A DNA stretch of 64,000 nucleotides from Candidatus Zixiibacteriota bacterium (GTDB lineage Bacteria; Zixibacteria; MSB-5A5; GN15; FEB-12): assembly GCA_040756055.1 (NCBI GenBank), contig JBFLZR010000009.1, positions 4,620 to 68,619 on the forward strand. The letters are read 5' to 3'. How positions within the stretch are numbered: position 1 is the stretch's first letter; every line of letters starts with the position of its first letter. The notes under the pieces were generated by a model that worked only from the letters and a program-made list of their open reading frames with translations, had not been told where the DNA came from and did no database searches. Shown piece after piece: positions 1-64,000 of this stretch. Position numbers and translations under genes: made by a program.

Positions 1-105
1 CTATCGAGGGCGGGAAGGTCGGCCAGCCCTGACGTACTGCGGAAACTACACTGCCAAAAGCTATTTGTGACTCCCGTGGGTGACCTTCGAAACGCCAATG
101 ACTGA
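1..105 (+). CDS. cas9: C-terminal fragment of Cas9 (gene starts upstream of the window)
   Basis: Frame 1 is open from base 1 to TGA at 103-105 and reads ...SPDVLRKLHCQKLFVTPVGDLRNAND*, resembling the V(T/D)PxGxxxxAND* end of many II-C Cas9 proteins. It lies directly upstream of cas1-cas2. Confidence 0.75.
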   Translation, partial: LSRAGRSASPDVLRKLHCQKLFVTPVGDLRNAND

Positions 106-161
106 GCAACTCGGCCCGCTAAAGATGCTCTCTCCATCTGTCGATAATAGACAGTGGGGAA

Positions 162-1073
162 ATGGAAAAACGAGTTATCGACTTATCCGAAGAAGCAGCA
201 TCGTTGAGCGTTCACCTCGGGCAACTTCTTATCAGGCGGCCTGAAAGGGAAGATTCTGTCCCGCTGGAAGATATCCTGGCGCTGATTGTATCCCACCCGG
301 CCGTGCACTATACGCATGCAGTTTTGAGCGGCATATGCTCTTCAGGCGGCATATTTATCTCCTGTAATGATAGACGGATGCCCGCCGGCATGCTCCTCCC
401 GCTTGACGGGAACTTCGTTCAGGCCGAACGCTTTGCCATACAGGCGGGCGCCTCGTTGCCCGTCAAGAAGAACGCCTGGAAGCAAATTGTCTCCGCCAAA
501 ATACGGGCGCAGGGCTGCCTTCTCGCCAAGCTCAACGGCGGCGACAGCGGCCTGCTCCGCCTCGCCGCTCAAGTTCAGTCCGGCGATAGCGGAAACCTTG
601 AGGCTCTCGCTTCCCGCCGCTACTGGCCCGCTCTGTTCGACGAAAAATTCCGACGCGTGCCGGGGGCAGACAATGATATCAATCGCCTATTGAATTATGG
701 CTATGCCATTCTGAGGGGAATCGTTTCCCGCGCCGTCTGCGCCGCCGGGCTGCACCCCTGCCTGGGTATACATCACCACAACCGCTACAATTCCTTCTGC
801 CTCGCCGATGATCTCATGGAGCCATATCGCCCCTGTGTGGATAAAATCGTCCACCGCCTTGTTGGCGACTTTGGTCCGGGCGTCGACCTGGATAGAGACT
901 CCAAATCAATTTTGATTTCCGGGCTGATGTCAGCGAAATGCCGCGTCAAAAAGGAATATCTGTCAATCTTTGAGAGTACATCCCGATTGGCCGGCTCTCT
1001 GCTCTCAATGCTCGAGGGCAAAAAGCAAAAGCTTTGCGTTCCGGAGTTCAGAAATGACAAAGCGAAGACGTGA
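162..1073 (+). CDS. cas1: CRISPR-associated endonuclease Cas1, type II
   Basis: 303 aa with NxxLNYGYAILR and HHNRYNSFCLADDLMEPYRP motifs; adjacent to cas2 and the array. Confidence 0.97.
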   Translation: MEKRVIDLSEEAASLSVHLGQLLIRRPEREDSVPLEDILALIVSHPAVHYTHAVLSGICSSGGIFISCNDRRMPAGMLLPLDGNFVQAERFAIQAGASLPVKKNAWKQIVSAKIRAQGCLLAKLNGGDSGLLRLAAQVQSGDSGNLEALASRRYWPALFDEKFRRVPGADNDINRLLNYGYAILRGIVSRAVCAAGLHPCLGIHHHNRYNSFCLADDLMEPYRPCVDKIVHRLVGDFGPGVDLDRDSKSILISGLMSAKCRVKKEYLSIFESTSRLAGSLLSMLEGKKQKLCVPEFRNDKAKT

Positions 1074-1398
1074 CTTTTCGGAGTACCGAGCTGTGTGGCT
1101 GTTTGCGATGTTTGATTTGCCTGTCGATAGTCCCGCCGCTCGACGGCAGTACACCAACTTCCGCAAAAGTCTTCTGAAGCAAGGATTCACAATGCTTCAG
1201 TACTCGGTCTACTCGCGGTACTGCAACAGCGAGGAACGGGCAACGGTGTTCCGGGAGCGGCTAAAAAAGACACTCCCGCCACAAGGAGAGGTGCGTCTGC
1301 TGGCCGTAACCGATCATCAATTCGGAAAAATGCAGGTATTTCTCGGAAAAAAACGGGCGCAGACCGAAAAACCACCCGAACAATTACTACTTTTTTGA
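1054..1398 (+). CDS. cas2: CRISPR-associated endoribonuclease Cas2
   Basis: ATG at 1054 overlaps the cas1 end; WLFAMFDLPV...FRKSLLKQGFTMLQYSVYSR is the type II Cas2 signature. No csn2 or cas4 follows, indicating subtype II-C. Confidence 0.95.
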   Translation: MTKRRRDFSEYRAVWLFAMFDLPVDSPAARRQYTNFRKSLLKQGFTMLQYSVYSRYCNSEERATVFRERLKKTLPPQGEVRLLAVTDHQFGKMQVFLGKKRAQTEKPPEQLLLF

Positions 1399-1412
1399 CA
1401 GGGGAAACAGCA

Positions 1413-1447
1413 AAACCCCCTGTTAAACAAGCGTTAACAAGGGGTTT
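1413..1447. terminator. Hairpin between cas2 and the array (likely terminator of array transcripts or leader structure)
   Basis: AAACCCCCTGTTAA (1413-1426) pairs with TTAACAAGGGGTTT (1434-1447) with one mismatch. Confidence 0.6.
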
Positions 1448-1448
1448 A

Positions 1449-2804
1449 AATGTACTTAATCGGTTATTGCTGTCAAGCTCCAGCGGTAATCACGGATGGC
1501 CATTATGTTGGAACAATGTACTTAATCGGTTATTGCTGTCAAGCTCCAGCAATCTGGCGCGTTTGACGCTGACCCTATTGAATGTACTTAATCGGTTATT
1601 GCTGTCAAGCTCCAGCTCTACCCATTGGATAGTATTTGTATTGTGTAATGTACTTAATCGGTTATTGCTGTCAAGCTCCAGCTTTGAATGTCATTCCCCA
1701 CTCGTTTCAACAAATGTACTTAATCGGTTATTGCTGTCAAGCTCCAGCGCGACCCGATGAAGACATAGCGGTCTTTGGAATGTACTTAATCGGTTATTGC
1801 TGTCAAGCTCCAGCGCGGTTAAGAAGGAATGTGTGTGCCCACTCAATGTACTTAATCGGTTATTGCTGTCAAGCTCCAGCTTGGTCGAACATGACAGCCA
1901 TGACGATGAGAATGTACTTAATCGGTTATTGCTGTCAAGCTCCAGCCGTTTTCCGGCGTTAAGGCTAACAAGCTAAAATGTACTTAATCGGTTATTGCTG
2001 TCAAGCTCCAGCAAAGTAATACTCTATAAGTCATTACCAAAAAATGTACTTAATCGGTTATTGCTGTCAAGCTCCAGCCTCTTGGCGTTTTTCTTGGTTT
2101 TCTTTTCTAATGTACTTAATCGGTTATTGCTGTCAAGCTCCAGCACCGTAAGTCCGGATGCCGGCGCCGGAATATAATGTACTTAATCGGTTATTGCTGT
2201 CAAGCTCCAGCAAAGCCGAACTCAACAAATCAAGGCGGCTCAATGTACTTAATCGGTTATTGCTGTCAAGCTCCAGCAATATGACGATTAAAGAGTTGAA
2301 CCGCGCCAATGTACTTAATCGGTTATTGCTGTCAAGCTCCAGCTGGCTCCGGCATCTGCGCTACAACCGTAGCAATGTACTTAATCGGTTATTGCTGTCA
2401 AGCTCCAGCTCTGGCCCTGCTGCGCAATCTGCGCAACAAATGTACTTAATCGGTTATTGCTGTCAAGCTCCAGCAACGGGAGACCACGATCTTATGATAG
2501 GCGCAATGTACTTAATCGGTTATTGCTGTCAAGCTCCAGCTCCGTATGCGTCTCTACGGGCCGCAATGGTAATGTACTTAATCGGTTATTGCTGTCAAGC
2601 TCCAGCGGCTGGACAGGCCGATGAACGCACTGTGGTAATGTACTTAATCGGTTATTGCTGTCAAGCTCCAGCATATTTTGCTGGTAGCCGTCGCCGGGGT
2701 CTAATGTACTTAATCGGTTATTGCTGTCAAGCTCCAGCGTGTTCGACAGTTACGAAATCATGCTCGTAAATGCACTTAATCGGTTATTGCTGTCAAGCTC
2801 CAGC
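1449..2804 (-). CRISPR. Type II-C CRISPR array, 21 repeats of 36 bp and 20 unique spacers of 29-31 bp
   Basis: Repeat AATGTACTTAATCGGTTATTGCTGTCAAGCTCCAGC at about 66-bp period from 1449 to 2769; the last copy has a T>C change at repeat position 5. Minus-strand orientation is inferred from embedded promoter motifs and the II-C precedent. Confidence 0.98.
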
Positions 2805-2943
2805 CCAATTGTGCACTCACTGAGTGCACTGTTTAAATATGCTTAAGCAGTGCCCCCCGCATTTTTCCAACAACATCGGTGTAAAAAGACGGGCGGGATC
2901 GGTAGGTATGAGGTGGGGCCGTGGCGGAGATGACGAACATGGA

Positions 2944-3032
2944 CCCGGTGAATCTGAAGATTCACCGGGCACAAGGCCAAGATTCACCGGGCACAAGGTT
3001 AGAATCTGAAGGTTCACCGGGCACAAGGCCAA
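2944..3032. repeat. Palindromic/direct repeat cluster (REP-like)
   Basis: CCCGGTGAATCT-GA-AGATTCACCGGG perfect inverted repeat at 2944-2969; TTCACCGGGCACAAGG at 2961, 2983 and 3013. Confidence 0.85.
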
Positions 3033-3164
3033 ATATGGTGCATCCAATTGGCTTTCAGAAATGGCGGTAAATATCGACGAAAAAAACAGTTAGGAAGGGA
3101 AAACATGATTTTAGGATCCCTGAAAAATAACGGAACAAAGCCAATTTCGAAACGCGATGATAAC

Positions 3165-3192
3165 GGCAGAACCGCTTCGGGTTCTGCCCTAC
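3165..3192 (-). repeat. GTAG-type REP-like palindrome
   Basis: Minus strand reads GTAG-GGCAGAACC-CGAAGC-GGTTCTGCC. Confidence 0.6.
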
Positions 3193-3197
3193 TCGCT

Positions 3198-3317
3198 GGG
3201 CCCCCGCTTTCGCGGGGGTGACGATAAGAGGCAGGGGTGACGATAAGAGGCGGGGGTGACGATAAGAGGCAGGGGTGACGATAAGAGGCGGGGGTGACGA
3301 TAAGAGGCGGGGGTGAC
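3198..3317 (+). repeat. REP-like hairpin followed by a 19-bp tandem repeat (about 5.4 copies)
   Basis: CCCCCGC-TTTC-GCGGGGG hairpin, then GGGGTGACGATAAGAGGC(A/G) at 3215, 3234, 3253, 3272 and 3291, with a partial copy at 3310. Confidence 0.9.
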
Positions 3318-3524
3318 TTAAACACAAAAATATCAAAACGAAGCCAAATCCCCATAACCCAAACGGAGACACAAACATACATGATATTTTCGCGCCCAAC
3401 GTTAAACCGTTGTCAACCAAAGCCTTACAAAACAGACCGTCATGCGAAAAATGCGCCCAAACAACTGTTAAAACTTTACAGCTTTCAGTGCGTATTCTAT
3501 ATAGCGATGTAACATGGATTGCCT

Positions 3525-5036
3525 ATGGTAAGATTGCTAAATACCCTTTTTCTGACATTGCTATCGTTTTCCACCGTCTGGGCCGCTCCATACGAGATAA
3601 TTTTCTCCGAAAAAATCGGCGGCGCGGAAAACTATGCGTGTGTCGATCCTATCGTGGATGCTGCGGCGCAGCACGCCGGATTTATCTACTGCGACCAAAA
3701 CAACAACCGCATTATCATAGACGATTTCACGCGCGACAGCCTCATCACGATCGACTTCAGCCGCACTCCCGCCAAAACAGTCCACTACTACAGCCCGAAA
3801 CGCGACACGCTTTATGTGTACGTGCTGCTCAACCGCGACAGTGAGACGCCCTCTATCGGACTGGTGAGAATATTCCCCGATGGTCTCCTGGTCGAACGCA
3901 TCCCCACGAATTGCTTCACCGCCTTCGGCCAACTCAGCGCGGTCGAGTCACAGAATATCTCGCTCAAGCGATCCTCCGATGGAACAGTGCAGGGGTTGTG
4001 GTTTGAGACAGCGCTTCTGTACGATGATTCCTCGCCGGGCATGGGATCATCGAGCGAAATCGCCCCGACCACAATCCTTTACTCGGCTGACCTCAAGACC
4101 GAGATGATGCGGGCCGCGGTGACGAAGATCCGAAGCGGCGATGTTACCGGCGACATCACCGAAGAATTCTTCGCGTTCAAAAATTATGTTTACAGTTGGA
4201 ATTTCCCCGATGCTTTCGGCAATTCCGATATCGGGCAGATCAAGTGGACCTCGCTGAGTTTCCAGGATACGCTGGCGGCCAATCTCGGCAGCCAGCAAAC
4301 CGAGCAGGGAATATCCTATGCCCTGTTCACCGGCGACTTCAGCGACCTGACACCCAAGAAAGAAATCATCTATCAGGGGTTGTCCGAAGATCTTTTGAGC
4401 ATGCACTCGCGTCTTGCTTCGCATGTGGCCTGCTATGGCTACGATGGCGGCATCCTCACCGAACTGTGGTACACCGAAATCGAAAACGCCCGCTTCGAGC
4501 ACGTCTATGCCGACAAGCGCCTTCTGGTCGGAATGCTTCGCGATGACCATGTGGTCTTTCTGGATTACTCCAATGGCGATGTTGTCGATTCGACTTATCT
4601 GGGCCGAAAGCTTTCCGATGTTACCTTCTTTGAAACCTACAGCAATCCATCGGTATTAAACATGGTCGGGCGCTCCGGCGATACGGTTTTGGTCTACCGC
4701 TTCGATATAAACGCGCCCGCGACTCAGGCCACGGCTTCGACGAGCGAGCCGGTGCCGTCTTCGCTGGTACTCTACCAGAACAATCCGAATCCGTTCAACG
4801 GCGAGACGCGGTTATCGTTCGAAATCAAGCAGAGTCAACACGCCACCCTGAAAGTCTACAATATCCTCGGGCAGGAAGTTGCGGTGCTGGCGCAGGGCAA
4901 TTTCGCCCCCGGGACTTTCTTCGCTTACTGGGATGGTACCGATTCCGACGGCATGCCGCAGTCGAGCGGTGTTTATTTCGCTCGCCTGCAGGGCGACAGC
5001 GAATCGCAGATTATCAAGCTGATTTACGTCAAATAG
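3525..5036 (+). CDS. Secreted protein with C-terminal FlgD-Ig / T9SS-CTD-like domain
   Basis: Signal peptide MVRLLNTLFLTLLSFSTVWA; C-terminus LYQNNPNPFNGET...VYNILGQEV...WDGTDSDG...SSGVYFARL. Confidence 0.85.
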   Translation: MVRLLNTLFLTLLSFSTVWAAPYEIIFSEKIGGAENYACVDPIVDAAAQHAGFIYCDQNNNRIIIDDFTRDSLITIDFSRTPAKTVHYYSPKRDTLYVYVLLNRDSETPSIGLVRIFPDGLLVERIPTNCFTAFGQLSAVESQNISLKRSSDGTVQGLWFETALLYDDSSPGMGSSSEIAPTTILYSADLKTEMMRAAVTKIRSGDVTGDITEEFFAFKNYVYSWNFPDAFGNSDIGQIKWTSLSFQDTLAANLGSQQTEQGISYALFTGDFSDLTPKKEIIYQGLSEDLLSMHSRLASHVACYGYDGGILTELWYTEIENARFEHVYADKRLLVGMLRDDHVVFLDYSNGDVVDSTYLGRKLSDVTFFETYSNPSVLNMVGRSGDTVLVYRFDINAPATQATASTSEPVPSSLVLYQNNPNPFNGETRLSFEIKQSQHATLKVYNILGQEVAVLAQGNFAPGTFFAYWDGTDSDGMPQSSGVYFARLQGDSESQIIKLIYVK

Positions 5037-5133
5037 ACGTTTGCATAGATTCTGATAAATTTTGACTGACGACTCTCCCCTGTCGGACACCCGTTGGTCA
5101 CGGCAGCCCGTGGCCTTTCGCAAAACTGCAGCG

Positions 5134-5162
5134 AAAAAAAAGCCCGCCATCCGGCGGGCTTT
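5134..5162 (-). terminator. Rho-independent terminator
   Basis: GCCCGCC-ATCC-GGCGGGC stem with an A8 tract on + (U tract on -), downstream of the 5179-5751 gene. Confidence 0.8.
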
Positions 5163-5178
5163 GATAATCTAACAGTCG

Positions 5179-5751
5179 CTATTCAACGACTGTAAATTTG
5201 TATGGTCCGGGCCATGTCGGCGACACTTTCGGCGCGGCGAACATCCACACTCCCCGCGGCGGGAAGAATGCCGAATCCACAACCACCGTACCCGGCGTTT
5301 TGAAGATCATATCCATCGAGATATTCTTCTGCATCGGGTGCGGCTGATATGTGTTTTGGACACACAGAGCGCCAAAGCCGATCAGTTCGGGAAGCTTACC
5401 GTCCCAGTCGGTCTCGACAACGTGAAGCCCGCCCATATCGAAGATGGAGTTGTCCTGAAAGCCGTTGTAGGCCTTGACATCGCCCATCACGTTTCTGCCC
5501 TTGCCGCTGTCGGCCACGTGAGTCACGGCCGCGATATCCGGCGAAGTGATTTTGAAGCCGACGTTAATCAGGGTAAAAACGGTATCGTTCTCGAAATACA
5601 GGTCGAATGACACCTTTTCCCCGGCCTTGATGGTGCTGTCGTTGACAGCTCCCGGCCCGGAGATTTTCAGGGCTATACCGGCTGCCATAGCGGACCCGGC
5701 AAGCACAGTTGCGGCAGCAAAAACAGCGAGTAACAATAGGAATCTACGCAT
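5179..5751 (-). CDS. Secreted hypothetical protein, possible cohesin-like beta-sandwich
   Basis: Signal peptide MRRFLLLLAVFAAATVLAGSAMA; beta-strand-rich mature part. The fold call is inference. Confidence 0.75.
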   Translation of the reverse strand: MRRFLLLLAVFAAATVLAGSAMAAGIALKISGPGAVNDSTIKAGEKVSFDLYFENDTVFTLINVGFKITSPDIAAVTHVADSGKGRNVMGDVKAYNGFQDNSIFDMGGLHVVETDWDGKLPELIGFGALCVQNTYQPHPMQKNISMDMIFKTPGTVVVDSAFFPPRGVWMFAAPKVSPTWPGPYKFTVVE

Positions 5752-6038
5752 GCATATCTCCCTCAGAAAGTTAAACTATTTTCCCTCGATAAAATGCGAA
5801 CATATCATATCAGCGGGCATATGTCAAACCTAATTTCCCGCGTGGTCTTTGGCCTTATACACCTGTGCGGTTGGTTCGAGCCGGCTTTTCTATCTAATTT
5901 CGGCATCATGGCTAAACTCATGATTCAAAATATCTTCAATGTAAAGCGCCCCTGCGCGTGTGCATCCCATTTTTTTCATTGACCATACGGTCGCTTGTGC
6001 GTATTTTCACAATTTACAACAAAAAGGATTCAAACTTT

Positions 6039-6767
6039 ATGACTACCGTAGGGTTAAATCAAATGGTAACCACTCAATCATCGGTCAGTTTTATATCAGC
6101 CTCTGTCGGTAAGAAAGTCCTGATGGCTGTCACCGGCATTTGCCTGATCGGCTTTTTGATTGTCCATTTGATTGGGAATCTTCAGCTATTTATCGGGCAA
6201 GAACAGCTCAATAAATACGCCGAGACTCTCCAATCGCTCGGGGCAATCAAGTGGGGCTTCAGACTGGTCCTGGCGGTTCTGGCGGTATTGCACATCTGGT
6301 ACGGCGCTTATCTGTGGCTTCAGAACCGCAGCGCTCGACCGGTCGCGTATCGCCGCGAGGATACCGTGCAGGCCTCTCTCTCATCGAGGACAATGATATA
6401 CACCGGTCTGTTGCTGCTGTTCTTTATCGTATATCACCTTCTTCATTTTACTTTGATAGCGACGAACCCGGAGTACTCTCATCTTGAGGATCCGCTTGGT
6501 CGGCATGATGTTTATTCGATGGTGATTTTAGGCTTCAGCAACTATATCATTTCCGGTGTTTACATCGTGGCTATGTTCCTGCTGGCGTTTCATCTCAGTC
6601 ACGCCTCGGAGTCGTTTTTTCAGACGATGGGCTGGAACAATGATAAAATTCTCCCCAAGCTCAAGTTCTTAAGCAACCTTTTCGCGGTTGTAATCTTTAT
6701 CGGCTACGCTTCGATGCCGGTAGCCGTACTTTTGAAATTCGTAACACTGCCGGGAGGAGGACACTAG
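6039..6767 (+). CDS. sdhC: Succinate dehydrogenase/fumarate reductase cytochrome b subunit
   Basis: SVGKKVLMAVTG...HLIGNL, YHLLHFT and FHLSHA heme-ligand motifs; five TM segments; first gene of the operon. Start could be 6039 or 6063. Confidence 0.93.
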   Translation: MTTVGLNQMVTTQSSVSFISASVGKKVLMAVTGICLIGFLIVHLIGNLQLFIGQEQLNKYAETLQSLGAIKWGFRLVLAVLAVLHIWYGAYLWLQNRSARPVAYRREDTVQASLSSRTMIYTGLLLLFFIVYHLLHFTLIATNPEYSHLEDPLGRHDVYSMVILGFSNYIISGVYIVAMFLLAFHLSHASESFFQTMGWNNDKILPKLKFLSNLFAVVIFIGYASMPVAVLLKFVTLPGGGH

Positions 6768-8681
6768 ATGAAACTTGATCCCAAAATCCCTTCGGGGCCA
6801 CTGGCAGAAAAGTGGGATAAGCACCGTTTCGAGATGAAGCTGGTCAATCCCGCGAACAAGAGAAAATATACAGCCATAGTTGTCGGGTCCGGTCTGGCGG
6901 GCGCCTCGGCGGCGGCATCGCTGGCGGAGCTCGGATACAACGTATCCTGCTTCTGCTATCAGGATTCTCCGCGCCGCGCGCACAGTATTGCCGCTCAGGG
7001 CGGTATCAATGCCTCCAAGAATTATCAGAATGACGGCGACTCGACGTTTCGACTGTTTTATGACACGATTAAGGGCGGCGATTTCCGCTCCCGTGAGGCC
7101 AACGTATATCGTCTGGCCCAGGTGAGCACGAACATCATCGACCAGTGCGTGGCCCAGGGTGTGCCGTTTGCGCGTGAGTACGGCGGTCTTCTGGACAACC
7201 GCTCGTTTGGCGGCGCCCAGGTGTCGCGTACGTTCTACGCCCGCGGCCAGACAGGCCAGCAGCTTCTGCTCGGCGCCTATTCGGCGCTGTCACGTCAGAT
7301 CGGGCTGGGTAAAGTAAAAATGTACCCGCGCACGGAGATGCTCGATGTCGTGGTTGTTGATAACCGTGCTCGCGGTATCGTCGTGCGCGACATGGTCAGC
7401 GGCAAAATCAGTTCGCACGCGGCCGATGCGGTCGTTCTGTGTACGGGCGGCTATGGTAATGTTTTCTACCTTGCCACCTACGCCAAGGGCTGCAACGTTA
7501 CCGCAGCTTTTCGTGCTTATAAGAAAGGCGCTGTGTTCGCCAACCCGTGTTTCACGCAGATTCACCCGACCTGTATTCCGGTCACCGGCGAGTATCAATC
7601 GAAGCTCACTCTCATGTCGGAATCGCTACGGAACGACGGTCGTATCTGGGTGCCCAAAAACCAGGGCGACAAGAGACCAGCCGGACAGATTCCGGAGAAC
7701 GAGCGCGACTACTATCTCGAACGCAAATACCCGAGTTTTGGTAACCTTGCTCCGCGCGATATTTCATCGCGCAGTGCGAAGGAGGTTGTCGATGACGGAC
7801 GCGGTGTTGGCGAGACCGGAGTCGGTGTTTATCTCGACTTCGCCGACGCTATTAAGCGTCTCGGCAAGAGGGTGATTGAAGAGCGCTACGGCAATTTGTT
7901 CCAGATGTATGAGCGGATTACCGGTGAGGACCCGTACACTGTTCCGATGCGCATCTACCCGGCCTCGCATTACACGATGGGTGGACTGTGGGTTGACTAC
8001 AACCTCGAAAGCACAATCCCCGGCCTGTTCGTCGCGGGTGAGGCGAATTTCTCCGACCACGGCGCCAATCGTCTTGGAGCGAGCGCGCTGATGCAGGGTC
8101 TGGCTGACGGTTATTTCGTGATTCCTTACACTCTCGGTAATCATTTTGCCCGTGCGGGTGTATCGAAAATTACCACGGATCACCCCGAGTTCAAGAAAAC
8201 CGAGCAGGAAGTGACGGAGAGGATGAACAAATTGCTCTCGATAAAGGGCAAGCGTTCTCCCGATACTTTCCATCGCGCTCTCGGTAAGATCATGTGGGAA
8301 TACTGCGGCATGGGACGTAACGAGGCCGGTTTGAAGAAGGCTCTTCAGGAGATACCGGCTCTGCGCGAGGAATTCTGGCAGGATGTCAAGGTGATGGGCT
8401 CGAACGAAGAACTCAATCAGCAGCTTGAGCTTGCCGGACGGGTCGCCGATTTCCTCGAGATCGGCGAGGTGATGTGCTATGACGCTCTGACAAGGCAGGA
8501 ATCCTGCGGCGCTCATTTCCGCGAGGAGTACCAGACCGAAGAAGGCGAGGCTTTGCGTAACGACAAAGACTTCTGCTATGTTTCGGCCTGGGAGTACACC
8601 GGCTACGGAAAGGAGCCCGCTTTACATAAAGAACCCCTTGTTTTTGAGAATGTGGAACTGACAACAAGGAGTTACAAATAA
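6768..8681 (+). CDS. sdhA: Succinate dehydrogenase/fumarate reductase flavoprotein subunit
   Basis: GSGLAG FAD motif, [25 protein letters not shown] and [11 protein letters not shown]. Confidence 0.97.
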
Positions 8682-9424
8682 TGAATCTCACACTACATGT
8701 ATGGCGCCAGAAGAACGCTAACGATAAAGGCCGTCTGGAAAAGTACGAAGCGAAGGATATCAATCACCACATGTCCTTTCTTGAGATGCTCGATGTTGTC
8801 AACGAGGGATTGATTCAACAGGGGATCGAGCCGATCGCTTTCGACCACGACTGCCGTGAAGGCATCTGCGGCATGTGCTCTCTAATGATTAACGGCAGAG
8901 CGCACGGCCCGCAGAAAGCCACTACCGTCTGCCAGCTTCACATGCGGTATTTCAAAGACGGTGACGTGATTTATATCGAGCCCTGGCGGGCCAGGGCCTT
9001 CCCTGTCGTAAAAGACTTGATTGTTGATCGTTCAGCGTTTGACAGAATCATGCAGGCCGGCGGCTTTATTTCGGTTAACACCGGTGGCGCGCCGGATGCC
9101 AACGCTCTTCCGATCCCGAAAAAGAACGCCGATCTGGCCATGGATGCCGCGGCCTGCATTGGCTGCGGCGCCTGTGTCGCCTCGTGCAAGAACGCATCGG
9201 CCATGCTTTTTGTCTCGGCCAAAGTGTCTCAGTTCGCCTATCTGCCACAGGGTCAGGCCGAACGCAAGGACCGGGTCAAGAAGATGATCGCGCAGATGGA
9301 TCTGGAGGGATTCGGCAACTGCACGAACTATTACGAGTGTGAAGCTGCCTGTCCGAAGGAAATCTCAGTCAAGTTCATCGCGAAGATGAACCGTGATTTC
9401 ATGGTGGCTAAGATCACTTCGTAA
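8681..9424 (+). CDS. sdhB: Succinate dehydrogenase/fumarate reductase iron-sulfur subunit
   Basis: [20 protein letters not shown] and [12 protein letters not shown] cluster motifs. Confidence 0.97.
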
Positions 9425-9446
9425 TCAAGTAATAGCTACTTCGATC

Positions 9447-9475
9447 AAGGCCCCGTGCGAAAGACACGGGGCCTT
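9447..9475 (+). terminator. Terminator after sdhB
   Basis: AAGGCCCCGTG-CGAAAGA-CACGGGGCCTT perfect 11-bp stem followed by ATTT. Confidence 0.8.
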
Positions 9476-9564
9476 ATTTGTGATATAAAAGTTGTTGATT
9501 TAGACACTTATGCTGTATTGATTCAGTAAATGTTCCAAGTGTCTCAAACAGGGGAGTGAACCTA

Positions 9565-12500
9565 ATGGCACAGCCTCAGGGTCAGTTGTTTCCAGAATTG
9601 GACAAAGTCCGCTACGGTGACAGCGTTCGACGACAAAACCTGTTCATCCCCAGATTCCTCCGCAAAGCCGCCTCCGACCATCGTTTGAAGGGCGAGGAGC
9701 AGGATCGCGCCTATCAGATTATATGCAAGTGGGCCGAACTGGACGAAAGCGGCAAACTCGAATCTAAATCTGAGTCACAACTTGAAGCTGAGTTTCTGAC
9801 GGATATCTTTGGGAAAGCCCTCGGTCACCTTATGTTCACGGAAAACGCCGACCATTGGGAGCTTGAACCGAAATACTCCGTCAATGGCGGGATAGCTGAT
9901 GCAGCGCTGGGGGTCTTTAAGCACGGCACAAAAAACCCGCCCCACGCTCTTATAGAATTGAAGGGCCCGAAGGTAAACCTCGACCGAGATCGATTCAACG
10001 GGCGTACGCCTGTCCAACAATGCTGGGACTACCTAAATGAACAACCCGCCTGTCAGTGGGGAATTGTCAGCAACATAGTCAGTTTTCGGCTGTACAACCG
10101 AAACCAGACCACGAAAACCTGTCAGTTGTTCGTTCTTCAGGACTTGCGCAAAACCGAAGTGTTTGAAGAATTCTACTACCTGTTCGCTTCCGGAGGACTG
10201 GTCCCATCTATCTTTCATGAAACCCCGAGAGCCGACACGCTTCTTAGGCAGACAGAACAGCAGCAACAGGAGGTCGGCCAGATTCTCTACGATGCGTATC
10301 ACCGTGAGAGAGTGGAACTCATACGACACCTCACCAACAAACCGCTTTCGAAGTCGCTGGAAAACGCTATATCGATCACCCAAAAGCTGCTGGACCGGGT
10401 CGTGTTTATCGCCTTTTGTGAGGATCGCGGGTTGCTGCCTGAGAACTTGCTTGATAAAGCTCACAGCGATATTCCTCCTTTTGCGCAGGTGACCAATCCG
10501 CGCTGGCGCAATTTCGTCAACCTCTTCAGAAGCATCGATAAGGGTCATAAGCCGAGCGATATCTCCTGTTACAACGGCGGCCTATTCAGGGAAGATATGG
10601 AGGTTGACAATCTCGACCTCGAAGATGATTGGACCGACTTCTTCCGCAACATTGGCAAGTATGACTTCAGAGACGAAATCAACGTCGATGTACTGGGACA
10701 CTTGTTTGAGAAGTCAATTAGCGACATAGGAAGATTAAAGCTTGGCGGGCTGTTTAACGAAATAGTCGGTGACGATGAAAAGCGAAAGATGGCTAAGTCC
10801 GCAGAACGCAAACGGCACGGGATATACTATACCCCGCCCGAGTTTACATCGTTCATTACGTATAATACGATTGGAAAGCTCGTTGAAGAACGATTCGAAT
10901 CCCTGAAATCCCTCTTTGGCATTCACGGGAATCCCCGGACTGCTGCCGAAGCAGATGCAAATTATGCGGCATACTGGCAAAAGTGCCTAAGTATTCTAAA
11001 GGACATTAAGATTGTCGACCCCTCGTGTGGAAGTGGTGCTTTCCTGATAAGCGCATATGATGTTCTGGAAGAGAAGTATCATGAGGTCGTTGACCAACTT
11101 GTGTTTCACGAAACAACGGCACCAGCGGATTTGCTTGATGCCATTCCGAATTACATTCTCAATGATAACCTGTATGGCGTGGACCTGTCGCCCGAAGCAG
11201 TGGAAATCACGCAACTCGCGCTCTGGATTAGGTCGGCGCAAATAGGTAAAACGCTGGCTGACCTCTCACAGAACATTGTCTGCGGAAACAGCCTCGTAAC
11301 CGATCCGGAGGTCCACCCTCGCGCGATGGAATGGGAAACAACTTTTCCAGCCGTTTTCGCCCGTAAGAATGCTGGGTTCGATTGTGTTATAGGAAACCCT
11401 CCCTGGGAGAGAATGAAACTTCAGGAACGGGAGTTTTTTGACATAATCGAGCCCAATATCGCGGCCGCTGTAAGCGCGGCAACTCGCCGAACCCTGATTG
11501 CCAAACTAAAAAAGGCGAATCCATCCCTCCACGAACGTTACGAAAACGCCAAAAAGACTGCGGAGGCAACCCTTTCTCACGTTAGAAAATCCGGGCGTTT
11601 CCCCCTCACAGCCAAAGGCGATATAAATACGTATGCTACTTTCGCGGAACTGGCTGCTAATATTGTGAGTGTCGATGGAAGGGTAGGCATACTGGTTCCT
11701 TCCGGCATTGCCACGGATTATACGACACAGCATTTCTTCAGCGAACTGCTATCCACCGGTCGCTTGCGCGGCCTTTACGACTTTGAGAACCGCAAGAAGA
11801 TTTTCGCTGATGTAGACGGCAGGTTTAAGTTCTCAATATTGCTTTTTGGCGTTGGCAATCCCAAATTAGCACCTGAGTTCTCATTTTTTTCGCATCAAAT
11901 CGAGGACCTGAGAAATCCGAACAAGCGAATTACTCTATCAAACGCAGACATAGGGCTTCTCAACCCCAACACCAAAACCTGCCCAATCTTCCGCACGAGA
12001 ATGGATGCTGAGATAACGAAGGCCATATACAAACGTGTTCCCGTTTTGGTAGACAAGACTCGCGAGTCAGGCGGCAATCCTTGGGGCATAAGTTTTCTAA
12101 GGATGTTTGATCAGACCAATGACGCTGAGCTTTTTCATACAGCGGAACAATTGGCTGGACAAGGTTACAAGCGTTCTGGTCCAATCTGGAAGAAGGGCAA
12201 AAGTGTTTTCCTGCCTCTCTATGAGGCCAAAATGATCCAGATGTACGACCACCGAGCCGCAAGCGTGGTGGTGAAGTCCGACAATTGGATGCGACAGGGG
12301 CAGACAGCCGCTTCGTCGTTGACGCAGTATCAGAATCCGGAATACTTCGTGAAGCCCAGATGGTGGGTTGAGAGTAAATCGGTTACGAGCCGGTTAAGCA
12401 GTAGCGTTTCATATTTACTTGGGTTCAAAGACATAACAAGTGCAACCAATCAACGAACGATGATTGCCGCATCTATTCCTCTGTCCGCTGTAACCAACCA

Positions 12501-13005
12501 CTTTCCGGTATTACTAACGTCTGCTGGTCCTCTATCGGAAATGTGTTTGTTAGCTAATCTAAATTCTATACCCTTGGATTTCTGCGCGCGCCAAAAAGTC
12601 GGAGCGGTCACACTCAATTTCTTTATTGTTGAGCAGTTGCCGATATTCTCTCCCGATTTCTATAACGCCAGATGTCGGTGGGAGCAATCCACTCAATTGG
12701 TGACGTGGATTTCTGAACGAGTGCTGAAGCTCTCCTGTACCAGCAACGACGTGATTTCATTGGCCGAGTCCGCCGGATTTAACCCACCGGTCCATAAGTG
12801 GAAACCCGAAGAGCGGGCGGAAATCATGGCCGAACTTGACGCGGCGTACTTTATCCTGTATGAAATTGAGCGAGAAGACGTAGAATACATTCTGTCAACT
12901 TTCAGCGGCATCAACAGCGACGGCGGCAGTATCTTCGAATCGAAAAACACGACGGATCTAATTCTAAAATACTACGACGACTTTACAGCTAAAATGCGAC
13001 TATAG
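9565..13005 (+). CDS. Fused type IIG/IIL restriction-modification enzyme (REase + N6-adenine MTase + TRD)
   Basis: N-terminal ADAALG...IELK nuclease-like motif; YYTPPEFT, IVDPSCGSGAFL (motif I) and FDCVIGNPPW (motif IV); GGGGAG RBS 8 nt before ATG 9565. Confidence 0.88.
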   Translation: MAQPQGQLFPELDKVRYGDSVRRQNLFIPRFLRKAASDHRLKGEEQDRAYQIICKWAELDESGKLESKSESQLEAEFLTDIFGKALGHLMFTENADHWELEPKYSVNGGIADAALGVFKHGTKNPPHALIELKGPKVNLDRDRFNGRTPVQQCWDYLNEQPACQWGIVSNIVSFRLYNRNQTTKTCQLFVLQDLRKTEVFEEFYYLFASGGLVPSIFHETPRADTLLRQTEQQQQEVGQILYDAYHRERVELIRHLTNKPLSKSLENAISITQKLLDRVVFIAFCEDRGLLPENLLDKAHSDIPPFAQVTNPRWRNFVNLFRSIDKGHKPSDISCYNGGLFREDMEVDNLDLEDDWTDFFRNIGKYDFRDEINVDVLGHLFEKSISDIGRLKLGGLFNEIVGDDEKRKMAKSAERKRHGIYYTPPEFTSFITYNTIGKLVEERFESLKSLFGIHGNPRTAAEADANYAAYWQKCLSILKDIKIVDPSCGSGAFLISAYDVLEEKYHEVVDQLVFHETTAPADLLDAIPNYILNDNLYGVDLSPEAVEITQLALWIRSAQIGKTLADLSQNIVCGNSLVTDPEVHPRAMEWETTFPAVFARKNAGFDCVIGNPPWERMKLQEREFFDIIEPNIAAAVSAATRRTLIAKLKKANPSLHERYENAKKTAEATLSHVRKSGRFPLTAKGDINTYATFAELAANIVSVDGRVGILVPSGIATDYTTQHFFSELLSTGRLRGLYDFENRKKIFADVDGRFKFSILLFGVGNPKLAPEFSFFSHQIEDLRNPNKRITLSNADIGLLNPNTKTCPIFRTRMDAEITKAIYKRVPVLVDKTRESGGNPWGISFLRMFDQTNDAELFHTAEQLAGQGYKRSGPIWKKGKSVFLPLYEAKMIQMYDHRAASVVVKSDNWMRQGQTAASSLTQYQNPEYFVKPRWWVESKSVTSRLSSSVSYLLGFKDITSATNQRTMIAASIPLSAVTNHFPVLLTSAGPLSEMCLLANLNSIPLDFCARQKVGAVTLNFFIVEQLPIFSPDFYNARCRWEQSTQLVTWISERVLKLSCTSNDVISLAESAGFNPPVHKWKPEERAEIMAELDAAYFILYEIEREDVEYILSTFSGINSDGGSIFESKNTTDLILKYYDDFTAKMRL

Positions 13006-13770
13006 CTCGATTTCCATGCCATCGAGAGCGGTGACCAGATTGTCAACGCCGGCTTTGGTAGCCATTTCATTGATCATTGCTACCTCATCAGGTGTACCCA
13101 GGTGGCTGATAACAAACCGACCGACATTAAGGTCGCCTGCAAGACCGAGCAGTCTCTCAATATCGATATGAGTTGACTCGATTACGGCAACATCTTTGCC
13201 TCTCAACCGCGGCAGGATCTCATCGAGAGAGGCTATGTCGGACGAATAGAAGACTGATTTACCGGCAATCTCGATATCAAACGAGTGGCACTGCATTTTG
13301 TTGGGAAGGCCGAGTTGAGATATGAGAGTGCCATTGCCCTGAAGATGCTTGTTGCCCACAGCGGTAATCTTGATCTCATCTTTAAACACAAAACCATCTT
13401 CGTAACCCATGATGTTCAGATCAAAGGGCAGCTTGCTTCCTATCAGGTATATAGCAGGGAGAAAGGCCGTAAACGGGCCAACGAATTCGGAAGGCAGGTA
13501 AAGGTCCAATGGGTCAGTTCTGCCATCGAGATAGGTCAGTTGAATAAAAAGCGGCAGGTCGCTGACATGGTCAGGGTGCGTGTGACTGATAAACACCCTG
13601 GCGACATCGAGCGAACTGTAACCCCTACGGAGAAAGGACGAGCTTATCCCTCCTCCGCAGTCAAGAAGCGTAAGGCTCTCTTGTGCCTTGAGCAGGTATC
13701 CGGAGCAGGCTCTGTCGGGCTTGGGGTGGCCAGATGAGGAGCCGAGTATTGTTATCGCGTTATTTGCCAT
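13000..13770 (-). CDS. MBL-fold metallohydrolase (RNase Z / AtsA-like)
   Basis: ITILGSSSG start, LLDCGGG, SHTHPDH and YSSD motifs. Confidence 0.85.
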   Translation of the reverse strand: MANNAITILGSSSGHPKPDRACSGYLLKAQESLTLLDCGGGISSSFLRRGYSSLDVARVFISHTHPDHVSDLPLFIQLTYLDGRTDPLDLYLPSEFVGPFTAFLPAIYLIGSKLPFDLNIMGYEDGFVFKDEIKITAVGNKHLQGNGTLISQLGLPNKMQCHSFDIEIAGKSVFYSSDIASLDEILPRLRGKDVAVIESTHIDIERLLGLAGDLNVGRFVISHLGTPDEVAMINEMATKAGVDNLVTALDGMEIEL

Positions 13771-13859
13771 CAGTCAGCAATCGACAGTCTGTCTATTTCG
13801 CTTAGTATTAAGAGACAAGGTGATATTAACTTAGCACAAATTAGATAGCCTGACAACCC

Positions 13860-13886
13860 TAAAAACATTCCATATTATTCCGATAA
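13860..13886 (+). promoter_or_regulatory. Sigma28 (FliA/WhiG)-like promoter upstream of hemerythrin
   Basis: TAAA-N15-TCCGATAA versus consensus TAAA-N15-GCCGATAA. Confidence 0.5.
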
Positions 13887-13963
13887 TATTAGTATTATAT
13901 GCGGAGGCAAGGACATCCGCTTCACAACAGGTTTTTTGAGCGTAGATTTGGGGGACCGCATCA

Positions 13964-14392
13964 ATGCCGATGTTTGCCTGGCATGATTCTCTCAGTGTGG
14001 GTGTCGACGAGATCGATACCCAGCACAAGAATCTCCTCGCGATGATAAATCGTCTTCAGGAGTCGATCTCTCGCGGCACGGGTCGCAGCGAAATTGGCGG
14101 AGTATTAACCGAGTTAGTCAGACACATGAGCGAACATTTTGCGGCCGAGGAAAAGCTCATGTTGTCAGCCGGGTTCCCGTATTACAGCGATCATCGCGCC
14201 AGGCATTATGTTTTTCACAAAACTATCGTGAATTTGCTTAAGGGGCTGCGAAGGGACCAGAATATGTCGGCGTTTCAGCTACTGGCGCTTTTGAGGGACT
14301 GGTGGCAGACACACATTCTCGAGGAAGATAAGAAACTCGGGGATTATCTCAGTGCGAGGAGCCAGTCCAGACTATCTTCGCCGGTTAAATAA
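13964..14392 (+). CDS. Bacteriohemerythrin
   Basis: WHDSLSVGVDEIDTQH, HFAAEE, HRARH and HILEED iron-ligand pattern. Confidence 0.92.
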   Translation: MPMFAWHDSLSVGVDEIDTQHKNLLAMINRLQESISRGTGRSEIGGVLTELVRHMSEHFAAEEKLMLSAGFPYYSDHRARHYVFHKTIVNLLKGLRRDQNMSAFQLLALLRDWWQTHILEEDKKLGDYLSARSQSRLSSPVK

Positions 14393-15410
14393 TCGACTCT
14401 ATTCGTTTAAGCGCTTCGACACAGTCGTCGCGTGTTACATCGAGGTGCGTAACAAACCGCAGCTTCGTCGGACCAAACGGCACCGCCAATACACCATTTT
14501 TTTTCATCTTCTCCAGAACCGACTCCGCGGAGTATCCGGAAGCGACATTGGCGACGATGATATTGGTTTGAACGCGTTTCAATTCTACCTTAAACCATGG
14601 CAACCGATCCAGTCCTTCGGCCAGCAGCCTGGCGTTGGTGTGGTCATCGGCCAGACGAGCGATATTATTCTTGATGGCATATAATCCGGCGGCGGCGATG
14701 ATTCCGACCTGACGCATACCGCCACCGAACAGTTTTCTCTCTCGCCGGCAGCGTTCGATAAACTCTCCCGATCCAAGTATAAGCGAACCAATAGGCGCTC
14801 CGAGGCCCTTGGACAGACAGACGGAGACCGAATCGAATGGTGCAGTCAGCTCAGGCAGGGAGATTCCGGTAGCGACGTGCGCGTTCCAGATACGAGCTCC
14901 ATCGAGGTGCAAAACAAGATCGAACTCGTCGCAGACCTGCCTGACTTTCAGAATTTCCTGTTGGGGCAGGATCGTTCCACCGTGCCGATTGTGCGTATTT
15001 TCCAGCGCGACCATCTTGGTGAGTGGGCAATGAAGATTTTTCGGTCTTATGGACTGCCGAACAGTCTCAGCGGGGATCATACCGTATTCGGTTGTTATCA
15101 GATTGACCAGAAGCCCGGCGTGAACCACCGGTCCGGCTACCTCGTAGTTGACCACGTGACACTCGCGGTCACACAGCAATTCCCATCCGCGCCGCGAATT
15201 GGCTTTAAGACAGATCTGGTTGCCCATAGTTCCGGATGGGACATACAGAGCGGCCTCTTTTTGAAAGAGGGTGGCGGCGTAACGTTCAAGCTCTTTGACG
15301 GTCGGGTCATCGCCGAAAACGTCGTCGCCTACCACGGCTTCAGCGATTGCCTGTCTCATTTCAGGAGACGGCCTCGTGACGGTATCGGAGCGCAGATCGA
15401 TTACTTTCAT
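14385..15410 (-). CDS. ltaE: Low-specificity L-threonine aldolase
   Basis: [41 protein letters not shown] and CLSKGLGAP; true start ATG 15410. Confidence 0.93.
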
Positions 15411-15524
15411 GGCACGCAATATACGAAAAAAAACCGGCCGCACAATAGCCGCGCGGCGAGCCGAGCAATAAAAAGGCCACCATTCGGTGGCCCGATAATA
15501 TTCGCTAAATGGCTGAGTTTGTTA

Positions 15525-15728
15525 TTACTGAGGAGTAACGTTTCTGGCCTGGTAACCCCTGTCGGTGCTGGCCAGTTCGTACAGGACTTCCTGACCTTCT
15601 CTCAGCGTCTTATATCCGTCCATTTTAATCGCGGTATAATGAACGTAAACATCCTGGTCAATGTCGTCACTTGCAATGAAGCCCCACCCTTTTGTGTCGT
15701 TAAAGTATTTGACCTTGCCCTTAGACAT
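15525..15728 (-). CDS. Cold-shock domain protein
   Basis: GKVKYFNDTKGWGFI and DVYVHYTAI RNP motifs; 67 aa. Confidence 0.95.
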   Translation of the reverse strand: MSKGKVKYFNDTKGWGFIASDDIDQDVYVHYTAIKMDGYKTLREGQEVLYELASTDRGYQARNVTPQ

Positions 15729-15813
15729 TAAGATTCCTCCAATGGAGAGGTTTTTTTGAGATTCCCGCGTTCACTTTCTTATACAAAGAATACGCTTTGA
15801 CGGCAACAACAAT

Positions 15814-16449
15814 CTACAAAAATGTGACGGCGCGCGAAAACAGGGTCATGGCGAGGCCGGAGACAAGAGGAACCGAGACATTGTCATCGACCCCAAAGGA
15901 GTAGGCTTCGATCACGGTGGCGACAACCGCACCGACGACAGCTACGGATAATGCTATATCTGGTAATAACATAACAGAAGCCAGTGTGCCCATAAGGCAG
16001 CCCAGGCTCCCCTCCACTGTTTTGTTTTTGTAGAACCGGTGCTTACCGAATCTCCTGCCGATTATTGCCGCAAACGTATCTCCGATAATGATAAACACGA
16101 GGGCTGCGATGGCGATGGGTTTATCGAACAAAGCCACTGCGAGACAGGTGGATATAAGAATATATGAGGCGCCCGTAAAGTCGCCCTTAACTTCGTGATC
16201 CCGGATAATTGGTCTGATGATTTTGCTGGCGAAACCGGTCCAGAAGCGCCATTGGCGGAGTCTCGAAATATCGATAATGACCATAGCCAACGCGACGGGG
16301 ACCATGATTGACAACATTTGCTCACGACTGAGCTGCAGAAAGTAGTACCCTCCGGGAATAATCAGAGCCCCGGTGTGCGTAGTCTTGCGAATGATCTCGT
16401 GAACGAAGCTGATCTGGTTACCATCAGCCACGTGTTTGTCCGCTTCCAT
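15814..16449 (-). CDS. CTP-dependent lipid kinase, SEC59/DGK1/VTE5 family
   Basis: EIIRKTTH, GDTFAAIIGRRFG and KNKTVEGS motifs; polytopic membrane protein. Confidence 0.8.
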   Translation of the reverse strand: MEADKHVADGNQISFVHEIIRKTTHTGALIIPGGYYFLQLSREQMLSIMVPVALAMVIIDISRLRQWRFWTGFASKIIRPIIRDHEVKGDFTGASYILISTCLAVALFDKPIAIAALVFIIIGDTFAAIIGRRFGKHRFYKNKTVEGSLGCLMGTLASVMLLPDIALSVAVVGAVVATVIEAYSFGVDDNVSVPLVSGLAMTLFSRAVTFL

Positions 16450-16454
16450 GCAGG

Positions 16455-18206
16455 CTAACTTCGTTGGGTTACCGGCGGCAGTTCTACCGGTACCAGGTTT
16501 CCGGTCAGACGCACGTTATATTTAGCGAATAGTTTATCTCGAAAAGCGCGGTAGACCTGCTCCGCATGTTGCTTCTTGAACATCTGTACTATTCGCGGAG
16601 TGGCGTCTTTGAGCGACAGCATTTCGCGTCGTTCGACCACTTTGATAACATGGTAGCCATACTCGGTCTTGACCGGATGAGTAACTTCTCCGACCATGAC
16701 TCTCAGGGCTGCTTCGTAGAAAGCATCAGGAACATCGCCTCGGCCAATTTCCCCGAGGTCCGCCAGTTCGGCTCGCACGTCCTCGTCGCCCGGATAGTAC
16801 TCTTTGGCCAGGTCCAGAAAATCATATCCTGACATCGCCTGACTGCGAATAAAGTCACCGAACAAAGAGTCCTGTACGATGATGTGCTGGACTACCAGAG
16901 GCTTCTCCGGGCTGAATTCGTCGAGATGCGCCTGGTAATACTGTTCCACCATACTGTCAGACGGTTGCCAGCCGAAATCTTTCTTCTCCCTTTCAACGAT
17001 GATCCTGGAATATTTATGACGCAGGAATCTTTCCGCAGCCACAACATCGGGGTTCTCATCAACTTTCAGCCTTCTTGCCTGCTGTACCAGGGCGATTTTC
17101 TGCGCAACGCCGCGGAGCATCTCTCTTTTTTGTTCAGGCGTGGTATTGCTGATCTTCTTTTGCAGTCTCAAATCGTATTCTGCAGTCAGGGCGTCGTTGC
17201 ACTCGAGGGTATCCTCACCGTTGACAACGGCCAGCCACTCTCGTTTATCGACCTTATAGAGATTCGTATCCAAAAGCGGCTCATTGTATTCGAGGCTCAT
17301 ATTGGCGAACAGGGTATCGAAGATGGACTGTCCCAGTTCGTTAGACTTGATCGTGCGCAGGGTTACCCAGGCCGACATATATTGCCTCTCATTCAGGGGT
17401 GGCACGCCGGCTTCACGCCGGTCATCCACGTAGATAAGGTGCCAACCGTTGTCGTCTTCGTACGGCTGGGAGGTTTCGCCGGGATTCAGCGCAAAGGCTA
17501 CCGAGTCAAAGGGATGAACATAGACACCACGGGCGGCCCAGCCTATCACTCCCCCCTGATTGCCCGAAAGGGTATCATGAGAATACTTCCGGGCCGCCTC
17601 TATGAATGATTCCCTGGAATCGATATGGTCCCGGATCTCCTTTGCCAGGCGGGCAGTCTCCTGTTTTACTTCCTCCCAGGAATGATAACGATATTTCAGT
17701 GAATCGGGCCCGTTTTTGAGTCCTCTGGGATTTAAAAGGATGTGATATACAAATATCTTTTCCGGCTCGCTGAAGAGATCCGGCCGGCTGTTATAGAAAT
17801 CGACCACTTCCTGAGAATCAACCTCAACCTGATTATAGACGACATCCTTCAAATACTGATCGATAAGAGCGTCGTGGTACCTCATCCGGTAGATTCGATA
17901 CTGTTCATAGTCATCTTCAAGGCGGACATCGTAAGCGGCCCAGCCGACGAGGGTGTCGACCACGACACTGTCGAGAAACCGGGCAATCTCGGCGGTATCC
18001 ACCACACCTCCGTGAGGTACGATTGCGCTTTTCGCCATCAGGGCGGTAAGTTGAGACATGGTGAGTTCGTAATAATTGTCAGCGGTAGCGACGATGTTTT
18101 CTTTGTTATCTTGAGCCGGCGCTGTTTCCGGTGATATTTGCGCAGGGCCACATCCAGTCAGTATCGCCAGAGCAAGGGCGATCAGGGTTAGTCGAAGTAT
18201 ATTCAA
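16455..18206 (-). CDS. Lipoprotein peptidyl-prolyl isomerase with two PpiC/parvulin domains
   Basis: TTG 18206 with GAGGGAG RBS; lipobox LTGC; motifs FIEAARKYSHD...GGVIGW and FLDLAKEY...GEVTHPVKTEYGYHVIKV. Confidence 0.85.
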   Translation of the reverse strand: MNILRLTLIALALAILTGCGPAQISPETAPAQDNKENIVATADNYYELTMSQLTALMAKSAIVPHGGVVDTAEIARFLDSVVVDTLVGWAAYDVRLEDDYEQYRIYRMRYHDALIDQYLKDVVYNQVEVDSQEVVDFYNSRPDLFSEPEKIFVYHILLNPRGLKNGPDSLKYRYHSWEEVKQETARLAKEIRDHIDSRESFIEAARKYSHDTLSGNQGGVIGWAARGVYVHPFDSVAFALNPGETSQPYEDDNGWHLIYVDDRREAGVPPLNERQYMSAWVTLRTIKSNELGQSIFDTLFANMSLEYNEPLLDTNLYKVDKREWLAVVNGEDTLECNDALTAEYDLRLQKKISNTTPEQKREMLRGVAQKIALVQQARRLKVDENPDVVAAERFLRHKYSRIIVEREKKDFGWQPSDSMVEQYYQAHLDEFSPEKPLVVQHIIVQDSLFGDFIRSQAMSGYDFLDLAKEYYPGDEDVRAELADLGEIGRGDVPDAFYEAALRVMVGEVTHPVKTEYGYHVIKVVERREMLSLKDATPRIVQMFKKQHAEQVYRAFRDKLFAKYNVRLTGNLVPVELPPVTQRS

Positions 18207-18304
18207 TTTTCTATCTCCCTCTATCTTGTTGCTAATCTGATAAGTTAAACAACGGCTTGAAAAAAACAAGAGGAAAGTCATGAGGGCATATTTCCGGCCG
18301 GTCT

Positions 18305-20008
18305 TCAACGACAGACGGTAGCGTTGGGCTCCGCTGTCCGAGCCCCTTTCTGCTGGTTGTAGGTGGTGAACTCCACGACGAAGGAGGTCCCCCGACCCGG
18401 CTGCGAGTTAACATCGATTTTCAGCTTCAGGGCGGCGCAAATCCGATGGACAATCGACAATCCAAGACCTGTCCCCTGCTTCTTGGTCGAGAAAAACGGC
18501 TGGTAAATTTTCTTCATGTGCTCCGGTGAGATTCCGGGACCATTGTCATCGACATGGAGTTCAACTTTGTCACGGGGCCTGTTCACCTGCAGGCGGAATC
18601 TGACGCGTCCGGGTTTTCCCTCGAAGGACTCGAAGGCGTTGGTGGCCAGGTTCAAAAGAAGCTGCTTAATCAGGTCCTCATCGCCCACAACGTAAACGAA
18701 TGGTTCATCCGATTCGAATTCCAACTCAATCCGGTCATTGAGGGACTTGTGATGGTGCAGGATTTCGAGAACATCGTTAACCAGATGGCACAACTCTACT
18801 TTGTTGTAGGATGTGCGATCGATTCTGGCGTACGTAAGAAACTCATTGAGAATCTTTGTCAGACGGTCTGATTCTTTGATTATCAGGGTCATCAGCTTCT
18901 GGTTTTCTCCGTCGAGTTGCAAATCGTTTTTGAGTACCTCAACAGAACCCGATATGGCTGCCAGCGGGTTTCGGATCTCGTGGGCAATAGACGCAGAGAG
19001 TTCACCTACGGCAGCCAATCGATCAGCGATTCTGACCTTGGCCTCAAGTCTCTTGGCTTCAGTCAGGTCAGAAAAGATGGCGATTATTCCTCTCATCCCC
19101 CTGCCCTCTTCCGTGAGGATTGAAGTAGAAAGGCCGAGGGGTACTTTCTGTCCGTTGTTATTGATTATATCAATTTCGACTCTTGGATGTTCCATCCGAT
19201 TTTTGACACCATCGATGAGGAAACCCGCCAGTTGCGGCATTCTTTCGGCAAAGACATCCCCGCAATACATGCCTTTGACATCCTCTTCGCCGTAGCCCAG
19301 AATTCGCTCGGCGGCGCGGTTGAAGTATATGATAAATCCTCTGGAATCGATGGTGAGCAAGCCTGAGTTGAGGTGCTTGAGGATATCATCGGTTTCCAGT
19401 TTGGCTTTTTTAAGGGCCATCGAGGTGTCGGCAAGCTGACGGTCGCGTTGTTTAAGGCGTTCGGCCAGGTATCCTGAGATGAAGGCGACGAGATAGAAAA
19501 TCAGGATGTGTAAGAAGATCGAGTAAAAGGCCGAGTCGTCGGTCAGGAATATAGTTTTTAGGGCGCGCACGGAGAATTCGGGATCTCCGCCGGCGCCGGC
19601 CAAACCGAGCCATATTATAAAGGCGTAGGCGATGGAGACCAGTGAGGCAACGACGAGCGTGCCGAGCAAGCGATAAATCAGAGCCGCGGCTACTATGGTA
19701 AGTATGAACAGCGCCGAGAACGGCGAGTTCACGTTGCCGGTGGAGAAGATGATGCTCGATTCGATGACGATCTCGAATACAAATTGCAGGCTGATAACGA
19801 CGGCAGTAAGGCCCGTGAGGCGGTGTCTCTTGCTGGCCGCCAGCAAAAGGCCGAACAGTAGCGTACAGATGGAGTACAGTACGAACTGGAGTCGCATGAA
19901 CTGGGGATATTTCATCCAGAACACAACGACCGCGAAGAGTACGATGTAGTGCGCGAGCCGGAGAGGCAAAAACCAGCCGGTTTTGTTTGTCGAGTTTTGC
20001 TCTGTCAT
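18305..20008 (-). CDS. pilS: PilS-like membrane PAS sensor histidine kinase
   Basis: N-terminal TM bundle, PAS, H-box IAHEIRNPL, N/G1/F/G2 boxes; follows pilC. Confidence 0.8.
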   Translation of the reverse strand: MTEQNSTNKTGWFLPLRLAHYIVLFAVVVFWMKYPQFMRLQFVLYSICTLLFGLLLAASKRHRLTGLTAVVISLQFVFEIVIESSIIFSTGNVNSPFSALFILTIVAAALIYRLLGTLVVASLVSIAYAFIIWLGLAGAGGDPEFSVRALKTIFLTDDSAFYSIFLHILIFYLVAFISGYLAERLKQRDRQLADTSMALKKAKLETDDILKHLNSGLLTIDSRGFIIYFNRAAERILGYGEEDVKGMYCGDVFAERMPQLAGFLIDGVKNRMEHPRVEIDIINNNGQKVPLGLSTSILTEEGRGMRGIIAIFSDLTEAKRLEAKVRIADRLAAVGELSASIAHEIRNPLAAISGSVEVLKNDLQLDGENQKLMTLIIKESDRLTKILNEFLTYARIDRTSYNKVELCHLVNDVLEILHHHKSLNDRIELEFESDEPFVYVVGDEDLIKQLLLNLATNAFESFEGKPGRVRFRLQVNRPRDKVELHVDDNGPGISPEHMKKIYQPFFSTKKQGTGLGLSIVHRICAALKLKIDVNSQPGRGTSFVVEFTTYNQQKGARTAEPNATVCR

Positions 20009-20014
20009 AAAATG

Positions 20015-20036
20015 AACGGCGCCATGCGGCGCCGTT
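20015..20036 (-). terminator. GC hairpin between pilC and pilS
   Basis: AACGGCGCC-ATGC-GGCGCCGTT perfect 9-bp stem. Confidence 0.55.
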
Positions 20037-20071
20037 ATTATCGATTCAATTGTACAATACCGCTGTGCTTT

Positions 20072-21268
20072 TTAAATCTTGCCAATGATGTCGAACATCG
20101 GCAGGTACATAGCGATCAAGATACCACCGATAACGATACCCATAAAGACGATGATGATCGGCTCGATAACGGAGGTCAAAGCCGATACGGCTTCATCCAC
20201 CTCTTCATCGTAGAAATCGGCAATCTTGTTAAGCATTTCGTCGAGTCCACCGGTTTTTTCACCCACGGAGATCATCTGAGTGACCATCGGTGGAAACACG
20301 CCGGTTTCTTTCAGGGGTCCGGTAATGGTATCACCTTCGGCGATGGACAGCACGGACTTGTTGATGGCGTTGGCCACGACAAGGTTGCCGGCCGCTTTGG
20401 CGGTGATTTCCAGAGCTTCCAAAATCGAGACACCGGAAGCGAGCAGTGTTCCGAGCGTGCGCGTGAATCTGGCGATCGACGATTTCCTGACAAGGTTACC
20501 GAGTACCGGGGACGCCAGCAGGAATTTATCCCAGAGGAGGGCGCCGGCAGGGGTGCGTTTCCACCAGACGAACACTGCAAAGCCGCCTATTGCCCCACCG
20601 ACCAAATAAAGGAAGTTTGCCTTGAGAAAGTTGGAGATCATCAGTACGATCTGGGTCGGCTTGGGCAACTCGGCATTCAGTCCACCGAACATCTTGGCGA
20701 ATACGGGTACGATGAAAGCAAGCATACCGACAGTAACGGCGGCCGCGACCACGACGATCACCGCCGGGTAGACCATAGCGCCTTTTACTTTTCTAATCAA
20801 CTGGTCCGCCTTCTCGCGGTAGACCGCCAGACGGTTGAGAATGGCGTCGAGAGCGCCGCCGACCTCACCGGCTTCGACCATGTTAGAATAAAGGGGGTCG
20901 AAAATCTTCGGATGACGAGCAAGGGCCTCCGAAAGCGTGGAACCGCCCTGTACGGAATCTTTCACCTGGTTTACTATCTTGGCCAGTTCTCTACTTTCCA
21001 TCTGGGAAGCCAGAATGTCAAGACACTGAACCATCGGAAGTCCGGCGCCGATCATGGTGGCAAACTGTCGGGTGAATCGCGAGACGTCGATACGTTTGAT
21101 ACCGCTGCCGAACTTGATCTGTATTTCAGGGGCTCTCTTGGTGATAGACGTTACCATGATCCGGTTCTGCCTGAGCACCCGTTCGAGGTCAGCCCTGGTA
21201 TTGGCTTTGAGTTCGCCTTTGACGGCAGCTCCGGCAAGGGTCTTACCTTTATATTCAAAGACTGGCAC
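20072..21268 (-). CDS. pilC: Type IV pilus inner-membrane platform protein
   Basis: FTRQFATMIGAGLP, AGEVGGALD, FTRTLGTLLASGV and VGEKTGGLDEML. Confidence 0.95.
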   Translation of the reverse strand: MPVFEYKGKTLAGAAVKGELKANTRADLERVLRQNRIMVTSITKRAPEIQIKFGSGIKRIDVSRFTRQFATMIGAGLPMVQCLDILASQMESRELAKIVNQVKDSVQGGSTLSEALARHPKIFDPLYSNMVEAGEVGGALDAILNRLAVYREKADQLIRKVKGAMVYPAVIVVVAAAVTVGMLAFIVPVFAKMFGGLNAELPKPTQIVLMISNFLKANFLYLVGGAIGGFAVFVWWKRTPAGALLWDKFLLASPVLGNLVRKSSIARFTRTLGTLLASGVSILEALEITAKAAGNLVVANAINKSVLSIAEGDTITGPLKETGVFPPMVTQMISVGEKTGGLDEMLNKIADFYDEEVDEAVSALTSVIEPIIIVFMGIVIGGILIAMYLPMFDIIGKI

Positions 21269-21297
21269 AGCTCAATCCTTTCTAAAAAACGGCTTAA

Positions 21298-22371
21298 TCA
21301 AAAAGCCGCGGTTTTCTGTTTTGACAGCGACTCACTCAATTCCTGAGGATTGTGACTGCAATTCATAGCGTCATTTATCGTTATCTTGCCGGTCTGATAC
21401 AGCTCGGCAAGAGACTGATTCATGGTCTTCATTCCAAACTTCTGTCCGGACTGAATCATGGAGTATATCTGGTGCACTTTGTCATCCCTTACGAGCGCCC
21501 TGATAGCCGGCGTTACGACCAGGATTTCCATGGCCATGACGCGTCCGCCGCCGATCTTGGGAATGAGAGTCTGCGATACGATAGCCTGAAGCGTGAAGGA
21601 CAGCGAAATTCGAATCTGTTCCTGCTGGTTGGTCGGGAAAGCGTCAATTATTCGGTTGATAGATTCCGAGGCCGAGTTGGTGTGCAGCGTCGCGAAGGCA
21701 AGATGTCCCGTTTCCGATATCGAGAGCGCCGCTTCGATAGTCTCCAGATCGCGCATCTCGCCGATCAGTACGACATCGGGATCCTCACGCAGAGCGTACT
21801 TCAGGGCGGCAGCGAAGCTCTGGGTGTCGGAGTAGACTTCGCGTTGATTGATCAGCGCTGTTTGATGCCGGTGAAGATACTCGATGGGATCTTCGACGGT
21901 GATAATATGGACCGGGCGTTCCTTGTTAATTTTGTCAATGATCGAAGCCAGCGTTGTGGATTTACCGGAACCGGTAGGCCCGGTAACGAGCACGAGGCCC
22001 CTGGGGAGTCTCGAGAAGTCGCTAATTACTTTGGGAAGTCCGAGTTCGTCGAAGGTCCTGATCTTGTAAGGTATCTGACGTAAGGCGACGGCGACGTTGC
22101 CCCGCTGCATGAACATGTTGCAGCGAAAGCGGCTCATCTGCTCGATACCGAAGGAGAAGTCGAGTTCGGAGTTCTGTTCGAACTTCTGTTTCTGTTTTTC
22201 ATTGAGCATCGAGTATGAGAGCTTCTTGGTTTGTTCGCTGGTGAGGATGTCGTGATTCAGTCTTTGAAGCTTGCCGTCAACTCTCACGACCGGTGGCGAA
22301 CCGACGGTCAGGTGTAAGTCGGAGGCACCCATTTTGACCATCTGCTCAAGTAATTCGCGCAGGGATACCAT
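21298..22371 (-). CDS. pilT: Type IV pilus retraction ATPase
   Basis: ASDLHLTVG, GPTGSGKSTT, ALREDPDVVLIGEMRD, TGHLAFATLHT and AIRALVRDDK. Confidence 0.96.
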   Translation of the reverse strand: MVSLRELLEQMVKMGASDLHLTVGSPPVVRVDGKLQRLNHDILTSEQTKKLSYSMLNEKQKQKFEQNSELDFSFGIEQMSRFRCNMFMQRGNVAVALRQIPYKIRTFDELGLPKVISDFSRLPRGLVLVTGPTGSGKSTTLASIIDKINKERPVHIITVEDPIEYLHRHQTALINQREVYSDTQSFAAALKYALREDPDVVLIGEMRDLETIEAALSISETGHLAFATLHTNSASESINRIIDAFPTNQQEQIRISLSFTLQAIVSQTLIPKIGGGRVMAMEILVVTPAIRALVRDDKVHQIYSMIQSGQKFGMKTMNQSLAELYQTGKITINDAMNCSHNPQELSESLSKQKTAAF

Positions 22372-22431
22372 CTATTATCTCCAGACAGCTTAAAATTTTA
22401 TCAATTTGGTACAAAACAGCGTTTGCTATTA

Positions 22432-22458
22432 TTATCGGATTATTTAGTCGAATCTTGA
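22432..22458 (-). promoter_or_regulatory. Sigma28-like promoter upstream of pilT
   Basis: Minus strand TCAA-N15-TCCGATAA. Confidence 0.45.
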
Positions 22459-22518
22459 AAGAATTTAGGCTTATTTTTGAGCCTAAGCTCTTGGACTACA
22501 AGGAATTTATTTGAGGGT

Positions 22519-24219
22519 TCAGGCGCCGGCAGAGGTTACCGAGAAGACTTCGTCGATACTGACTACTCCGGCCTTCATTTTATCCACGGCGGCCATACGC
22601 AAGCTGAACATACCCTGTTCCATGGCGGTTTTTCTGATGTCGGAGTCGCTGGCCCGAGCCAGAATAAGCGACTCGATTTCGGCGGTAATCGGCATGACTT
22701 CATAGATGCCGGTTCGCCCGGCCACGCCGGTGTTGTTGCAGTCGTTACAGCCGACACCGCGGAAAGCTCGGATGTTTCTGAGCAGTTCTTTGGGAACTCC
22801 GAAACTCTGGACCTGTTCTTCGGTCAGATTGATCTCTTCCTTACAGCTCTGGCAGATTTTGCGCATCATACGCTGAGCCATAATCATCTTTGTCGCCGAG
22901 GCCACCAGGTAGTAAGGTACGCCCATATCAATTAAGCGGTTAATAGATGACGGGGCGTCGTTGGTGTGAAGGGTCGAGAACACCAAATGACCCGTCAGAG
23001 CGGCGCGGATAGCGATTTCCGCTGTCTCGCTGTCACGAATCTCACCGACCATGATGATATCCGGGTCCTGACGCAAGAAAGAGCGCAGGGCGGCGGCAAA
23101 GGTCATGCCGATATCTGATTTGACGGCTACCTGGTTGATACCATCGAAGTTGAACTCGACCGGGTCCTCAGCCGTCATGATATTCACATCTATGGTGTTG
23201 ATCTGCTTCAGCGCCGAATACAAAGTAGTGGTTTTACCGGATCCGGTAGGACCTGTAACCAGGATGATGCCGTAGGGCAGGTGAATCTTTTCGTTGAATT
23301 TCTTAAGGTCTTCTTCCCTGAAACCGAGTCTGGTCATGTCGACCATGAGGGCCATCGGATCCAGAATACGCATAACGACCTTTTCGCCGAATATCGTGGG
23401 CAGCACCGAAACACGAAGATCGACGGTACGACCGGCGATCTTGATTTTTATGCGGCCGTCTTGTGGGAGGCGGCGCTCGGAGATATCGAGTTCGGCCATG
23501 ATTTTTATGCGCGAGACGATAGCAGCGCGGTACTTGTACGGCAGCGGAGCCATCTCCCGCAAGTCGCCATCGATTCTGTAGCGTACGCGAATTCTTTTCT
23601 CATACATTTCGAAGTGAATATCGGAGGCGCCCATCCTGATCGCATCGGCAATAATCGAGTCGACCAGTTTTACCAGCGGTTTGTCCTGAATCTGTGAGAG
23701 AAGGTCCGATTCGCTGGGGGATTCCTCATCGGAGACTACTTCGAGGTCGGAGTCCTCCTCGAGGCCTTTAACGATAGCCGACAATCCGTCACTGTCCGTA
23801 TAGTAGGCTTCGATCGCTTTTTCGATAGCCTTTTCGGGCGAGATTACCGGCTGCACGGTGCATCCGGTGATAAACTTGATGGCATCGAGGACGTAAATAT
23901 TGTTTGGGTCGCTGATGGCCACCAGAAGGGTCTTGTTCAGTTTCGATACCGCGACAACCTTGAATTTGCGGGCGATATCGAGCGGGATGAGTTTTACTAT
24001 GTCCGGGTTCAGTTCGATATCGGCCAGCCGGAGAGCGCCGATCTTGAGGTGTTTGCCGACGAATTTGGCAATATCGTCCTCAGATTCGACAGCGCCCAAC
24101 CTGACCAGGGCGGCTTCGAACTTTTCCTTTTTGTCTTTAGCTGAGGCGAGCGCCTTCTCGGCTTGTTCCTGCGTAATCTTGCCGGCTTTGACCAGCATGG
24201 CGCTAAGTTCAGTGGACAT
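22519..24219 (-). CDS. pilB: Type IV pilus assembly ATPase
   Basis: ASDIHFE, LDISERRLPQDGR, GPTGSGKTTT, LRQDPDIIMVGEIRD and a CxxC...CxxC zinc site. Confidence 0.96.
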   Translation of the reverse strand: MSTELSAMLVKAGKITQEQAEKALASAKDKKEKFEAALVRLGAVESEDDIAKFVGKHLKIGALRLADIELNPDIVKLIPLDIARKFKVVAVSKLNKTLLVAISDPNNIYVLDAIKFITGCTVQPVISPEKAIEKAIEAYYTDSDGLSAIVKGLEEDSDLEVVSDEESPSESDLLSQIQDKPLVKLVDSIIADAIRMGASDIHFEMYEKRIRVRYRIDGDLREMAPLPYKYRAAIVSRIKIMAELDISERRLPQDGRIKIKIAGRTVDLRVSVLPTIFGEKVVMRILDPMALMVDMTRLGFREEDLKKFNEKIHLPYGIILVTGPTGSGKTTTLYSALKQINTIDVNIMTAEDPVEFNFDGINQVAVKSDIGMTFAAALRSFLRQDPDIIMVGEIRDSETAEIAIRAALTGHLVFSTLHTNDAPSSINRLIDMGVPYYLVASATKMIMAQRMMRKICQSCKEEINLTEEQVQSFGVPKELLRNIRAFRGVGCNDCNNTGVAGRTGIYEVMPITAEIESLILARASDSDIRKTAMEQGMFSLRMAAVDKMKAGVVSIDEVFSVTSAGA

Positions 24220-24281
24220 AGTCTTAGAAACTCGAAGTAAACAGGTTAAAACAACGTCTGTTTATCTAACGATTGGCAACT

Positions 24282-24773
24282 TTAATCCTGAAAGATGTCG
24301 TCGAGCTTATCCTCGGCTTGGCTGGCGAAATCGCTTGAAATCCCGGCCTTGGCGCCATCGGCCGCCTGCTCTTTAATTTTCTCGAAAATTTTGCCCAGTT
24401 CGATAGATGTTTCCTTTGCGTACAGACGTACCATACCAATAGTGGTCCGGTCATCGAAGATCACCACCAGAATCGAGCGGTCTCCAACCAGGGACATGTG
24501 AATGTTGTCCTTCTTTCCCTGATGAAAGAGCACTGAGAATTCCGGTTCACCGACGAGACGGGCGATTTCTTTCGTGGAAGCGAATGACCCGGCTAACAAA
24601 GCGGCAAGAGCGGTCGTGTCGAGAGAGTGAGTAAACCCCTGCCTCGTGATAAGGTGGCCGTCCTTGTCAACCAAGAGAGCGCATTTCGCCTCGGCTCCTT
24701 TGAGCATTTTTGAAATCAACGCATCAATCTGGTTAATTTCTTCTTCGTAAAATATCAGACTATCATCAGCCAT
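24282..24773 (-). CDS. mglB: MglB roadblock/LC7 GTPase-activating protein
   Basis: LIFYEEEI...ALLVDKDGHLI...DTTALAALLAG...ILVVIFDDRTTIGMVRL and an acidic C-terminal helix (DDIFQD) closely follow Myxococcus MglB. Confidence 0.9.
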   Translation of the reverse strand: MADDSLIFYEEEINQIDALISKMLKGAEAKCALLVDKDGHLITRQGFTHSLDTTALAALLAGSFASTKEIARLVGEPEFSVLFHQGKKDNIHMSLVGDRSILVVIFDDRTTIGMVRLYAKETSIELGKIFEKIKEQAADGAKAGISSDFASQAEDKLDDIFQD

Positions 24774-24790
24774 TTCAGCCTCCTAGATGA

Positions 24791-25879
24791 CTATTTTATT
24801 CCAAATAAGCGTTTAAAGAACCCGCGCTTTTTAATATCGCCGCGGCGTTTCAATGACGGTGCCATAGCGGGCGAAGCCAACGATGCGCCGCTGTCAGGCG
24901 AGTCGGCTATACCCTTTTTGACACTACTGGCTCTATTTCCGTAATCGTCAACCTCAGGTGAAGCGGAGGGGGTGAACTTGGCCGCAGATATCTTTCTGGC
25001 GTTTTCCGCCGCTTTGTCACTCCCCGGATAAGGACGATATTGTGATTTCGATTCAGCCGCAGGCGGAGGTTCTTCCTCGGTTGCGGTGGAAGTCGCGCCG
25101 GTCTGAATTGGCTGTGTTGATCTTCCGCCGCTCGCGGCGGACCGACCGTCAGCCGATATCTGAGTACCTATGGTAGCCGCTGCCGGCGGCATTGATACGG
25201 GTGCGGAGACCGCGACGGATTGCGCCGACGCTGAGACGGGAGCCTGAGCAACCGGTGGCTCGTGGTAACTCACGCCCGGTTTGGGTCTATTGGAAGCGCT
25301 GCCCTTGGCCTTCTCCAGCACCAGCTTGATGATCAACTTGAGAGTATCAAAGACTCCGTTGCCAACGGTGGCGGAAGCTTCGAAATGCGGCCGGCCGCGG
25401 GTGTTCAGCCGGGCATTGAGCGCCTCAACCGGGAGCACACCCGGCAAGTCTCGCTTGTTGTACTGAATGACCATAGGCATATCGTTGATATCGTAGCCGT
25501 ATTCCCTGAGGTTTTCCTCGAGGTTGATCAGCGACTCGATATTCTCGTCCATTTTATCCGGCTGACTGTCAGCCACGAACACTACTCCATCGACACCTCG
25601 AAGTACCAACTTCCTTGTAGCGTTGTAGTATACCTGGCCGGGGACGGTATACAATTGGAACTTAGCCGCAAAACCGTTGATGGTACCGATATTGATGGGC
25701 AGAAAATCAAAATACAGTGTTCGGTCCGCCTCGGTGGCCAGTGATATCATTTTGCCGCGCGTATCCGACGGGACCTTGGCATGGACGTACAGCAAATTGG
25801 TGGTTTTGCCGGACAGGCCTGGCCCGTAGTATACAATTTTGCAACAGACTTCACGCGACGAGTAGTTTATGGATACCAT
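24791..25879 (-). CDS. mglA: MglA-family small GTPase with a long C-terminal extension
   Basis: KIVYYGPGLSGKTTNL, DRTLYFDF, TVPGQ and QYNKRD in the first ~195 aa; then a Pro/Ala/Ser-rich linker and terminal KKRGFFKRLFGIK. Confidence 0.92.
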   Translation of the reverse strand: MVSINYSSREVCCKIVYYGPGLSGKTTNLLYVHAKVPSDTRGKMISLATEADRTLYFDFLPINIGTINGFAAKFQLYTVPGQVYYNATRKLVLRGVDGVVFVADSQPDKMDENIESLINLEENLREYGYDINDMPMVIQYNKRDLPGVLPVEALNARLNTRGRPHFEASATVGNGVFDTLKLIIKLVLEKAKGSASNRPKPGVSYHEPPVAQAPVSASAQSVAVSAPVSMPPAAATIGTQISADGRSAASGGRSTQPIQTGATSTATEEEPPPAAESKSQYRPYPGSDKAAENARKISAAKFTPSASPEVDDYGNRASSVKKGIADSPDSGASLASPAMAPSLKRRGDIKKRGFFKRLFGIK

Positions 25880-25908
25880 ACTGAAAATTCCTGTAAGTTT
25901 GTAATTGT

Positions 25909-26250
25909 TTACCCTGCCAGTTTGAGCTTGCTTATCGCGTTTTTAATTTCCAGGCGGATTAGTCCGATATTGACCTGTTTTTCAGTGGTAACGACCAGTA
26001 TCCCCAGACCGGCATCCGAGAAAAACAATTTGCCCTGTTCAGCTTCAATGGTCACCTGTTTGAGCGGAGTCGTATTTAACCGGTCGAGCGATTTTCTGAT
26101 GTTAGTCGTTATTGACGCCGCCAGGGCTCCAATGGCTTCGCTCTCAAACGATTCGTCCAGATTCGCGGCTATGACGATGCCATCGTTGCCGACGAGCATC
26201 GAACCGGTGACTCCGGTCGTCTTATTCAAATCGTCCAGTACGTCATACAT
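25909..26250 (-). CDS. Stand-alone roadblock/LC7 protein (MglC-like)
   Basis: GVTGSMLVGNDGIVIAA...ALAASI...VTIEAEQGKLFF...LIRLEI roadblock pattern; 113 aa. Confidence 0.88.
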   Translation of the reverse strand: MYDVLDDLNKTTGVTGSMLVGNDGIVIAANLDESFESEAIGALAASITTNIRKSLDRLNTTPLKQVTIEAEQGKLFFSDAGLGILVVTTEKQVNIGLIRLEIKNAISKLKLAG

Positions 26251-27217
26251 AGCTTCTCTCCACGTTCTCGATAAGCTTTTCGCTGTATCGTTCAGTCACA
26301 TATTTTCTTATCATTTCCAGCCCCTGATTTATACGAATGTTTAGAACATCGTCCATAGCCCGCTCCGCCACTACCATCAGGCAGTAGGCTTTTTCGCGAG
26401 CCACTACAATTTTCTTGTCTTCAAAGAGCATATCGACCTTTTCGGGCGGCTCACATTGCAGTCTTGATACAACCTGACGGTTGGCTTCAATGAGAGACAG
26501 GGCAAACGGAGCCCAGTCTTCAGATTCAACACCGCGGCGACTGAAATTGCCCAAGAGCAATCCCTCATGATCAACCACCGCCGCCATCAGCACCGAACCA
26601 TCCTCGCCTATATATCGCGTAGCGCGATCGAACGCGTTGCCTTCGCCGAATCCGGTGCTGCCGGTTGAAGAGCCGGAGCTCCTGGTCGTGAACTCCTCTT
26701 CCTTCGGCATGGATATAGTGGATTGGCTGAAGCCTTTCTCTCGTGAAACCGCCACCGACGTTGATCCGAAACCTTGCGGCTGGGCCGCGGGCTTGGAGGC
26801 GGACGGGGTTTTGGCGCGCGCCCGCGGTGAATGGAGCCCCTGTACCACCGGCAGGAGAATAAACGGCGTAGCCACTATGTGTAAAAGCATCGCCGGGAGA
26901 TAACTCCCCATCCCTGCCAACACGGCCATTTTCACCTGCCATTGATACATAATGGCGATTAACAGTCCGGTCAGCGCTCCCAGAGCAAACCGGTAAACCA
27001 TGCACAATCCTGCTGACGAGATCAACTGAAGCGGCGAAAGCCGGCGGTTAAGCAAATGGACCACGAGTCCATAGAACGCCAGCTCATAGACTATATTGAT
27101 GAGTGGCGCTTCGGATAGATCCGTTCCGTATCTCTTGGGGAAGATCAGCATTGACACGACCAAAACCAACAGAGACAGAAGCAGTATTTGTCTTGCTATG
27201 CGTCCGCTTATTTCCAT
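26243..27217 (-). CDS. Membrane protein with C-terminal roadblock/LC7 domain
   Basis: Four to five hydrophobic segments in the first 130 aa, a Ser/Thr/Gly linker, then SVLMAAVVDHEGLLL...CLMVVAE. Confidence 0.75.
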   Translation of the reverse strand: MEISGRIARQILLLSLLVLVVSMLIFPKRYGTDLSEAPLINIVYELAFYGLVVHLLNRRLSPLQLISSAGLCMVYRFALGALTGLLIAIMYQWQVKMAVLAGMGSYLPAMLLHIVATPFILLPVVQGLHSPRARAKTPSASKPAAQPQGFGSTSVAVSREKGFSQSTISMPKEEEFTTRSSGSSTGSTGFGEGNAFDRATRYIGEDGSVLMAAVVDHEGLLLGNFSRRGVESEDWAPFALSLIEANRQVVSRLQCEPPEKVDMLFEDKKIVVAREKAYCLMVVAERAMDDVLNIRINQGLEMIRKYVTERYSEKLIENVERSYV

Positions 27218-27234
27218 CTGTCATCCTTTATTGT

Positions 27235-28095
27235 TCACCGGTACGACACCAGCAAGTTTTCGACCTTCATTCTCAGTGTTCCCAGATTGGCCGATTCGTT
27301 GGCCACAAACAGGAACAAACCATCATGAACACGGACCAGATAGAAGGTCATGTTCATTGTTTCTATCAATACGCTATAGAAATTACCGAATGAGCTTTTC
27401 ACCAGGTCCTGACTGAGCAGGTGCCCTACATCGCTCAGGGTAGCACTGCACAGAGATGAATCCATGGTCAGGTTCCATTCGGAGTCTATGACCAGCCCTT
27501 CAAAATTGACAAGCAGGGTACCATCGATACCGGGAATGGTCATCGCCATTTCAATCACCTGCCGCGCGGTCAGTTTTTCAGATTCCGATGATTCTTTTGC
27601 GACAGGGACCTCATCGGTCTGACTGGCCTTTTCGTCGGTTTGAACGGTCGCTGATTCAACCGCTTTTTCGCGCTCCTGAGGGATTTTGAGGGCTATTTCC
27701 AGCAACCTTTTGATCTGGTCGTTCTGGGGATCGGCCTCGGTGAGTTTACGAAGCAGTTTAACCGCCTGCTGAAACTCTCCCTTATAGATGTATATTTCAG
27801 CGAGAAGTAATTCAATAGTGCGCGTCACTCCGTCAATCTCGGCTGCCTTGTTGGCCTCGATTTCGGCCCAGTCATACAGGCCGCGATCGAGATTGATTTT
27901 TGCCATAACGACGTGGGCTGAGCCATAAGACGGATGGATCTTAAGTCCGTTCTGGCAGATGCGAAATGCTTTTTCCAATTCGCCTTTCTTTCGATAAGCC
28001 TCGGCCAGCGCGGCAAAGATCTGTGAATTAGGATCAACGTCGAGAATCTTCTGACATTTATTGATCCGATCGTCTATTTCAACAGCACTAATCAT
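27235..28095 (-). CDS. TPR protein with C-terminal roadblock/LC7 domain
   Basis: DPNSQIFAALAEAYRKKGELEKA TPR pattern; C-terminal GIDGTLLVNFEGLVI...LFLFVANESANLGTLRMKV. Confidence 0.8.
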   Translation of the reverse strand: MISAVEIDDRINKCQKILDVDPNSQIFAALAEAYRKKGELEKAFRICQNGLKIHPSYGSAHVVMAKINLDRGLYDWAEIEANKAAEIDGVTRTIELLLAEIYIYKGEFQQAVKLLRKLTEADPQNDQIKRLLEIALKIPQEREKAVESATVQTDEKASQTDEVPVAKESSESEKLTARQVIEMAMTIPGIDGTLLVNFEGLVIDSEWNLTMDSSLCSATLSDVGHLLSQDLVKSSFGNFYSVLIETMNMTFYLVRVHDGLFLFVANESANLGTLRMKVENLLVSYR

Positions 28096-28158
28096 CTGAT
28101 ACTTCGAAGTTATTATTTAACAGTCTCTTACCGGGTATAAAATTTTGCCCGATATATA

Positions 28159-28187
28159 ATTATGTTCGTTACAGTGACTTATGTCAA
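28159..28187 (-). promoter_or_regulatory. Sigma70-like promoter for the TPR-roadblock...mgl genes
   Basis: Minus strand TTGACA-N17-CATAAT. Confidence 0.55.
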
Positions 28188-28202
28188 CTTATTTGTTTTC
28201 TC

Positions 28203-28565
28203 TCAGTCCAGTATCTTTTTCGCTTCAAATATCCCGAACAGGAACAACCCTGCCATCGCGACCCATAACACAGGGACTACGAAGCTCGGGATGGCTATGA
28301 TTTCGGTGTCCTGAAGCAATCCGGTCAGCTGGGAAACCGCAAGGACCGCGAAAGCGAGCATAAGGATCTGCCAACTCCTGGAGAGCAGTCCTCCTTTGAG
28401 TACGTTGACCACTTTAAGCGAGACAACCACACAACCCACAGCGATCCCGAGAATCACAATCTTCAAGGCGGTCGGCGGGGATACAATCACCGCCAGATTA
28501 GCTGCCATTGCCTGACTGTATGAGACCAGGACGCTTACTGCGCTAAAACAGAAAATCCTTTTCAT
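28203..28565 (-). CDS. Small membrane protein of unknown function
   Basis: 120 aa with a signal-like N-terminus and three more hydrophobic helices; starts 2 nt after the DUF4388 stop. Confidence 0.75.
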   Translation of the reverse strand: MKRIFCFSAVSVLVSYSQAMAANLAVIVSPPTALKIVILGIAVGCVVVSLKVVNVLKGGLLSRSWQILMLAFAVLAVSQLTGLLQDTEIIAIPSFVVPVLWVAMAGLFLFGIFEAKKILD

Positions 28566-28567
28566 TA

Positions 28568-29770
28568 TTACCCTCTTACCATCTTGACGACTTTATCTGC
28601 TCTTTTCATTGTTTTATAAAAACCGTCGTCGATTCCAAATCTTTTTACGAGTTCGCGTCGCACGGCCAGCGGTTCGGCGATTTCCTTTTTTACCTGAACA
28701 GCGGCTTCGCGATAAAGGCTCACGCCGAGCAGTTGAAAGACATATTCCAACTGTTCGGACAGCATGCTCTCCAACCCTGACATCAGCTTGTGCAGCCTGA
28801 CCTCGGAGGGAAAAGTGCGTGCCGTAGAGACGAACTTTTCGAATGACGGAGACAGGTCGGAAGCCGGGTCAACACCCGGAAAGTAAGTGAAGACGCCGCT
28901 GCGATATTGTGAGGCGAAATCCGCGAAGAGACCGTTGTTTTCTCCGAGGACGTCATCGACCAGACTGCGAATCTTGAAGAAACAATTGTTGTACAGGTGA
29001 AAAAGCACCCCGAGTATTATTTCCTCTTCATCTTCTTTCTCTTCGGGACTGTCCTCGCGCCGACCGACGACTTCAATGAGGTTCCCGACAATAAGACGGT
29101 AGACTGACCGGCAGGTCACGAATTCGCCCATTGGAGAAATATTAATAAGGTCAGGCAGGGTCCGCTCGCCGTTTATCAGAGCCATGACCCGGTATTCTTC
29201 AAGGGAAACGGTTATATCTTCCTTGGTGACCCTGGGAGATTTGGCAAGCGCCAGGAGTACATCATCCGGCGGAAGAACCTTTTGAATCTCCATCCATTCG
29301 TCGATACGACGGGTACCTTCCATGATAACGTTCATGGTGTTCAATTCGATCAGGAAGGGCGCGCTGGAAGGTGCGGCTCCTTCGTGAAAAACGAAGTCGC
29401 CATCCTGCCACGAGAAGAGATTATAAACGATCTCTTCGATCTGCAAGCGGAGGCACTCGGCGATATCGTCTTTGTGGAAAAGATTCATGTCTATCAGCGT
29501 GGTGCCGAGTTGTCTTCCGGTTTGTTTGTGCAGGGCGATGGCCCTGTCCAGATCAGACTTGGTGATTTTACCCCTGCGAAGCAGCATATTGCCGAGCAGA
29601 TCCTCCGACGAGTTCACGGAGGAGGCATAGATTATGTTGCCCCCCTTGAAGGCTACTTCTTTTTGTCGGGTGGCTGTTTTAACTTCGAATATGCCTGTCT
29701 TTTTTCCGGTAGCCAAAAGCTGCAGGATATCCGGAAACGAGACGGTTTTTAAGTTGCCGGCTAAGCTCAT
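28568..29770 (-). CDS. DUF4388 (PatA-N/PATAN-like) domain protein
   Basis: MSLAGNLKTVSFPDILQLLATGKKTG start, LGxxLLxxGxIT-type repeats, FSWQDGDFVF and EGTRRIDEW. Confidence 0.85.
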   Translation of the reverse strand: MSLAGNLKTVSFPDILQLLATGKKTGIFEVKTATRQKEVAFKGGNIIYASSVNSSEDLLGNMLLRRGKITKSDLDRAIALHKQTGRQLGTTLIDMNLFHKDDIAECLRLQIEEIVYNLFSWQDGDFVFHEGAAPSSAPFLIELNTMNVIMEGTRRIDEWMEIQKVLPPDDVLLALAKSPRVTKEDITVSLEEYRVMALINGERTLPDLINISPMGEFVTCRSVYRLIVGNLIEVVGRREDSPEEKEDEEEIILGVLFHLYNNCFFKIRSLVDDVLGENNGLFADFASQYRSGVFTYFPGVDPASDLSPSFEKFVSTARTFPSEVRLHKLMSGLESMLSEQLEYVFQLLGVSLYREAAVQVKKEIAEPLAVRRELVKRFGIDDGFYKTMKRADKVVKMVRG

Positions 29771-29892
29771 TTTTAATCCTCAATCCTGGGTTCAGGATGC
29801 TCTATAGCAGTTCCGATAATTCTTTATAATTATCGGGTATTAGGGCGATTTTCTTTATCGGAAAAAATCCGATGTGGCGGACTCAAAGAAGC

Positions 29893-32151
29893 CTATTTCA
29901 GGTCGAGGCTTAATGTTCCGGCAGCATTCAGGTCCTGGACCTCTACGAGGGGATTATCGGCCGCTGGCCAGGCAATTCGCTGTTCTAATTTTGAACAGAA
30001 TAAGCTTTGGAAGCCCGCTGACTCGAGTTCCAACAATACGTCTTCCGTGACATTCCAGGGTTGGCCAATCACCAGCATTCTTCTGGACCCGCATTTCTGC
30101 GGCAGGCGATTATTCGGCAACAGCTTATGACATATCAGCACTTCCATATTATCGACTTCGACCCAGACACCCGCTTCACCGGGGCGATAGCAGCGCCGAC
30201 CATGACCAGCCGGGGGATACTGATTGGCAAAGACGGTTATTTCGGCGGTCAGGTTGAGGGAATCCATTCGATCGCAGACTTCACGCAGCGCGGCGGAACA
30301 CTGCTTCGGTACGATTATCTGGCGTGAGCGATAGCGGCTGGAGAGCCGTAAAAGATCGTCGATCCCATCGTAGTCTGCGGTCAGGGCAATGATTTTGCCG
30401 ATCGTTTCGATTTCAAGTTCGTCAAGCAGAGGCTGAATTATCCTGGAATCGATCGGATAGTTGCGCCCCTGTATGCCCGTGAAAATCAGGTCAGCCTGGT
30501 TTTGGCCGGTGGGATGAACCGCGGCGCAGACGCCACCGGGAATGTTGAGTAGAGTCAATCTTTGCCCCGCTGTCCAATTGAACGAAGCGAAAAAGGCGGC
30601 AGCAAGCAGGATGTTAGCACCAGTCAAGGCGGAAAATACGAGCACGCGTCTGACAGGTTTCTTGCCGATCGACCACATCGAAAGGGTAAAAAATCCATAG
30701 AAACACACTACGGCCCAAAGTGGAGCATCCGGCACGATTGCGGCGGGCATGTTCTCGCTCCCCAGAAATTGAACCAGGTGTGAGATGACCGCCAGTAACA
30801 GGTTGAGAAGCGAGCCAAACAATGCTCCCAACATCGGCAGTATGAGATGAGATACCAGAACCGTCAGAATACCCGCGACCGCCAGCGAGACCAGAGGTAC
30901 AATCACAAGATTGGCCAGAGGCGAAATCAGCGGCACACGGCCGAAGTAGTAAGCAATCACACCGAGAGAGCACAATTGGGCCACCACCGATACCATTAGA
31001 GGGAAAATCAGCCACCGGTACCACCACTTATTTTGTACGGACCTGAAGAATTCGGCCGCTATCGGAAGAATGACAATCAGTCCCCAGGCTGTAATGAACG
31101 AAAGTTGAAAGCCAACATCGAAAAGTTGCGCCGGGTCATACAGCAGGATTATCATCGCGGTCGCGGCAATGATGTTGTTGAGGTTGTAGCGTCTTTGAAG
31201 CAGCCCGGCCGTTATGACAAGTGTCGCCATCAGAGAGGCCCTGACAACCGACGGTTCTTCATACGACAACAGCGTGAACACGACAATTACAGTGATCAGG
31301 ACAGCCGCCCGTCGCTTCGGCCTGAGCGATAACGGCCTCAACAGCATAATAAAAAACAACAGGACTATGGCGACGTTTGAGCCGGACACCGCCAGCAGAT
31401 GAAGAGTGCCGGAATCCCGAAAACGCTGATAGACTTCGACCGGGATATCTCTGGTTTCACCGATTAGAAATCCTGCAGCCATGGCCGCGCTTTGTGGCGA
31501 CAGATTCGCGTAGAGGGATTCTCTTATGAGATCACGCAATTCATCGATAATGGGAAAGATTGAGTAGCGGTTGCCCTTGTCGACTCTTACGTCAAGCAGG
31601 GTCGGCAAGTAGACTATTCCGAACACCCCTTTCATGTTCAGGTAGCGGCGGTAATCAAAGGCGGCCGAAAAACCGGATGCTCGAAGCGGGTAGATTTTCG
31701 CTTCAAATTCCAGCCGGTCTCCCCTCTGTATGGCCGTGGTAGTATCAGTGACACGCAGAAGAATCGCACCGTCGGGATAAAAGGTTCTGTTCGAGACAAG
31801 AGAATCGATGGACATCTTCAACTCGGTCCGGTCACTTTTCAGGTCGGGCCAGTCGGTCACCTTGCCGAAGATGTGGTATCGCTCAGCGTTTTCGACGAAG
31901 TTTATCACATTTAAGGGCCCGGGATCTACATATCTGATGGAGAATCCGAACGCGGACAGAAACAGCAGCGATAAGCCAAATAACAGCGCCGCCCTTCCCG
32001 AATCAGGGCCGCTGAGATACAACAAGCCACCGGTAGCGGCAATCATGCCGGATGTCAACCAGAGCCATGAGGGTATGTGGAGCTGGTCGGCGAGGACAAT
32101 TCCGCAAACGATGCAAAATAGAATGCCGATAGATGGAAACTTACGCACCAT
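29893..32151 (-). CDS. comEC: ComEC/Rec2 competence protein
   Basis: GFLIGET, FRDSGTLHLLAVSGSNV, SVVRASLM, DVGFQLSF and ANLVIVP; degenerate MBL-like C-terminus. Confidence 0.9.
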   Translation of the reverse strand: MVRKFPSIGILFCIVCGIVLADQLHIPSWLWLTSGMIAATGGLLYLSGPDSGRAALLFGLSLLFLSAFGFSIRYVDPGPLNVINFVENAERYHIFGKVTDWPDLKSDRTELKMSIDSLVSNRTFYPDGAILLRVTDTTTAIQRGDRLEFEAKIYPLRASGFSAAFDYRRYLNMKGVFGIVYLPTLLDVRVDKGNRYSIFPIIDELRDLIRESLYANLSPQSAAMAAGFLIGETRDIPVEVYQRFRDSGTLHLLAVSGSNVAIVLLFFIMLLRPLSLRPKRRAAVLITVIVVFTLLSYEEPSVVRASLMATLVITAGLLQRRYNLNNIIAATAMIILLYDPAQLFDVGFQLSFITAWGLIVILPIAAEFFRSVQNKWWYRWLIFPLMVSVVAQLCSLGVIAYYFGRVPLISPLANLVIVPLVSLAVAGILTVLVSHLILPMLGALFGSLLNLLLAVISHLVQFLGSENMPAAIVPDAPLWAVVCFYGFFTLSMWSIGKKPVRRVLVFSALTGANILLAAAFFASFNWTAGQRLTLLNIPGGVCAAVHPTGQNQADLIFTGIQGRNYPIDSRIIQPLLDELEIETIGKIIALTADYDGIDDLLRLSSRYRSRQIIVPKQCSAALREVCDRMDSLNLTAEITVFANQYPPAGHGRRCYRPGEAGVWVEVDNMEVLICHKLLPNNRLPQKCGSRRMLVIGQPWNVTEDVLLELESAGFQSLFCSKLEQRIAWPAADNPLVEVQDLNAAGTLSLDLK

Positions 32152-32170
32152 CGCTTCGCAAAAGGCTGAG

Positions 32171-33730
32171 TTAGAAAATCCTTTTAATTATATCTTTCAA
32201 TTCTCTGACGCCCATGAGCCAGCAGAAGAGAGCATAAAGCAGCATGCCGGCGATCATCGGCAAAACCAACTGCTCCAGGCGTACTATTATTCTGGCGTTG
32301 CCGCTGTAAAAACTCAATGGCACCAGTTTGGCGATATAAAAGGCCAGAAGTGAAGCCGCGCTGACTCTCAATAGGTTCAGTCCCAGGCGTGGCAGAGAAA
32401 ATTCGACTCCCCGAGACGGAAGGAAGTACAGCAATATGGCAAAATTCAACAGGCCTGAGAGCGATGTGGCCGCCGCCAGGCCCGCGAAATTCAACATCTT
32501 GACCAACGGATAGTAGAGTACGATGTTCAGAGCAACTGATATCACAGAGGCCTTCATCGGAAGTTTGGAATCGTTATTGGCGTAGTAAAAAGGCACGGTA
32601 ACCCTCACTGCCGCAAACCCTACCAGACCGTATGAGTAATGCAGAAGGGCCAGACTGGTGTTCGCTGAGTCCTGTGCCGAAAAGGCGCCCCAGGTGTAGA
32701 TCAGGGTTACGATTTCTTTTCCCATGAGGGCAAGGAACACCGCCGATGGAATGACCACGAACATATTGAGGCCGATGGTCTGGTCAAAAGCCCTTTTGAG
32801 GCCTTCCGAGTCTTTTTTTGCCACAAGTTCAGAGACAGCCGGCAGAGCTACCGTGCCAAGAGCCACGGCAAAGACGCCGAGAGGAAAGTGCATCAGGCGA
32901 TAGGCGTACGACAAAAAGGATATAGAACCTTCCATAAGAAATGATGCCAGAAGAGTGCTCACCAGAATGTTGATACGTCCGGCCGACAGGCCGACTATCA
33001 TGGGGGTCAGCATGTTGACCACTCTCTTGAAGGTTTCATCGAGAAATCCGAACATGGGTCTGAAGCGGTAGCCAACTTTGTACAGAGCCGGCAGTTGTAT
33101 CGCCAACTGGCCCGCCCCTCCCAGAAGTACCCCTATGGCCAGGGTGTAGGCAGGCTGGGAGAAGAACTTGTAGAAAGCCACGACGAAGACAATGATGCCA
33201 AGATTAAACAGAGCGGGCGATATAGCCGGGATTCCGAATCTGCCGAAGGAGTTCAGCATGCCCATCACCAGGGCAGACAACGACACGAGCAGCAAATAAA
33301 CCATCATTACCCTGGTCAGGTTGACAGTGAGTGAGAATTTTTCGGCGATCTCGGTAAACCCGTTGGCCGATATATAGACGATGGCCGGCGAGGCTATAAT
33401 GCCCAGCAGGACTATCAAACCGACTACGAGCAAGATGGCGGTGATGACTATATCGGCAAGGCGAAAGGCTTCTTTCTCGGAGGACGTAACCAGTTTTTCC
33501 TTGAAAATGGGGATAAAAGCGGCCGAGAGCGCGCCTTCAGCGAACAGGTCTCTGAGCAGATTGGGGATTCTGAAGGCAGTCAGAAACGCGTCGGTGGCCA
33601 TGCCGGCGCCAAAGTAATAGGCCATAACCTGTTCTCGGACAAGGCCGAGTATTCTTGAGAAGGCGGTCGCCCCTGAGACCACTCCGGCGGAACCCAGCAG
33701 GCTGTTTTTGTGTATGTTACTTATTGACAA
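32171..33730 (-). CDS. murJ: Lipid II flippase MurJ
   Basis: SRILGLVRE, AFRIPNLLRDLFAEGALSAAF and YAYRLMHFPLGVF. Confidence 0.95.
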   Translation of the reverse strand: MSISNIHKNSLLGSAGVVSGATAFSRILGLVREQVMAYYFGAGMATDAFLTAFRIPNLLRDLFAEGALSAAFIPIFKEKLVTSSEKEAFRLADIVITAILLVVGLIVLLGIIASPAIVYISANGFTEIAEKFSLTVNLTRVMMVYLLLVSLSALVMGMLNSFGRFGIPAISPALFNLGIIVFVVAFYKFFSQPAYTLAIGVLLGGAGQLAIQLPALYKVGYRFRPMFGFLDETFKRVVNMLTPMIVGLSAGRINILVSTLLASFLMEGSISFLSYAYRLMHFPLGVFAVALGTVALPAVSELVAKKDSEGLKRAFDQTIGLNMFVVIPSAVFLALMGKEIVTLIYTWGAFSAQDSANTSLALLHYSYGLVGFAAVRVTVPFYYANNDSKLPMKASVISVALNIVLYYPLVKMLNFAGLAAATSLSGLLNFAILLYFLPSRGVEFSLPRLGLNLLRVSAASLLAFYIAKLVPLSFYSGNARIIVRLEQLVLPMIAGMLLYALFCWLMGVRELKDIIKRIF

Positions 33731-33800
33731 AATTTTCCTGCCGATTATCTTTAGCGATTGGCTTGGATAACATGTTGACTGGAAATAGAAAGGAAAAGCA

Positions 33801-34055
33801 TTGCCGCATCATAAGTCCTGCAAAAAACGGATAAAGACTTCCGAAGCCCGGCGTTTGCGCAACCGTGGTTACACTTCGTACTTGAGAGCCAGCGTTCGGG
33901 AACTTCGGGCTCTCACCAGAAAAGACGAGGCTACACCCAAGTATCGTGAGGTTGTCTCGCTTTTGGATAAGGCGGTTGCGTACGGTCTCATTCATAAAAA
34001 GAATGCCGATCGCAACAAGTCTCGCCTGGCCATCTTTGTTCAGCAACTGGGTTAG
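33801..34055 (+). CDS. rpsT: 30S ribosomal protein S20
   Basis: MPHHKSCKKRIKTSEARRLRN...LDKAV...IHKKNADRNKSRL; TTG start. Confidence 0.93.
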   Translation: MPHHKSCKKRIKTSEARRLRNRGYTSYLRASVRELRALTRKDEATPKYREVVSLLDKAVAYGLIHKKNADRNKSRLAIFVQQLG

Positions 34056-34259
34056 TCTCCCCTTCCGTTAAGAAAGTCGATTATACTGATGCCTCCCGGT
34101 TAATTCCGCGGGGCATCTTTCTTTGAGCTGAAAGACAGGCCCGATGCTGCAAAATCCGTCGGGCGGTCATTCAGCCAACACCACTAATCTACCGGTGTCA
34201 AAATGCAGATTCAACTATTATTTGCGAGTGAAGCCGGGGGTGTAGCGGCCGGATAAACA

Positions 34260-34283
34260 GACGGGCGCCAATCAGCGCCCGTC
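34260..34283. terminator. Hairpin downstream of the M28 peptidase gene
   Basis: GACGGGCGC-CAATCA-GCGCCCGTC perfect 9-bp stem. Confidence 0.55.
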
Positions 34284-34309
34284 GGATGGTATTGACTTTG
34301 TCTGGTGGA

Positions 34310-37033
34310 TCAGTAGACGCAGCCGGGCAGCGGTTCGGTACCACCTTTATAGAAATAGTTGACTATGTAGGTGATGTCGAGCGGGTCGATTTCGCAGTTG
34401 CCGTCGACATCGGCCGCATTGAGATTGGGCGGCGCGGCTCCGCTTTTCCAGACATAGTCAACCATGTATCCCAGATCAAGTGGGTCAACGACTCCGGAAC
34501 CATCGATATCGCACGGAACGTAACCCAGACCCTCGCCCAGAACATTTACAGCCATGGCAATCACGGCTTCGGACGAAGCCGGCGTCAGGAAATAAAGCGG
34601 GAAGGAAAGCACAATGCGCTTGCCGTGGGCAGTTTCGTAAAGCAGCCCGCACGGGAGGCCCTCGAAGGCGGGATTGTCCGTGAACGAGTCAAACGTATAG
34701 ATGACTTCCACTCCGGCCCGAGGGGTCAGTACCGACATATATGGCATCTTCCCGGCCCAGGTATTATCGGTATCCATCGATAGCGATGGCCATCCGTTCT
34801 GTCCGACGGCGCCGACGAAATCATTTTGCGTGTTGATGCTGTGCGCTGCTACACCGAACTCCGCGTAAAGCAGGTGGTCGGTGTCCACCGGTGAGTCCAC
34901 CCATGACGTTACGGTTTTCCATCCTGCGATGAATATGCTTGTCTGATTCGAGGCGTACCACTCCAGGGTCGGTTCACTGTAGCGTGCATCGTTGTTACCG
35001 GAGTCATCATCCAGCCAGAAGATCGAGGAGTAAGGGCCGGCTTTCTGACGGCTCAGAGTATCGGTTGTACCGGCCACGGTATCGATAGCATACGTGGTCG
35101 CGCCGAATATGCTGTCAAAATAGGCTTCCTGTGTTGCCTGTGACGGAAGCACCCAGTCGTCGTAGGTTTCGTCGACCAGCAGAACTCCCTGGTCGAAGGT
35201 ATAGGCCATGCCGCTGACCTGGGCGGAAGGGCCTGATTCGTTCAGGTCATGGTCCACAGCTGTCAGGTAATAAGTATAGGTTGTCAGGGCTTCTACTCCG
35301 GTGTCAACATACACCGTGTCGGTAAGGTTATCTTGGTACAGGACCGCTCCGGAACCATCGTCGCGATAAAGCCTGTAGTGGGACAAATCGGCTTCGCGAT
35401 TGGAGTTCCAATTCAGACCGATCTGGCGGATTCCGATGTTCAGGGATATACCCTGCGGAATCCTGGGAATGATGAGTGGAACCCCGCTCCCTTCGAGCAG
35501 GAAGCTGGCCGGATAAGCGCCTTCGGTTTCACCTTCGACGGCAAAATAATACGCGGTGCCGGTAATGAGACCATCGACCACCCAGGAACACACATCGGTC
35601 GGGATACTAATCGAATAAGGATAGCTGCCTGAGACGGTGCCGTAATGTAATGTGTATGTGTATGCGGGGTCGCAGTCGGTCCAGAACACTTCCAGCGAGT
35701 GTCCGTCACCCTGATCCACGACTTCCTCGATATCTGTGGCGTGGACACTGTTCGCCACGATTCCCACTGAGGCGATGGCCATCTTGACCACTTCGGTAAA
35801 GTACGCGAAATTCATACGTTCGGAAACATCGAGGTTGGTGTGCCAGCCGTCGTAATTGAAGTTGGATTCAATGGCGTCGACAATTTCGAACCCATATCTG
35901 TAGAACGAGTAGTGATCTGAGCTGGTACCCATAGCCCCGGTGATCGGCGTAAGGCTGGTCAGGCGCGTAGCGGCCTGGGCCGAAATCTGGCGGTAAGCGA
36001 GATTTTCGCCGCCCGCGAGATCAATATTGTATTCATTGTAAGGGTCATACCCGACCATATCATAATTGAACATAACTTCGAGATTGGTTCCATTTTCATA
36101 GAATGTCCTGGCCGCGGCGGCGGAACCGTACAGCCCAACTTCTTCTGCCGAGAAAGCCATAAATACAACGGTCTTGCGCAAGGGGACATTAGCGAGGATC
36201 CTCGCCAACTCCAGCATGGTTGTAGTGCCGGACGCGTTATCATCGGCGCCGGGAGCATAGACATACGGTCCCGGGTCCACCCCAAAAGTAATTGAATCGT
36301 AATGACCGCCGACAACTATCACCTTATCCGGCTCGGCGTAGCCAGGCTTGACAGCCATCACGTTGTAATGCCTGTCTCCCCCATAGTAAAACTCCGGTGT
36401 GGTAACATCGGTGTAACCCCAGTCGAGAAATTTCTGCACCATCCAGTCGCGGGCAGCGTCGATTTGAGTGGTCCATATGTATCTGGTTTCAAAATCCTCG
36501 AGGTGGGTGTCGAACTCATAGATGGAATCCTGGCTGACAAGGTCCACCAGCGTGTCGGATGGGTAGCTGTCGAGATACATCAGCAGATCGGTGACTGCCT
36601 TGGATACATAATAATATTCCACGCTGAGTTCTGTAAGGGGTACCGCCTTCCACTTCCCCCTGCCTGTCTGAGAAAGCGCTATCTCGCTGTTGTATGGGCT
36701 GACTTTTAGCCCCATACCTATGTCCACCGATTCGGGGATATTCGATGGCGCCATGTCGGGTTTGCGAGGAGGGAACATGAGATAGGTCGCCGAAGCATCG
36801 ACATCGCGCATGACGATCTCAAACTCAATGCCTGCCTGAGTTAAAAGGTCGGCCTGCTGGGCGTTTACTGAGGCAAGGAAACGATCCTCCACCCGGGTGT
36901 AGGCGGGATCCAGAATCCCTCTGGTTACTTCGGCCTGATAGTAATTTTTGATTGTGACAAGTCCGAGGTCATCGGCTGCCGCTATTGATGATGTGAGGAT
37001 CGCGATTGTCAGAAGAACAGGGAGTGTTTTCAT
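34310..37033 (-). CDS. Secreted M28-family peptidase with FN3 domains and C-terminal dockerin
   Basis: Signal peptide; GGHYDS, GADDNASG, AEEVGLYGS, NYDM and SDHYSF; FN3-like repeats; paired EF-hand dockerin DIDGSGVVDPLD / DVDGNCEIDPLD. Confidence 0.9.
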   Translation of the reverse strand: MKTLPVLLTIAILTSSIAAADDLGLVTIKNYYQAEVTRGILDPAYTRVEDRFLASVNAQQADLLTQAGIEFEIVMRDVDASATYLMFPPRKPDMAPSNIPESVDIGMGLKVSPYNSEIALSQTGRGKWKAVPLTELSVEYYYVSKAVTDLLMYLDSYPSDTLVDLVSQDSIYEFDTHLEDFETRYIWTTQIDAARDWMVQKFLDWGYTDVTTPEFYYGGDRHYNVMAVKPGYAEPDKVIVVGGHYDSITFGVDPGPYVYAPGADDNASGTTTMLELARILANVPLRKTVVFMAFSAEEVGLYGSAAAARTFYENGTNLEVMFNYDMVGYDPYNEYNIDLAGGENLAYRQISAQAATRLTSLTPITGAMGTSSDHYSFYRYGFEIVDAIESNFNYDGWHTNLDVSERMNFAYFTEVVKMAIASVGIVANSVHATDIEEVVDQGDGHSLEVFWTDCDPAYTYTLHYGTVSGSYPYSISIPTDVCSWVVDGLITGTAYYFAVEGETEGAYPASFLLEGSGVPLIIPRIPQGISLNIGIRQIGLNWNSNREADLSHYRLYRDDGSGAVLYQDNLTDTVYVDTGVEALTTYTYYLTAVDHDLNESGPSAQVSGMAYTFDQGVLLVDETYDDWVLPSQATQEAYFDSIFGATTYAIDTVAGTTDTLSRQKAGPYSSIFWLDDDSGNNDARYSEPTLEWYASNQTSIFIAGWKTVTSWVDSPVDTDHLLYAEFGVAAHSINTQNDFVGAVGQNGWPSLSMDTDNTWAGKMPYMSVLTPRAGVEVIYTFDSFTDNPAFEGLPCGLLYETAHGKRIVLSFPLYFLTPASSEAVIAMAVNVLGEGLGYVPCDIDGSGVVDPLDLGYMVDYVWKSGAAPPNLNAADVDGNCEIDPLDITYIVNYFYKGGTEPLPGCVY

Positions 37034-37178
37034 ATTGTCCTAATTGCCTCCCGCCAGACAGTGCTGGAGTTTAATGCCACGCAATTGATAAGTAAATAGC
37101 TGCTGTGAAACCCGCAAATCGGGCTTATAATTTCAATTTAGGCTGATGGGCAGCATTGTCAAGACAAAAGAGGTCCGG

Positions 37179-37691
37179 TTAAACCTTCACACCCTTCTGA
37201 AAGGGCTTAAACTCGATTTTCCTGAGTTCTTCGGCGTCGAAACTGAGCTTAACGTTCTGGTCAACCGGTAAAGAGGGGTACTCCGCGGGAGACACTAAAG
37301 CGCGATTATCCGCCGGCGCAACGTAGCCGATAGCTATCTTGAATTTTTTGGCGTATTCTTCGACAATTTTGCGCCTGACGCTGCCGGGCTTCATGAGAGT
37401 AGAGTTTTCGGTGAAAGCGAAAACCAACTGGGGATTGGACGACAAAATCTGAACGCTTCCGATTTTCTCATCGCTTAGTTTTGTCTTTACAAATTCCAAA
37501 AGTGAGAACAACGCTCCAAACTCCAAGTCCAGAAGTTCGCCTTCGGTACGACAACGAAAGAGGATACCGTAAGCGGGTATCGAGAAACAGATCATTCCCT
37601 TCGAGAAGCCATTGGATTCCAGGAAGGGGTCCAGTCTGGGGCTATTAAAGGCGGCCAGGTAGCATTTGAGCTGCGGTTTTTTCTCGGTCAT
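37179..37691 (-). CDS. Hypothetical protein, probable catalytically degenerate RNase H-like fold
   Basis: LEFGALFSLLEF...VQILSSNPQLV...YVAPADNRAL parallels RNase HI AEYxALxxxLE...VxIxSDSxLV...WVPRxxNxxAD. ATG 37691 preferred. Confidence 0.6.
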   Translation of the reverse strand: MTEKKPQLKCYLAAFNSPRLDPFLESNGFSKGMICFSIPAYGILFRCRTEGELLDLEFGALFSLLEFVKTKLSDEKIGSVQILSSNPQLVFAFTENSTLMKPGSVRRKIVEEYAKKFKIAIGYVAPADNRALVSPAEYPSLPVDQNVKLSFDAEELRKIEFKPFQKGVKV

Positions 37692-37703
37692 GTCAAATAG
37701 AGA

Positions 37704-37720
37704 TGCAAGCACGGTGCCAA
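37704..37720 (-). promoter_or_regulatory. Sigma54 -24/-12 promoter
   Basis: Minus strand TTGGCAC-CGTGC-TTGCA is an exact TGGCAC-N5-TTGCW consensus. Confidence 0.7.
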
Positions 37721-37836
37721 CCTCAATATGTCACATGAAGTGCTTGTTTGACTTGAACTTACTTGAAAAAGCAGTATGACGGGCCGGACCTGAGAGGCGG
37801 TCGAATTTCAGAGATGTTGAAATACTTTATAACCTT

Positions 37837-38268
37837 TTAGCCGACCGATTTCATCAATTCGTTTTTCATATTCGGGTCGGCTTCAATATACTTGCCGGTG
37901 GCTGTGGCATATACCTGGTCATTCTCGCCCATTGCCACGCCCTCGGTAAAGGTCACCCTTCCCTTAGTCTTTATCACTCGACCGGTGAACCGTACTCTTT
38001 CGCCCACCCTTACAGGAAGCAGATAGCGCACTGTAAGCTCCACCGTAACGGCGTATTTTTCTTCGGCCAGGATAGCCTTGATCATAACTTCATCGAGAAG
38101 TGCGGAGATTATCCCACCGTGATATATGCCGCGGTAACCTTCGAAACAGTCGCTGGCCACGATATCCGTTGTAGCTTTCTCTCCGTCGAACAGAAATTTC
38201 GCCTTAAGGCCGTGATTGTTGGAATCGCCGCAGACAAAACACTTGGAATATTTGAGTACTTCCTTCAT
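37837..38268 (-). CDS. PaaI-family hotdog-fold thioesterase
   Basis: CFVCGDSNNHGL, GIYHGGIISALLDE and VELTVRYLLPV. Confidence 0.9.
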   Translation of the reverse strand: MKEVLKYSKCFVCGDSNNHGLKAKFLFDGEKATTDIVASDCFEGYRGIYHGGIISALLDEVMIKAILAEEKYAVTVELTVRYLLPVRVGERVRFTGRVIKTKGRVTFTEGVAMGENDQVYATATGKYIEADPNMKNELMKSVG

Positions 38269-38319
38269 GGCGCTAATTGTACTTATGATCAGGCGCGAAG
38301 TCAATGATACTAATTGACC

Positions 38320-38347
38320 AAAAAAAGCCCGGTCAACGACCGGGCTT
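38320..38347 (-). terminator. Rho-independent terminator after argF
   Basis: AAGCCCGGTC-AAC-GACCGGGCTT with an A7 tract on +. Confidence 0.8.
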
Positions 38348-38373
38348 CACTATTTGATATGCATCGTCAGGGA

Positions 38374-39279
38374 TCACTGCTGGAGCAGGAAGGCCATAAT
38401 TGCTTTTTGAATGTGCAGCCTGTTTTCGGCTTCGTCGAATACCACCGACTGCGGCCCATCCATCACCTCGTCGGTGATTTCTCTTCCCCGCTCTGCCGGC
38501 AGACAGTGAAGAACGATGGCGTTCGGACTGGCGGCTTTCAGGAGAGTGCTGTTGAGCTGATACTTAGCCAACTTTTTGGCTTTCTCTTCGGCCTGATCCT
38601 TTTGGCCCATGGAGGCCCAGACGTCTGTATAGACCGCGTCGGCATCCGCGACAGCTTCCATCGGATCATCGGTAATCAGCACCTTGCTCTTCGGGTTAGC
38701 TTTCGCCTTCGCGATGATTGTCGGGTCAGGTTGGGTGTCTCGCGCCGTACCAACTCTGAAGTCAAGAGGAATAAGCGAGGCGAGGTTGAGCCAGCTATTG
38801 CATATGTTGTTGCCATCACCGACGTATGCCACTTTGTACCGGTCACTGGGTTTTAGATGTTCCAGCATGGTGAAATAATCTCCGAGAATCTGGCAGGGGT
38901 GCACAAGGTCGGTCAGTCCGTTCACGACAGGTACCGAGGCGTACTTGGCCAGTTCATCTACGTCGGACTGTTTATAGGTCCGGATCATGATCATACCCAC
39001 GTAACGGGAGAGCACCTGAGCGGCATCGGCGACTGATTCGCGTTGTCCGAGCTTTATTTCTTTATCGGTGATATAGATAGGGTGACCGCCTAATTCGTGG
39101 ATGCCGACTTCGAAAGAAACCCGGGTGCGGAGTGATTCTTTGGTAAAAATGCAGGCGACGGACTTGCCTTCGAGCGGTTTTGGCGCGATTTTCCCGGATT
39201 TCATCCGCGCACACAGATCGAATATCTCATGAACTTCCTTGGCGGTGAAATCGGTTATTTGAGTCAAAGAACGGGGCAT
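38374..39279 (-). CDS. argF: Ornithine carbamoyltransferase
   Basis: SLRTRVSFE, HPCQ, YTDVWASMG and HCLP motifs; GAGGAGG RBS before ATG 39279. Confidence 0.9.
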   Translation of the reverse strand: MPRSLTQITDFTAKEVHEIFDLCARMKSGKIAPKPLEGKSVACIFTKESLRTRVSFEVGIHELGGHPIYITDKEIKLGQRESVADAAQVLSRYVGMIMIRTYKQSDVDELAKYASVPVVNGLTDLVHPCQILGDYFTMLEHLKPSDRYKVAYVGDGNNICNSWLNLASLIPLDFRVGTARDTQPDPTIIAKAKANPKSKVLITDDPMEAVADADAVYTDVWASMGQKDQAEEKAKKLAKYQLNSTLLKAASPNAIVLHCLPAERGREITDEVMDGPQSVVFDEAENRLHIQKAIMAFLLQQ

Positions 39280-39505
39280 TGCCACCTCCTCGTATTTAAG
39301 AAGATCCTTTAGGTCAAAAAATCCTGTGGAATAAAGAGCTTTGGGTCGGCAAAGTCAAGCCGTTATCCGACCGGCGAAAGTTTTTTTGTCAAAAAAGTCG
39401 AGGCGGCAGTTGATACAGGGGTAAAAATATTAAAGTTGCCAACCGGAACTATGTTTGTAATATTACGTAATCTAGAGTAGATACAGGAACAAGGATTGAC
39501 AGCGC

Positions 39506-40246
39506 GTGAAACCAAGAACTAAAGTCATTTTCGGAATAGCGTTCGTATTCTTTGGCTTTTTGCTACTGGGAGAGTCCACCGGCTTATTCGACCCCGGGGA
39601 GGCCATGGGTCTTTTGTTTCCGTTTATGATGATAGGTGTTGGTTTCTGGCTGATTGCACGCCGTAAGAGACAATCCGCTCCGTCTTCGACCGCTTCTTTT
39701 TATTGTCCACCGACGCCGCCGCGAGACGCCGAGCCCGACGTAGACAAGATGTATCAGCAGCAGGAGCAGACACAATCCACAGGGAAATCTGCATCTTCGC
39801 CCGAGGATACTTCATACAGATCGAGCAATTACGAACAGGCGACGACATCGGAGAGCCCTTCTACCGATGATTCGGGCAAGCTCAAATACAGTAAGTCGCT
39901 TGGTGATATGCTGATTGATTTTCGCGGCGTAAATATTCACAACGTGGAGATTTCGGCGGGAGTCGGGGATCTTGAAATCAGGCTTTCCGGAGGAGTGCTT
40001 TCCGATGGGCTCAACCGGATTATCATTTCAAGCTTCATAGGCGACATCCGTATCTACGCGCCGGCGGATCTTCCCGTCTTCACGCATTGCTCCAATTTTG
40101 TCGGCGATATTGAATTGATGGGGAAACGAGCCAGCGGGTTCGGTAACAGCATAGACTCGCAAACGGCCAACTATGGGTCCTCGCCGAAAAAGCTTTATAT
40201 GGCCTGCAACAGCTTCATCGGCGATATCAGGTATTTCACAATCTGA
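39506..40246 (+). CDS. LiaF/DUF2154-like cell-envelope stress membrane protein
   Basis: Two N-terminal TM helices, disordered linker, repeated GD(L/I)xI beta-strands (IGDIRIYAP, IGDIRYF). Confidence 0.75.
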   Translation: MKPRTKVIFGIAFVFFGFLLLGESTGLFDPGEAMGLLFPFMMIGVGFWLIARRKRQSAPSSTASFYCPPTPPRDAEPDVDKMYQQQEQTQSTGKSASSPEDTSYRSSNYEQATTSESPSTDDSGKLKYSKSLGDMLIDFRGVNIHNVEISAGVGDLEIRLSGGVLSDGLNRIIISSFIGDIRIYAPADLPVFTHCSNFVGDIELMGKRASGFGNSIDSQTANYGSSPKKLYMACNSFIGDIRYFTI

Positions 40247-40260
40247 GGCCGCTTTTTCAA

Positions 40261-41610
40261 CTACAATATATATTTGCTGAGATCCTCGTTTTCGATAATT
40301 TTGTCGAGGCGTTGGGAAACCATCTTCCCGGTAATAACGATCTGCTTCTTTCTTGCCGGCGGTTCAAAGAGAATATCTTCGAGCAGGGTTGTCATGATCG
40401 TGTGCAATCGCCGCGCTCCGATGTTTTCCGATTCCCGGTTGACCTTTTCAGCATAGCCGGCAATCTTCTTGATTGACTCGGCGGAGAATTCCAACTCCAG
40501 GCCTTCGGTTTTAAGCAGAGCCTTATATTGTTTGACCAGTGACGCCTGAGGTTCGGAAAGAATCCGCTGAAAATCATCGGCGGAGAGCGAATCAAGCTCG
40601 ACCCTGATGGGAAAACGTCCTTGGAGTTCCGGTATCAGGTCTGACGGTTTGGTAGCGTGGAACGCTCCGGCGGCGATGAAGAGGACATGGTCAGTGTGAA
40701 CCATGCCATACTTGGTCGTTACGCCGCAACCTTCGACGATCGGTAGAATATCCCGCTGGACTCCCTCGCGGCTGACATCGGGTCCGACTTTCGATGAATC
40801 ACCGACAATTTTGTCAAGCTCATCGATAAAGACTATTCCCGATTCCTGAACCCGTTCCAGCGCCTCGGGTATCACTTCATCCATGTTCACCAGCTTGTTG
40901 AGTTCTTCGTTATGGATGAACTTCCGCGCCTCTTTGACGGTCATTTTGCGGCGTTTGGTTTTCTGAGGCATCAGGCCGGAGAACATCTCCTGAAAGTTCA
41001 CGCCGAGTTCTTCCATCCCCATGGGCGAGAAGATTTCGATGACCGGAAACTGGCTTTGCGGAGTGTCTAATTCCACTTCTCGTTCATCCAGTTTACCGTC
41101 GAGCAGCTTCTGACGAAACTTCTCTTTCGTACGCGTCCATGAATCGGCGTCGCTTTCAATTACCTCTTTGTCACCTTTCGGTTTCGGTGGTGGTCCTATG
41201 AGCATGTCGAGAAGTCTCTCGATAGTGTTCTGTTCGGCTCTTGACTGAAGGTGTCTCGACTTTTCCACCCGCACCATGTTGACGGCGATGTCGACGAGGT
41301 CGCGGACCATCGATTCGACATCGCGCCCCACATAGCCGACCTCGGTGAATTTCGATGCTTCGACTTTTATAAACGGCGCCGCTGCCAGATCCGCCAGACG
41401 GCGCGCTATCTCGGTCTTGCCCACTCCGGTGGGACCGATCATGATGATATTATTGGGCATGATCTCCCGGCGGATATCATCCGGGGCGTGCTGACGGCGC
41501 CATCGATTACGAAGAGCAATCGCAACCGATTTCTTGGCGTCATCCTGACCGATGATGTATTTGTTGAGGTGTTCTACTATTTCTTTCGGCTTGAGATAAT
41601 TGTCGTTCAT
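40261..41610 (-). CDS. hslU: ATP-dependent protease ATPase subunit HslU
   Basis: [43 protein letters not shown] and NIGARRL. Confidence 0.97.
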
Positions 41611-42143
41611 TTGAGTGTTTCGACCTTAATGTTCTTGTTTGTGTAGATACAGATATCAGCGGCGATCTCGAGTGATTTCTCGGCGATTTTTTCGGCGGTC
41701 ATTTTGGGGTTGGCCATCATAAGGGCCCGCGCCGCGGCCAGCGCATAAGACCCGCCGGAGCCGATAGCGATGATACCGTCATCCGGTTCAATGACCTCAC
41801 CGTTACCGCTGATCAGCAGAATATGTTTATTGTCGGTGACCACAATGACCGCTTCGAGACGCTGCAGGCTGCGGTCAGTGCGCCACTCCTTGGCCAGCTC
41901 GACGGCAGCTTTCTGAAGATTGCCGCCGTATTCCTCGATCTTTTTGTCGAGCAGGTCATAAAGGGCCATAGCATCAGCAACAGCGCCCGCAAAACCGGCC
42001 AGTATTTTCCCGTCACAGAGCTTTCTGATTTTGACGGCTGTGGTCTTCATGACGGTATCGTCAAACGTCACCTGACCATCGCCCGCCAGGGCGGCCTGTC
42101 CTTTATGTATTAAGCCAACTATAGTGGTTGCGTGTAATTTCAT
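41607..42143 (-). CDS. hslV: ATP-dependent protease subunit HslV
   Basis: HATTIV N-terminal Thr nucleophile, AGDGQVT and IGSGGSYA. Confidence 0.96.
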
Positions 42144-42155
42144 ACCTCTCCTCAT

Positions 42156-43070
42156 TTATTTCTTTGACCCGGATCGGGGGTGCGCCAGTTTATAAGCCTT
42201 TTTCATCGATTCCGCCGTTATGTGTGTGTATTTTTGAGTTGTCGACAGGGTGGCGTGGCCGAGGATCTCCTTGATCAGCATGAGGTCGGCGCCGTTCTCC
42301 AGAAGGTGCGTCGCGAAAGAATGGCGCAGCGTGTGGGGAGTGATGTTCATACCGGCCGCGGCGGCGAATTGTTTCACCAGGCGGTCGATGGAACGTACCG
42401 AGAGCGGCAGGCCATCCCGGTTGACTAGCAAATTCGACGACCCCGCGCCTTTCGTCGCCAGAAATTCATCGCGAACTTTCAGATATTTTCTAAGATCCTC
42501 GAGAGTATTCTCGCCGACAGGGACAACCCTGATTTTGTTGCCTTTTCCGGTGACGGTGATGGTTCCTCCGGCGTGATCGATATCACCCAGCCTGATTGAC
42601 GCAAGTTCTTCGCGTCTGATACCGGTAGCATATAGCAGCGCTATCATTATGTAATCGCGCCAATAGGAATACCTTTTCTTGTCCAGATCGACGTTGTCGT
42701 GGCGAAAGAGGCGATTGATGTCTGATTGCGGCACGAAATCGGGTATTCGGGAGCGATATTTCATGACCGGCAGTTTGAACAGATATTCTTTTCGATGAGT
42801 CTCTGCTGAGATGAATTTCTGGAATCCCGAAAGCGCCGATAGAAACCGGGCGAGAGAGCGATTGGAAATATTTTCTTCCGAACGAGCGCGAAGGTAGAGT
42901 CGCAAAAACAGAGGGTCATTTTTGCGGGCCGACGGAAGTTCCTTGTATCGCTCCTCGAGGAATCTCACCCACGGCGAAAGGTCTCGCCGGTAGGCCTCGA
43001 TAGTTTTGGCGGCGTATCTTTTATCGGACTGAAGCGCCTTCATATACTCAGACAGCAACCTGGATAACAT
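42156..43070 (-). CDS. xerC: Tyrosine recombinase XerC
   Basis: YATGIRREEL, TGKGNKIR, PHTLRHSFATHLL, LGHATLSTTQKY; in the conserved topA-xerC-hslVU context; start ATG 43070 likely. Confidence 0.88.
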   Translation of the reverse strand: MLSRLLSEYMKALQSDKRYAAKTIEAYRRDLSPWVRFLEERYKELPSARKNDPLFLRLYLRARSEENISNRSLARFLSALSGFQKFISAETHRKEYLFKLPVMKYRSRIPDFVPQSDINRLFRHDNVDLDKKRYSYWRDYIMIALLYATGIRREELASIRLGDIDHAGGTITVTGKGNKIRVVPVGENTLEDLRKYLKVRDEFLATKGAGSSNLLVNRDGLPLSVRSIDRLVKQFAAAAGMNITPHTLRHSFATHLLENGADLMLIKEILGHATLSTTQKYTHITAESMKKAYKLAHPRSGSKK

Positions 43071-43186
43071 GAGGTCATGATATTCAAAAAGGGGTGCAGC
43101 GTCAATTACTTTGATTTCCCCGTGCAAATAGAAAAGCCGGAGCGAGTTGGCTCCGGCATTCATTTGTCTTTCGATGATACGCCGAA

Positions 43187-45469
43187 TCAGGTCACCGCGT
43201 TCTTTTCGGTGCTTTTTTCGGTCATTTCGTGTTTGCATTCGGGGCAGCGATAAAAGTCACCTTTGGCTTTCGAGACCTTCTGGACCATGAACGGATGGTG
43301 GCAGACCGGGCATTCCATCTTTACCGGCATATCCCAACTGGCATAGTCACACTTCGGGTAATTCGAACAACCGTAAAAGATTCTTCGGCCCTTGGTCTGC
43401 TTTTCGGTGATCTCGCCCGAGCAGCCTTTGCGGGGACATTTAATGCCGAGAGTAATGGCTTTCGTGTTTTTGCAGTCCGGATAAGCGGAACAAGCCATAA
43501 ACCGCCCGAATCTTCCCGATTTGATCACCATCGGTGAGCCACACTTCTCGCATTTCTCGTCGGTTTTCGTGCGAGCTTCTTCTTCCGGCAACGGACGGGT
43601 GGTTTTGCACTCGGGATAAGCGGAGCATGCCAAAAAGCGTCCGTTGCGTCCCCACTTAATCACCATGGGCGAACCACACTTCTCGCACTTGATGTCCGTC
43701 TTTTCCTCCATCGACGCCTTGATTTCTTTCTGCTTTCCCTTGAGTCCATCGATGGTCTTTTTGAAAGGTTTGTAGAACTCCTTCAGGACCTTCACCCAGT
43801 CGTCGGAACCTTCCTCGACCAGATCGAGTTCGCTCTCCATCTCGGCCGTGAATTTGACGTTGAACAGGTCCGGGAAGTTTTCGACCAGAATCTTATTCAC
43901 AGCGATGCCGAGTTCGGTGGGTTTAAGCTTGCGTTCTTCGACCTCGACATACTTGCGGTCCTTCAGAGTCGATATGATGGTAGCGTAGGTTGATGGTCTG
44001 CCGATCCCTTCGGCTTCCAACTCTTTCACCAGCATAGCTTCGGAGAAACGGGCCGGCGGCTTGGTGAACGACTGCGTGGGAGTCAACGCTACCAGATTAA
44101 GCGAATCTTTCGGTTTCAGAGGCGGCAGAGCATCAAGACCGTTGCCGTTGCCGTTTTCGTCAGGCTCTTTTTCTTCGTGGTAGATTTTCAGGAAACCGTC
44201 GAAGGTAACTTTCTCGGCGACAGCCCGGAAAGTGAACCGTCCGGCATCGATGAGAACCGTCTCGACGGCGAACTCGGCCGGGTTCATCTGACAGGCCACA
44301 AACCTGTTCCAGATTAGCGAATACAACTTAAACTGCTGGGCAGTGAGTTTCTTTTTGAGCTTTTCCGGCGGCAGATCCAGATAAGTGGGGCGAATCGCCT
44401 CGTGCGCATCCTGCGCGCCTTTCTTTTTGCCATACTGAATCGGCTTGGCAGGTAGATATTCCTTGCCGAAACTCTTCGAGATATAGTCGCGGACCGCTTT
44501 GATGGCCTCGTTGGAAATACGGGTGGAGTCCGTGCGCATATAAGTGATCAGCCCGACCGGTCCCTCTTTGCCCAACTCGATTCCCTCATAGAGTTTCTGG
44601 GCGACGGACATCGTCTGTTTGGCGCTAAAACCGTGTTTCTTGGCAGCTTCCTGCTGCAGGGTCGATGTTATGAAAGGAGGCGAGGGTCTTTTGGTCTTCT
44701 CTGAATGCTTAACGTCAGAAACAACGTAGTCGGCCTTCTCGAGTTCCTTGATGTATTTTTGAACTTCCTTTTCGGACTTGATGACGATCTTTTTGCTATT
44801 GGAGCCGTTTGGCGATGAGACCGTGAGGTCATCGATCTTGTACAGCTTGGAGAGAAAATTCTGTTTCTTTTTTGTCGTCAGTTCGGCTTGAACTTGCCAG
44901 TATTCCTGAGGTTGAAAGGCAAGCACAGCTACTTCACGTTCAGCAATCAAGCGTAGAGCGACAGACTGGACCCTGCCGGCCGAAAGGTTACGCGCCACCG
45001 TACTCCAAAGAAATGGCGAGACAGTATAGCCAACCAGGCGGTCAAGCACTCGCCGGGCCTGCTGGGCGTTGACGAGATTCATATTAATGTCGCGGGGATT
45101 GGCGATTGCCTCGGTTACAGCCGGTTTGGTGATCTCGTTAAAAGCTACCCGGACTACGTTGGCTTTGGTACCTTTGATGCTGTTGGCGACGTGCCAGGCA
45201 ATAGCCTCTCCCTCGCGGTCAGGGTCAGGCGCTAAAAAGATGGTCTCCGCATTTTTCGAGGCCTTTTTGAGGTCCTTTATTACCTTTTCCTTGCCCTTGA
45301 TGACAATATACTCCGGTTCGAAATTCTTTTTAGGGTCGATACCGAGCTTCGATTTGGGCAGGTCGAGGATATGGCCAATGGTGGCCATAATTTCAAAATC
45401 TTTTCCCAGGAATTGTGAGAGGGTTCTTGTCTTGGCCGGTGACTCTACGATCAGTAAGTTCTTCGCCAT
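43187..45469 (-). CDS. topA: DNA topoisomerase I
   Basis: LLIVESPAK, DPDREGEAI, SAGRVQS, LITYMRTDS and C-terminal zinc ribbons. Confidence 0.97.
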   Translation of the reverse strand: MAKNLLIVESPAKTRTLSQFLGKDFEIMATIGHILDLPKSKLGIDPKKNFEPEYIVIKGKEKVIKDLKKASKNAETIFLAPDPDREGEAIAWHVANSIKGTKANVVRVAFNEITKPAVTEAIANPRDINMNLVNAQQARRVLDRLVGYTVSPFLWSTVARNLSAGRVQSVALRLIAEREVAVLAFQPQEYWQVQAELTTKKKQNFLSKLYKIDDLTVSSPNGSNSKKIVIKSEKEVQKYIKELEKADYVVSDVKHSEKTKRPSPPFITSTLQQEAAKKHGFSAKQTMSVAQKLYEGIELGKEGPVGLITYMRTDSTRISNEAIKAVRDYISKSFGKEYLPAKPIQYGKKKGAQDAHEAIRPTYLDLPPEKLKKKLTAQQFKLYSLIWNRFVACQMNPAEFAVETVLIDAGRFTFRAVAEKVTFDGFLKIYHEEKEPDENGNGNGLDALPPLKPKDSLNLVALTPTQSFTKPPARFSEAMLVKELEAEGIGRPSTYATIISTLKDRKYVEVEERKLKPTELGIAVNKILVENFPDLFNVKFTAEMESELDLVEEGSDDWVKVLKEFYKPFKKTIDGLKGKQKEIKASMEEKTDIKCEKCGSPMVIKWGRNGRFLACSAYPECKTTRPLPEEEARTKTDEKCEKCGSPMVIKSGRFGRFMACSAYPDCKNTKAITLGIKCPRKGCSGEITEKQTKGRRIFYGCSNYPKCDYASWDMPVKMECPVCHHPFMVQKVSKAKGDFYRCPECKHEMTEKSTEKNAVT

Positions 45470-45509
45470 TGGGTTCCTTTATTGGTCCAGGTTGAAGCAG
45501 AGATATATA

Positions 45510-45737
45510 TTACATCGAATTGGAACGCGTAAACTTAACCCTTCCCTCCAAAAGATCTTTGAGAGCGACCATGGTAATCTTGCGGGCCTCTATTTCGACC
45601 GCCGGGTTTTCTTCCATCTTCTCCAGAGACCGTAAGCGCTTGTTGTTCAAGCCCCTGGCGTGCTGCGAAGCGACAATTACGGCTTCGTATCTGTTAAGTC
45701 CAAGTTTCTCCAGTTGATCGATCGGTAGTCTATGCAC
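45510..45737 (-). CDS. rpoZ: RNA polymerase omega subunit
   Basis: NRYEAVIVASQHAR...KITMVALKDL; directly after gmk. Confidence 0.8.
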   Translation of the reverse strand: MHRLPIDQLEKLGLNRYEAVIVASQHARGLNNKRLRSLEKMEENPAVEIEARKITMVALKDLLEGRVKFTRSNSM

Positions 45738-45766
45738 TTCGTCCTCCTGATTCGAAAATTAATCAA

Positions 45767-46387
45767 TTAAACTGACAATTTTCTGATTTGTTCCTCTTTT
45801 ATGTTCTCGGTGCGGCAATGATGACAGTTGATTATGCTCAGAACCTCACTTACGGCGGTATCCAGGTCCTCATTAATAACAGCATACTCGAATTTGCGGT
45901 AGAGACTCATCTCTTTACGCGCGTTGTCAAAACGCACTTTAAGTTGTTCAGCGGTTTCGGTTCCGCGCCTTCTCAGTCTCTTGCGCAACATTGAAGTTGA
46001 TGGCGGCAAAATGAAAATCGTAACTGCCTCGGGGTATTCCTTCTTAATCCTGAAGGCCCCCTGTACGTCGACATCCAGAAGGATCACACCGCCGCTATTT
46101 ACAGCCTGTTCCAGCGGTTTACGCGGAGTACCATAGTGATACAGGTGAACCTTAAAGTGTTCGGCGAAGTAATTGGCCTTTACCTTGTCGCGGAATTCCC
46201 GTTCGCTGACAAAGACATATTCCCGTCCGTTGCGCTCGCCGGGTCGCCTAGCGCGCGTCGTGTATGATACGGAGAAGCGCCAGCCTTTGCTCTTGCGCGC
46301 GGGACTTAAGAGTTTGCGGCAAATAGAGGTCTTGCCGCCGCCGGACGGTGATGATATGACAACGATCTTACCGCGTTTGCTTTTCAT
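45767..46387 (-). CDS. gmk: Guanylate kinase
   Basis: SSPSGGGKTS, SVSYTTRARRPGE, YGTP and LDVDVQG. Confidence 0.96.
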   Translation of the reverse strand: MKSKRGKIVVISSPSGGGKTSICRKLLSPARKSKGWRFSVSYTTRARRPGERNGREYVFVSEREFRDKVKANYFAEHFKVHLYHYGTPRKPLEQAVNSGGVILLDVDVQGAFRIKKEYPEAVTIFILPPSTSMLRKRLRRRGTETAEQLKVRFDNARKEMSLYRKFEYAVINEDLDTAVSEVLSIINCHHCRTENIKEEQIRKLSV

Positions 46388-46408
46388 ACTCTTGAGAGGT
46401 CGTCACCG

Positions 46409-47284
46409 TTACTCAACATTCTGCACCAGCTCGCGAATCTTCTCTGTTTCTTCCTTTATGGTGATAACCATAGTAGAGATTTCGACGTCTGCGGACTTGG
46501 AGGCTATAGTATTCGCCTCGCGATTCATTTCCTGTAGTATAAAGTTGAGCTTTTTGCCTTGCGGCCCGCTGTCCTTGAGGGCGGCCTGGTACTGATCGCA
46601 ATGGCTCAGAAAGCGTGTGCATTCCTCGGTTATGTCGGTCTTTTCCGCCATAAGAGCTATTTGTTCTTCGATTCTTATGTTTTCAGGGAGCGGTTTATCA
46701 AGGAGTTCTTCAAGGCGTTTTGTTATCTTCTCGCGATAGCGGTCGACCGCACCCACGGCGAATTTCTTTATCTGCTTTACTTCTTTAGATAGAATAGCCA
46801 GGCGCTTTTTCATATCGCGGGCCATAGCCGCTCCCTCGGCGCGACGCATATCCGTTAGACCTTTGAGAGCCTTGTCGGTAGCCGTCTTAAGATCGTTCCA
46901 GATTGCTTCGTCATCGATACTATCCTCTTCGGGCTTCGCGACTTCGGGTAGAAGTATCAGATCCGACATGGTCACTTCGCCGGCTATTTTCAGCTCTTTA
47001 CGGAGGGCTATCAACTGCTTGTAGTATGACTTGAGGGCTGTCTTGTTGATACGGTACTGCTCCTCGAGTCCATTGTTGGCATCAAAGCCCACATATATAG
47101 ATATTTTTCCCCGGCTGACTGCGGCGCCAACGAGATCCCTGATTTTGGGCTCCATGGTGAAGAACTGGCGAGGCAGGCGCTGGTTGATTTCGAGAAAGCG
47201 GTTGTTAACGCTCGAAATCTCTACGGTATATTTGCCGGTTGGGGTTTTTAATTCGGCTTTTCCAAACCCGGTCATAGAATTCAT
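46409..47284 (-). CDS. yicC: YicC/YloC-family endoribonuclease
   Basis: MNSMTGFG, EISSVNNRFLE, DITEECTR and LNFILQEMNREANTIASK. Confidence 0.93.
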   Translation of the reverse strand: MNSMTGFGKAELKTPTGKYTVEISSVNNRFLEINQRLPRQFFTMEPKIRDLVGAAVSRGKISIYVGFDANNGLEEQYRINKTALKSYYKQLIALRKELKIAGEVTMSDLILLPEVAKPEEDSIDDEAIWNDLKTATDKALKGLTDMRRAEGAAMARDMKKRLAILSKEVKQIKKFAVGAVDRYREKITKRLEELLDKPLPENIRIEEQIALMAEKTDITEECTRFLSHCDQYQAALKDSGPQGKKLNFILQEMNREANTIASKSADVEISTMVITIKEETEKIRELVQNVE

Positions 47285-47387
47285 TTTATTTTGCCCTTAA
47301 AATACAAAAAACAGGCTAAAGAATAAGCCATTGGAGTGATTTGTCAACTGATATTACTTTCAAAGTGACCTATTTGGCCGTTTTGAC

Positions 47388-48062
47388 CTAAAAACACGAC
47401 TCGTCTTGGCCGGCTAAGACCTTATCGATACGGGAGATTGAACCTTCCTTTTGTCTCGTCTCGGTGCGCTCGAAAAGATGTTTGAGTTGCTGCGCCGACC
47501 TGTGGATAGCGGTAATTCGACTGGTCATCTCATCGTCTATACAGCCGTTCTCGGTCAGAATCTTCTCCGCCGTCTGCAGAATTGTATTCAGTGGTTCGGC
47601 CAGTTCATGTTCATAACCTCTGGCAGACCGTTCTGACGGCAGCGCCGGTTTGTCGGCACGCTGAGACAGACTCTGCCTGCGTCGATACAATCCACTCACC
47701 ATTCGGGGGATCACGGCGTAATAGGAACTGTCTTTTATCAACAACTCCTCACAGCCGCACCCGAAGACTTCCTTTGTCATCTGTTCGGAGATGTTTTCCG
47801 CGACTACAATCAGGGCCAACTCGGGATCGCTGTGGTGCAGGACCCGAACAAGATGCGTGCCCGAACATCCGGTTATTGAAAAGTCAACGACGGCGATATC
47901 GAATTTTTGATGTTGAATGGCTTTTAAGGCTTGTTCGTAAGTTTTGACTAAGACGACCAGTGGGCGGTCGAGTCGGCGGGCTAACTGCTGCTCCATAAGC
48001 ATGCCGTGATACCCGTTTTCCTCGACGATTAATATTCGCGGACCGTTTTGCGGCACCGGCAC
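47388..48062 (-). CDS. Receiver domain plus C-terminal HisKA-like domain, no ATPase domain
   Basis: RILIVEE, AVVDFS and LLIKD receiver motifs; C-terminal EHELAEPLNTIL helix pair. Confidence 0.8.
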   Translation of the reverse strand: MPVPQNGPRILIVEENGYHGMLMEQQLARRLDRPLVVLVKTYEQALKAIQHQKFDIAVVDFSITGCSGTHLVRVLHHSDPELALIVVAENISEQMTKEVFGCGCEELLIKDSSYYAVIPRMVSGLYRRRQSLSQRADKPALPSERSARGYEHELAEPLNTILQTAEKILTENGCIDDEMTSRITAIHRSAQQLKHLFERTETRQKEGSISRIDKVLAGQDESCF

Positions 48063-48071
48063 TTGAGCACC

Positions 48072-49988
48072 TCACAGCAAAGGTATTGAGATTCTTACCA
48101 GGGTCCCTTCCCCTTCGGTCGATGTTATGTGTAAATCACCTTTAAGAGATTCAACAAGCTTTCTGGTCAGCGATAGTCCCAGGCCGAGCCCCGGGATGCT
48201 CTGGACTTTCTTATCCGGCACACGGTAAAAGAAATCGCAGAGTCTGGGAATGTATTTGGACGCTATTCCCATACCGTTGTCGGCTACGTCGATAGTACAT
48301 CGTTCTGCCGACACCTCGGCTTTTATCCTGATGGTTGTCTTGCCTTTGTCGCCGAAAACGACGCTGTTGGCCATGACATTGTAAAGAGCGGCGCCAAGCA
48401 GGCGCTGATGTGTTTTTATCTTGGGTAAGTTTTTATATGTACAGTCGACAGCGGCGCCGGGATACGCGTTAAATATCTTTTGGATTTGCTGATTGACGAG
48501 AAGGTTCAAATCGACGACCTGAGCCGCGTCGTGAATCTTGATCTGGCGCACAAATCCGGACAAGCGCCGGACGACATCGAGAAGGTTACCCATAGCAGCG
48601 TCTATTTTCTCAATGCAACTGTTGCCTTTTTCGCCGAGTTCGTTATAGAACTCGTGGCAGACCTGATCGGCTGTGTATGACACGGTCTTCAGCGATTTGC
48701 TCAGATTGGTCAGCACCGCCTGCCACATCTTCCAGTCGGGGGCGCCGGACAACATACTGTCGTTGGCGGCCAGGCCGGGGATGAAAACAAGGCAACTGCT
48801 CAGATCATCCGGGCTGTCGCCGAGCTTCATGACAATCAGCCGAGCATAATCGCCGGGTGATGTCTTGATCTCCACTGCCAGGTCGGCGTAATGGTCTTGC
48901 TGATCGTCGGGGGTCGCGATGTGGTCGACTATCTGTTTTTCAATGTCGGGGGCGTTGTATTCCATTAGCGGTTTAAGAGCGTCGCGGTAATGGCTTTCGA
49001 GTTGTGTTTCATTGAATATGGTCAACGCCGAGGGGTTATAACCGATGACCGCGCCTTCGTGATCAGTAAGCAGAGCCGCTATGCCGAGCGAATCCAGAAA
49101 GCCAATCGTAAACTTGATATCGCGCAGAGGGTCAGAAGCTGCCGTAGTTTCGCCGGTGGTCCTCACCATCCTGGCCACTACTGGTAGCGCACATTTGACA
49201 GCGGCTATGGCGCTTCCCGCCTGACGGTGATCAAAGTCCTCGGGGAAAATCAGGCGAACCAGGTATTGAGAGCCATCGGGCGTCTCGACACGGCTGATAT
49301 ACTCATCGGGAGCCGAACCATACCTCTCAATCACCGCCTGGACTGCATCCTGATCGATAAAGGAGTAATCGTTACCCGTTTGAGCGATGTCGAGGTGTAA
49401 ATCGCCGGGATCGCCAACGGCGTTAAACACGTGTTCTCCGGCATCCTCGCCGCTTACGGCCGAGCGGGGCTGAAGACTTTCACCGGTGATCATATATACG
49501 CATGCCTGACGGGCCCTCACCGAATGGCAAACAGCCTGAAGCAACTGTCTCCATTCCGGCTTGCCGTCGATAGAAGCCAGGTTTTCCAGAATTGTCTTGT
49601 AGTGAGAAGTCATTTCGGACGGACTTTGACTTTCGACCAGGTCCGTCTGGTCGATTATAAGCTGGTAATTTACGGGATTCCCGGCGATGAAGTTCAGCGA
49701 CACCACGGCCCGTGCCGCGACCGGAGTGCGCTGCTGGTCGAGCAACGTTATTGTAGTGGAGTCATAAAAGGTTTCGTAGTGATTGCGATGCGACAGAAGC
49801 TGCTCTATTAACTTCTGTGATGGTTCATCGATGAAATCAAGCAGGGATTTCCCGAAAAGATCTTCCTTGGTATAGCCGAGCAGATCCTCGACTTTTTCAT
49901 CAACGTATACGAATCGTCCCTTGAGATCGATTTTACAAACGGCGCATCGTGTCAGGCCGATGCCGCTGGAGGACTGCTGAATGGTCAT
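48072..49988 (-). CDS. Soluble PAS/PAS histidine-kinase-like protein with degenerate H-box
   Basis: N-terminal PAS; HATPase NVMANS, DNGMGI, FFYRV and GLGLGL; expected SHDL position reads LTNL. Confidence 0.8.
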   Translation of the reverse strand: MTIQQSSSGIGLTRCAVCKIDLKGRFVYVDEKVEDLLGYTKEDLFGKSLLDFIDEPSQKLIEQLLSHRNHYETFYDSTTITLLDQQRTPVAARAVVSLNFIAGNPVNYQLIIDQTDLVESQSPSEMTSHYKTILENLASIDGKPEWRQLLQAVCHSVRARQACVYMITGESLQPRSAVSGEDAGEHVFNAVGDPGDLHLDIAQTGNDYSFIDQDAVQAVIERYGSAPDEYISRVETPDGSQYLVRLIFPEDFDHRQAGSAIAAVKCALPVVARMVRTTGETTAASDPLRDIKFTIGFLDSLGIAALLTDHEGAVIGYNPSALTIFNETQLESHYRDALKPLMEYNAPDIEKQIVDHIATPDDQQDHYADLAVEIKTSPGDYARLIVMKLGDSPDDLSSCLVFIPGLAANDSMLSGAPDWKMWQAVLTNLSKSLKTVSYTADQVCHEFYNELGEKGNSCIEKIDAAMGNLLDVVRRLSGFVRQIKIHDAAQVVDLNLLVNQQIQKIFNAYPGAAVDCTYKNLPKIKTHQRLLGAALYNVMANSVVFGDKGKTTIRIKAEVSAERCTIDVADNGMGIASKYIPRLCDFFYRVPDKKVQSIPGLGLGLSLTRKLVESLKGDLHITSTEGEGTLVRISIPLL

Positions 49989-49999
49989 GTTATTTTTGT

Positions 50000-52048
50000 T
50001 TAGTTCGCCTTCAACAACTTAACACGGTATGTTTGCCGGTCTGTGTTGATCACCACGATGTAGACGCCGGCTGCCACAACCTTACCACTTTGATTGCGGC
50101 CATCCCAATGTTCTACCAATACACTTAGTGCATCGGCATTTACGGAGAAATTATTGACTTTTTCCCACACTTTTTCTCCGGAACTGTTGAAAAACGAAAT
50201 AGACTGGATATTACCCGCTTCGGGCCCGACAAAGATGGAGACTTGATCGATAAAGGGATTTGGCCCGGCTGTTACCGGGTCAGTAAAGGTGCCGTACACT
50301 TGAATAGTGAAGAATGACGTATCAGAGAAATCCAAAAGTGAGGCAATCAGGCCGATCTCGACCGAGGGAACATCTGCCAGTTCGCCGCTGACCTCAAGTG
50401 AGCCGGTACCATCGCCGTTATCGGTCAGAATTACCCAGCCCGGCAGATTTATTCCCGTAAAGGACGGGACATCATCAGTCCAACCGCTGCTGGTAAAATC
50501 GAAGGTCTGAGTTTGGTCGCGCCCGACCTCAATGATATCGGGTAAGCTGAAATCAACAAACAGGTTAGCTGTTCGGGCGGCATTGAATAGGCCATAACCG
50601 AAATCGTTATCGGGAATAGCGCTCTTACTGCCTGTCAGTTTAATGCGTTCCACCAACTCCGCTGCAGTTAGCGTTGGATCGCGCTGCAGTGCCAGCGCTG
50701 CTCCGCCAGCGGTGAGGGGTGCGGAGAACGAAGTACCGTTGACCAGGGTAAAACCGCCGACGTGGCTGGCCGCAACAACACTCACACCGAGTGCTGTTAT
50801 ATCGGGTTTAATGCGCCCATCGGCCGTCGGGCCGGGCGATGAAAAGGAAGCCAGAGTTGAATCGGGATTCGCGGCTCCCACAGCCAGCACCGAGTCGCCA
50901 TCGGCGGGAGCGATTATGTGTCCCCAGGTGTTATTGCGTTCGTTCCCGGCAGAGTTGACGACCAGGATGTTTTTCGAGGCAGCTATATCGGCCGCGATTG
51001 TAATCAATGTCGTATTGCCGTCGAGATCCTCAAAAGTATAGCTGCCGCTGTCTTGAAACTCGTTATAACCCAAGGAAGAGTTGATGATGTCGACGCCGAT
51101 CGAGTCGGCCCATTCGGCAGCCGCAATCCAATTGTATTCTTCCATTTTCACTTCGGTGCCGTTACAGGTGATTTCGGTTTTGGCCAGAACGAAATCAGCA
51201 TCGTGCGCCACACCGATGAGAGTCCCCGGGGTATAGCCACCGACAACAGACAGAGTAGCCGTACCGTGAAAAGTCTGGTCGGTGGAAAACGAAGACGGGC
51301 ACTCCGGTTCATCGACAGCGACATCATCATTGATAAAGTCGTAGGTGGCAATTATGCTCGTCGAGTCAAACGCTTCGTGAGAGGGGTCAAAACCTCCGTC
51401 AAAGAAGGCAATAGTAACTCCTTCTCCGGTAAGTCCGGCCTGGTGCAGCTTCAGGGCGTTGATAAATTCGGTCTGGAAGAGCGATGGGCCGTAGTCGAAA
51501 TCGATTGCCTCAAGTGATCGAGCCACCGGTTTGGCTGAGGCAACTTCATCTCCGATATCAGTTACAAGGGTTCTGACCGGATCCACTTGTCGGACGAACG
51601 GCAACGAGGCCGCTTTCGCCAGCCGATTGGCATCCGTCTCAATTGCCACAGCCTTGAGCCAGCGGGATACGCGCTTTACTGACACCCCGGTGCTTTGTAT
51701 CTGCTGTATGACCGATTGACGGACCGGATAATCCCGCCGGTCGATCAGTAAATTAACCGGGTCAACTTTTGCCCTTCGCTTACGGGCTCGCTCAGTAAGC
51801 GTCACGGGAGACGACTCGACAGCCGAAGAATCAAGATAAAGCCAGAACTGGTTTTCGCTCTGACTGCTCATCGCATTCACCAATGACTGAGCGCGCTCGG
51901 TATATTTGCCCGACGGCTCCTGAGCGAGAACCGGCACCGATAAAGCAGCCGACAGCAGGGCAGAAACCAAGCCGACTTTTACAATATGTCCGACGCAATG
52001 TGATCTGTTCATAACAGGGCAACTACTTAGTGTAACGCTATTCGTCAA
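50000..52048 (-). CDS. Secreted S8 subtilisin-like serine protease with C-terminal FlgD-Ig/CTD-like domain
   Basis: Triad FFDGG, FHGT and NGTSFSAP; oxyanion NSAGN; C-terminal GPNPF...WDGRNQSGKVVAAGVY. Confidence 0.9.
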   Translation of the reverse strand: MTNSVTLSSCPVMNRSHCVGHIVKVGLVSALLSAALSVPVLAQEPSGKYTERAQSLVNAMSSQSENQFWLYLDSSAVESSPVTLTERARKRRAKVDPVNLLIDRRDYPVRQSVIQQIQSTGVSVKRVSRWLKAVAIETDANRLAKAASLPFVRQVDPVRTLVTDIGDEVASAKPVARSLEAIDFDYGPSLFQTEFINALKLHQAGLTGEGVTIAFFDGGFDPSHEAFDSTSIIATYDFINDDVAVDEPECPSSFSTDQTFHGTATLSVVGGYTPGTLIGVAHDADFVLAKTEITCNGTEVKMEEYNWIAAAEWADSIGVDIINSSLGYNEFQDSGSYTFEDLDGNTTLITIAADIAASKNILVVNSAGNERNNTWGHIIAPADGDSVLAVGAANPDSTLASFSSPGPTADGRIKPDITALGVSVVAASHVGGFTLVNGTSFSAPLTAGGAALALQRDPTLTAAELVERIKLTGSKSAIPDNDFGYGLFNAARTANLFVDFSLPDIIEVGRDQTQTFDFTSSGWTDDVPSFTGINLPGWVILTDNGDGTGSLEVSGELADVPSVEIGLIASLLDFSDTSFFTIQVYGTFTDPVTAGPNPFIDQVSIFVGPEAGNIQSISFFNSSGEKVWEKVNNFSVNADALSVLVEHWDGRNQSGKVVAAGVYIVVINTDRQTYRVKLLKAN

Positions 52049-52104
52049 TCGTTATTACAAGAAACGTGGGAATGGTAACATTTGTTCGAACAATCGAGGT
52101 CCGC

Positions 52105-52830
52105 CTACAGGACTTTGGCGAGAAAATCTTTTGTTCTCTGGTTCTTGGGTTTCACGAAGAATTCCTGAGGGGTTCCCTCTTCTATTATCCGACCGTCATC
52201 CATAAAAATTATGCGGTCGGCTACCTCTCTGGCGAAGCCGATCTCGTGGGTAACGACGAGCATGGTCATACCTTCTTTGGCCAGTTGTTTCATAACCTCG
52301 AGCACCTCGCCTATCATCTCGGGGTCCAGAGCGGATGTTACCTCATCGAAAAGCATAATCTTGGGATTCATCGCCAGGGCGCGTGCGATGGCCACCCTCT
52401 GTTTCTGTCCGCCGGACAACTGCCCCGGATACGCGTCCACCTTCTCTCTCAATCCGACCTTGCCGAGCAGTTCCGCCGATACTCTGACGGCCTCATCCTT
52501 TGACCGTTTACGGACCACACGCTGCGCCAGGCAGACGTTGTCAAGTACGGAAAGATGGGGAAACAGGTTGAAGTGCTGGAAAACCATACCAACCTCGAGC
52601 CGGATCTGGTGCATCTGGTGGTGATTTTTGTCAATCAGGAAGCCATCGACATTGATATCGCCCGTTTGAATCTCTTCCAGACCGTTCAGGCAGCGCAGCA
52701 GGGTTGATTTGCCCGAACCTGATGGTCCGAGGATAACGACCACCTCGCCCGGTGAAACATTGAGACTGAGATTGTTCAGCGCGACAGTATCGCCAAATCG
52801 ACAGGTTACGTTTTTGACTTCAATGATCAT
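52105..52830 (-). CDS. Polar amino-acid ABC transporter ATPase (GlnQ-like)
   Basis: [34 protein letters not shown] and [11 protein letters not shown]. Confidence 0.93.
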
Positions 52831-53506
52831 TACGACTCGCTCCGTAGCCATGGATGGCAAATTTCTTCTCGAGACGCTTGACGAGCCTTGTCAGCGTGAG
52901 TGTCATGATGAGATAAATGGCGCCTACCACCAGCCAGGTGTGGAAATCAAGAAAGTACTGGCTGGTGTATTCCCTACCGGCTCTGGTAAGTTCTCTCAGG
53001 CCAATAATGGAGACGAGCGATGAATCCTTCAAGCAGGCGATAAATTCGTTCGCGGCAGGGGCAACGACAATTCGAAACGACTGGGGCAGGATAATGTGCC
53101 GCAGAGTCTGCCATCGCGTCATCCCCAGCGACATGGCGGCTTCGTGCTGCCCGTAATCGATAGCTTCGATACCGGAGCGGAATATTTCGGCCATGTAAGC
53201 GCCGTAGCATACGCCGACCGCCAGAACGCCGGCAACGAATCTATCCATGTTCACGACCTTGCCCAGCCCAAAATAGAAAAAGAAGATGAGAACCAGCAGG
53301 GGCACACCGCGAAGCACGTTTATATAGGTTCCCGCCAGAGTTCGTATAGTACGGTTGCGGGAGATACGGGCAACTCCGAAGACGAGCCCTAAAATCATGG
53401 CAAGTACATAGGCCAATACCGAGATCAGTATGGTCCAGTGTACGACCTGAATTAGATAGAAGAAAATCTTTGACAGAATACCGAGTTGTTCGACAAGCCA
53501 CGTCAT
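52820..53506 (-). CDS. Polar amino-acid ABC transporter permease
   Basis: [28 protein letters not shown] and [10 protein letters not shown]. Confidence 0.93.
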
Positions 53507-53560
53507 GCTGGACTTTACATAGAAGATGAGCCGGCGTCGCCGGGATCCCCTGTCTTCCTC

Positions 53561-56398
53561 TTATTTTTTCTTTTTCAGGAGATTATCGAGGACGTTCTGA
53601 GCTTCGCCTTTCAAATTGTCCTGAAGATTTTTCCCGAGCGCGGAGTAATCAATGGCCACCGCCGGCTTGTCGAGCGTGCCTCCGAAGCCAATCGGAAGTT
53701 TGATTCTATCAACACTCTTGTCGGAAAGCAAGCCGGCTACGTTTCCAAGTAGTCCGCCCGACGAGACCAGCTTTTGTGACCATTCTTTCGACAGCAGAAT
53801 GGTGCCGGTGTAGTCTATATCTCCGTCAAATGAGTAGTAGCCATCCAGCTCAACCTCACCCATGCTTCCCAGCTGCGTTTTGAGCTTATCCACGCCAACC
53901 TTGCCATCCTTGACGATGACTTTGGTTGCCAGACTGCGCAGGGGTTGTTCCTTATCAAACGACTGCCCGGCCTTCGAAGCAAGGCTGTTTATGGCGGAGT
54001 AGACTTCACCCGAGGTGATCACTTTCCCCTGCTGCATGGAAGTATTGGAATTCATGGTGAGGGAATTCAGGAAATCCTCCGGCTCCCACCCTTCGGCGGC
54101 GTACTGACCATCGAGATTGATCTTGCCATAGAGAAAGCCGCCGAATTTGGTAAAGCGACTGACGAAATCATTGGCTTCAACATTGGTCGCCTGAAACTCG
54201 CCGGTATAACGCGGATTTTCAAAATCATTGAGGTCGATAGTCGTATTCCCCGCTACATCGCCGCTATAAACTTTACCGGTGGCATCATAGCACTCTATCT
54301 TGCGATCATAGATTTTTATTTTGCCCTGGAGCGACGTAAACTCCACCCGGCTGTAAATCAAGGTGTCAACCTCGAAAGTCCCCTGACCATCGATATCGGG
54401 CAGAATAATTGTCGACACTGAGTCCATTGAAGCCGTCGCCATGGTCTCACCGGATCCCGGAACGGCCTCAGGAAAGAGTTTGTCGGCGTCGAAGCGATGT
54501 GAGGTCAACTTGAACAAAAACAGCGGCTTGGTTACGTTACTGCGGTCGATAGTTTTCAGAGGCAACAGGTAAGGAAACGGGTTGATGAGCTTGCCCGAAA
54601 ATGAGGCGTCACTTGAAACAAACTGCGCCGTCATATTAACCACTGTTATTGTGTCGGGGGCAACTTTAAGATCGGCCTCGAAATGCCTGAGCGGTTCCGG
54701 AAGCAGCGAATCGGAATAGGATGCGTTTTTGATAGTTACAGTGCCGGAAGGCTGAAGTTTTTCGTAGTCAGCCAGGACACCGGCCAGTTTGAGGTTCAAG
54801 GCCAGATCCCCCTCCAGGTGGGGATTGCCTTTGGGGGGCAACAGCGAGTTAACGACATCGAGATTCAACCGGCCATCGAGAACTCCGTCTATAGTCGGGG
54901 TAATACCGGGGCGGGCCGTTGAGTCGGCCATCAAATACGGCACCAGTTTGTTGAGTCGTCCGGTAAAGCCCAGGCTTCCGGAACTCGTGCGAGCATCGAG
55001 TTTCTTGACGCTTGTCAGTTCCCGGTCAAAGTAGACATCGAGATTGAATGATTCGATCGGCTCGAGCATGAAACTCGAATTGTATTTTCCATCAACGACT
55101 TTCAGGTCGCCGGAGAAATTCATTTGGGTAAAGTCATTGGTCTTGCCTGACAGCTTGATATTGAACTCAGCGGCTCCGGCGATTTCGTGAGCGTCCTCCG
55201 CCGGAAGAAAAGGCTGCAAATATACGAGGTTGAAATTACCCGCGAGTTCCCCGTTAACAACCGGATCCTCAAAATTCTCAACGACCAGGTGGCCTTTCAG
55301 CGGTTTATCATCGAAATAGCCATCTTCGATGGTAAAGCGAAGGTTGTCATTTTTGAAGTCTATCAGCGCTTTGCTGAAGCGGAATTTGCCGGGGACCTCG
55401 CTATGGGACAGATTCATGGAGGTTATGATCGCGGTTCCGAAGTAAGTCAGCGTATCGGTATTTGCCGTATCGTATTCAACATCAAGATCGAGTGAGAAGT
55501 CGCCATCGACCTTGATATCTTTCGTCATTTCGAGTTGTTTCTCGGGCAGAAGGTTCAGCAGGTCGGCGACTTTGATTTTTTGAGATTTCAGGTTGACCTT
55601 GCTCTTAAGATCGCCCGCAGGATCCGACGCCGTGCCCTCGAGAGTAAACTTGAGAGCATTCAGCTCAAGTCCCGTCTCATCGAAGGTGAGCTGCTTCTGG
55701 TCAAGGTCGTAGGCGGCGTGGTAGTCCAGCTTGACGCTCAGTACGGGTAGTGGTTTCTCACCCGCTACCAGAAGCGAATCTATGGCAATAACGCCTGAAG
55801 ATTCATAGTAATTTTTTCTGGGTGCTTTTAGCGATGTTGAAAGATCGAGACCTCTGAGGTCGAAGGAACTGGCAGAGCTGTCATCGACATAGCTCAGGTA
55901 TCCCTCGTTGATTTCCAGTCTGTCGAACGTGACAGCCGCCGCGGCAGCCTTGGTTTCCGGCGTAGCCTTTTGAACCAGTTCGGGTGGCGCTTTTTTCTCC
56001 AGGCTTTCGAACGTATAATTATTGGAACCATCGGCTTCCTTGCGCATCGAAATCCGGGGGCGATTTACAACCAATTTGTCAATCCTGAAATCTCCGGAAA
56101 ATAGCGGCAGGATTCTCAGTTTAACATCCACATTGTCTGCCGTGAGAAACGAGCCATCTTCCATGTCCGGCGGATTGCTGATCGCCACATTGCCGAGCTT
56201 GACGCCGATACCGCCCCAGAATGACACCTGAGCATCGTCTATGGTAATATTGCGCCCGAGCTGCGCGCTGCCTTTTTCAATCGCGAATTCTTTCGCCTTT
56301 TCTATGGGGAAAAACAGCCATAAACCAACGATGGCCAGCAGGAGTAAAATGATAACAACGCCGGCGATCCAGCCCAGTATTCTCGTGAGTCTTTTCAT
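53561..56398 (-). CDS. AsmA-family protein
   Basis: N-terminal TM anchor, LGRNITI...DNVDVKLRILPL...IDKLVVNRPRI; long beta-taco-like body; C-terminal GGTLDKP. Confidence 0.85.
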   Translation of the reverse strand: MKRLTRILGWIAGVVIILLLLAIVGLWLFFPIEKAKEFAIEKGSAQLGRNITIDDAQVSFWGGIGVKLGNVAISNPPDMEDGSFLTADNVDVKLRILPLFSGDFRIDKLVVNRPRISMRKEADGSNNYTFESLEKKAPPELVQKATPETKAAAAAVTFDRLEINEGYLSYVDDSSASSFDLRGLDLSTSLKAPRKNYYESSGVIAIDSLLVAGEKPLPVLSVKLDYHAAYDLDQKQLTFDETGLELNALKFTLEGTASDPAGDLKSKVNLKSQKIKVADLLNLLPEKQLEMTKDIKVDGDFSLDLDVEYDTANTDTLTYFGTAIITSMNLSHSEVPGKFRFSKALIDFKNDNLRFTIEDGYFDDKPLKGHLVVENFEDPVVNGELAGNFNLVYLQPFLPAEDAHEIAGAAEFNIKLSGKTNDFTQMNFSGDLKVVDGKYNSSFMLEPIESFNLDVYFDRELTSVKKLDARTSSGSLGFTGRLNKLVPYLMADSTARPGITPTIDGVLDGRLNLDVVNSLLPPKGNPHLEGDLALNLKLAGVLADYEKLQPSGTVTIKNASYSDSLLPEPLRHFEADLKVAPDTITVVNMTAQFVSSDASFSGKLINPFPYLLPLKTIDRSNVTKPLFLFKLTSHRFDADKLFPEAVPGSGETMATASMDSVSTIILPDIDGQGTFEVDTLIYSRVEFTSLQGKIKIYDRKIECYDATGKVYSGDVAGNTTIDLNDFENPRYTGEFQATNVEANDFVSRFTKFGGFLYGKINLDGQYAAEGWEPEDFLNSLTMNSNTSMQQGKVITSGEVYSAINSLASKAGQSFDKEQPLRSLATKVIVKDGKVGVDKLKTQLGSMGEVELDGYYSFDGDIDYTGTILLSKEWSQKLVSSGGLLGNVAGLLSDKSVDRIKLPIGFGGTLDKPAVAIDYSALGKNLQDNLKGEAQNVLDNLLKKKK

Positions 56399-56522
56399 AT
56401 TCCTTTATATTCCTTCCGCTTACAACAGGCCCAAAATTCTAATAAGAAATCGGTCCGCTGGCAATTAAAATCGAAAGGGGGCTTTGGCCCCCTCTGGTCG
56501 TGTCTCAAGTCTACACGGGAAT

Positions 56523-57200
56523 CTATAGCGTCAGAGCATCACCCGGTTTCAAAATGACAACTTCCGCGCCCGATACTTTGTCGGCGAAGCGCTTGGGGTC
56601 CTCGGCGATAATATCCCAAGTATTATAGTGTATTGGGACGACTTTACCGGGTTGAAGGAATTCCACCGCCTTCACGGCGTCATCAATCCCCATGGTGAAG
56701 TTGTCACCGATCGGCAGGAAGGCGAGGTCGATGCGGTTCATCTCACCTATCAACTTCATATCGTAGAACAGGCCTGTATCCCCGGGATGATAGATGGTGG
56801 CGCCGCCGATGGTGACAAGGAAACCGCAGGCAGGGCCGGTATAGCGGGAGGCGTCAGGACCATATCCTCCACCGTGGTGGGCGATGGTCAGTTTCACTCT
56901 TCCGAAGTCAAACTTGTGTGAACCGCCGATGTGCATCGGGTGAATCTGGGCTCCCTGGCTCGAACACAGGTTGGCCAGTTCGAAGTTGGCGATGATAGTA
57001 GCATTGTTGCGTTTGGCAATGGCGATGGCATCCCCGACATGGTCGCCGTGACCGTGCGTCAGCAGGACATAATTCACGTCAACGTCGGCCGCTTTTGTCG
57101 CGGCTTTTGGATTGTCACTTAGAAACGGATCGATAATGAGCTTATGCTTGCCCTCGGTGATGGTCACACATGAATGACCCAGAAATCGTACTTGAGGCAT
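56523..57200 (-). CDS. UPF0173-like metal-dependent hydrolase (MBL fold)
   Basis: FLGHS, IIDPFL, LTHGHGDH, YHPGDT, LPIGDNFTM and VPIHYNT. Confidence 0.9.
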   Translation of the reverse strand: MPQVRFLGHSCVTITEGKHKLIIDPFLSDNPKAATKAADVDVNYVLLTHGHGDHVGDAIAIAKRNNATIIANFELANLCSSQGAQIHPMHIGGSHKFDFGRVKLTIAHHGGGYGPDASRYTGPACGFLVTIGGATIYHPGDTGLFYDMKLIGEMNRIDLAFLPIGDNFTMGIDDAVKAVEFLQPGKVVPIHYNTWDIIAEDPKRFADKVSGAEVVILKPGDALTL

Positions 57201-57344
57201 ATCAAACTCCTTGACTATTTGTTAGCAGATCGATGGTTTAGTAATATTGGGGCTGAAATTAGGCAGGTCAACGATATTTTGGTCCGTATCGGCTCAAATC
57301 AGTTGTTGGCAGTCATGTCTAAGTTATTCGGCGACAACGAGGAG

Positions 57345-58361
57345 CTACTTATTGATTGTCCGAAAGAGGCAGGTCGGGAAGGAAGCGTTGAGGTCGCCGG
57401 TGTGCGCGTATACCGCACCGCGGCAAGCGCCGCGACAGACTTTAAAATAGGGGCATTCGCGGCAGTGACCATCGATAGTCTCACGGGGATAACGGGCTAT
57501 CTCGGTCATCTTGGGATCAGTCAGGATGTCAGCCAGACTTTTCTGTCGGACATTGCCTACGATGAACCGGTCAAAAAGCAGGCTGGTGCACGGGTAAACA
57601 TCGCCCTTGGATGATATGTAGAATGCCTCCGAACCGGCTTTGCATTTGTGGAAATCGTAGGCTGGAGGTAGCGGTCCAAAGGCAACATCGGGCAAGACGC
57701 GGGGATTATCCAAAACGACAAGTTTTTCCATCAGCAGAGCGAGGTCTTCGAGCCGGTCGCCGAAAGACATTTTCCGGCTGATCTCGTCATCCGTCCCCCC
57801 TCCGTGCGGCACGAAACAGCAATATCGGATTGTCTTCACGCCGAGTTCCCTTGCCATATCGACATAGTCAAGCACGTCATCCATGCTGGCGCGGGAGATT
57901 ATCATGGCCAGATAGACGGGAAGTCCGGCATCGAGACTTCTCTTGATGCCATCGATAACCATGTGAAATTCTTTGGCGCTGGCGAGCCTGATATTGTGGT
58001 TTCTTTCGGGGGTGGAGCCATCGAGGCTGATCTGCAGCGAGCTCAGATGCAGTTTCTTGAGGTTTTCGACACGCTTCGCGGTGAGTGGTATGCCATTAGT
58101 CGTTATTCCCGATTTTATGCCTTGATCATAGGCGTACGCGATCAGGTCTTCCAGGTCTTTTCTGATGAAGGGTTCGCCACCCGTCCAACCGATAGTCTCG
58201 ACTTCTATCTGACTCAGGTAGTCTATAATGTGTCGGCATTCGTCGGTCGTAAGTTCGCCGTCGGATACTTTCACCGCCGAACTATAACAGTGCGGACAGG
58301 AAAGGTTGCAGCGGTCAGTTATACCCCATCCGACAGAGCGATATTTTTGTACTTCTGCCAT
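57345..58361 (-). CDS. Radical SAM/SPASM protein (PqqE/NirJ-like scaffold, no N-terminal extension)
   Basis: CNLSCPHC, WTGGEP and ISLDG; SPASM CKAG...YPC...CRECPYFKVCRGAC...C (7 Cys). Confidence 0.93.
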   Translation of the reverse strand: MAEVQKYRSVGWGITDRCNLSCPHCYSSAVKVSDGELTTDECRHIIDYLSQIEVETIGWTGGEPFIRKDLEDLIAYAYDQGIKSGITTNGIPLTAKRVENLKKLHLSSLQISLDGSTPERNHNIRLASAKEFHMVIDGIKRSLDAGLPVYLAMIISRASMDDVLDYVDMARELGVKTIRYCCFVPHGGGTDDEISRKMSFGDRLEDLALLMEKLVVLDNPRVLPDVAFGPLPPAYDFHKCKAGSEAFYISSKGDVYPCTSLLFDRFIVGNVRQKSLADILTDPKMTEIARYPRETIDGHCRECPYFKVCRGACRGAVYAHTGDLNASFPTCLFRTINK

Positions 58362-58395
58362 GGTTTTCCATTCTCAATGATGCAGTACACACAGC

Positions 58396-58431
58396 GGTGA
58401 ATGCGGCAGGAGAAATCCCACCGCATTCACC
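58396..58431. terminator. Stem-loop after precursor peptide B
   Basis: GGTGAATGCGG / CCGCATTCACC perfect 11-bp stem. Confidence 0.7.
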
Positions 58432-58456
58432 TCAAACGGTCTCGGACATCCGATCT

Positions 58457-58609
58457 TTAGTCGTCCGGCGGAAGCATAATTCCAATGATCGGATAGATAA
58501 CCGGCTTGCAGAGCGTTGGACAATATGTCCCGCACAGCAAGGCACAATCCGTTGGGCAGTTGGGGCCGTTGGGGCCTTTACCGCTTGACGGTCCGATGAT
58601 GAATATCAT
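58457..58609 (-). CDS. Putative RiPP precursor peptide B, 50 aa, (CX3)4C
   Basis: Hand-translated MIFIIGPSSGKGPNGPNCPTDCALLCGTYCPTLCKPVIYPIIGIMLPPDD*; RBS GAGGAGG 7 nt upstream; lies between two rSAM/SPASM genes; absent from the ORF track (<60 aa). Confidence 0.85.
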   Translation of the reverse strand: MIFIIGPSSGKGPNGPNCPTDCALLCGTYCPTLCKPVIYPIIGIMLPPDD

Positions 58610-58680
58610 TGCCTCTCCTCCTCATGTGTTTCACGCTGAAGGCACGACGCCGCCATTATTGATTTGAACAATTGATGGCG

Positions 58681-60006
58681 CTATGTAGCCTCCCGGCGTG
58701 TTACATAAAGGTGTCGTAGCTCAAGCAAATCCTGCAGGTTTTCACTGAAGAATTTGCACTTTCCTGACAGACTCTCTGTTTGTTCGCGGATATCGATAGC
58801 GCACCCTCCAGCGCAGACGGGGAGAATAGCGCATGATTTACAGCTGTTACTTTCCAACGGGTCGAGCGTCGTATATTGGAGCATATTCCGATGCTGGAAT
58901 TCATCCACCGGCCTGTAAAAAATGGAATCCACCGACTGATCTACCCTCGCAGACACATCCTGCCAGCATTTAAAGATGTAACCGCTTGGGGCTATTATAA
59001 AAGAACTGTCGGAGTCAGTCGGACATGAGGGCTCGGCAAGTAAATACGGAAAGTCAAACTTCAGACCGCTTCTTCCCGTTACATTTCGATAGATATTCAG
59101 GTGGTTTTTGAGCTCTGAATCACTCTGACGGCATCGACCGATTGCGTCAGCGCAGATCTCTGTTTTAACACGGCTCGGTGCAACGAGAAGGCGCACCCTG
59201 CCGAGTACATCAGCCTGCGCAAGTGAATCAAGAACGTCGTTCATACCCTCGACATCGCTTGCGGCGACATTTATTCTCACAATCGTGTCGAGAATTCCGG
59301 CGACCTGCGAGAGGTTGAAGACTATCCGGTCAAACGAACCGTTCACCTCAGACAATTTCCTTGTTTTATCGTGCGCTTCCCGCGGCCCATTCAAAGTGAC
59401 CTGAGCGGTGTGGACGCCCGCTTCATTGAGGCGCAGCGCCATGGTTTTATCCAAAAGAGCGCCGTTGGTGATGATCGTTGAAGCAAAAAGTTCGATTCCA
59501 TACCCGGCAGCTTTGTCGGCAAGATGTCTCTGGATTCGCTCGATGGTATCGATTTCGAGAAGCGGCTCACCACCGAACCAGGTAACATGTATCTTCTCGG
59601 CTTTCCTGATGGTCTTGTCCAGAAACGAGACCAAAAATTTCTCGACCGGTGGCCGCATCTTCATCTTGTGTTGTCGTCCGTAGCATAAATCGCAGGTTAG
59701 ATTGCAATCGAGGGTAGGAGCAATGGCGAGGGTAAGAAGGTCTTTTCCGAAGCGGCCACGATTATAATACATTTTCTGCTGCGCCAATTCATGGACATCA
59801 TCTTCAATAAGGAATCCGCCATAAACCAACTGCTGTCTGAGAGCGAGGTTATTCTCGGCAGATTCGCCCAGGGGATTCTTTAGAACGGCGGAGACCTGCG
59901 AATAGGAGTTCGGGTCAAGCTCAGCCATGGCACCCGTGACACTGTTAAAGAGGATCCGGTTGCCATTATCGAGATCGGCAAAAATGTTAAACTGGGACGC
60001 TTTCAC
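58681..60006 (-). CDS. Radical SAM/SPASM peptide maturase with N-terminal RRE-like extension
   Basis: About 85-aa N-terminal extension (SQFNIF...ILFNSVTGAMAEL), LAIAPTLDCNLTCDLC, WFGGEPLL; SPASM C...FKCW...CKSCAILPVCAGGC...C. Confidence 0.92.
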   Translation of the reverse strand: MKASQFNIFADLDNGNRILFNSVTGAMAELDPNSYSQVSAVLKNPLGESAENNLALRQQLVYGGFLIEDDVHELAQQKMYYNRGRFGKDLLTLAIAPTLDCNLTCDLCYGRQHKMKMRPPVEKFLVSFLDKTIRKAEKIHVTWFGGEPLLEIDTIERIQRHLADKAAGYGIELFASTIITNGALLDKTMALRLNEAGVHTAQVTLNGPREAHDKTRKLSEVNGSFDRIVFNLSQVAGILDTIVRINVAASDVEGMNDVLDSLAQADVLGRVRLLVAPSRVKTEICADAIGRCRQSDSELKNHLNIYRNVTGRSGLKFDFPYLLAEPSCPTDSDSSFIIAPSGYIFKCWQDVSARVDQSVDSIFYRPVDEFQHRNMLQYTTLDPLESNSCKSCAILPVCAGGCAIDIREQTESLSGKCKFFSENLQDLLELRHLYVTRREAT

Positions 60007-60101
60007 GAGACTTTTTGTTCCTGTGAGGGACTTGTCAAGAGAAGCCGAGGTGCTGCTTCTATCGCCGTCAAGTTAAGTTGTTCCAAATAGGATACTTAAC
60101 T

Positions 60102-60129
60102 AATATAGCTTTTTTGTCCCGACTGTCAA
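60102..60129 (-). promoter_or_regulatory. Sigma70-like promoter for the rSAM maturase
   Basis: Minus strand TTGACA-N16-TATATT. Confidence 0.6.
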
Positions 60130-60218
60130 TATTGAAGTTTAGAGCCGAATCATCGCGACCCTTCACGTCTAGCGATCCGGCGCTGTGTTACCGAATGTCC
60201 TACAGGATGACCAAAGTG

Positions 60219-60286
60219 AAACACGGTCGAGAAGTTACGACCGTGTTTTTGCCTGCGCGTAAAATCGAAATCGCTCGATTTTTTTT
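60219..60286. terminator. Two hairpins following precursor peptide A
   Basis: AAACACGGTCG/CGACCGTGTTT (60219-60248) and AAAATCGA/TCGATTTT (60261-60282). Confidence 0.65.
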
Positions 60287-60287
60287 G

Positions 60288-60383
60288 TCATTCGGGCGGC
60301 TGGATAACAAACAGCCTTATGCAATCGAACGGGCAGGGTTTGTTCGGTCCCTTACCGCTGATGGGCTCAATGATAAACAGCAT
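60288..60383 (-). CDS. Putative RiPP precursor peptide A, 31 aa
   Basis: Hand-translated MLFIIEPISGKGPNKPCPFDCIRLFVIQPPE*; RBS GAGGAGG 7 nt upstream; paralogous to peptide B. Confidence 0.82.
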   Translation of the reverse strand: MLFIIEPISGKGPNKPCPFDCIRLFVIQPPE

Positions 60384-60687
60384 TAGCCTTCCTCCTCAAT
60401 GCGTTAGGATATATTCTGTTAGCACGAGCGCATAATCTGTTGATCTGCAAAGTCGGTTACGTGCTGAACAGATTCTAATGATACTTTACATCACCAATAG
60501 AGTCCTAGAGTCATCTAATCTGTCCTTCTGTAGGGGGCCTGCAGGAAGAGGCAACGTACTATATGCTACCAACACACAGTCAAGCCGCTCTAATAAGTCA
60601 GTATTTAAATAAGTCTTCCTGGAGCTACATGTCAATATTGATATTCACGAGCGGTAATTTCAATTAAGTATCCTGAGGAGCCAACCG

Positions 60688-61773
60688 CTAAGCGATGATC
60701 CCACCGCCCAGAAGAACATCGCCGTCGTAGAAAACCACTGACTGGCCGGGGGTTATGGCGCGCTGCTTCCGGTCGAAGACGACTTTCACCTGGCGGTCCG
60801 ACAAGGGAATCAAAGTTGCCGGAGCGGCCTTGTGCTGATAACGAATTTTTACTTCGACGCGAAGTTCCTCTGCCGGTGGGGCAATGCTTACCCAGTTGAC
60901 ATTCGCTGCCGTCAATTCGCGTTCGTAAAGCCCACTATCATCGCCGACTAAGATGCGGTTACTATCGACGTCAATCTTCTGGACATACAGCGGGGTCGGG
61001 TAGGCAACCCCGAGCCCCCGGCGCTGGCCAATAGTGTAGAAAGGTGTCCCCTTGTGTTTGCCCAGCACGGTTCCGTCTTCATGAACAATATCTCCCGGGG
61101 CATGCTCAATACCTTCTTTGGCATCATACTCGGTCAAGAAGCGGTGATAGTCGTCGTCGGCAACAAAGCATATCTCGCGGGATTCGACTTTGTTGGCTGT
61201 GCGGAGGTTATACTTTGACGCAATCTCACGGACCTGGGATTTCAGCATTCCACCGAGCGGCATAAGCGTTTTGGACAGAGCCTCCTGACTGATTCCCCAC
61301 AGCACATATGACTGATCGCGTGATTCATCGACGCCTTTGCGAATCCGGTAGCGGCCGCTCTCACTTTGTTCGACGAAGGAGTAGTGGCCGGTGGCGATAA
61401 AGTCGCACCCTACCTGCTTTGCCTTGCGAAGAAACTCGTTCCATTTTACTTCGGTGTTACAACGCACGCACGGATTCGGAGTTCTGCCGGCCCGGTATTC
61501 ATTTACGAAATCCTTGATTACTTTTTCCCGGAACTGCTCGGACATATTCAGGACATAGAACGGGGCGCCAATTGAATCACAGACCATGCGGCAATCGGTA
61601 ATAGAATCGATGGTACAGCACCGACCGTCCTTGTAAATATCGCCGCCCACATCGACATAGTCCCAGAGCTTCATGTGGGCCCCAACGACATCGAAGCCCT
61701 GTTCCTTCAGAATCAGGGCCGCTACGGACGAATCCACTCCACCGGACATTGCCACCAGTACTTTTTCACTCAT
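60688..61773 (-). CDS. mnmA: tRNA-specific 2-thiouridylase
   Basis: AMSGGVDSS, TPNPCVRCN, ATGHY, DQSYVL and RAITPGQSVVFY. Confidence 0.96.
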   Translation of the reverse strand: MSEKVLVAMSGGVDSSVAALILKEQGFDVVGAHMKLWDYVDVGGDIYKDGRCCTIDSITDCRMVCDSIGAPFYVLNMSEQFREKVIKDFVNEYRAGRTPNPCVRCNTEVKWNEFLRKAKQVGCDFIATGHYSFVEQSESGRYRIRKGVDESRDQSYVLWGISQEALSKTLMPLGGMLKSQVREIASKYNLRTANKVESREICFVADDDYHRFLTEYDAKEGIEHAPGDIVHEDGTVLGKHKGTPFYTIGQRRGLGVAYPTPLYVQKIDVDSNRILVGDDSGLYERELTAANVNWVSIAPPAEELRVEVKIRYQHKAAPATLIPLSDRQVKVVFDRKQRAITPGQSVVFYDGDVLLGGGIIA

Positions 61774-61836
61774 GGTTCATAACCAAAGAAAAGGGTCGCT
61801 GAGCGACCCGTAAGATTCGCTCCCTGTTCATTGCGC

Positions 61837-63003
61837 CTATTGTTTGCTATAAACAGGAGACATTTCGCGCAGTTTGCCGATGACATCAGGAAGAACTCCG
61901 AGGACGTAGTCGATTTCATCGCGCGTCGTGGATCTGCCGATAGAGAAGCGGATGGCCCCCTGGGCCATGACACTTTCGATCCCCATGGCTCTCAACACAT
62001 GCGAGGGTTCGGTTGCTCCGGAGGTACAAGCGGAGCCGGAGGAACAGGCGATTCCCTTAAGGTCCAGCGCCAGAACGATCGACTCACCTTCCACGCCATT
62101 GAACGAAATATTGACCGTCTGAGGGACCCTGTTTTGCCTGGTGCCATTGAGCGCGATATCGGGAATAGTCGCGACCACTTTGTCGATGAAATAGTCGGCC
62201 AGATCCGACATCATTTTATAGTCCTGTTGCTGACGGGCGAGGGCTATTTCAAGGGCCTTCGCGAAACCGACCGCCCCCGCGACATTTTCGGTTCCGGGCC
62301 GACGCTTCCTCTCGTGTGAACCGCCGTAGAACAGCGGTAACACCTTAATGCCGGCGCGAATATAGAGGGCACCGATTCCCTTGGGCCCGTAAATCTTGTG
62401 GGCGGTAATCGAAGCCATGTCTACGTCCATCTGACGAACATCCACCGGGATTTTGCCTGTCGACTGAACAGCATCGGTATGAAAGAGGCTCCCTTTTTCG
62501 TGGGCAACTTCAGCCATTGGCCGGATATCCTGAATAGTACCGGTTTCGTTGTTGGCGTGCATTACCGAAACGATCGATGTTCTGTCCTTGACGATTTGTC
62601 GTAGTTGGTCCGGTGAGGAGAAGCCTTCGCGGTCCACCGGCAAAAAGTCAAGCTTGAGGTTGTGCCGGTGAGCGAGATATTCGGCCGGTTCGAGCACGGC
62701 GTGATGCTCGGCGGCGCCGACAATGATGTGGTCTTTTTCTTTAATATTTTTAAATGCCGTCCCGAGAATGGCAATATTGTCCGATTCAGTGCCTCCCGAC
62801 GTGAAATAGAGTTCAGTCGGATCGCAGTTTATGACCGCGGCGATTTGTTCGCGGGCGTTTTCCAGCGCCACCTTGGCTTCCCGTCCGAATGAGTGCACGG
62901 AACTGGCGTTACCAAACTTTGCACTCAGATATGGAAGCATTGCTTCGACCACGAGCGGGTCTACGGGGGTGGTGGCATTGTGATCAAGATAAACGGTCTT
63001 CAT
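61837..63003 (-). CDS. iscS: Cysteine desulfurase (IscS/NifS family)
   Basis: YLDHNATTP, FTSGGTESDN, HTDAVQ, AHKIYGPKG and SSGSACTSG. Confidence 0.93.
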   Translation of the reverse strand: MKTVYLDHNATTPVDPLVVEAMLPYLSAKFGNASSVHSFGREAKVALENAREQIAAVINCDPTELYFTSGGTESDNIAILGTAFKNIKEKDHIIVGAAEHHAVLEPAEYLAHRHNLKLDFLPVDREGFSSPDQLRQIVKDRTSIVSVMHANNETGTIQDIRPMAEVAHEKGSLFHTDAVQSTGKIPVDVRQMDVDMASITAHKIYGPKGIGALYIRAGIKVLPLFYGGSHERKRRPGTENVAGAVGFAKALEIALARQQQDYKMMSDLADYFIDKVVATIPDIALNGTRQNRVPQTVNISFNGVEGESIVLALDLKGIACSSGSACTSGATEPSHVLRAMGIESVMAQGAIRFSIGRSTTRDEIDYVLGVLPDVIGKLREMSPVYSKQ

Positions 63004-63088
63004 GTTATTTCTCTGATTTTTGATTTACTACATTATATATCAATACGAACTATTTGCCGGACTCAGTTGTTCCGGCGCATCTAACTCA

Positions 63089-64000
63089 TTAGAAGGCATA
63101 TAATATAGTAAAATGCCAGCGGCTGGCAAAGTCATATTTGTCGGTCTTTATTCTTCGGGCGTAGTCGATCCGGATAGGGCCGGCTGGTGACATTATCTGA
63201 AAACCAGTACCATAACTGTATGCCAGATTGGAGAATTTCATTTCAGTATCCTGCCTGAAGCCATTGCCCATATCGAAAAAGACCGACTGATACAGCGGCA
63301 GCGTCTCGAAAAATCCCCCGATACCCGGCAAAGCCTGTAGAAACTGGATGGTCCTCCATCTGAATTCCTGGTTAAATATAGCCGTAATCCTGGCACCTTC
63401 CACCGATCCATCCTCAAATAACGGTCCGAGGGAGTTTTCTCTGAACCCTCTGATGGTACTGGCGCCGCCGAGATAGAGGCGCTCCTCAGCCGGGACTGCG
63501 CTCGATTGACCGAAGGCGGTGGCGTATCCTCCTTTGATGCGCGTGGCGGATATCCAGCCGGGCCAGACCACCTGGTATCTTCCCCAGCTTGCTTCAAGCT
63601 TGTAAAAATCGTCATCTCCACCGAGAAAACCGCCGAAAAATTCGCCCGAGATATCGCTGAGCGAACCTCTTCGCGGGATGAAAATGTTGTCACGACTGTC
63701 TCGCCGGTACGTGGCATAGAGCTTCCGCCTGGCGGAGATACCTTCTTCCTCCTTTATCAGTTGCTCGGTTCCGGCCGGGATGTCGGAGAGCTCGACCTCG
63801 TTGTACTCCAGTCCTGCCGTGGTTTTCACTTTGTCACCGAACCACTTGACAGTCGACACCGAAACCGACCAGGAACTGATTACGAAATCCTGGACCGACG
63901 ACCTTATAGGAGGTTCATACTGTCCTGTGAATGAGACCGGCATTCGAAAGCCCAAAAACCATGGCTCTGTGTAGCGAATCCAGTAACGGTGCGTGATCAG
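63089..64000 (-). CDS. C-terminal part of an Omp85-family (BamA/TamA) beta-barrel protein, 5-prime truncated by the window
   Basis: Frame open to base 64000; YLGGASTIRGF, SPAGPIRIDYA and terminal aromatic ...TILYAF*. Confidence 0.88.
   Translation of the reverse strand: MITHRYWIRYTEPWFLGFRMPVSFTGQYEPPIRSSVQDFVISSWSVSVSTVKWFGDKVKTTAGLEYNEVELSDIPAGTEQLIKEEEGISARRKLYATYRRDSRDNIFIPRRGSLSDISGEFFGGFLGGDDDFYKLEASWGRYQVVWPGWISATRIKGGYATAFGQSSAVPAEERLYLGGASTIRGFRENSLGPLFEDGSVEGARITAIFNQEFRWRTIQFLQALPGIGGFFETLPLYQSVFFDMGNGFRQDTEMKFSNLAYSYGTGFQIMSPAGPIRIDYARRIKTDKYDFASRWHFTILYAF

Follow-up and report, generated by a model that had tools for sequence, protein, structure and literature searches.

Locus organization

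Seven genes lie contiguously on the minus strand between positions 29770 and 24282 of a 64-kb stretch of Zixibacterial DNA, the whole of which is called the window here. In 5′-to-3′ order they encode a PATAN (DUF4388) protein, a 120-aa membrane protein, a TPR::roadblock fusion, a fusion of four transmembrane (TM) helices to a roadblock domain (4-TM::roadblock), a free roadblock, MglA, and MglB. They are followed by pilB, pilT, pilC, and the gene for a PilS-like kinase. From the PATAN gene to pilB, which begins 62 nt downstream of mglB, the successive intergenic gaps are 2, 107, 17, −8, 29, 17, and 62 nt, an operon-like spacing. A preliminary description of this DNA had reported a contiguous same-strand run from DUF4388 to MglB and on into pilB-pilT-pilC; the run and its coordinates stand as described, on the minus strand. 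All features given below lie on that strand.

The downstream genes encode a type IVa pilus motor, made up of the extension ATPase PilB (22519..24219; NCBIfam equivalog TIGR02538, 710.6 bits against a cut-off of 675.65), the retraction ATPase PilT (21298..22371; NCBIfam TIGR01420, 506.5 bits, cut-off 319.1), and the platform protein PilC (20072..21268; Pfam T2SSF in two stretches, E = 1.2e-68). The PilS-like sensor kinase (18305..20008) has the Pfam domains 6TM_PilS, PAS, HisKA, and HATPase and is conserved in position. On the upstream side, the neighbor of the PATAN gene encodes the DNA-uptake channel ComEC (29893..32151), identified by Pfam Competence and DUF4131 and by synteny.

MglA and MglB

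MglB (24282..24773; 163 aa) consists of a roadblock domain (Pfam Robl_LC7, E = 1.8e-13) and a C-terminal helix region. It is similar over its full length to Myxococcus xanthus MglB (6izw_B, E = 3.7e-40, residues 5 to 162) and scores 93.8 bits with the Thermus-type NCBIfam equivalog, under the cut-off of 200. MglA (25879-24791; 362 aa) matches M. xanthus MglA structures over residues 3 to 196 (E = 7.8e-78). Its G domain (residues 1 to 195; 25295..25879), delimited by alignment to M. xanthus MglA (5ymx_A), has an intact P-loop (GPGLSGKTT), arginine finger (DRT), TVPGQ, and NKRD, and both motifs and similarity place the protein in the group-1 MglA family. It is longer than a single-domain protein of ~195 aa, as are its orthologues, which range from 311 to 399 aa and all carry a tail.

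The tail (residues 196 to 362, 167 aa; 24794..25294), delimited by composition and orthologue C termini, is disordered, with a high content of Ala, Ser, and Pro. Its conservation is low outside the motifs RPYPG, P.MAPSL+RR, and a terminal KKRGFFKRLFGIK, which occupies the last 13 codons (24794-24832). Among 54 MglA orthologues, mean column conservation is 0.89 in the G domain, 0.35 in the linker, and 0.70 in the last 32 residues, and the end of the tail, KRGFFKRLFGIK, is conserved in 54/54. In K-Ras, the basic membrane anchor comes after a linker that is disordered and hypervariable, and the Zixibacterial tail shares with Ras/Rho the succession of a disordered hypervariable linker and a basic predicted anchor. 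At 7 of 10 residues, KRGFFKRLFGIK is identical to the membrane-targeting sequence (MTS) of Escherichia coli MinD, KGFLKRLFGG (PMC5471200). The motif has a net charge of +4 to +6 and a modest hydrophobic moment of 0.40, against 0.45 for the MinD MTS in the same calculation. The end of the tail is a predicted membrane-targeting sequence of the MinD-like, basic amphipathic kind; unlike in MinD and Ras/Rho, it sits on an MglA-type GTPase, with no lipidation motif. This predicted anchor is the most direct membrane link within the module. The 167-aa tail and its conserved end motif had been overlooked in the preliminary description.

Accessory roadblock proteins

Three further roadblock proteins are encoded upstream of MglA. 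TPR::roadblock (27235..28095; 286 aa) was recognized with Pfam TPR models and Robl_LC7 (PF03259, 26.3 bits, cut-off 23); TPR repeats occupy approximately residues 1 to 140, and a charged linker connects them to the roadblock domain (approximately residues 176 to 286). There are 705 homologues, and nearly all of those named to phylum are Zixibacteria. The free roadblock (25909..26250; 113 aa) is a single Robl_LC7 domain (E = 3e-13, 49.8 bits, cut-off 23). Its best PDB sequence matches are the Roadblock/LC7 chains 7yh1, an Asgard-archaeon roadblock, and 7f8m; with MglC it reaches just E = 0.26. In profile-profile comparison (hhalign) it matches TPR::roadblock with a probability of 97.4% (E = 1.3e-11) and 4-TM::roadblock with a probability of 79% (E = 1.7e-5).

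The 4-TM::roadblock protein (26243..27217; 324 aa) was delimited by an AlphaFold2 model, Foldseek, hydropathy, and its family alignment. It has no sequence match in Pfam (PF03259 included), NCBIfam, or PDB. Four N-terminal TM helices lead through a variable disordered linker (residues 130 to 191) into a roadblock domain (residues 195 to 311), which is predicted to be cytoplasmic by the positive-inside rule. AlphaFold2 models residues 195 to 311 as alpha-beta-beta-alpha-beta-beta-beta-alpha with a pLDDT of ~90, and nearly all of the best 50 Foldseek PDB matches are roadblock, MglB, or LAMTOR2 chains (target-normalized TM-scores 0.63 to 0.83, probability 1.00). All four roadblock assignments of the preliminary description are therefore borne out, three by Pfam and the membrane one by model and Foldseek, and one of the four is indeed carried by a protein with an integral membrane domain.

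The preliminary description went on to liken these proteins to the eukaryotic Ragulator. The accessory roadblocks, with or without MglB, would then form one stable membrane-anchored hetero-oligomer on which MglA docks, a reading that we regard as doubtful. The likeness to Ragulator-Rag lies in the combination of several roadblock-fold proteins, a membrane, and a small GTPase. Four roadblock folds are encoded within the one run of genes, one of them membrane-integral; the free roadblock gene overlaps the end of the 4-TM::roadblock gene by 8 nt (−17 to −5 nt in 54 genomes); the three accessory domains are more alike one another than MglB in profile comparison; and LAMTOR2 is among the structural matches of 4-TM::roadblock, but it matches no better than MglB or Asgard roadblocks. 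In Ragulator, lipidated LAMTOR1 wraps two roadblock heterodimers, and the Rag GTPases dock via roadblock C-terminal domains of their own; the cluster, in contrast, has no LAMTOR1-like wrapping subunit, and MglA ends in a disordered tail and not in a Rag-type roadblock domain. Roadblock proteins such as MglB and MglC also function as homodimers, and a mirror-tree coevolution test, itself weak, favored no specific pairs (top partial r, 0.36; 4-TM::roadblock versus free roadblock, 0.04). The resemblance to Ragulator is one of analogy, not membership.

PATAN protein and small membrane protein

The PATAN protein (28568..29770; 400 aa) matches Pfam PF14332 over residues 4 to 159 (E = 2.5e-33, 115.2 bits, cut-off 25), a helical insertion included. 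The insertion (residues 59 to 110) matches the MshE-related c-di-GMP-binding motif NF053729 of NCBIfam (47.3 bits, cut-off 38), and the motif region is at least 80% conserved across 50 orthologues. MshEN-type c-di-GMP receptors have tandem 24-residue motifs in which Arg, Leu, Gly, and Gln occupy the key positions. In the insertion, motif 1 begins LLG and not RLG as in the consensus, and because Leu replaces that Arg, c-di-GMP binding is uncertain. A helical domain with no assigned family makes up the C-terminal ~240 aa, and the AlphaFold2 model of the protein (pLDDT 80) had no significant fold match in PDB.

The 120-aa membrane protein (28203..28565) has a signal-peptide-like N terminus and approximately three TM segments by hydropathy and no family match in Pfam or NCBIfam. 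Its gene begins 2 nt past the end of the PATAN gene (median across genomes, 3 nt) and is found at the same position in every locus that reaches far enough upstream.

Promoter-like motifs

The best promoter-like site of the region, with 11/12 matches, is a sigma-70-like motif (TTGACA, 17 nt, CATAAT; 28159..28187) in the 107-nt gap 5′ of the TPR::roadblock gene. That gap measures 101 to 114 nt in 48 genomes, and in 49 aligned gaps GTTGACATAA is conserved in at least 80% and the −10 element in at least 50%. The mglB-pilB gap had no conserved sequence motif across 53 genomes. A terminator-like hairpin after pilB (22465..22486) was found by a consensus scan and RNA folding of the pilB-pilT gap, and pilT is preceded by T[TC]AAGA-N16-CCGATAAT, conserved in 43 gaps. 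Promoters and terminators were called solely by consensus matching. With a conserved promoter motif ahead of TPR::roadblock but not ahead of pilB, the pattern suggests a single operon from TPR::roadblock to pilB, with pilB as its last gene.

Conservation and distribution

The order MurJ-ComEC-PATAN-small membrane protein-TPR::roadblock-TM::roadblock-roadblock-MglA-MglB-PilB-PilT-PilC-PilS, judged as far as each contig reaches, is identical in 59/59 species-level genomes found, and it recurs in four more diverged loci. The claim that the roadblock cluster is contiguous with pilB and strictly conserved is upheld by this synteny. Median identity across genomes is 77% for the free roadblock and 82% for MglB, level with the pilus ATPases. 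Conservation across phyla, proposed in the preliminary description as a check, holds for gene order within the Zixibacteria and stops at that phylum: all loci with the full module belong to this one lineage, and in a PilB tree, records titled Ignavibacteriales or Calditrichota lie interspersed among the Zixibacteria, with short distances between them. The Zixibacteria that bear the module are uncultured organisms. A different lineage has TPR-PATAN-MglA-MglB only, without the extra roadblocks or pilBTC.

The genes rpsT, MurJ, ComEC, and downstream PPIase or ATP synthase genes are likewise syntenic. With MurJ, ComEC, and rpsT in the conserved block, the synteny may in part reflect an arrangement passed down by descent and not functional linkage. 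That the Mgl/roadblock genes and pilBTC adjoin merely through ancestral Zixibacterial gene order, with no functional coupling, is nevertheless very improbable. The syntenic unrelated genes would fit it, as would the separation of PATAN-MglA-MglB from pilBTC in the other lineage, but order, strand, overlap, and short gaps persist while TM::roadblock identity falls as low as 31%. Furthermore, no conserved promoter motif parts mglB from pilB, yet motifs precede TPR::roadblock, pilT, and PATAN, and in other phyla both MglA and PATAN are known to be functionally linked to PilB.

The constant presence of ComEC upstream raises a different reading, in which the module chiefly controls a DNA-uptake (competence) pilus, not cell polarity or twitching motility. 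Competence pili are also powered by PilB, PilT, and PilC, and no pilus-fibre, Frz, or gliding genes are found within the window. We consider this reading improbable: a gap of ~120 to 150 nt with its own promoter-like motif parts ComEC from the PATAN gene, and in all characterized MglA systems (Myxococcus, Bdellovibrio, Thermus) the process concerned is motility or the positioning of pili. Since MurJ and rpsT are conserved neighbors as well, the adjacency of ComEC alone is weak evidence.

Comparison with known systems

The M. xanthus polarity module consists of MglA, MglB, MglC, RomR/RomX, and RomY, and the TPR effector SgmX acts on type IVa pili. With it the Zixibacterial module has in common a group-1-type MglA (TVPGQ, intrinsic arginine finger), an MglB orthologue, additional roadblock paralogues, a TPR protein, and type IVa pili as the probable output. 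It differs in being encoded as one block with pilBTC; in having three extra roadblock proteins, not one; in the fusion of one roadblock to four TM helices and of another to a short TPR domain; and in the 167-aa MglA tail with its predicted MinD-like anchor. No closer relation of the free roadblock to MglC is detectable. No RomR, RomX, or RomY gene is found within the cluster or elsewhere in the window, which also has no MglC orthologue or SgmX, only generic roadblock and TPR proteins. In M. xanthus, roadblock scaffolding involves RomR, MglC, and MglB, with MglC as an extra roadblock paralogue that scaffolds MglB (PMC10329633).

The preliminary description had called the proposed roadblock scaffold undescribed. 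A literature search found no publication joining Zixibacteria and MglA; gene neighborhoods in which PATAN goes with MglA/MglB have, however, been published (Makarova et al. 2006; Wuichet and Sogaard-Andersen 2014), and the adjacency of the PATAN gene to MglB- and MglA-type genes is common to them and to the present locus. Those surveys describe no TM- or TPR-fused roadblocks and no long-tailed MglA. The PATAN protein itself lacks the receiver domain of cyanobacterial PATAN response regulators and differs further in the MshE-type motif of its insertion, its uncharacterized helical C-terminal domain, and its small-membrane-protein partner. In Synechocystis, a PATAN domain has both PilB1 and PilC as binding partners and localizes to the membrane (bioRxiv 10.1101/2021.06.11.447907).

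Proposed function

On the evidence of sequence analysis, the locus probably encodes a Zixibacteria-wide, expanded MglA/MglB switch whose target is the type IVa pilus motor and whose site of action is the cytoplasmic membrane. The tail would tether MglA to the inner membrane, as the hypervariable region and polybasic anchor do for Ras/Rho, and MglB would be the GAP of MglA. The overlap between their genes makes it probable that 4-TM::roadblock and the free roadblock are translationally coupled. These two proteins and TPR::roadblock may form roadblock dimers by which MglB, MglA, or both are recruited to membrane sites or sequestered there, comparable to Myxococcus MglC with RomR and MglB, and the TPR arm could serve as the adaptor that contacts effectors or the conserved motifs of the MglA tail. 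The output of the switch would be PilB. The PATAN protein, presumably transcribed separately, might bind PilB/PilC in the manner of Synechocystis PATAN domains and may supply a c-di-GMP input. A role in polarity is suggested by analogy with Myxococcus. If this account of the switch is true, the module would decide where and when pili extend.

Results

The preliminary description named seven genes, and all of them were confirmed on the minus strand (29770 to 24282). The first encodes a DUF4388/PATAN protein (Pfam, E = 2.5e-33). The second encodes a 120-aa small membrane protein whose start resembles a signal peptide and which has about three hydrophobic stretches; it matched no family in Pfam or NCBIfam. 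The third product joins TPR repeats to a Robl_LC7 domain (TPR::roadblock; Pfam, 26.3 bits, cut-off 23). It is followed by a 324-aa protein with four transmembrane segments and a roadblock domain (TM::roadblock, 26243 to 27217) and by a single-domain free roadblock (25909 to 26250; Pfam Robl_LC7, E = 3e-13). The sixth product, MglA, was aligned with the solved Myxococcus xanthus MglA (E = 7.8e-78), with the P-loop, arginine finger, TVPGQ, and NKRD all aligned, and the seventh, MglB, matched both Robl_LC7 (Pfam, E = 1.8e-13) and the solved M. xanthus MglB over its whole length (E = 3.7e-40). Genes for PilB (22519 to 24219; NCBIfam equivalog, score over cut-off), PilT (21298 to 22371), PilC (20072 to 21268), and a PilS-like kinase (18305 to 20008) lie 3′ of the module on the same strand. 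No response regulator gene adjoins the kinase gene, and no Rfam family was found anywhere in the window. The end of the kinase gene is overlapped by 4 nt by a gene at 16455 to 18308, whose 617-aa product contains several PPIase domains (SurA/PrsA-like) and is not PilR.

The claim of four roadblock proteins was upheld by Pfam for three of them and by AlphaFold2, Foldseek, and profile comparison for TM::roadblock. The latter had no match in sequence searches of Pfam, NCBIfam, or the PDB, and its fold was recognized only through the structure model and profile comparison. It has 171 homologues. In an alignment of 25 sequences, the N-terminal membrane domain and a C-terminal domain of about 125 aa are conserved, and the linker between them varies. 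The AlphaFold2 model built from this alignment contains helices compatible with four transmembrane segments and, at residues 195 to 311, an alpha-beta-beta-alpha-beta-beta-beta-alpha domain with a pLDDT of about 90. Almost all of the best 50 Foldseek PDB matches of this domain are roadblock proteins (target-normalized TM-scores, 0.63 to 0.83), including Asgard roadblocks, a Streptomyces roadblock, MglB, and LAMTOR2. In profile-profile comparisons, the TM::roadblock C-terminal domain was linked to the free roadblock at 79% (E = 1.7e-5) and that of TPR::roadblock more strongly, at 97% (E = 1.3e-11); both are more distant from MglB. Basic residues of TM::roadblock lie around the N terminus, in the TM2-TM3 loop, and in the segment past TM4, which suggests that the roadblock domain is cytoplasmic. 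The free roadblock was rejected as an MglC orthologue on its E values of 0.26 to MglC and 6e-10 to an Asgard roadblock. Mirror-tree analysis of 24 genomes, controlled for PilB, PilT, PilC, and MurJ distances, gave partial correlations of 0.36 or less, including 0.04 for TM::roadblock and the free roadblock, which are too weak for assigning partners.

Scanning one genome per species placed TM::roadblock in 59 loci, with identical gene order and strand in all of them as far as each contig reaches: MurJ, ComEC, PATAN, small membrane protein, TPR::roadblock, TM::roadblock, free roadblock, MglA, MglB, PilB, PilT, PilC, and PilS-like kinase. Identity of TM::roadblock among these loci falls as low as 31%, and four further-diverged long-MglA proteins have unchanged neighbors. 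The loci are labeled as Zixibacteria (29) or Ignavibacteriales (13), with a few other groups or no label among the rest. In a PilB tree, these labels interleave at very short distances, and the loci are therefore taken as one lineage; the cluster is conserved within this lineage and not across phyla. In 54 genomes, the end of the TM::roadblock gene overlaps the free roadblock gene (spacing, -17 to -5 nt); the gap 5′ of TPR::roadblock is 101 to 114 nt throughout, and the mglB-pilB gap is 32 to 97 nt. The free roadblock and MglB (median identities, 77% and 82%) are conserved on par with PilB, PilT, and PilC (81 to 85%); the faster-evolving proteins are TM::roadblock (43%) and the small membrane protein (44%).

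The preliminary description recognized MglA itself and overlooked its long tail with a conserved terminal motif. MglA is 362 aa long, and its tail (residues 196 to 362) is rich in Ala, Ser, and Pro. Mean column conservation is 0.35 in the tail versus 0.89 in the G domain and rises to 0.70 in the last 32 residues. The C-terminal end is KKRGFFKRLFG[IL]K in 54 of 54 orthologues examined, sharing 7 of 10 residues with the Escherichia coli MinD membrane-targeting sequence, KGFLKRLFGG (PMC5471200). Our literature search found no paper describing an MglA with a membrane anchor. The disordered tail (24794 to 25294) also contains two phylum-wide conserved motifs, RPYPG and P.MAPSL+RR, at which partners such as the TPR domain may dock.

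Used as the query in a full HMMER search, this MglA retrieved 6773 relatives. The best 150 cluster representatives (50% identity; P0241 to P0390), a list biased to long proteins by the score that the query's long tail contributes, are all 255 to 668 aa long, and 149 of the 150 contain TVPGQ. At least three C-terminal classes are present among them: a basic amphipathic GFFxxLF-like end (at least 42 representatives), a transmembrane segment or hydrophobic tail anchor (19), and, in many others, a beta-rich domain with the pattern IxVPVxL...LxLxLxL. In one large group of long MglA proteins, FFTSV and PVNPK motifs are shared ahead of the anchor. When the next most different long MglA (P0246) was used as a second query, the matches with a named organism were again Zixibacteria. 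A peat-metagenome lineage (locus L070, 4481 to 10285; also L067, L071, and L072) contains genes for TPR (732 aa), PATAN (356 aa), MglA (462 aa), and MglB (299 aa) proteins in a row, with no extra roadblock genes or pilBTC nearby. The core of TPR, PATAN, MglA, and MglB thus extends past Zixibacteria; the three accessory roadblocks and the joining to the pilus motor operon are, as far as tested, specific to Zixibacteria.

The top sigma-70-like site of the region, by consensus match, is in the gap 5′ of TPR::roadblock, and a comparison of 49 genomes shows conservation of both its TTGACA and its -10 element. A motif unlike it, T[TC]AAGA-N16-CCGATAAT, is conserved in many Zixibacteria 5′ of both pilT (22372 to 22518) and the PATAN gene (29771 to 29892) and may serve both as a shared promoter or regulatory element. 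Sequence conservation is absent from the mglB-pilB gap across the genomes compared, and a hairpin with a T-rich tail is predicted 3′ of pilB. Together, these features suggest that the PATAN and small membrane protein genes form one transcription unit, that a second begins with TPR::roadblock and extends to pilB, and that pilT and pilC make up a third.

The PATAN protein contains a conserved insertion whose NCBIfam score for the MshE-related c-di-GMP motif is over the cut-off. One key position departs from the consensus of that motif, so c-di-GMP binding is uncertain. The PATAN model had no significant match among PDB folds (best E = 0.17) to which its C-terminal domain could be assigned. Binding of PATAN domains to PilB1 and PilC at the membrane is known from Synechocystis (bioRxiv 10.1101/2021.06.11.447907).

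Elsewhere, the window contains a Cas1 gene (162 to 1073) ahead of a CRISPR array (1449 to 2805) with 21 repeats of about 36 nt (AATGTACTTAATCGGTTATTGCTGTCAAGCTCCAGC) and 30-nt spacers; the open reading frame listed at 2158 to 2769 is a spurious call within this array. Directly upstream of the gene for a 505-aa protein with a C-terminal FlgD-Ig-like domain are 5.6 copies of a 19-nt tandem repeat (GCGGGGGTGACGATAAGAG; 3212 to 3317). Also encoded are an 1149-aa Eco57I/MmeI-like type IIG restriction-modification enzyme (9556 to 13005) and a secreted M28 peptidase of 907 aa that carries a dockerin-type domain at its C terminus (34310 to 37033).

Discussion

MglA/MglB is the model for bacterial Ras-like polarity control and, to our knowledge, has been studied nearly entirely in Myxococcus, where MglA is soluble and is placed by polar scaffolds encoded elsewhere. 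In contrast, the Zixibacteria MglA seems to bear its own membrane anchor, membrane and TPR domains are joined to its roadblock adaptors, and the gene for the pilus extension ATPase is apparently within the same operon. MglC, a roadblock paralogue of M. xanthus, forms a bridge between RomR and MglB (PMC10329633); in the same organism, the TPR protein SgmX connects MglA-GTP with pili. MglB has, according to recent work, both GAP and GEF properties. Neighboring PATAN and MglB/MglA genes were described earlier (Makarova et al., 2006; Wuichet and Sogaard-Andersen, 2014), and the 2014 study also noted systems with two MglB-like genes per MglA. The gene run and roadblock folds of the preliminary description stand, and its interpretation is supported in part. 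Its comparison with Ragulator amounts to an analogy: the module lacks both the defining anchor subunit of Ragulator and the roadblock domains of its GTPases.

From the parts, folds, motifs, and conservation of the module, we infer how its products most probably interact. MglA would cycle while its tail keeps it at the inner membrane, and MglB would turn it off. TM::roadblock with its free roadblock partner, to which it is probably translationally coupled, and TPR::roadblock would recruit or sequester MglB and/or MglA, restricting active MglA to certain membrane sites. Active MglA and the PATAN protein would then trigger pilus extension through PilB and PilC.

More broadly, it is conceivable, although in our judgment unlikely, that Zixibacteria and possibly many other uncultured bacteria use a membrane-resident small-GTPase system of anchored MglA, a roadblock platform, and PATAN gating of PilB. 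In such a system, a Ras-like hypervariable linker and polybasic amphipathic anchor, or in other lineages a tail-anchor transmembrane helix, would hold MglA at the inner membrane; heteromeric roadblock dimers, forming a membrane-integral platform, would determine the sites at which it switches on and off; and a c-di-GMP-sensing PATAN protein would gate PilB. The breadth of this proposal depends on the C-terminal ends of the best 150 long MglA proteins, a list biased to long proteins. If true, the system would parallel, in prokaryotes, the eukaryotic pairing of a GTPase with a membrane roadblock platform.

The compact module itself supplies a limited number of components from which GTPase-controlled pilus placement might be rebuilt in the test tube or a laboratory host. 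It also opens a route to asking if GTPase membrane tethering and roadblock platforms arose in bacteria too and not just in eukaryotes. For the Zixibacteria, which are common in sediments and soils, it would be the first lead on movement or DNA uptake.

Follow-up and report, generated by a model that had tools for sequence, protein, structure and literature searches.

The window analysed in this work is a 64,000-nucleotide stretch of a Candidatus Zixiibacteriota genome (contig JBFLZR010000009.1), and all of the genes described below lie on its reverse strand. The list of open reading frames contains a complete gene (24791..25879, stop codon at 24791-24793) encoding an MglA homologue of 362 amino acids. 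Residues 1-195 (25295..25879) form the G domain, which matched MglA proteins of the PDB at E 8e-78 and approximately 70% identity. Residues 3-196 aligned with the Myxococcus xanthus MglA structures 5ymx, 6h17 and 6hjh (E 8e-78 to 3e-77) and with Thermus thermophilus MglA 3t12 (E 4e-73). These solved proteins are 195-203 amino acids long, in agreement with the first-pass annotation, made from the letters alone, which had described Myxococcus and Thermus MglA as tailless proteins of about 195 residues. The P-loop GPGLSGKT (residues 19-26, of the GxxxxGK[ST] type), the intrinsic arginine finger R53 in D52-R53-T54 (aligned to M. xanthus MglA) and the Thr-type G3 motif T78-V-P-G-Q82, which stands in place of DxxG and includes the catalytic Q82, were invariant in an alignment of 88 relatives; the guanine-specificity motif N141-K-R-D144 (NKxD) was invariant or nearly so. 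Pfam gave the core weak Arf and Ras matches, as is usual for MglA. Judged by these motifs, the G domain belongs to the MglA family (group 1, Ras superfamily), but the protein as a whole has a variant architecture: group 1 MglA is a single domain of about 195 amino acids, whereas MglA measures 313-517 amino acids in this phylum. The tailed protein is the sole MglA homologue in the 3.3-Mb genome (97.7% complete).

The gene is surrounded by Roadblock and type IV pilus genes. The mglB gene (24282..24773, 163 amino acids), encoding a Roadblock/LC7 GAP, starts 18 nucleotides downstream of mglA; it matched Pfam Robl_LC7 at 1.8e-13 and the NCBIfam MglB model NF052242 at 1.2e-26, the latter under the cut-off of the model. 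A cognate Roadblock/LC7 MglB lies beside MglA in 37 of 39 loci, namely those that extend past mglA. Further downstream are pilB (22519-24219) and pilT (21298-22371), both recognised by Pfam T2SSE, and pilC (20072-21268), recognised by the NCBIfam PilC model. Upstream of mglA are genes for a free Roadblock protein (25909-26250), a membrane-spanning Roadblock protein of 324 amino acids with hydrophobic segments (26243-27217), a TPR-Roadblock protein (27235-28095), the Roadblock domains of all three being assigned by Pfam, a small protein of 120 amino acids with four transmembrane segments (28203-28565) and a DUF4388/PatA_N protein with an MshEN-like c-di-GMP motif (28568-29770). The order DUF4388, small membrane protein, TPR-Roadblock, membrane-spanning Roadblock, Roadblock, MglA, MglB, PilB, PilT, PilC recurs in 39 related loci. 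Counting mglB, four Roadblock proteins are encoded in one operon. MglA-GTP is reported to activate the type IV pili of Myxococcus via the TPR protein SgmX (PMC7668184). The Zixibacteria operon unites the switch with the pilus motor and with several Roadblock regulators, of which one is embedded in the membrane, and a membrane-tethered MglA would fit this setting.

The extension that follows the G domain consists of a long variable linker and a short conserved end. The linker (residues 196-336, 24872..25294) has 141 residues, among them 26 Ala, 24 Ser and 17 Pro, and its net charge is 0. It includes the motif Y-R-P-Y-P-G (residues 281-286, 25022..25039), about 80 amino acids before the C-terminus. 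The motif P-x-M-A-P-S-L-[KR]-R-R (residues 337-346, 24842..24871) marks the start of the polybasic region, and the terminal KKRGFFKRLFGIK (residues 350-362, 24794..24832) is a predicted MinD-type amphipathic membrane-targeting peptide. The protein ends in SLKRRGDIKKRGFFKRLFGIK, directly followed by the stop codon. The first-pass annotation had described an intact MglA core with an extension of about 145 residues rich in Pro, Ala and Ser; the residues it named were confirmed, its C-terminal end was identical to the translation of the open reading frame, and the interval it gave for the tail (24791-25294) corresponds exactly to residues 196-362 and the stop codon.

Approximately 5.8 billion proteins were searched for homologues. 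The matches comprised at least 120 clusters with 100% query coverage, lengths of 320-384 amino acids and near-identical C-termini; the named sources were Zixibacteria, Zixiibacteriota or the FCB group. Column entropies were computed over 120 of these clusters, and the invariance of residues also over the 88-sequence alignment. Entropy was 0-1.4 bits in the G domain (1-195), rose to 2.8-3.5 bits in the gapped linker (196-336), and was again mostly 0-1.1 bits in PxMAPSLRRR (337-346; the x position 338 is free, 3.1 bits) and mostly 0-0.6 bits in the terminal KKRGFFKRLFGIK (I361 1.3, K362 0.6). In PxMAPSLRRR, the conservation of P337, M339, A340, P341 and R346 was 0.99, 0.97, 0.92, 0.98 and 0.93 respectively (120 clusters), and several of the distant families of the phylum retained a recognisable form of the motif, M-[AQ]-x-S-x-[KR]-x-[KR]. 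At the end of the protein, R352, G353, L358 and G360 were invariant, and F354, F355, K356, R357 and F359 were at least 96% conserved. Conservation is thus selective: it extends over the core and the last 26 residues, and the linker between them varies freely. R282, P283, P285 and G286 of YRPYPG were invariant in the 88 sequences; this motif was found in 22 of 40 tailed MglA loci (missing in 18) and was absent from all 30 distant-family MglAs examined. YRPYPG is a candidate partner-binding motif, and the presence of YRPYPG and PxMAPSLRRR suggests a role of the tail beyond anchoring. At the DNA level, all synonymous codons were used at the invariant residues (e.g. six Arg and six Leu codons), which is supporting evidence only, because the sequence set was chosen by the peptide pattern.

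The AF2 model built from the 88-sequence alignment had an overall pLDDT of 58.7, low even in the switch regions. The linker had pLDDT values below 50 and no secondary structure, with slightly higher values (53-61) at residues 271-290, and the single helix of the tail was short (residues 354-359). In this low-confidence model, no segment of the tail was docked with confidence on the G domain. RGFFKRLFG ends two residues before the stop codon, at the extreme C-terminus. The net charge of the last 16 residues is +6, and the G-FF-KR-LF-G-I core, flanked by K350, K351, R352 and K362, has the phi-phi-x-x-phi-phi pattern. The helical hydrophobic moment of the terminal 11-mer was 0.49, compared to 0.41 for the membrane-targeting sequence of Escherichia coli MinD. 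The value of 0.49 was reached by 23% of shuffles of the same residues and is not significantly above them; the E. coli sequence was likewise reached by 32% of its shuffles, the shuffle test being low-powered for such short peptides. By comparison, only 0.9% of the linker windows reached the moment of the terminal 11-mer.

DNA encoding RGFFKRLFG was searched as a pattern in 185,579 genomes, one per species. At least 120 loci were found, and 85 of the matches listed were in frame; about 50 of these 85 were tailed MglA genes. Many other in-frame loci among the matches listed had RGFFKRLFG 0-8 residues from the C-terminus of unrelated proteins. Bona fide MinDs of Ottowia, Caldimonas and a Campylobacterales MAG were among them (TIGR01968 scores of 344, 348 and 302 bits respectively, with a cut-off of 212.9). 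The first-pass annotation had called the end of the protein MinD-type, and the agreement with these authenticated MinDs is closer than it had claimed: the peptide, compared as sequence, is identical to their membrane-targeting sequence. Other carriers among the matches listed were PBP1A-family proteins (two with 560 and 530 bits on TIGR02074 and several more recognised by eye), one FtsY, in which an acidic spacer is present, and one FtsK-like protein. Since these unrelated proteins from different phyla share the peptide, the lipid bilayer is the only plausible partner common to MinD, FtsY, PBP1A, FtsK-like proteins and MglA. The PBP1A carriers presumably expose the peptide in the periplasm, and consequently the motif would not be specific to the cytoplasmic leaflet.

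The membrane-targeting sequence of E. coli MinD, KGFLKRLFGG, has been used as a transplantable membrane tether (PMC5471200), and the peptide of the window is identical to it at 7 of 9 aligned positions. A single E. coli-type sequence is a weak anchor, and experimenters have used it in tandem (PMC5471200); in a 2026 preprint, it belongs to an amphipathic helix for which strong membrane binding is predicted. The RGFFKRLFG-type motif is present in a single copy in the genome of the window, and no MinD above the TIGR01968 family cut-off was found in it (best ParA-like match, 63.9 bits). As the genome has neither a MinD above this cut-off nor a second copy of the motif, copying of the end peptide from a resident minD was ruled out.

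Next, we analysed the distribution of the tailed form. MglA was present (E <= 1e-30) in 269 of 285 genomes of the phylum and in 194 of its 198 high-quality genomes. The MglA frames listed for the phylum measured 313-448 amino acids, apart from two of 183 and 203 amino acids (the former starts at base 2 of its contig), and those of 30 distant-family genomes reached 517 amino acids; tail length ranged from 104 to 316 amino acids over the phylum. By contrast, MglA frames in named genomes of Acidobacteriota, Bdellovibrionota, 'delta proteobacteria' and Verrucomicrobiota had 194-251 amino acids, with one of 322. Long-tailed MglA is the standard form in the phylum of the window. The exact RGFFKRLFG was present in 97 of the 285 genomes, all of them in the order of the window (three families). 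The tailed gene was also found in MAGs labelled Ignavibacteriales, Acidoferrum, Deferrimicrobium or GN15 at NCBI, and these matches coincide with seven genomes of the order of the window; as these MAGs belong to the same order, the exact RGFFKRLFG on MglA is, among the matches listed, confined to the lineage of the window. The protein ends read in the 30 genomes, which came from the other 16 families of the phylum, differed in sequence (e.g. KKKKGFFLFRLFGKK, KRKGFFSRLFGFLKK, RSLFDRLFGWLFGR, KFSLFGWLKRLGRK and KGFFLWRFFSKLSKR). Nevertheless, their last 16 residues had a mean net charge of +4.8 and 3.7 aromatics, compared to -1.1 and 0.34 in their own linkers (n=30). The conserved GFFxxLFG end that the first-pass annotation proposed to survey was near-invariant, as RGFFKRLFG, in the order of the window, whereas in distant families it was the basic-aromatic character and not the sequence that was retained. 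When charge and aromaticity persist although the sequence changes, the pattern is the one expected of lipid binding and not of a specific protein-protein interface.

In a further search, with only the G domain as query, 1.84 billion representatives of clusters at 50% identity were screened, and 2,407 proteins matched at E <= 1e-30. Among the best 150 of these, 147 were longer than 260 amino acids, a count that is not a frequency because 50% clustering inflates the variable-tailed forms. An MTS-like peptide, defined by simple rules, ended 43 of these best 150 representatives (e.g. KKKGFFDGLFKRDK, KKKGFFGGLFNKDK and KKRGFFSRLFGG), and KKKGFFGRLFGRG was a near-miss, just outside the rules. A transmembrane-like hydrophobic C-terminal helix ended 17 of the best 150, and a further group among them ended in an apparent small beta-rich domain. 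Two of the long MglA lineages were checked, and both adjoin Roadblock and PatA_N/DUF4388 genes. Bacteroidota were considered as the source of a long MglA clade with the pattern 'FFTSV...GFFxxLF' and were ruled out, MglA being absent from 10 of 10 Bacteroidota genomes. Of the comparative arguments for membrane attachment as the purpose of the tail, we regard the acquisition of an amphipathic peptide or a transmembrane helix by independent lineages as the strongest.

The anatomy of the tail, its selective and physicochemical conservation, its identity with MinD ends and the synteny of the locus were all observed in this analysis. The tail is probably a reversible, electrostatically assisted amphipathic lipid-binding tether on a flexible leash. 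The terminal helix would lie flat in the cytoplasmic leaflet with F354, F355, L358, F359 and I361 inserted, while the 6-9 Lys/Arg among the last 26 residues would bind anionic lipids; helix and basic residues together would keep MglA at the inner membrane in a reversible manner. Thanks to the leash, the G domain could reach the membrane-spanning Roadblock, the remaining Roadblock and TPR proteins, MglB and PilB/PilT/PilC. As one MinD-type helix is a weak anchor, membrane binding is probably dynamic, and it may gain strength from clustering or from partners. Lipid binding and its strength, a possible coupling to the nucleotide cycle of the GTPase, and control of the pilus are inferences.

The near-invariance of RGFFKRLFG in the order of the window is stricter than is usual in amphipathic lipid binders and exceeds what lipid binding demands, so an additional protein partner could exist. 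Taken further, the C-terminal peptide might be a docking motif for a protein such as PilB, the DUF4388/MshEN protein, the membrane-spanning Roadblock or MglB, instead of a lipid binder. The strict synteny of these candidate partner genes and the appearance of YRPYPG and PxMAPSLRRR, which look like partner-binding sites, speak in its favour. However, MinD, PBP1A, FtsY and FtsK-like proteins terminate in the identical nonapeptide in phyla without this operon, the distant Zixibacteria families keep charge and aromaticity only, and a transmembrane helix replaces the peptide in other MglA lineages, all of which makes pure docking unlikely. A docking peptide of this kind would resemble that of FtsZ, a conserved C-terminal peptide at the end of a linker. 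The position of the conserved motifs well upstream of the C-terminus, together with the slightly raised pLDDT of residues 271-290 compared to the remaining linker, would also be compatible with a tail that is mainly an intramolecular regulator. In one nucleotide state, its motifs would fold onto the G domain and either auto-inhibit it or act as an internal element of the GDI or GEF type, and any membrane binding would be secondary. There is a precedent for allosteric regulation by a C-terminal helix: that of MglB is reported to bind an allosteric pocket of M. xanthus MglA (PMC6785124). AF2 docked no tail segment confidently, though, and the uneven occurrence of YRPYPG (missing in 18 of 40 close loci and 30 of 30 distant families) stands against a basic-aromatic end that is universal; we regard a mainly intramolecular function as quite improbable. 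Given the extreme invariance of the peptide and the two extra motifs, the tail may nevertheless have a further protein partner or act intramolecularly alongside the lipid-binding tether.

The charge of +6 in the last 16 residues might also suit another polyanion, such as nucleoid DNA, RNA or polyphosphate. This is very improbable, given that three to four residues, either aromatic or large and hydrophobic, are conserved as phi-phi-x-x-phi-phi, a pattern of membrane insertion and not of nucleic-acid binding, and that the peptide is identical to the MinD membrane-targeting sequence. Finally, the probability that the tail is an artefact of annotation or assembly, or a non-functional read-through, is negligible. 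No point in favour was found; the tail is encoded in one uninterrupted frame, every synonymous codon is used at its invariant residues, and hundreds of independent assemblies have retained it. Closed chromosomes, two of which were identified by locus, are among these assemblies, and the gene order is unchanged in them. The first-pass annotation had named lack of conservation in orthologues, read-through and misassembly among the findings that would overturn its reading. At least 120 protein clusters and long open frames across the phylum dispose of the first of these objections, and the independent assemblies and complete chromosomes with the same gene order dispose of the other two.

Compared to M. 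xanthus and T. thermophilus MglA, the Zixibacteria protein has the same G domain (approximately 70% identical, with R53, Q82, TVPGQ and NKRD), an adjacent mglB and a link to type IV pilus genes. Those proteins, however, have 195-203 amino acids and no tail, while the Zixibacteria protein has 167 additional residues ending in a lipid-binding-type peptide and shares its operon with four Roadblock proteins. In Myxococcus, the polar targeting of MglA takes place via partner proteins. The end of the tail shares with the membrane-targeting sequence of MinD the C-terminal site, the basic flanks and the phi-phi-x-x-phi-phi core. It differs in its carrier (a TRAFAC Ras-like GTPase, as against the SIMIBI ParA/MinD ATPase), in the leash of about 140 amino acids between fold and peptide (in MinD the peptide follows the fold directly) and in an extra upstream polybasic cluster. 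The avidity of MinD comes from ATP-dependent dimerisation, and MglA is not known to have such a mechanism. SofG of M. xanthus, likewise a GTPase of the MglA family, also carries sequence extensions and positions PilB/PilT (PMC4316618); SofG is a paralogue that exists alongside MglA, whereas the tailed protein of Zixibacteria is the only MglA. In FtsZ and FtsA, too, a folded NTPase is followed by a disordered linker of variable length, and a short element conserved at the terminus provides the link to the membrane; as fold and cellular process differ, the likeness is one of design only.

The first-pass annotation had compared the tail to the hypervariable region of eukaryotic small GTPases, in which membrane anchoring is central to switch function (PMC4917890). 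In the polybasic tail of K-Ras4B and the amphipathic helices of Arf/Sar1, as in the tailed MglA, a Ras-like G domain carries a variable spacer and a polybasic or amphipathic membrane element. Nevertheless, the helix of Arf/Sar1 is N-terminal and that of MglA C-terminal, and the spacer of MglA is about ten times longer than that of Ras. No CAAX box or Cys lipidation site was found, there being no Cys in the last 160 residues of the tailed MglA. The comparison consequently holds as a functional analogy and stops short of lipidation; the likeness is almost certainly convergent.

Both components of the protein are well known, and no prior description of their combination was found: full-text literature searches returned no paper in which MglA is combined with either Zixibacteria or a membrane-targeting sequence. 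Prokaryotic small GTPases are generally viewed as soluble switches positioned by partner proteins. A 2014 survey of prokaryotic Ras-like GTPases treated them as single-domain proteins and does not mention such a tail, and the missing intrinsic membrane anchors have been used as an argument on the origin of the eukaryotic membrane-bound GTPase networks (PMC4917890). The Zixibacteria switch most likely works tethered to the membrane and is encoded next to the pilus motor genes. More tentatively, self-anchoring might be a common and so far unrecognised property of the MglA family in uncultured bacteria, in which several lineages would have independently added a long disordered leash ending in a MinD-type peptide or a transmembrane helix; this wider proposal is possible, although we would not call it probable. 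If true, many bacterial Ras-like polarity switches would operate in two dimensions, bound to the membrane in the manner of eukaryotic Ras, Rho and Arf, and their membrane cycling might be coupled to the GTPase cycle at the base of the pilus. The 13-residue peptide would extend the catalogue of natural, portable membrane-targeting tags and be a simple portable model of how membrane confinement alters a polarity oscillator and type IV pilus control. An MglA with its own predicted MinD-type tether throughout a phylum, together with sister lineages anchored by a transmembrane helix, would mean that bacteria solve the anchoring of a Ras-like switch without lipidation.

The string of pilus and polarity genes on the minus strand, to which the 362-aa MglA belongs, is flanked upstream by ComEC (Competence and DUF4131 domains) and MurJ (29893-33730, minus strand). 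On its downstream side lies the gene for a PilS-like 6TM-PAS histidine kinase (18305-20008, minus strand). Several related loci also keep ComEC and MurJ as neighbours. MglB (24282-24773, minus strand) has an acidic C-terminal tail, ending in SSDFASQAEDKLDDIFQD, that could make electrostatic contact with the polybasic end of MglA. Seven MAG contigs with tailed MglA (loci L001, L007, L017, L044, L056, L059 and L094) carry NCBI organism labels (Ignavibacteriales, Ignavibacteriaceae, Candidatus Acidoferrum, Candidatus Deferrimicrobium, GN15) that conflict with their genome-level placement, which is the window's own order within Zixibacteria.

Some long MglA proteins (P0145-P0206 and others; loci L169 and L170) make up a second clade. 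These proteins are 440-717 aa long, frequently have poly-Gln linkers and share a conserved tail motif peculiar to the clade, [MF][YF]FTSV(N/D)TD...KKPVNPK followed by GF(F/L)xx(L/F)F. Their flanking genes are one of the PatA_N/DUF4388 type and one for a Roadblock protein of 276 aa. MglA was absent from all ten Bacteroidota genomes checked as a possible source of this clade. Other homologues, from among the best 150 of 2,407 representatives (P0150, P0153, P0156, P0159, P0160, P0171, P0190, P0191, P0204, P0207, P0210, P0214, P0217, P0238, P0239, P0260 and P0266) end in a hydrophobic, transmembrane-like C-terminal helix and are candidate tail-anchored bacterial Ras-like GTPases. The similar P0172 (locus L171) has one Roadblock gene on each side and PatA_N/TPR proteins nearby.

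The MglA of the window ends in a MinD-type peptide that contains RGFFKRLFG. In the whole genome (97.7% complete), no MinD scored above the cut-off of the TIGR01968 family profile (212.9 bits), the top ParA-like match reaching 63.9 bits; division-site placement is therefore presumably carried out by some other system.

Our scan for RGFFKRLFG in one genome per species also recovered proteins other than MglA. Members of the PBP1A family (class A penicillin-binding proteins) from Bacteroidota, Acidobacteriota, Elusimicrobia and one alphaproteobacterium (loci L013, L020, L023, L039, L067, L069 and L083) end in KKRGFFKRLFG, often with a few extra Lys, Asp or Glu after it. The C-terminus of PBP1A is expected on the periplasmic side, and the amphipathic tail would therefore act either at the inner membrane, on its outer leaflet, or at the outer membrane. 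RGFFKRLFG is also the C-terminus of the FtsY of a Ruminococcus MAG (L071), which contains a long acidic spacer, and terminates an FtsK-like ATPase in a Bacteroidaceae MAG (L112). From these sequences, RGFFKRLFG seems to be a portable membrane tag that recurs among unrelated cytoplasmic NTPases.

Follow-up and report, generated by a model that had tools for sequence, protein, structure and literature searches.

Annotation of two-component systems usually proceeds one domain at a time, and a pair of incomplete genes is easily taken either for broken genes or for an ingenious split enzyme. The window, i.e. the whole stretch of 64,000 nucleotides from Candidatus Zixiibacteriota bacterium analysed here, contains such a pair: a kinase-like protein having an ATPase and no acceptor histidine, and a small receiver protein having a histidine-bearing hairpin and no ATPase. 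The question raised by this locus is whether the two proteins complement each other in trans, as had been proposed by a sequence-only reading. One part of that proposal stands, since the pair is real and coupled and the complementary parts are encoded together; the complementing residues, however, were not found to be conserved jointly. Judged by its relatives, the pair shows two separate evolutionary losses that overlap, rather than a kinase split by design. The dense set of relatives shows a third case, in which two separable functions—kinase-to-receiver signalling and a DHp-histidine-based output—are each kept or lost independently by lineage.

Layout of the locus and anatomy of the two proteins

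The open reading frames bear out the layout described earlier, with two genes encoding 638 and 224 amino acids lying 9 nt apart (Table 1). A Shine-Dalgarno-like GAGGTG overlaps the TGA of the kinase gene, with a spacing of 5 nt to the GTG start of the small-protein gene; to judge from this junction, the two genes are translationally coupled. The genes around the pair are those of an S8 peptidase, yicC, gmk and topA, with no terminal regulator among these neighbours. The stop codon of the small-protein gene is separated from yicC by only ~100 nt and there is, therefore, no space for an ATPase there. The window's genome contains 29 HATPase_c matches.

Table 1 Features of the two-gene locus, with positions counted along the window
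Feature	Position	Strand	Description and basis
Large-protein gene	48072..49988	(-)	638-aa soluble sensor kinase-like protein; ORF, Pfam, AlphaFold2, Foldseek
PAS domain, residues 13–112	49650..49952	(-)	Pfam PAS, E 1.5e-13; best conserved part of the large protein
DHp hairpin without canonical H-box	48537..48734	(-)	α1 419–446, α2 448–484; AlphaFold2, pLDDT ~88
Thr427 codon	48708..48710	(-)	Column of the phospho-His in canonical orthologues; orthologue alignment
His445 codon (VCHEFYNEL)	48654..48656	(-)	Two residues before the hairpin turn; AlphaFold2 position
ATP-binding (CA) domain	48078..48521	(-)	HATPase_c; alignments to WalK and HK853; N/G1/F/G2 boxes intact
Junction of the two genes	48063..48074	(-)	Kinase TGA, overlapping GAGGTG ribosome-binding site, 9-nt spacer, GTG start; read from sequence
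Small-protein gene	47388..48062	(-)	224-aa receiver-DHp protein; ORF, Pfam, AlphaFold2, Foldseek to LvrB 8vc9
Receiver domain, residues 9–137	47652..48038	(-)	Response_reg; Glu14/Glu15, Asp60, Ala88, Lys110
Asp60 codon	47883..47885	(-)	Predicted phospho-acceptor; end of β3 in AlphaFold2 model, alignment
Small-protein DHp hairpin	47445..47630	(-)	α1 145–170, loop 171–175, α2 176–206; decayed H-box EHELAEPL
His152 codon CAT	47607..47609	(-)	Canonical DHp geometry, unconserved in clade; codon comparison, tree

The large protein is built of a PAS domain, an α/β domain, a PAS-like domain, a helical DHp hairpin and an ATPase, in this order. Pfam recognised the PAS domain and HATPase_c (residues 528–637, E 4e-19), and gave no HisKA match to the large protein; among its orthologues, HisKA was found in just 6/22. 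Columns C15, A16, V17, K19, D21, R25, D30 and E34 of the PAS domain are invariant across the 22 orthologues. The N, G1, F and G2 boxes, already read as intact from the translation, were confirmed by HATPase_c and the alignments, with N541, D570xG572xG574, F587 and G600xG602xG604 all present. The AlphaFold2 model (pLDDT 79.7) exhibits an α/β domain after the DHp helices, and its C-terminal half matches ZraS and HK853 in Foldseek (for ZraS 9jfj_A, TM 0.75, target-normalised; rmsd 3.4). A decaying pseudogene was considered for the genus kinase and rejected for the window, where the frame is open and the boxes are intact in 5/5 members of the genus, sharing 44–67% identity. From among the features of class I HisKA-type kinases, the large protein possesses the GHKL ATPase boxes and the DHp hairpin with a CA domain, while the H-box histidine is missing. 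The G002 copy of the genus kinase is frameshifted.

The phospho-acceptor column of the large protein lacks a histidine in both registers obtained. In the alignment of orthologues, the segment LTNLSKSL stands against AHDLRAPL with Thr427 under the histidine, 114 residues before N541, which agrees with the His-to-Thr exchange noticed previously at about 115 residues before the N-box asparagine; with phmmer against HK853, the register is shifted by 4 and Lys431 falls under His260. As far as the alignments show, the large protein is without the canonical histidine in every examined member of the window's family, where the column varies between T, S, N, R and E, and none of the 31 tabulated His-less kinases—30 of this family and one from locus L115—has a histidine in it. 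In two loci, L027 and L140, a displaced histidine is present in α1.

The sole conserved histidine of the hairpin, and also its sole conserved polar residue, is His445 (13/15 kinases of the family), located 18 residues, or ~27 Å along the helix, past the canonical site in the AlphaFold2 model. A histidine is found in its column in 25/31 kinases without the canonical one and in 5/5 members of the genus, and the position aligns with residues 274–278 of HK853, next to the specificity residues 268, 271 and 275. The idea that VCHEF is the true H-box, moved by indels, was rejected on the basis of the family alignment, which is free of gaps from α1 to the ATPase against the canonical orthologues. We know of no precedent for a histidine at the tip of a DHp hairpin, and in the HK853-type geometry an ATPase tethered at the far end of α2 should not reach it. 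The tip histidine is kept with equal frequency in kinases with decayed (16/19) and intact (9/12) ATPase boxes, so that His445 may serve for docking or as a structural residue.

Concerning the small protein, the earlier description of a receiver with its aspartate followed by EHELAEPL, a two-helix DHp and a stop proved correct. Pfam assigned Response_reg to residues 10–112 (E 8e-12); an N-terminal receiver with both Asp60 and Lys110, as in LvrB-type kinases, is present, having Ala88 in place of the usual Thr or Ser. HisKA covers residues 151–200 with E 0.0027 and 18 bits, i.e. below the gathering cut-off of 26.9, the recognisable H-box residues being His152-Glu153 and Pro157-Leu158; relatives from outside the clade reach E 6e-12 and have the H-box HE[IV]NNPLM. 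The AlphaFold2 model (pLDDT 84) consists of the receiver, a long α5, the two-helix hairpin and a disordered tail, the linker 138–144 being of low confidence and His152 lying 19 residues ahead of the hairpin loop. No CA domain follows the hairpin, residue 224 being the last of the chain, and Pfam yielded neither an SPOB_a nor an Hpt match.

Distribution and conservation of the pair across Zixibacteria

Judging from gene order in the relatives, the pair is an old syntenic two-gene module of Zixibacteria. The kinase gene lies directly upstream of the small-protein gene in 17 of the 20 loci compared first and, overall, in 44/72 loci; the co-occurrence of orthologues, suggested earlier as a check, is thus observed as a conserved adjacent pair. 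In a sister family, the kinase has AHDLRAPL and intact ATPase boxes, and the adjoining small protein combines HEINNPLM with a full receiver. The small-protein family is class-wide, being present in 87/251 genomes of the phylum sampled and in 50/120 genera, and forms ~50 clusters at 50% identity; its members are 207–288 aa long, none of those sampled having a CA domain.

Its relationships show the small protein to be an LvrB-type receiver-controlled kinase minus its ATPase. Outside the phylum sampled, its closest relatives are proteins of 430–550 aa, consistent with receiver-HisKA-ATPase kinases, and a search for related loci with an alignment subset returned mainly ordinary receiver-kinase hybrids from other phyla. 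A word-based homologue search found only five relatives of the small protein and, for the kinase, little besides generic kinases. No curated profile matched the small-protein family past the generic receiver and HisKA; the literature searched yielded no paper describing this family and no account of receiver-HisKA proteins without an ATPase.

The histidine of the small protein is kept class-wide (64/72 and 46/53), also where there is no neighbouring kinase gene or only a PAS stub of it, and no member of the family lacks both the Asp and the His (0/72 and 0/53). The transmitter has decayed further in many sister genera, some of which are left with such a stub (L124, L132) and others with no kinase gene, and the small protein persists. 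The ATPase boxes have been lost in 19/31 kinases without the canonical histidine. The relatives can be arranged into a decay series leading from the complete kinase through the loss of the histidine, the loss of the ATPase boxes and the PAS-only stub to the loss of the gene, which represents a natural experiment on the dispensable parts of a kinase.

In the window's own clade, the alignment reveals that the H-box of the small protein has decayed too. The residues in its histidine column are H, S, R, R, R, R, D, D, N, I, H (His in 2/11), the equivalent of His152 being absent from the four nearest genomes, all of which keep the ATPase; the codons in this column—CAT, AGT, CGG, CGG and CGA—fit an early loss followed by a regain of the histidine in the window. 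The receiver Asp and Lys are kept in all members of the clade, in which selection retains the ATPase boxes and the receiver pocket (Asp60, Lys110). The mean pairwise identity within the clade is 0.51 for the receiver and 0.30 for the DHp; the corresponding values are 0.54 and 0.57 in the sister family, and 0.26 and 0.50 in the other genera of the window's family.

Readings of the phosphoryl flow in the pair

Two co-variation counts, both treating related genomes as independent, bear on the coupling of the two proteins. The receiver Asp is kept in 37/44 loci with an adjacent kinase versus 12/28 without one (Fisher p 5.5e-4, uncorrected for phylogeny), a pattern that ties the kinase to the receiver and not to the DHp histidine. 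Among the 31 kinases without the canonical histidine, the histidine of the small protein is kept in 8/12 lineages with an intact ATPase versus 18/19 with a degenerate one. A split kinase predicts the opposite.

The best explanation, to which a probability of roughly 40% may be given, is that the pair is a genus-specific end state of the old module, in which a PAS-controlled, ATP-using transmitter acts on Asp60. Starting from the observed anatomy, conservation patterns and synteny of the pair, we infer the direction of phosphoryl flow and a role of His445 as follows. The ancestral form, still preserved in the sister family, would have been a complete soluble PAS kinase encoded directly upstream of a receiver-DHp protein, the kinase phosphorylating the receiver Asp by the logic of LvrA and LvrB, and the H-box histidine of the small protein probably serving an unlinked partner as a phosphotransfer or phosphatase site free of a kinase domain. 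The canonical histidine has been lost from the large protein in the window's family and the small-protein H-box has decayed as well in the window's clade, with the ATPase boxes, Asp60 and Lys110 staying under selection. At present, most probably, the PAS sensor would control the ATP-using transmitter and, through it, Asp60 in the receiver of the partner made with it. A donor or a contact for this step could be provided by His445, which lies where the putative receiver-docking patch ends and has no conserved competitor among the histidines. Signalling by the small protein would go through its dimeric helical hairpin, with His152 unneeded. This explanation is weakened by the distance of His445 from the canonical site, at which the reach of the ATPase is, from general geometry, doubtful, by the retention of His445 irrespective of the state of the ATPase boxes, and by the Ala88 of the receiver in the usual Thr/Ser place.

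A less likely alternative sees the large protein as a sensor pseudokinase, in which no phosphotransfer takes place and the DHp with His445 binds or releases the receiver under the control of PAS and nucleotide. It is consistent with the family-wide absence of the canonical histidine and the further decay of the transmitter down to stubs and gene loss, as well as with a tip histidine that is conserved regardless of the state of the ATPase and lies beside the HK853 specificity residues; precedents are DivL, RetS-GacS (PMC8498467) and RedE (PMC2755868). The receiver would be phosphorylated, if at all, by another kinase of the genome—the 29 HATPase_c matches could provide one—or by acetyl phosphate. 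The four ATP boxes intact in 5/5 members of the genus, however, speak for catalysis, or nucleotide binding at the least, being under selection, and the strict retention of the receiver Asp and Lys in the clade also stands against the pseudokinase.

A trans phosphorylation of His152 by the large-protein ATPase, within a hetero-oligomer to which the receiver gates access and with the phosphoryl group passing then to Asp60 or another regulator, is rather unlikely. The translational coupling and the complementarity of the parts in the window, with His152 in an H-box of canonical geometry, agree with it, as does the class-wide retention of the small-protein histidine in a protein lacking its own ATPase. 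Trans-acting precedents exist in CheA3/CheA4 and HK1/HK2-TcrA. Three lineages outside the window also agree with it: L115 (SRAVRAPL), L140 and L027 have an intact ATPase without the canonical and tip histidines, although the latter two carry the displaced histidine in α1, and each of them is paired with a small protein having the Asp and a perfect H-box. For the window itself, the comparative evidence is nevertheless unfavourable, given the rarity of His152 in the clade, its absence from the nearest ATPase-intact genomes, the retention of the histidine where the kinase gene is missing or PAS-only, and its higher frequency beside decayed ATPases. The two DHp domains are, moreover, dissimilar, with ancestral H-boxes of PhoR/EnvZ-like and NtrB-like types, and BLASTP of one DHp region against the other produced no alignment. 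The DHp heterodimer envisaged earlier is not favoured by this lack of detectable similarity; the idea that the DHp of the small protein is a copy of that of its neighbour was dropped on the same result.

A reverse relay, leading from a third-party kinase through Asp60 to His445 of a Spo0B/ChpT-like large protein or to His152, is quite improbable: the conservation of His445 in ATPase-degenerate lineages, the architecture recalling ChpT and Spo0B, the precedent of RedD phosphorylating the kinase-like RedE on a histidine (PMC2755868) and the absence of members without both Asp and His are in its favour, but it leaves the intact ATPase boxes of the genus unexplained, no terminal regulator is encoded close by, and a hairpin-tip histidine has no known precedent.

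Beyond the window, it may tentatively be suggested, with more doubt than for the best explanation above, that the 207–288-aa receiver-DHp proteins constitute a kind for which no description was found: a DHp phosphotransferase or phosphatase free of a kinase domain, whose HE[IV]NNPLM histidine outlasts both the receiver Asp and the neighbouring kinase, with the kinase of the window's family using the tip His445. Alternatively, a true trans-acting split kinase could exist where the ATPase is intact and both the canonical and the tip histidine are missing (L115, L140). Phosphorelays would gain a new building block if the small-protein family proved to work in phosphotransfer or as a dedicated phosphatase.

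Comparison with known systems

Trans-acting split kinases are represented by CheA3/CheA4 of Rhodobacter sphaeroides and by HK1 (Rv0600c)/HK2 (Rv0601c)-TcrA of M. tuberculosis. The likeness to the pair consists in an ATP-binding polypeptide without an acceptor histidine adjoining a histidine polypeptide without an ATPase; in the window's lineage, however, the complementing histidine is unconserved and does not track the integrity of the ATPase, and the His-bearing partner contains a receiver, too. The HK1/HK2-TcrA system is listed as a three-protein system in PMC9321153.

The large protein also resembles the incomplete histidine kinases catalogued in P2CS and in a 2026 survey with HisKA-like profiles (bioRxiv 10.64898/2026.02.27.708494), i.e. 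HATPase_c proteins without a recognisable HisKA having a helical region at the expected place. The survey seeks new His-bearing DHp types. In the present case, by contrast, the orthologues mark the region as an ordinary HisKA minus its histidine.

RedE, DivL and RetS resemble the large protein: the kinase fold has been kept and serves to bind partners, to pass on phosphoryl groups or to remove them. RedE from M. xanthus, which cannot autophosphorylate, is phosphorylated by a regulator and has a phosphatase function (PMC2755868), and RetS works via DHp contacts (PMC8498467). The large protein differs from them in its intact ATP boxes, and its canonical column is variable, unlike the fixed Tyr of DivL.

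LvrB is a receiver-DHp-ATPase kinase of pathogenic Leptospira, activated by the upstream kinase LvrA (PDB 8vc9; PMC13269768). The model of the small protein aligns to it in Foldseek, the NCBIfam LvrB profile giving a weak match to the receiver, and the arrangement is alike, with an upstream sensor kinase followed by a receiver, a long α5/αS helix and a DHp. Unlike LvrB, the small protein ends after the DHp without a CA domain in all sampled members, and in the window's clade its H-box has decayed, the upstream kinase of the window being without its own phospho-His.

Spo0B and ChpT, finally, share with the small protein a helical hairpin, probably dimeric in the latter too, with a histidine and no working ATPase. 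A CA-like domain survives in them in degenerate form and a receiver is missing; in the small protein it is the receiver that is present, with nothing left of a CA domain. Outside the window's clade, a phosphotransferase role of the Spo0B/ChpT kind would be likely for small proteins carrying HEINNPLM.

Large protein and its gene context

The two open reading frames described by the sequence-only reading, separated by 9 nt, were confirmed from the sequence (see the table below). A ribosome-binding motif, GAGGTG, overlaps the TGA of the large-protein gene and lies 5 nt from the GTG start of the small-protein gene, so that translation of the pair is coupled. The sole promoter-like site (TTGACA, 16 nt, TATTCT; 10 of 12 matches) is positioned past the small-protein gene and before yicC. 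The gene order—S8 peptidase with a T9SS sorting tail, kinase where present, small protein, yicC, gmk and topA—is conserved class-wide, being seen in the window as well as at the related loci L019, L026, L145 and L146; at the kinase-less loci, the S8 peptidase gene directly abuts that of the small protein.

Coordinates of the features in the window and in the large protein
Feature	Window position	Strand	Residues	Basis
Large-protein gene, 638 aa	48072-49988	-		ORF
Small-protein gene, 224 aa	47388-48062	-		ORF
Conserved gene order	46409-52048			
Promoter-like site	47320-47347			
PAS	49650-49952		13-112	Pfam
HATPase_c (E 4e-19)			528-637	Pfam
PAS			16-113	AlphaFold2
Alpha/beta domain			123-274	AlphaFold2
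PAS-like domain			287-404	AlphaFold2
DHp helices			419-446 and 448-484	AlphaFold2
ATPase domain			490-636	AlphaFold2
Residue 435	48684-48686		435	

Pfam recognised PAS and HATPase_c in the large protein, with no match to HisKA; NCBIfam kinase models cover residues 428-637, and a DHp-like region is therefore present. The same reading had noted complete ATP-binding boxes without the H-box His, and this was borne out: N541, D570xGxG574, F587 and G600xGxG604 are all there, while the ortholog alignment places Thr427, 114 residues before N541, under the canonical His. With phmmer, NLSKSLKT of the large protein falls opposite NISHELRT of HK853. In the AlphaFold2 model (22 orthologs as input, pLDDT 79.7), on whose C-terminal half both ZraS (TM 0.75) and HK853 superpose, Thr427 sits 8 residues into alpha1 and 20 ahead of the turn, in the place of the canonical His. 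The large protein thus falls outside the class I kinases on their defining His.

The N-terminal PAS is the best-conserved part across the 22 orthologs, with C15, A16, V17, K19, D21, R25, D30, E34, G103, P105 and N107 invariant; the Cys suggests a possible cofactor or redox ligand. In some genera without any transmitter, this domain is still kept as a PAS-only stub. Residue 435, an alpha1 position 8 residues past the canonical His column, is Ser or Thr in all five members of the genus (T, S, S, S, T).

Small-protein family and kinase states

The small protein matches Response_reg in Pfam (E 8e-12) and, below threshold, HisKA at residues 151-200 (E 0.0027; 18 bits vs the 26.9 cut-off). Its model (pLDDT 84) comprises a receiver and a long alpha5 (114-137), from which a low-confidence linker leads to helices 145-170 and 176-206, followed by a disordered tail; the geometry of His152, 19 residues ahead of the loop, is canonical. 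Foldseek matched the model to receivers and to the receiver-DHp-ATPase kinase LvrB. Full-length relatives (207-288 aa) occur in 87 of the 251 genomes and 50 of the 120 genera of the sampled phylum, and at 50% identity the family members among 1.84 billion representative proteins fall into about 50 clusters. None of these relatives carries an ATPase domain, and the small protein falls outside the definition of a receiver-controlled kinase on the CA domain. The best relatives beyond the sampled phylum, from Nitrospinota and Desulfobacterota, have 430-550 aa, a length fitting ordinary receiver-HisKA-ATPase kinases, so that the family would descend from receiver-controlled kinases by loss of the ATPase.

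Key residues were tabulated for 71 fetched related loci and the window. Of the 72, 64 retain the small-protein His, among them loci where the receiver Asp has become G, N, A, S or E and loci that have no adjoining kinase. Asp is absent from 23/72 and His from 8/72, but both from none of the 72 loci and none of 53 database representatives—a result only suggestive, since few double losses are expected.

The sister family f3 pairs a kinase carrying AHDLRAPL and intact ATPase boxes with a small protein that has a full receiver (Asp, Thr, Lys) and TLNHEINNPLM. No tabulated kinase of the window's own family, f1, has the canonical-column His. Among the 31 kinases without it (30 from f1, the remaining one being L115 of f3), the His near the hairpin tip (xHExxxEL) is found in 25, and the N, G1 and G2 boxes are kept in just 12. 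In several f1 genera the upstream gene is reduced further: PAS-only remnants of 317-412 aa, devoid of DHp and ATPase, occur at L124:1688-2641 and L132:2002-3198, similar ones at L125 and L159-L161; the small proteins beside them still have Asp and a perfect H-box. It should be mentioned that the kinase gene of the nearest relative (G002, L013:7990-8140) is broken between its PAS and second domains by a frameshift of one base (GAES*, next frame LEPRSAVSG) and is called as ORFs of 172 and 452 aa; either the gene is truly pseudogenised or the assembly contains an indel.

More interesting than the apparent split are this class-wide family of receiver-DHp proteins without an ATPase and the graded decay of the kinase that partners it, neither found described in the curated-profile scans or the literature searched.

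Window's clade and the proposed mechanism

The window's clade (support 99/96; 11 small proteins) has H (window), S, R, R, R, R, D, D, N, I and H in the small-protein His column and has lost the NNPLM motif; none of the four other genus members' small proteins matches Pfam HisKA. The genus codons are CAT in the window, AGT, CGG, CGG and CGA, and the outgroup has CAT; they are more cheaply explained by an early His-to-Arg loss that was later reversed in the window. Asp and Lys of the receiver do not vary within the clade, and all kinase ATP boxes and His445 are kept in 5/5 genus members. Mean pairwise identity is 0.51 for the receiver and 0.30 for the DHp in the clade, 0.54 and 0.57 in f3, and 0.26 and 0.50 in the other f1 genera. 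In the window's clade, therefore, selection maintains the ATPase and receiver but has been relaxed on the small-protein H-box; elsewhere in f1 the pattern is reversed.

His445 is the only conserved polar DHp residue in the family (13/15), directly followed by Glu in 9/15. In the model it precedes the hairpin turn by 2 residues, and it aligns to HK853 residues 274-278, beside 268, 271 and 275, which appear in rewired-interface PDB entries and are known regulator-specificity positions. His445 may be a phospho-His that has moved, or it may serve to dock the receiver. The former role is disfavoured because the site is at the hairpin tip, 18 residues past the normal His, and because it is kept equally often with a decayed ATPase; in the HK853 geometry, a tethered ATPase should fall short of the tip.

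To the following mechanism a probability of roughly 0.4 may be given: the PAS sensor would control the ATP-using transmitter of the large protein, which would act on receiver Asp60 of the co-translated small protein, His445 would be the sole candidate for donor or contact, and the small protein would signal via its helical hairpin, His152 being dispensable. That the large protein is a sensor pseudokinase, merely docking the receiver, appears rather unlikely.

The split-kinase question and known systems

Of the expected co-occurrence of orthologs, the pair itself co-occurs, but the complementing features do not, which leaves the pair outside the split-kinase definition on conservation. Next to kinases without a canonical His, retention of the small-protein His is commoner with degenerate ATPase boxes (18/19) than with intact ones (8/12). 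It is the receiver Asp that tracks the kinase gene, being kept in 37/44 loci with it vs 12/28 without (Fisher p 5.5e-4). In both comparisons the loci are counted regardless of kinship. The DHp regions of the two proteins have no detectable similarity, and their ancestral H-boxes differ in type, AHDLRAPL in the kinase and the NtrB-like HEINNPLM in the small protein. All this argues for a conserved link leading from kinase to receiver Asp, with the small-protein His serving something outside the pair. A split kinase, with the large-protein ATPase acting on His152, is thus improbable for the window, although in its favour the three lineages L115, L140 and possibly L027 combine an intact ATPase, neither canonical nor tip His, and a small protein with Asp and perfect H-box; there, as in the window, trans-phosphorylation is conceivable. 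At L115:2941-4821 (genome G038), the H-box of the kinase is canonical except for a change of His to Arg (SRAVRAPL), its alpha1 is devoid of His throughout and its ATPase boxes are intact, its partner having Asp and SHEINNPLM. Among natural pairs this one is the clearest candidate for a genuine split kinase, unless it is a sequence error: the genomes are metagenome-assembled, and single-residue states such as this one could be errors. The L027 kinase has a displaced SHD. The apparent split in the window is best explained by two staggered losses. A reverse relay, in which the receiver would pass the phosphoryl group to His445, is very improbable.

Split-kinase precedents are CheA3/CheA4 and HK1/HK2-TcrA of M. 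tuberculosis. The latter is listed in PMC9321153. Kinase-like proteins without autophosphorylation have precedents in RedE (PMC2755868), DivL and RetS (PMC8498467), and DHp phosphotransferases in Spo0B and ChpT. The closest system in wiring is LvrA to LvrB (PMC13269768), the small protein being of LvrB type but lacking the CA domain.

Follow-up and report, generated by a model that had tools for sequence, protein, structure and literature searches.

Do the two small open reading frames (ORFs) that alternate with two radical SAM (rSAM)/SPASM genes in a Zixibacteria genome encode the precursors of a peptide-modification (RiPP) system, and if so, what would the two enzymes do to them? The locus lies in a window (the whole stretch of DNA analysed, 64,000 nucleotides) of contig JBFLZR010000009.1 from a Candidatus Zixiibacteriota bacterium. 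An earlier note, made from the sequence alone, had read it as a two-precursor, two-maturase RiPP cluster with one RRE-bearing maturase, and this core reading is supported throughout our computational tests. All four ORFs were found on the same (minus) strand, and the further features that the note had listed were also recovered: a GAGGAGG ribosome-binding site for both small ORFs, the elements MxFIIxPxSGKGPN and CPxDC and a hydrophobic-PP-acidic end common to both peptides, different synonymous codons for the shared residues, and no dedicated protease or exporter beside the four genes (Table 1). We favour, with a probability of roughly 0.7, a RiPP cassette that is complete in itself and belongs to an undescribed Zixibacteria family, in which rSAM1 would form Cys thioethers and rSAM2 would add a second modification.

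Table 1. Features of the pepB-rSAM1-pepA-rSAM2 locus (positions refer to the window)
Feature	Position	Strand	Description	Basis
GAGGAGG ribosome-binding site of pepB	60391..60397	-	7 nt 5' of ATG	
pepB	60288..60383	-	31-aa precursor peptide, two Cys, MLFIIEPISGKGPNKPCPFDCIRLFVIQPPE	ORF list
Two stem-loops	60219..60282	-	just 3' of pepB	RNA fold
Promoter-like TTGACA-16-TATATT	60102..60129	-	pepB-rSAM1 gap; 11/12, pattern match only	consensus scan
rSAM1	58681..60006	-	441 aa, GTG start	ORF list
GAGGAGG ribosome-binding site of pepA	58617..58623	-	7 nt 5' of ATG	
pepA	58457..58609	-	50-aa precursor peptide, MIFIIGPSSGKGPNGPNCPTDCALLCGTYCPTLCKPVIYPIIGIMLPPDD	ORF list
GC-rich stem-loop	58396..58431	-	16 bp, pepA-rSAM2 gap	RNA fold
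rSAM2	57345..58361	-	338 aa	ORF list

The five Cys of pepA are spaced i+4 (C18, C22, C26, C30, C34), and the Cys pair of pepB sits in CPFDC. Over their first 14 codons the two ORFs share five identical codons and show six synonymous (pepA/pepB: TTC/TTT, ATC/ATT, CCG/CCC, AAA/AAG, GGC/GGA, CCC/CCG) and three residue-changing differences. Since GKGPN peptides of this type were found at two sites only in all six frames of the 3.3 Mb genome, and since the orthologs are under purifying selection, the resemblance is, judged by sequence, far beyond chance.

The earlier note had staked its reading on peptide conservation beside homologous enzymes, and this is what we found. Tiny homologous ORFs (27-50 aa) with GGAGG-type ribosome-binding sites adjoin orthologous rSAM1/rSAM2 pairs at ∼30 other loci of the phylum, where ORFs of the same framework lie between or before the enzyme pairs (all of L001-L003, most of L004-L033 and L054). 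We collected 31 distinct peptide sequences, and pepB fits the family framework in the alignment. Codon changes are mostly synonymous, with 17 synonymous vs 8 non-synonymous over 47 in a 49-aa pepA ortholog (L001/L005), 8 vs 4 over 24 in a 38-aa pepB ortholog (L003), and up to 13 vs 5 in a group of 30-aa peptides, the expectation being that 22% of random single-base changes are synonymous. Nucleotide identity is 76-95% within the peptide ORFs vs 20-59% over the next 90 nt. Thirteen such peptides have already been called by gene callers among 1.84 billion representative proteins, and neither Pfam nor NCBIfam gave a significant match to pepA, pepB or any of 18 related peptides. Based on the homologs beside orthologous enzyme pairs and the mostly synonymous changes, pepA and pepB are real precursor genes of a putative RiPP family: the arrangement that defines membership, a precursor adjoining its modifying enzyme(s), is seen in conserved ORFs under purifying selection next to orthologous enzymes. 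The only universally kept core residues are at least two Cys, plus Pro, and Cys-Pro-Cys-Tyr is near-invariant in the family; the cores differ widely, and precursor copies occur up to five-fold in tandem.

Across 23 extended loci, conservation is limited to rSAM1, the peptide(s) and rSAM2, and no protease or exporter recurs with them. The lack of both a leader peptidase and an exporter in the cassette counts against our preferred explanation. The order is rSAM1 then rSAM2 at every sufficiently long locus, the sole exception (L006) being resolved by the longer L034. An MBL-fold hydrolase gene (56523-57200) and the mnmA/cysteine desulfurase genes were excluded as cassette members because their conservation is confined to the genus. 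Orthologs of rSAM2, the best-conserved cassette component, occur in 36/201 sampled genomes of the phylum (18/108 genera), and one genome of the same genus lacks them; an accessory trait is indicated by this apparent distribution.

Both enzymes score above the Radical_SAM and SPASM domain thresholds, as the claim of two rSAM/SPASM enzymes implied. According to its structural model and domain profiles (PF04055, 48.8 bits, cutoff 29.5; TIGR04085 SPASM, 43.2, cutoff 27), rSAM1 combines an RRE with a radical SAM core and a complete SPASM domain, with radical SAM cluster Cys C101/C105/C108 in the canonical CX3CX2C arrangement and seven conserved SPASM Cys. The RRE spans residues about 1-88 (59743-60006). 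Within the AlphaFold2 model (overall pLDDT 86.4), residues 7-62 form three strands and then three helices with pLDDT 92-97, and the nearest Foldseek structures are CteB (5wgg, TM 0.70), matched over the whole length, and TigE (8vpo, TM 0.66). Support for the RRE is structural, since Pfam PqqD had no match to rSAM1 at E ≤ 1; the beta-beta-beta-alpha-alpha-alpha fold thus supports a predicted N-terminal RRE for leader recognition, in agreement with the claim made for this enzyme.

The best curated families for rSAM1 are TIGR04463, Clo7bot, CefB, PapB and SCIFF, and the NCBIfam names of all five designate maturases of peptides that contain Cys or are rich in it. As rSAM1 stays under half of the cutoff of every curated maturase family, function cannot be transferred by family membership. 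Its best curated score is to TIGR04463, the CrpC family (235.8 bits, cutoff 525), followed by the Clo7bot maturase model TIGR04334 (225.3, cutoff 600), to which residues 2-432 align over model positions 1-433 of 440. Scores are lower for the PapB ranthipeptide maturase (NF047865; 112.2, cutoff 340), the SCIFF maturase (TIGR03974; 73.4, cutoff 425) and, despite the i+4 Cys of pepA, the CXXX-repeat system (TIGR04115; 45.8, cutoff 350). The Clo7bot peptide model TIGR04333 (cutoff 31 bits) had no match to pepA or pepB at E ≤ 1, and its sole match among related peptides at E ≤ 10 is not significant (9 bits, E = 1.2, one L006 peptide). Clo7bot systems resemble the cassette in their short Cys-rich precursors, sometimes in tandem, beside an RRE-rSAM-SPASM maturase, but the second rSAM/SPASM enzyme is obligatory in the Zixibacteria cassette. 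We found no bench characterisation of Clo7bot in the literature, and no paper found names Clo7bot or TIGR04334, whereas TIGR04463 is named in one.

SCIFF clusters are similarly small: they have a single rSAM and no known dedicated protease or exporter, and CteB, the nearest solved structure to rSAM1, belongs to this comparison. PapB joins Cys to Asp within CxxxD motifs, which recall the CPxDC of pepA and pepB. Yet the precursors of both systems are unrelated to the Zixibacteria peptides, and the cassette has two enzymes. CrpC, a TIGR04463 member of Methanococcus voltae, shares the RRE, radical SAM and SPASM build of rSAM1; it has three [4Fe-4S] clusters, and its installation of ranthionine crosslinks on the Cys-rich CrpA has been demonstrated (PMC13692751). 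CrpA is large: recognition involves 47 N-terminal residues, and a Cys motif of 17 residues occurs in 10 copies. The cluster is described as CrpA, CrpB and CrpC, without a second rSAM (PMC13692751). The Zixibacteria substrates, in contrast, have 27-50 aa, of which about 7-14 at the N-terminus form a conserved motif.

How might such a cassette work? The peptides all begin with a very short conserved stretch (MxFIIxP...), carry Cys in the core and end in a hydrophobic Pro-Pro tail, and their partners are always an RRE-bearing rSAM1 and an RRE-less rSAM2, both rSAM/SPASM enzymes. We propose that the RRE of rSAM1 would bind the N-terminal leader (MLFIIEPISGKGPN) as an added beta-strand, and that the enzyme would form intramolecular Cys thioethers of the sactionine or ranthionine type, with a maximum of two for pepB (CPFDC) and of five for the CxxxC ladder of pepA. 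We infer this chemistry from the homology of rSAM1 to thioether-forming enzymes. rSAM2, which itself lacks a recognition domain, may act on the same peptide and add a second modification, such as one more crosslink or an alteration of the Tyr/hydrophobic-Pro-Pro region, which is conserved. The product would be a small, hydrophobic, crosslinked peptide, an accessory trait released without a dedicated cassette protease or exporter. Counting against the thioether reading, the commonest family core is only KPCPCYK, with few obvious acceptor residues, and TigE, a close structural neighbour of rSAM1, makes cyclopropyl residues and is not known to form thioethers. A more far-reaching proposal, which we consider possible but doubtful, is that of a new RiPP class with N-terminal recognition over ∼7 residues, an RRE-less rSAM2 that carries out an undescribed modification (for instance on the near-invariant Cys-Pro-Cys-Tyr or on the hydrophobic-Pro-Pro segment), and a mature peptide that keeps its leader, is associated with the membrane and has a physiological rather than antibiotic role.

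It is unlikely, though worth weighing, that the RiPP cassette is genuine and its main chemistry lies elsewhere, in C-C or C-O crosslinks (Tyr/Trp cyclophane-type), epimerisation or cyclopropyl formation, the Cys serving as ligands or disulfides. Such a view would account for the presence of TigE, SuiB, ChlB and EpeE among the structural neighbours, for the Tyr or Trp that most cores have near their Cys pair (CPCYK, ...ILPPW), and for the scores below cutoff of every thioether-family model. It fits poorly with the two or more Cys being the sole universal core residues besides Pro, and with the five best rSAM1 families being Cys-peptide maturases, with ranthionine formation demonstrated for one of them (PMC13692751).

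The second enzyme raises another alternative. rSAM2 is predicted to lack an RRE and to comprise the radical SAM core plus a complete SPASM domain (PF04055, 88.7 bits, cutoff 29.5; PF13186, 51.3, cutoff 21.5), with its radical SAM cluster Cys C18/C22/C25 in canonical CX3CX2C and invariant columns at the seven SPASM Cys plus C181. Its AlphaFold2 model (pLDDT 94.7) has PqqE (6c8v), SkfB (6efn) and SuiB as best Foldseek folds (TM 0.77), and PqqE, MftC and SkfB share its RRE-less rSAM/SPASM core and similar size. PqqA and MftA are precursors of the small redox cofactors PQQ and mycofactocin, respectively, and the Zixibacteria peptide could be the sacrificial precursor of such a cofactor or of another intracellular factor, and no natural product. 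In favour of this idea, rSAM2 has a PqqE-like fold and aligns over its full length to the MftC, PqqE and AhbD/NirJ models, the precursors are very short, an exporter is absent, and within the genus the site is fixed among housekeeping genes (mnmA, MBL-fold hydrolase, AsmA). We nevertheless consider it improbable. rSAM2 remains well below the cutoffs for MftC (TIGR03962; 152.7 vs 265) and PqqE (TIGR02109; 121.8 vs 381), as it does for AhbD (TIGR04545; 168.8 vs 500), and no stand-alone RRE of the PqqD/MftB type or pathway genes lie near it. The extra enzymes needed (peptidase, oxidase, dehydrogenase) are not conserved nearby in the 23 extended loci, the spread is patchy down to the genome of the same genus that lacks it, and variable cores with tandem precursors are what one typically sees in natural-product RiPPs rather than in cofactor pathways. 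That the small ORFs are there by chance, both enzymes acting on a non-peptide or distant substrate, might be suggested by their omission from most gene-call tables of these contigs and by the lack of a matching curated peptide model, but this is effectively refuted by the codon-change and ORF-vs-flank identity comparisons, together with the strong ribosome-binding sites, fixed position and framework shared across ∼30 genomes.

The cassette is not an isolated oddity but, as far as sequence comparisons go, a member of a larger family, in whose tree the pepA/pepB cassette forms one long-branch subclade. The family appears to be confined to the Zixibacteria phylum. The nearest rSAM1 homologs from elsewhere fall outside the type-1 clade of the tree, and we rejected them as carriers of the cassette: their contigs (P0009, P0011, P0012, P0015 and P0020; Planctomycetes, Acidobacteria and others) have no rSAM2 ortholog, and the clusters they carry are of another kind, containing ATP-grasp, ABC and HlyD genes. 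When 185,579 species genomes were searched with a degenerate DNA pattern encoding PCPCYK-x5-(L/I)PP, 10 contigs matched, seven of them from sampled genomes of the phylum, one titled Zixibacteria and two Ignavibacteria by label only. The earlier note had also held that a strong match to a characterised family would remove the novelty; none was found among the curated models for rSAM1, rSAM2 or the peptides. The family matches no curated family, and we found no bench study of it in the literature, nor any paper joining Zixibacteria with SPASM (the Zixibacteria RiPP papers being general surveys) or anything relevant on FlmE, OhkG and CefB.

RNA folding revealed stable structures in the locus. The region around the stem-loops 3' of pepB (60195-60290) folds at -29.4 kcal/mol (z = -3.74) and that of the pepA-rSAM2 gap (58355-58460) at -42.2 kcal/mol (z = -4.47), with 0/200 shuffles as stable in either case. 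The second pepB stem-loop, in which UUUCACUUU comes after a stem of 11 bp (about 60219-60248), is terminator-like. Comparable hairpins were found by folding 3' of most orthologous peptide ORFs, though the post-peptide hairpins were not flagged by a terminator consensus scan, and Rfam had no match in 56400-60800 at E ≤ 0.1. The hairpins might increase the amount of precursor mRNA over that of the enzyme mRNA. Support from RNA is weak: short contigs of two RNA-labelled public runs cover pepA, a hint of its expression at a depth of ∼2, strandless and with DNA carry-over possible.

Zixibacteria are uncultured and abundant in sediments, and to our knowledge they have essentially no characterised natural products. 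The cassette is one more orphan rSAM RiPP family, yet a good bench lead: it spans ∼3 kb with two enzymes and precursors of 27-50 aa, and since it requires no further conserved gene, direct synthesis and testing in E. coli are feasible. The ∼30 natural variants constitute a ready substrate series, from the minimal core KPCPCYK with its two Cys up to pepA with its ladder of five, which could resolve the role of each rSAM/SPASM enzyme, and the cassette would yield named models for peptide genes now missed by gene callers. The same genome carries a second, related cluster, which is nearer to Clo7bot than rSAM1 is (373 bits) and includes an ABC exporter.

The type-1 cassette, by which we designate the family formed by the four ORFs of the window and their orthologs, is clearly a radical SAM (rSAM)/SPASM RiPP (a peptide-modification product class) of the sacti/ranthipeptide-like kind. 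As described in the earlier note, two small precursor-peptide ORFs, pepA and pepB, alternate with two rSAM/SPASM genes in the same orientation, and both peptide ORFs are preceded by GAGGAGG, 7 nt 5' of the ATG. The start of pepA lies 71 nt downstream of the rSAM1 stop codon, with its own ribosome-binding site. The codon comparison made in that note was also reproduced, since the first 14 codons of pepA and pepB comprise 5 identical, 6 synonymous and 3 residue-changing ones. When all six frames of the 3.3 Mb assembly were scanned, GKGPN-type peptides turned up at these two sites only.

Genes of the cassette in the window and of the type-2 cluster located elsewhere in this genome (113963-118479 on G000 contig C6, not part of the window)
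Feature	Location	Strand	Product
pepB	60383-60288	minus	31 aa, MLFIIEPISGKGPNKPCPFDCIRLFVIQPPE
rSAM1	60006-58681	minus	441 aa, GTG start
pepA	58609-58457	minus	50 aa, MIFIIGPSSGKGPNGPNCPTDCALLCGTYCPTLCKPVIYPIIGIMLPPDD
rSAM2	58361-57345	minus	338 aa
type-2 peptide	G000 C6 cluster		MIFLIDPTMVGKKCPSYEPPVCSPKYIPLYGIDPILPPE
type-2 Clo7bot-like RRE-rSAM/SPASM enzyme	G000 C6 cluster		447 aa; 373 bits vs cutoff 600
type-2 second rSAM/SPASM enzyme	G000 C6 cluster		359 aa
type-2 ABC exporter	G000 C6 cluster		585 aa

Source records list the closest rSAM1 homologs under Zixibacteria names. In the locus L001 (rSAM1 62% identical), the order mnmA, rSAM1, rSAM2, MBL-fold and AsmA genes is that of the window, and a 49-aa pepA ortholog begins at the rSAM1 stop codon; L002 (44%) retains this synteny and has a 39-aa peptide, MLFIVLPDRSTAGSGPGCAVKTGPCPKKVISILPPPAIW, at the same position. 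On the short contig L003 (63%) nothing beyond rSAM1, rSAM2 and the first part of the MBL-fold gene is visible, and a 38-aa pepB ortholog lies at the rSAM1 stop codon. Between pepA and its L001 ortholog 25 of 47 codons differ, 17 of these synonymously, and pepB differs from its L003 ortholog by 8 synonymous and 4 non-synonymous changes, while random single-base changes in such ORFs are expected to be synonymous in ∼22% of cases. For five orthologs of 30 aa in less closely related genomes, nucleotide identity is 76-95% within the ORF and 20-59% over the next 90 nt, and synonymous changes always equal or exceed non-synonymous ones, usually being in the majority (e.g., 13 to 5). We therefore reject the possibility that the small ORFs arose by chance, because codon changes are mostly synonymous and conservation falls off beyond the ORF; the orthologs moreover lie beside orthologous enzymes. 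In L003 (SPBD01000328.1, 1359-1613), the pepB-type gene directly 3' of rSAM1 is followed by a leaderless pepA-type core with a TTG start and no ribosome-binding site, an arrangement resembling the scar of a recombination or replacement event that involved the two precursor types.

The peptide conservation near rSAM homologs on which the earlier proposal depended is present: most of the 30 best loci have a 27-50-aa ORF between rSAM1 and rSAM2, with a GGAGGTG-type ribosome-binding site, usually starting 3-9 nt past the rSAM1 stop; in a few loci the ORF is instead placed just upstream, before the enzyme pair. In most relatives this start falls within a few bases of the stop (overlapping in L001 and L005; L001 6300-6330) and the final rSAM1 codons (...REEAT*) contain its GGAGG site, an overlap suggestive of translational coupling. 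The alignment of pepA, pepB and the family (31 distinct peptides) reveals a common framework, M-x-[FIY]-[ILV]-x-x-P, 5-8 variable residues, [KG]P-C-P-(0-4 residues)-C and a brief hydrophobic stretch with Pro-Pro at its end. The most frequent form is MKFIExPxxxxxKPCPCYKxLFLILPPW. No Pfam or NCBIfam model matched pepA, pepB or their relatives significantly, and a profile search of 1.84 billion representative proteins returned only 13 true members. The same-genus genome G137 (L006/L034) encodes five tandem precursors between the two enzymes (L034 8400-10000), whose cores vary, with 2, 3 or 5 Cys; one apparently starts at ACG.

rSAM1 exceeds the Radical_SAM and SPASM domain cutoffs and falls far below the threshold of every curated equivalog in an NCBIfam scan (TIGR04463, 236 bits vs cutoff 525; CefB, 184 vs 600; PapB, 112 vs 340; SCIFF, 73 vs 425). 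The TIGRFAMs comparison proposed earlier thus gave no strong match to a characterised family, Clo7bot (TIGR04334) scoring 225 of 600 and the CXXX-repeat model 46 of 350 bits. Across 75 homologs, CX3CX2C (C101/C105/C108) and six SPASM Cys are invariant, the seventh being present in at least 90% of sequences. In the AlphaFold2 model (pLDDT 86.4), residues 7-62 form three strands and then three helices (pLDDT >90), a predicted topology that is that of an RRE (leader-recognition domain), as the earlier note had it, and the whole-length Foldseek ranking is led by CteB (TM 0.70), followed by TigE, SuiB, anSME and ChlB. One ortholog match (L019, G006:C4:302605-303921) contains a single in-frame TGA, which may represent read-through into the overlapping peptide, an error in the sequence or a pseudogene.

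rSAM2 has its radical SAM barrel (C18/C22/C25) right at the N-terminus, its model (pLDDT 94.7) has no extra N-terminal domain, and its seven SPASM Cys and C181 are invariant. In fold it comes closest to PqqE, SkfB and SuiB, and it stays below cutoff for the best curated models (AhbD, MftC, StsB, NirJ, PqqE). An ortholog (40-80% identity) lies 3' of rSAM1 in each of the 30 best loci that extend far enough; in L006 it is not within the flank, and is present in the longer L034 from the same genome. With family identities of 40-55% versus 33-38% for rSAM1, rSAM2 is the better conserved enzyme.

When every ORF of the 23 extended loci was clustered, only rSAM1, rSAM2 and the peptide between them proved common to the loci; the mnmA/cysteine desulfurase/BamA and MBL-fold/AsmA flanks are conserved within the genus only, and no protease or transporter recurs, in line with the lack of a dedicated protease or exporter noticed before. 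These analyses show conserved precursors, a maturase with the modelled RRE and an RRE-less second maturase in a three-gene minimal unit, bearing out the two-precursor, two-maturase RiPP cluster first suggested.

Non-thioether chemistry by the cassette enzymes seems rather unlikely to us, and a cofactor-precursor role of the peptide highly improbable. In the preferred, sacti/ranthipeptide-like reading, the rSAM1 RRE would dock the conserved precursor N-terminus; on the model of CteB and of CrpC, a TIGR04463 member that installs ranthionines (PMC13692751), rSAM1 would form Cys thioethers, and rSAM2 would add a second modification. PapB makes Cys-to-Asp links, of which the CPxDC motif shared by pepA and pepB is reminiscent. 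Curated families, solved structures and literature yielded nothing covering the type-1 cassette, which adds to the many orphan rSAM RiPP families and is no surprise in kind. The system is small and lends itself readily to testing, and we know of no natural products from its source phylum.

rSAM1-like genes occur in 75 of 201 sampled genomes of the phylum. At E <= 1e-70, 36 of the 201 genomes and 18 of 108 genera have an rSAM2 ortholog, which one same-genus genome lacks; the cassette is therefore an accessory trait with a patchy distribution. Maximum-likelihood analysis unites all type-1 rSAM1 sequences in a single clade (support 100/99), within which the window's sequence and those of L003, L005, L054, L002 and L006 make up a long branch. 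Homologs from other phyla, even the closest, lie outside this clade and belong to different gene clusters. A degenerate DNA pattern (PCPCYK-x5-(L/I)PP) matched 10 contigs among 185,579 species genomes. Six matched MAG contigs (L063, L066-L070) are titled 'uncultured Ignavibacteria', three of which (L063, L069, L070, matched to G023:C29, G018:C3 and G075:C18) belong to genomes that fell within the window's phylum in a GTDB-based search, so that submitter labels overstate the taxonomic spread.

Unusually stable hairpins lie 3' of both precursor ORFs (z = -3.7 for pepB, -4.5 for pepA), with comparable 11-16-bp stems 3' of most orthologous peptide ORFs. These predicted hairpins would fit an arrangement common in RiPP clusters, with stabilisation or partial termination of the precursor mRNA. 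A pattern scan found a near-consensus promoter-like site between pepB and rSAM1. Short contigs from two RNA-labelled public runs cover pepA (58466-58757 and 58441-58628); being strand-less and of depth ∼2, they hint at its transcription rather than prove it.

The four-gene type-2 cluster is paralogous to the window's cassette. Its enzyme pair was found in 15 of 16 other phylum genomes tested, with a matching peptide (MIYLIDP...CxxxCxxxC...KPLYGI) picked up in 12 of them. The pepA core, with four CxxxC steps and a KPVIYPIIGI tail, is nearer to type-2 cores than to the type-1 KPCPCYK..LFLILPP, while its enzymes are type 1; to judge from these motifs, it may reflect exchange between the two systems.
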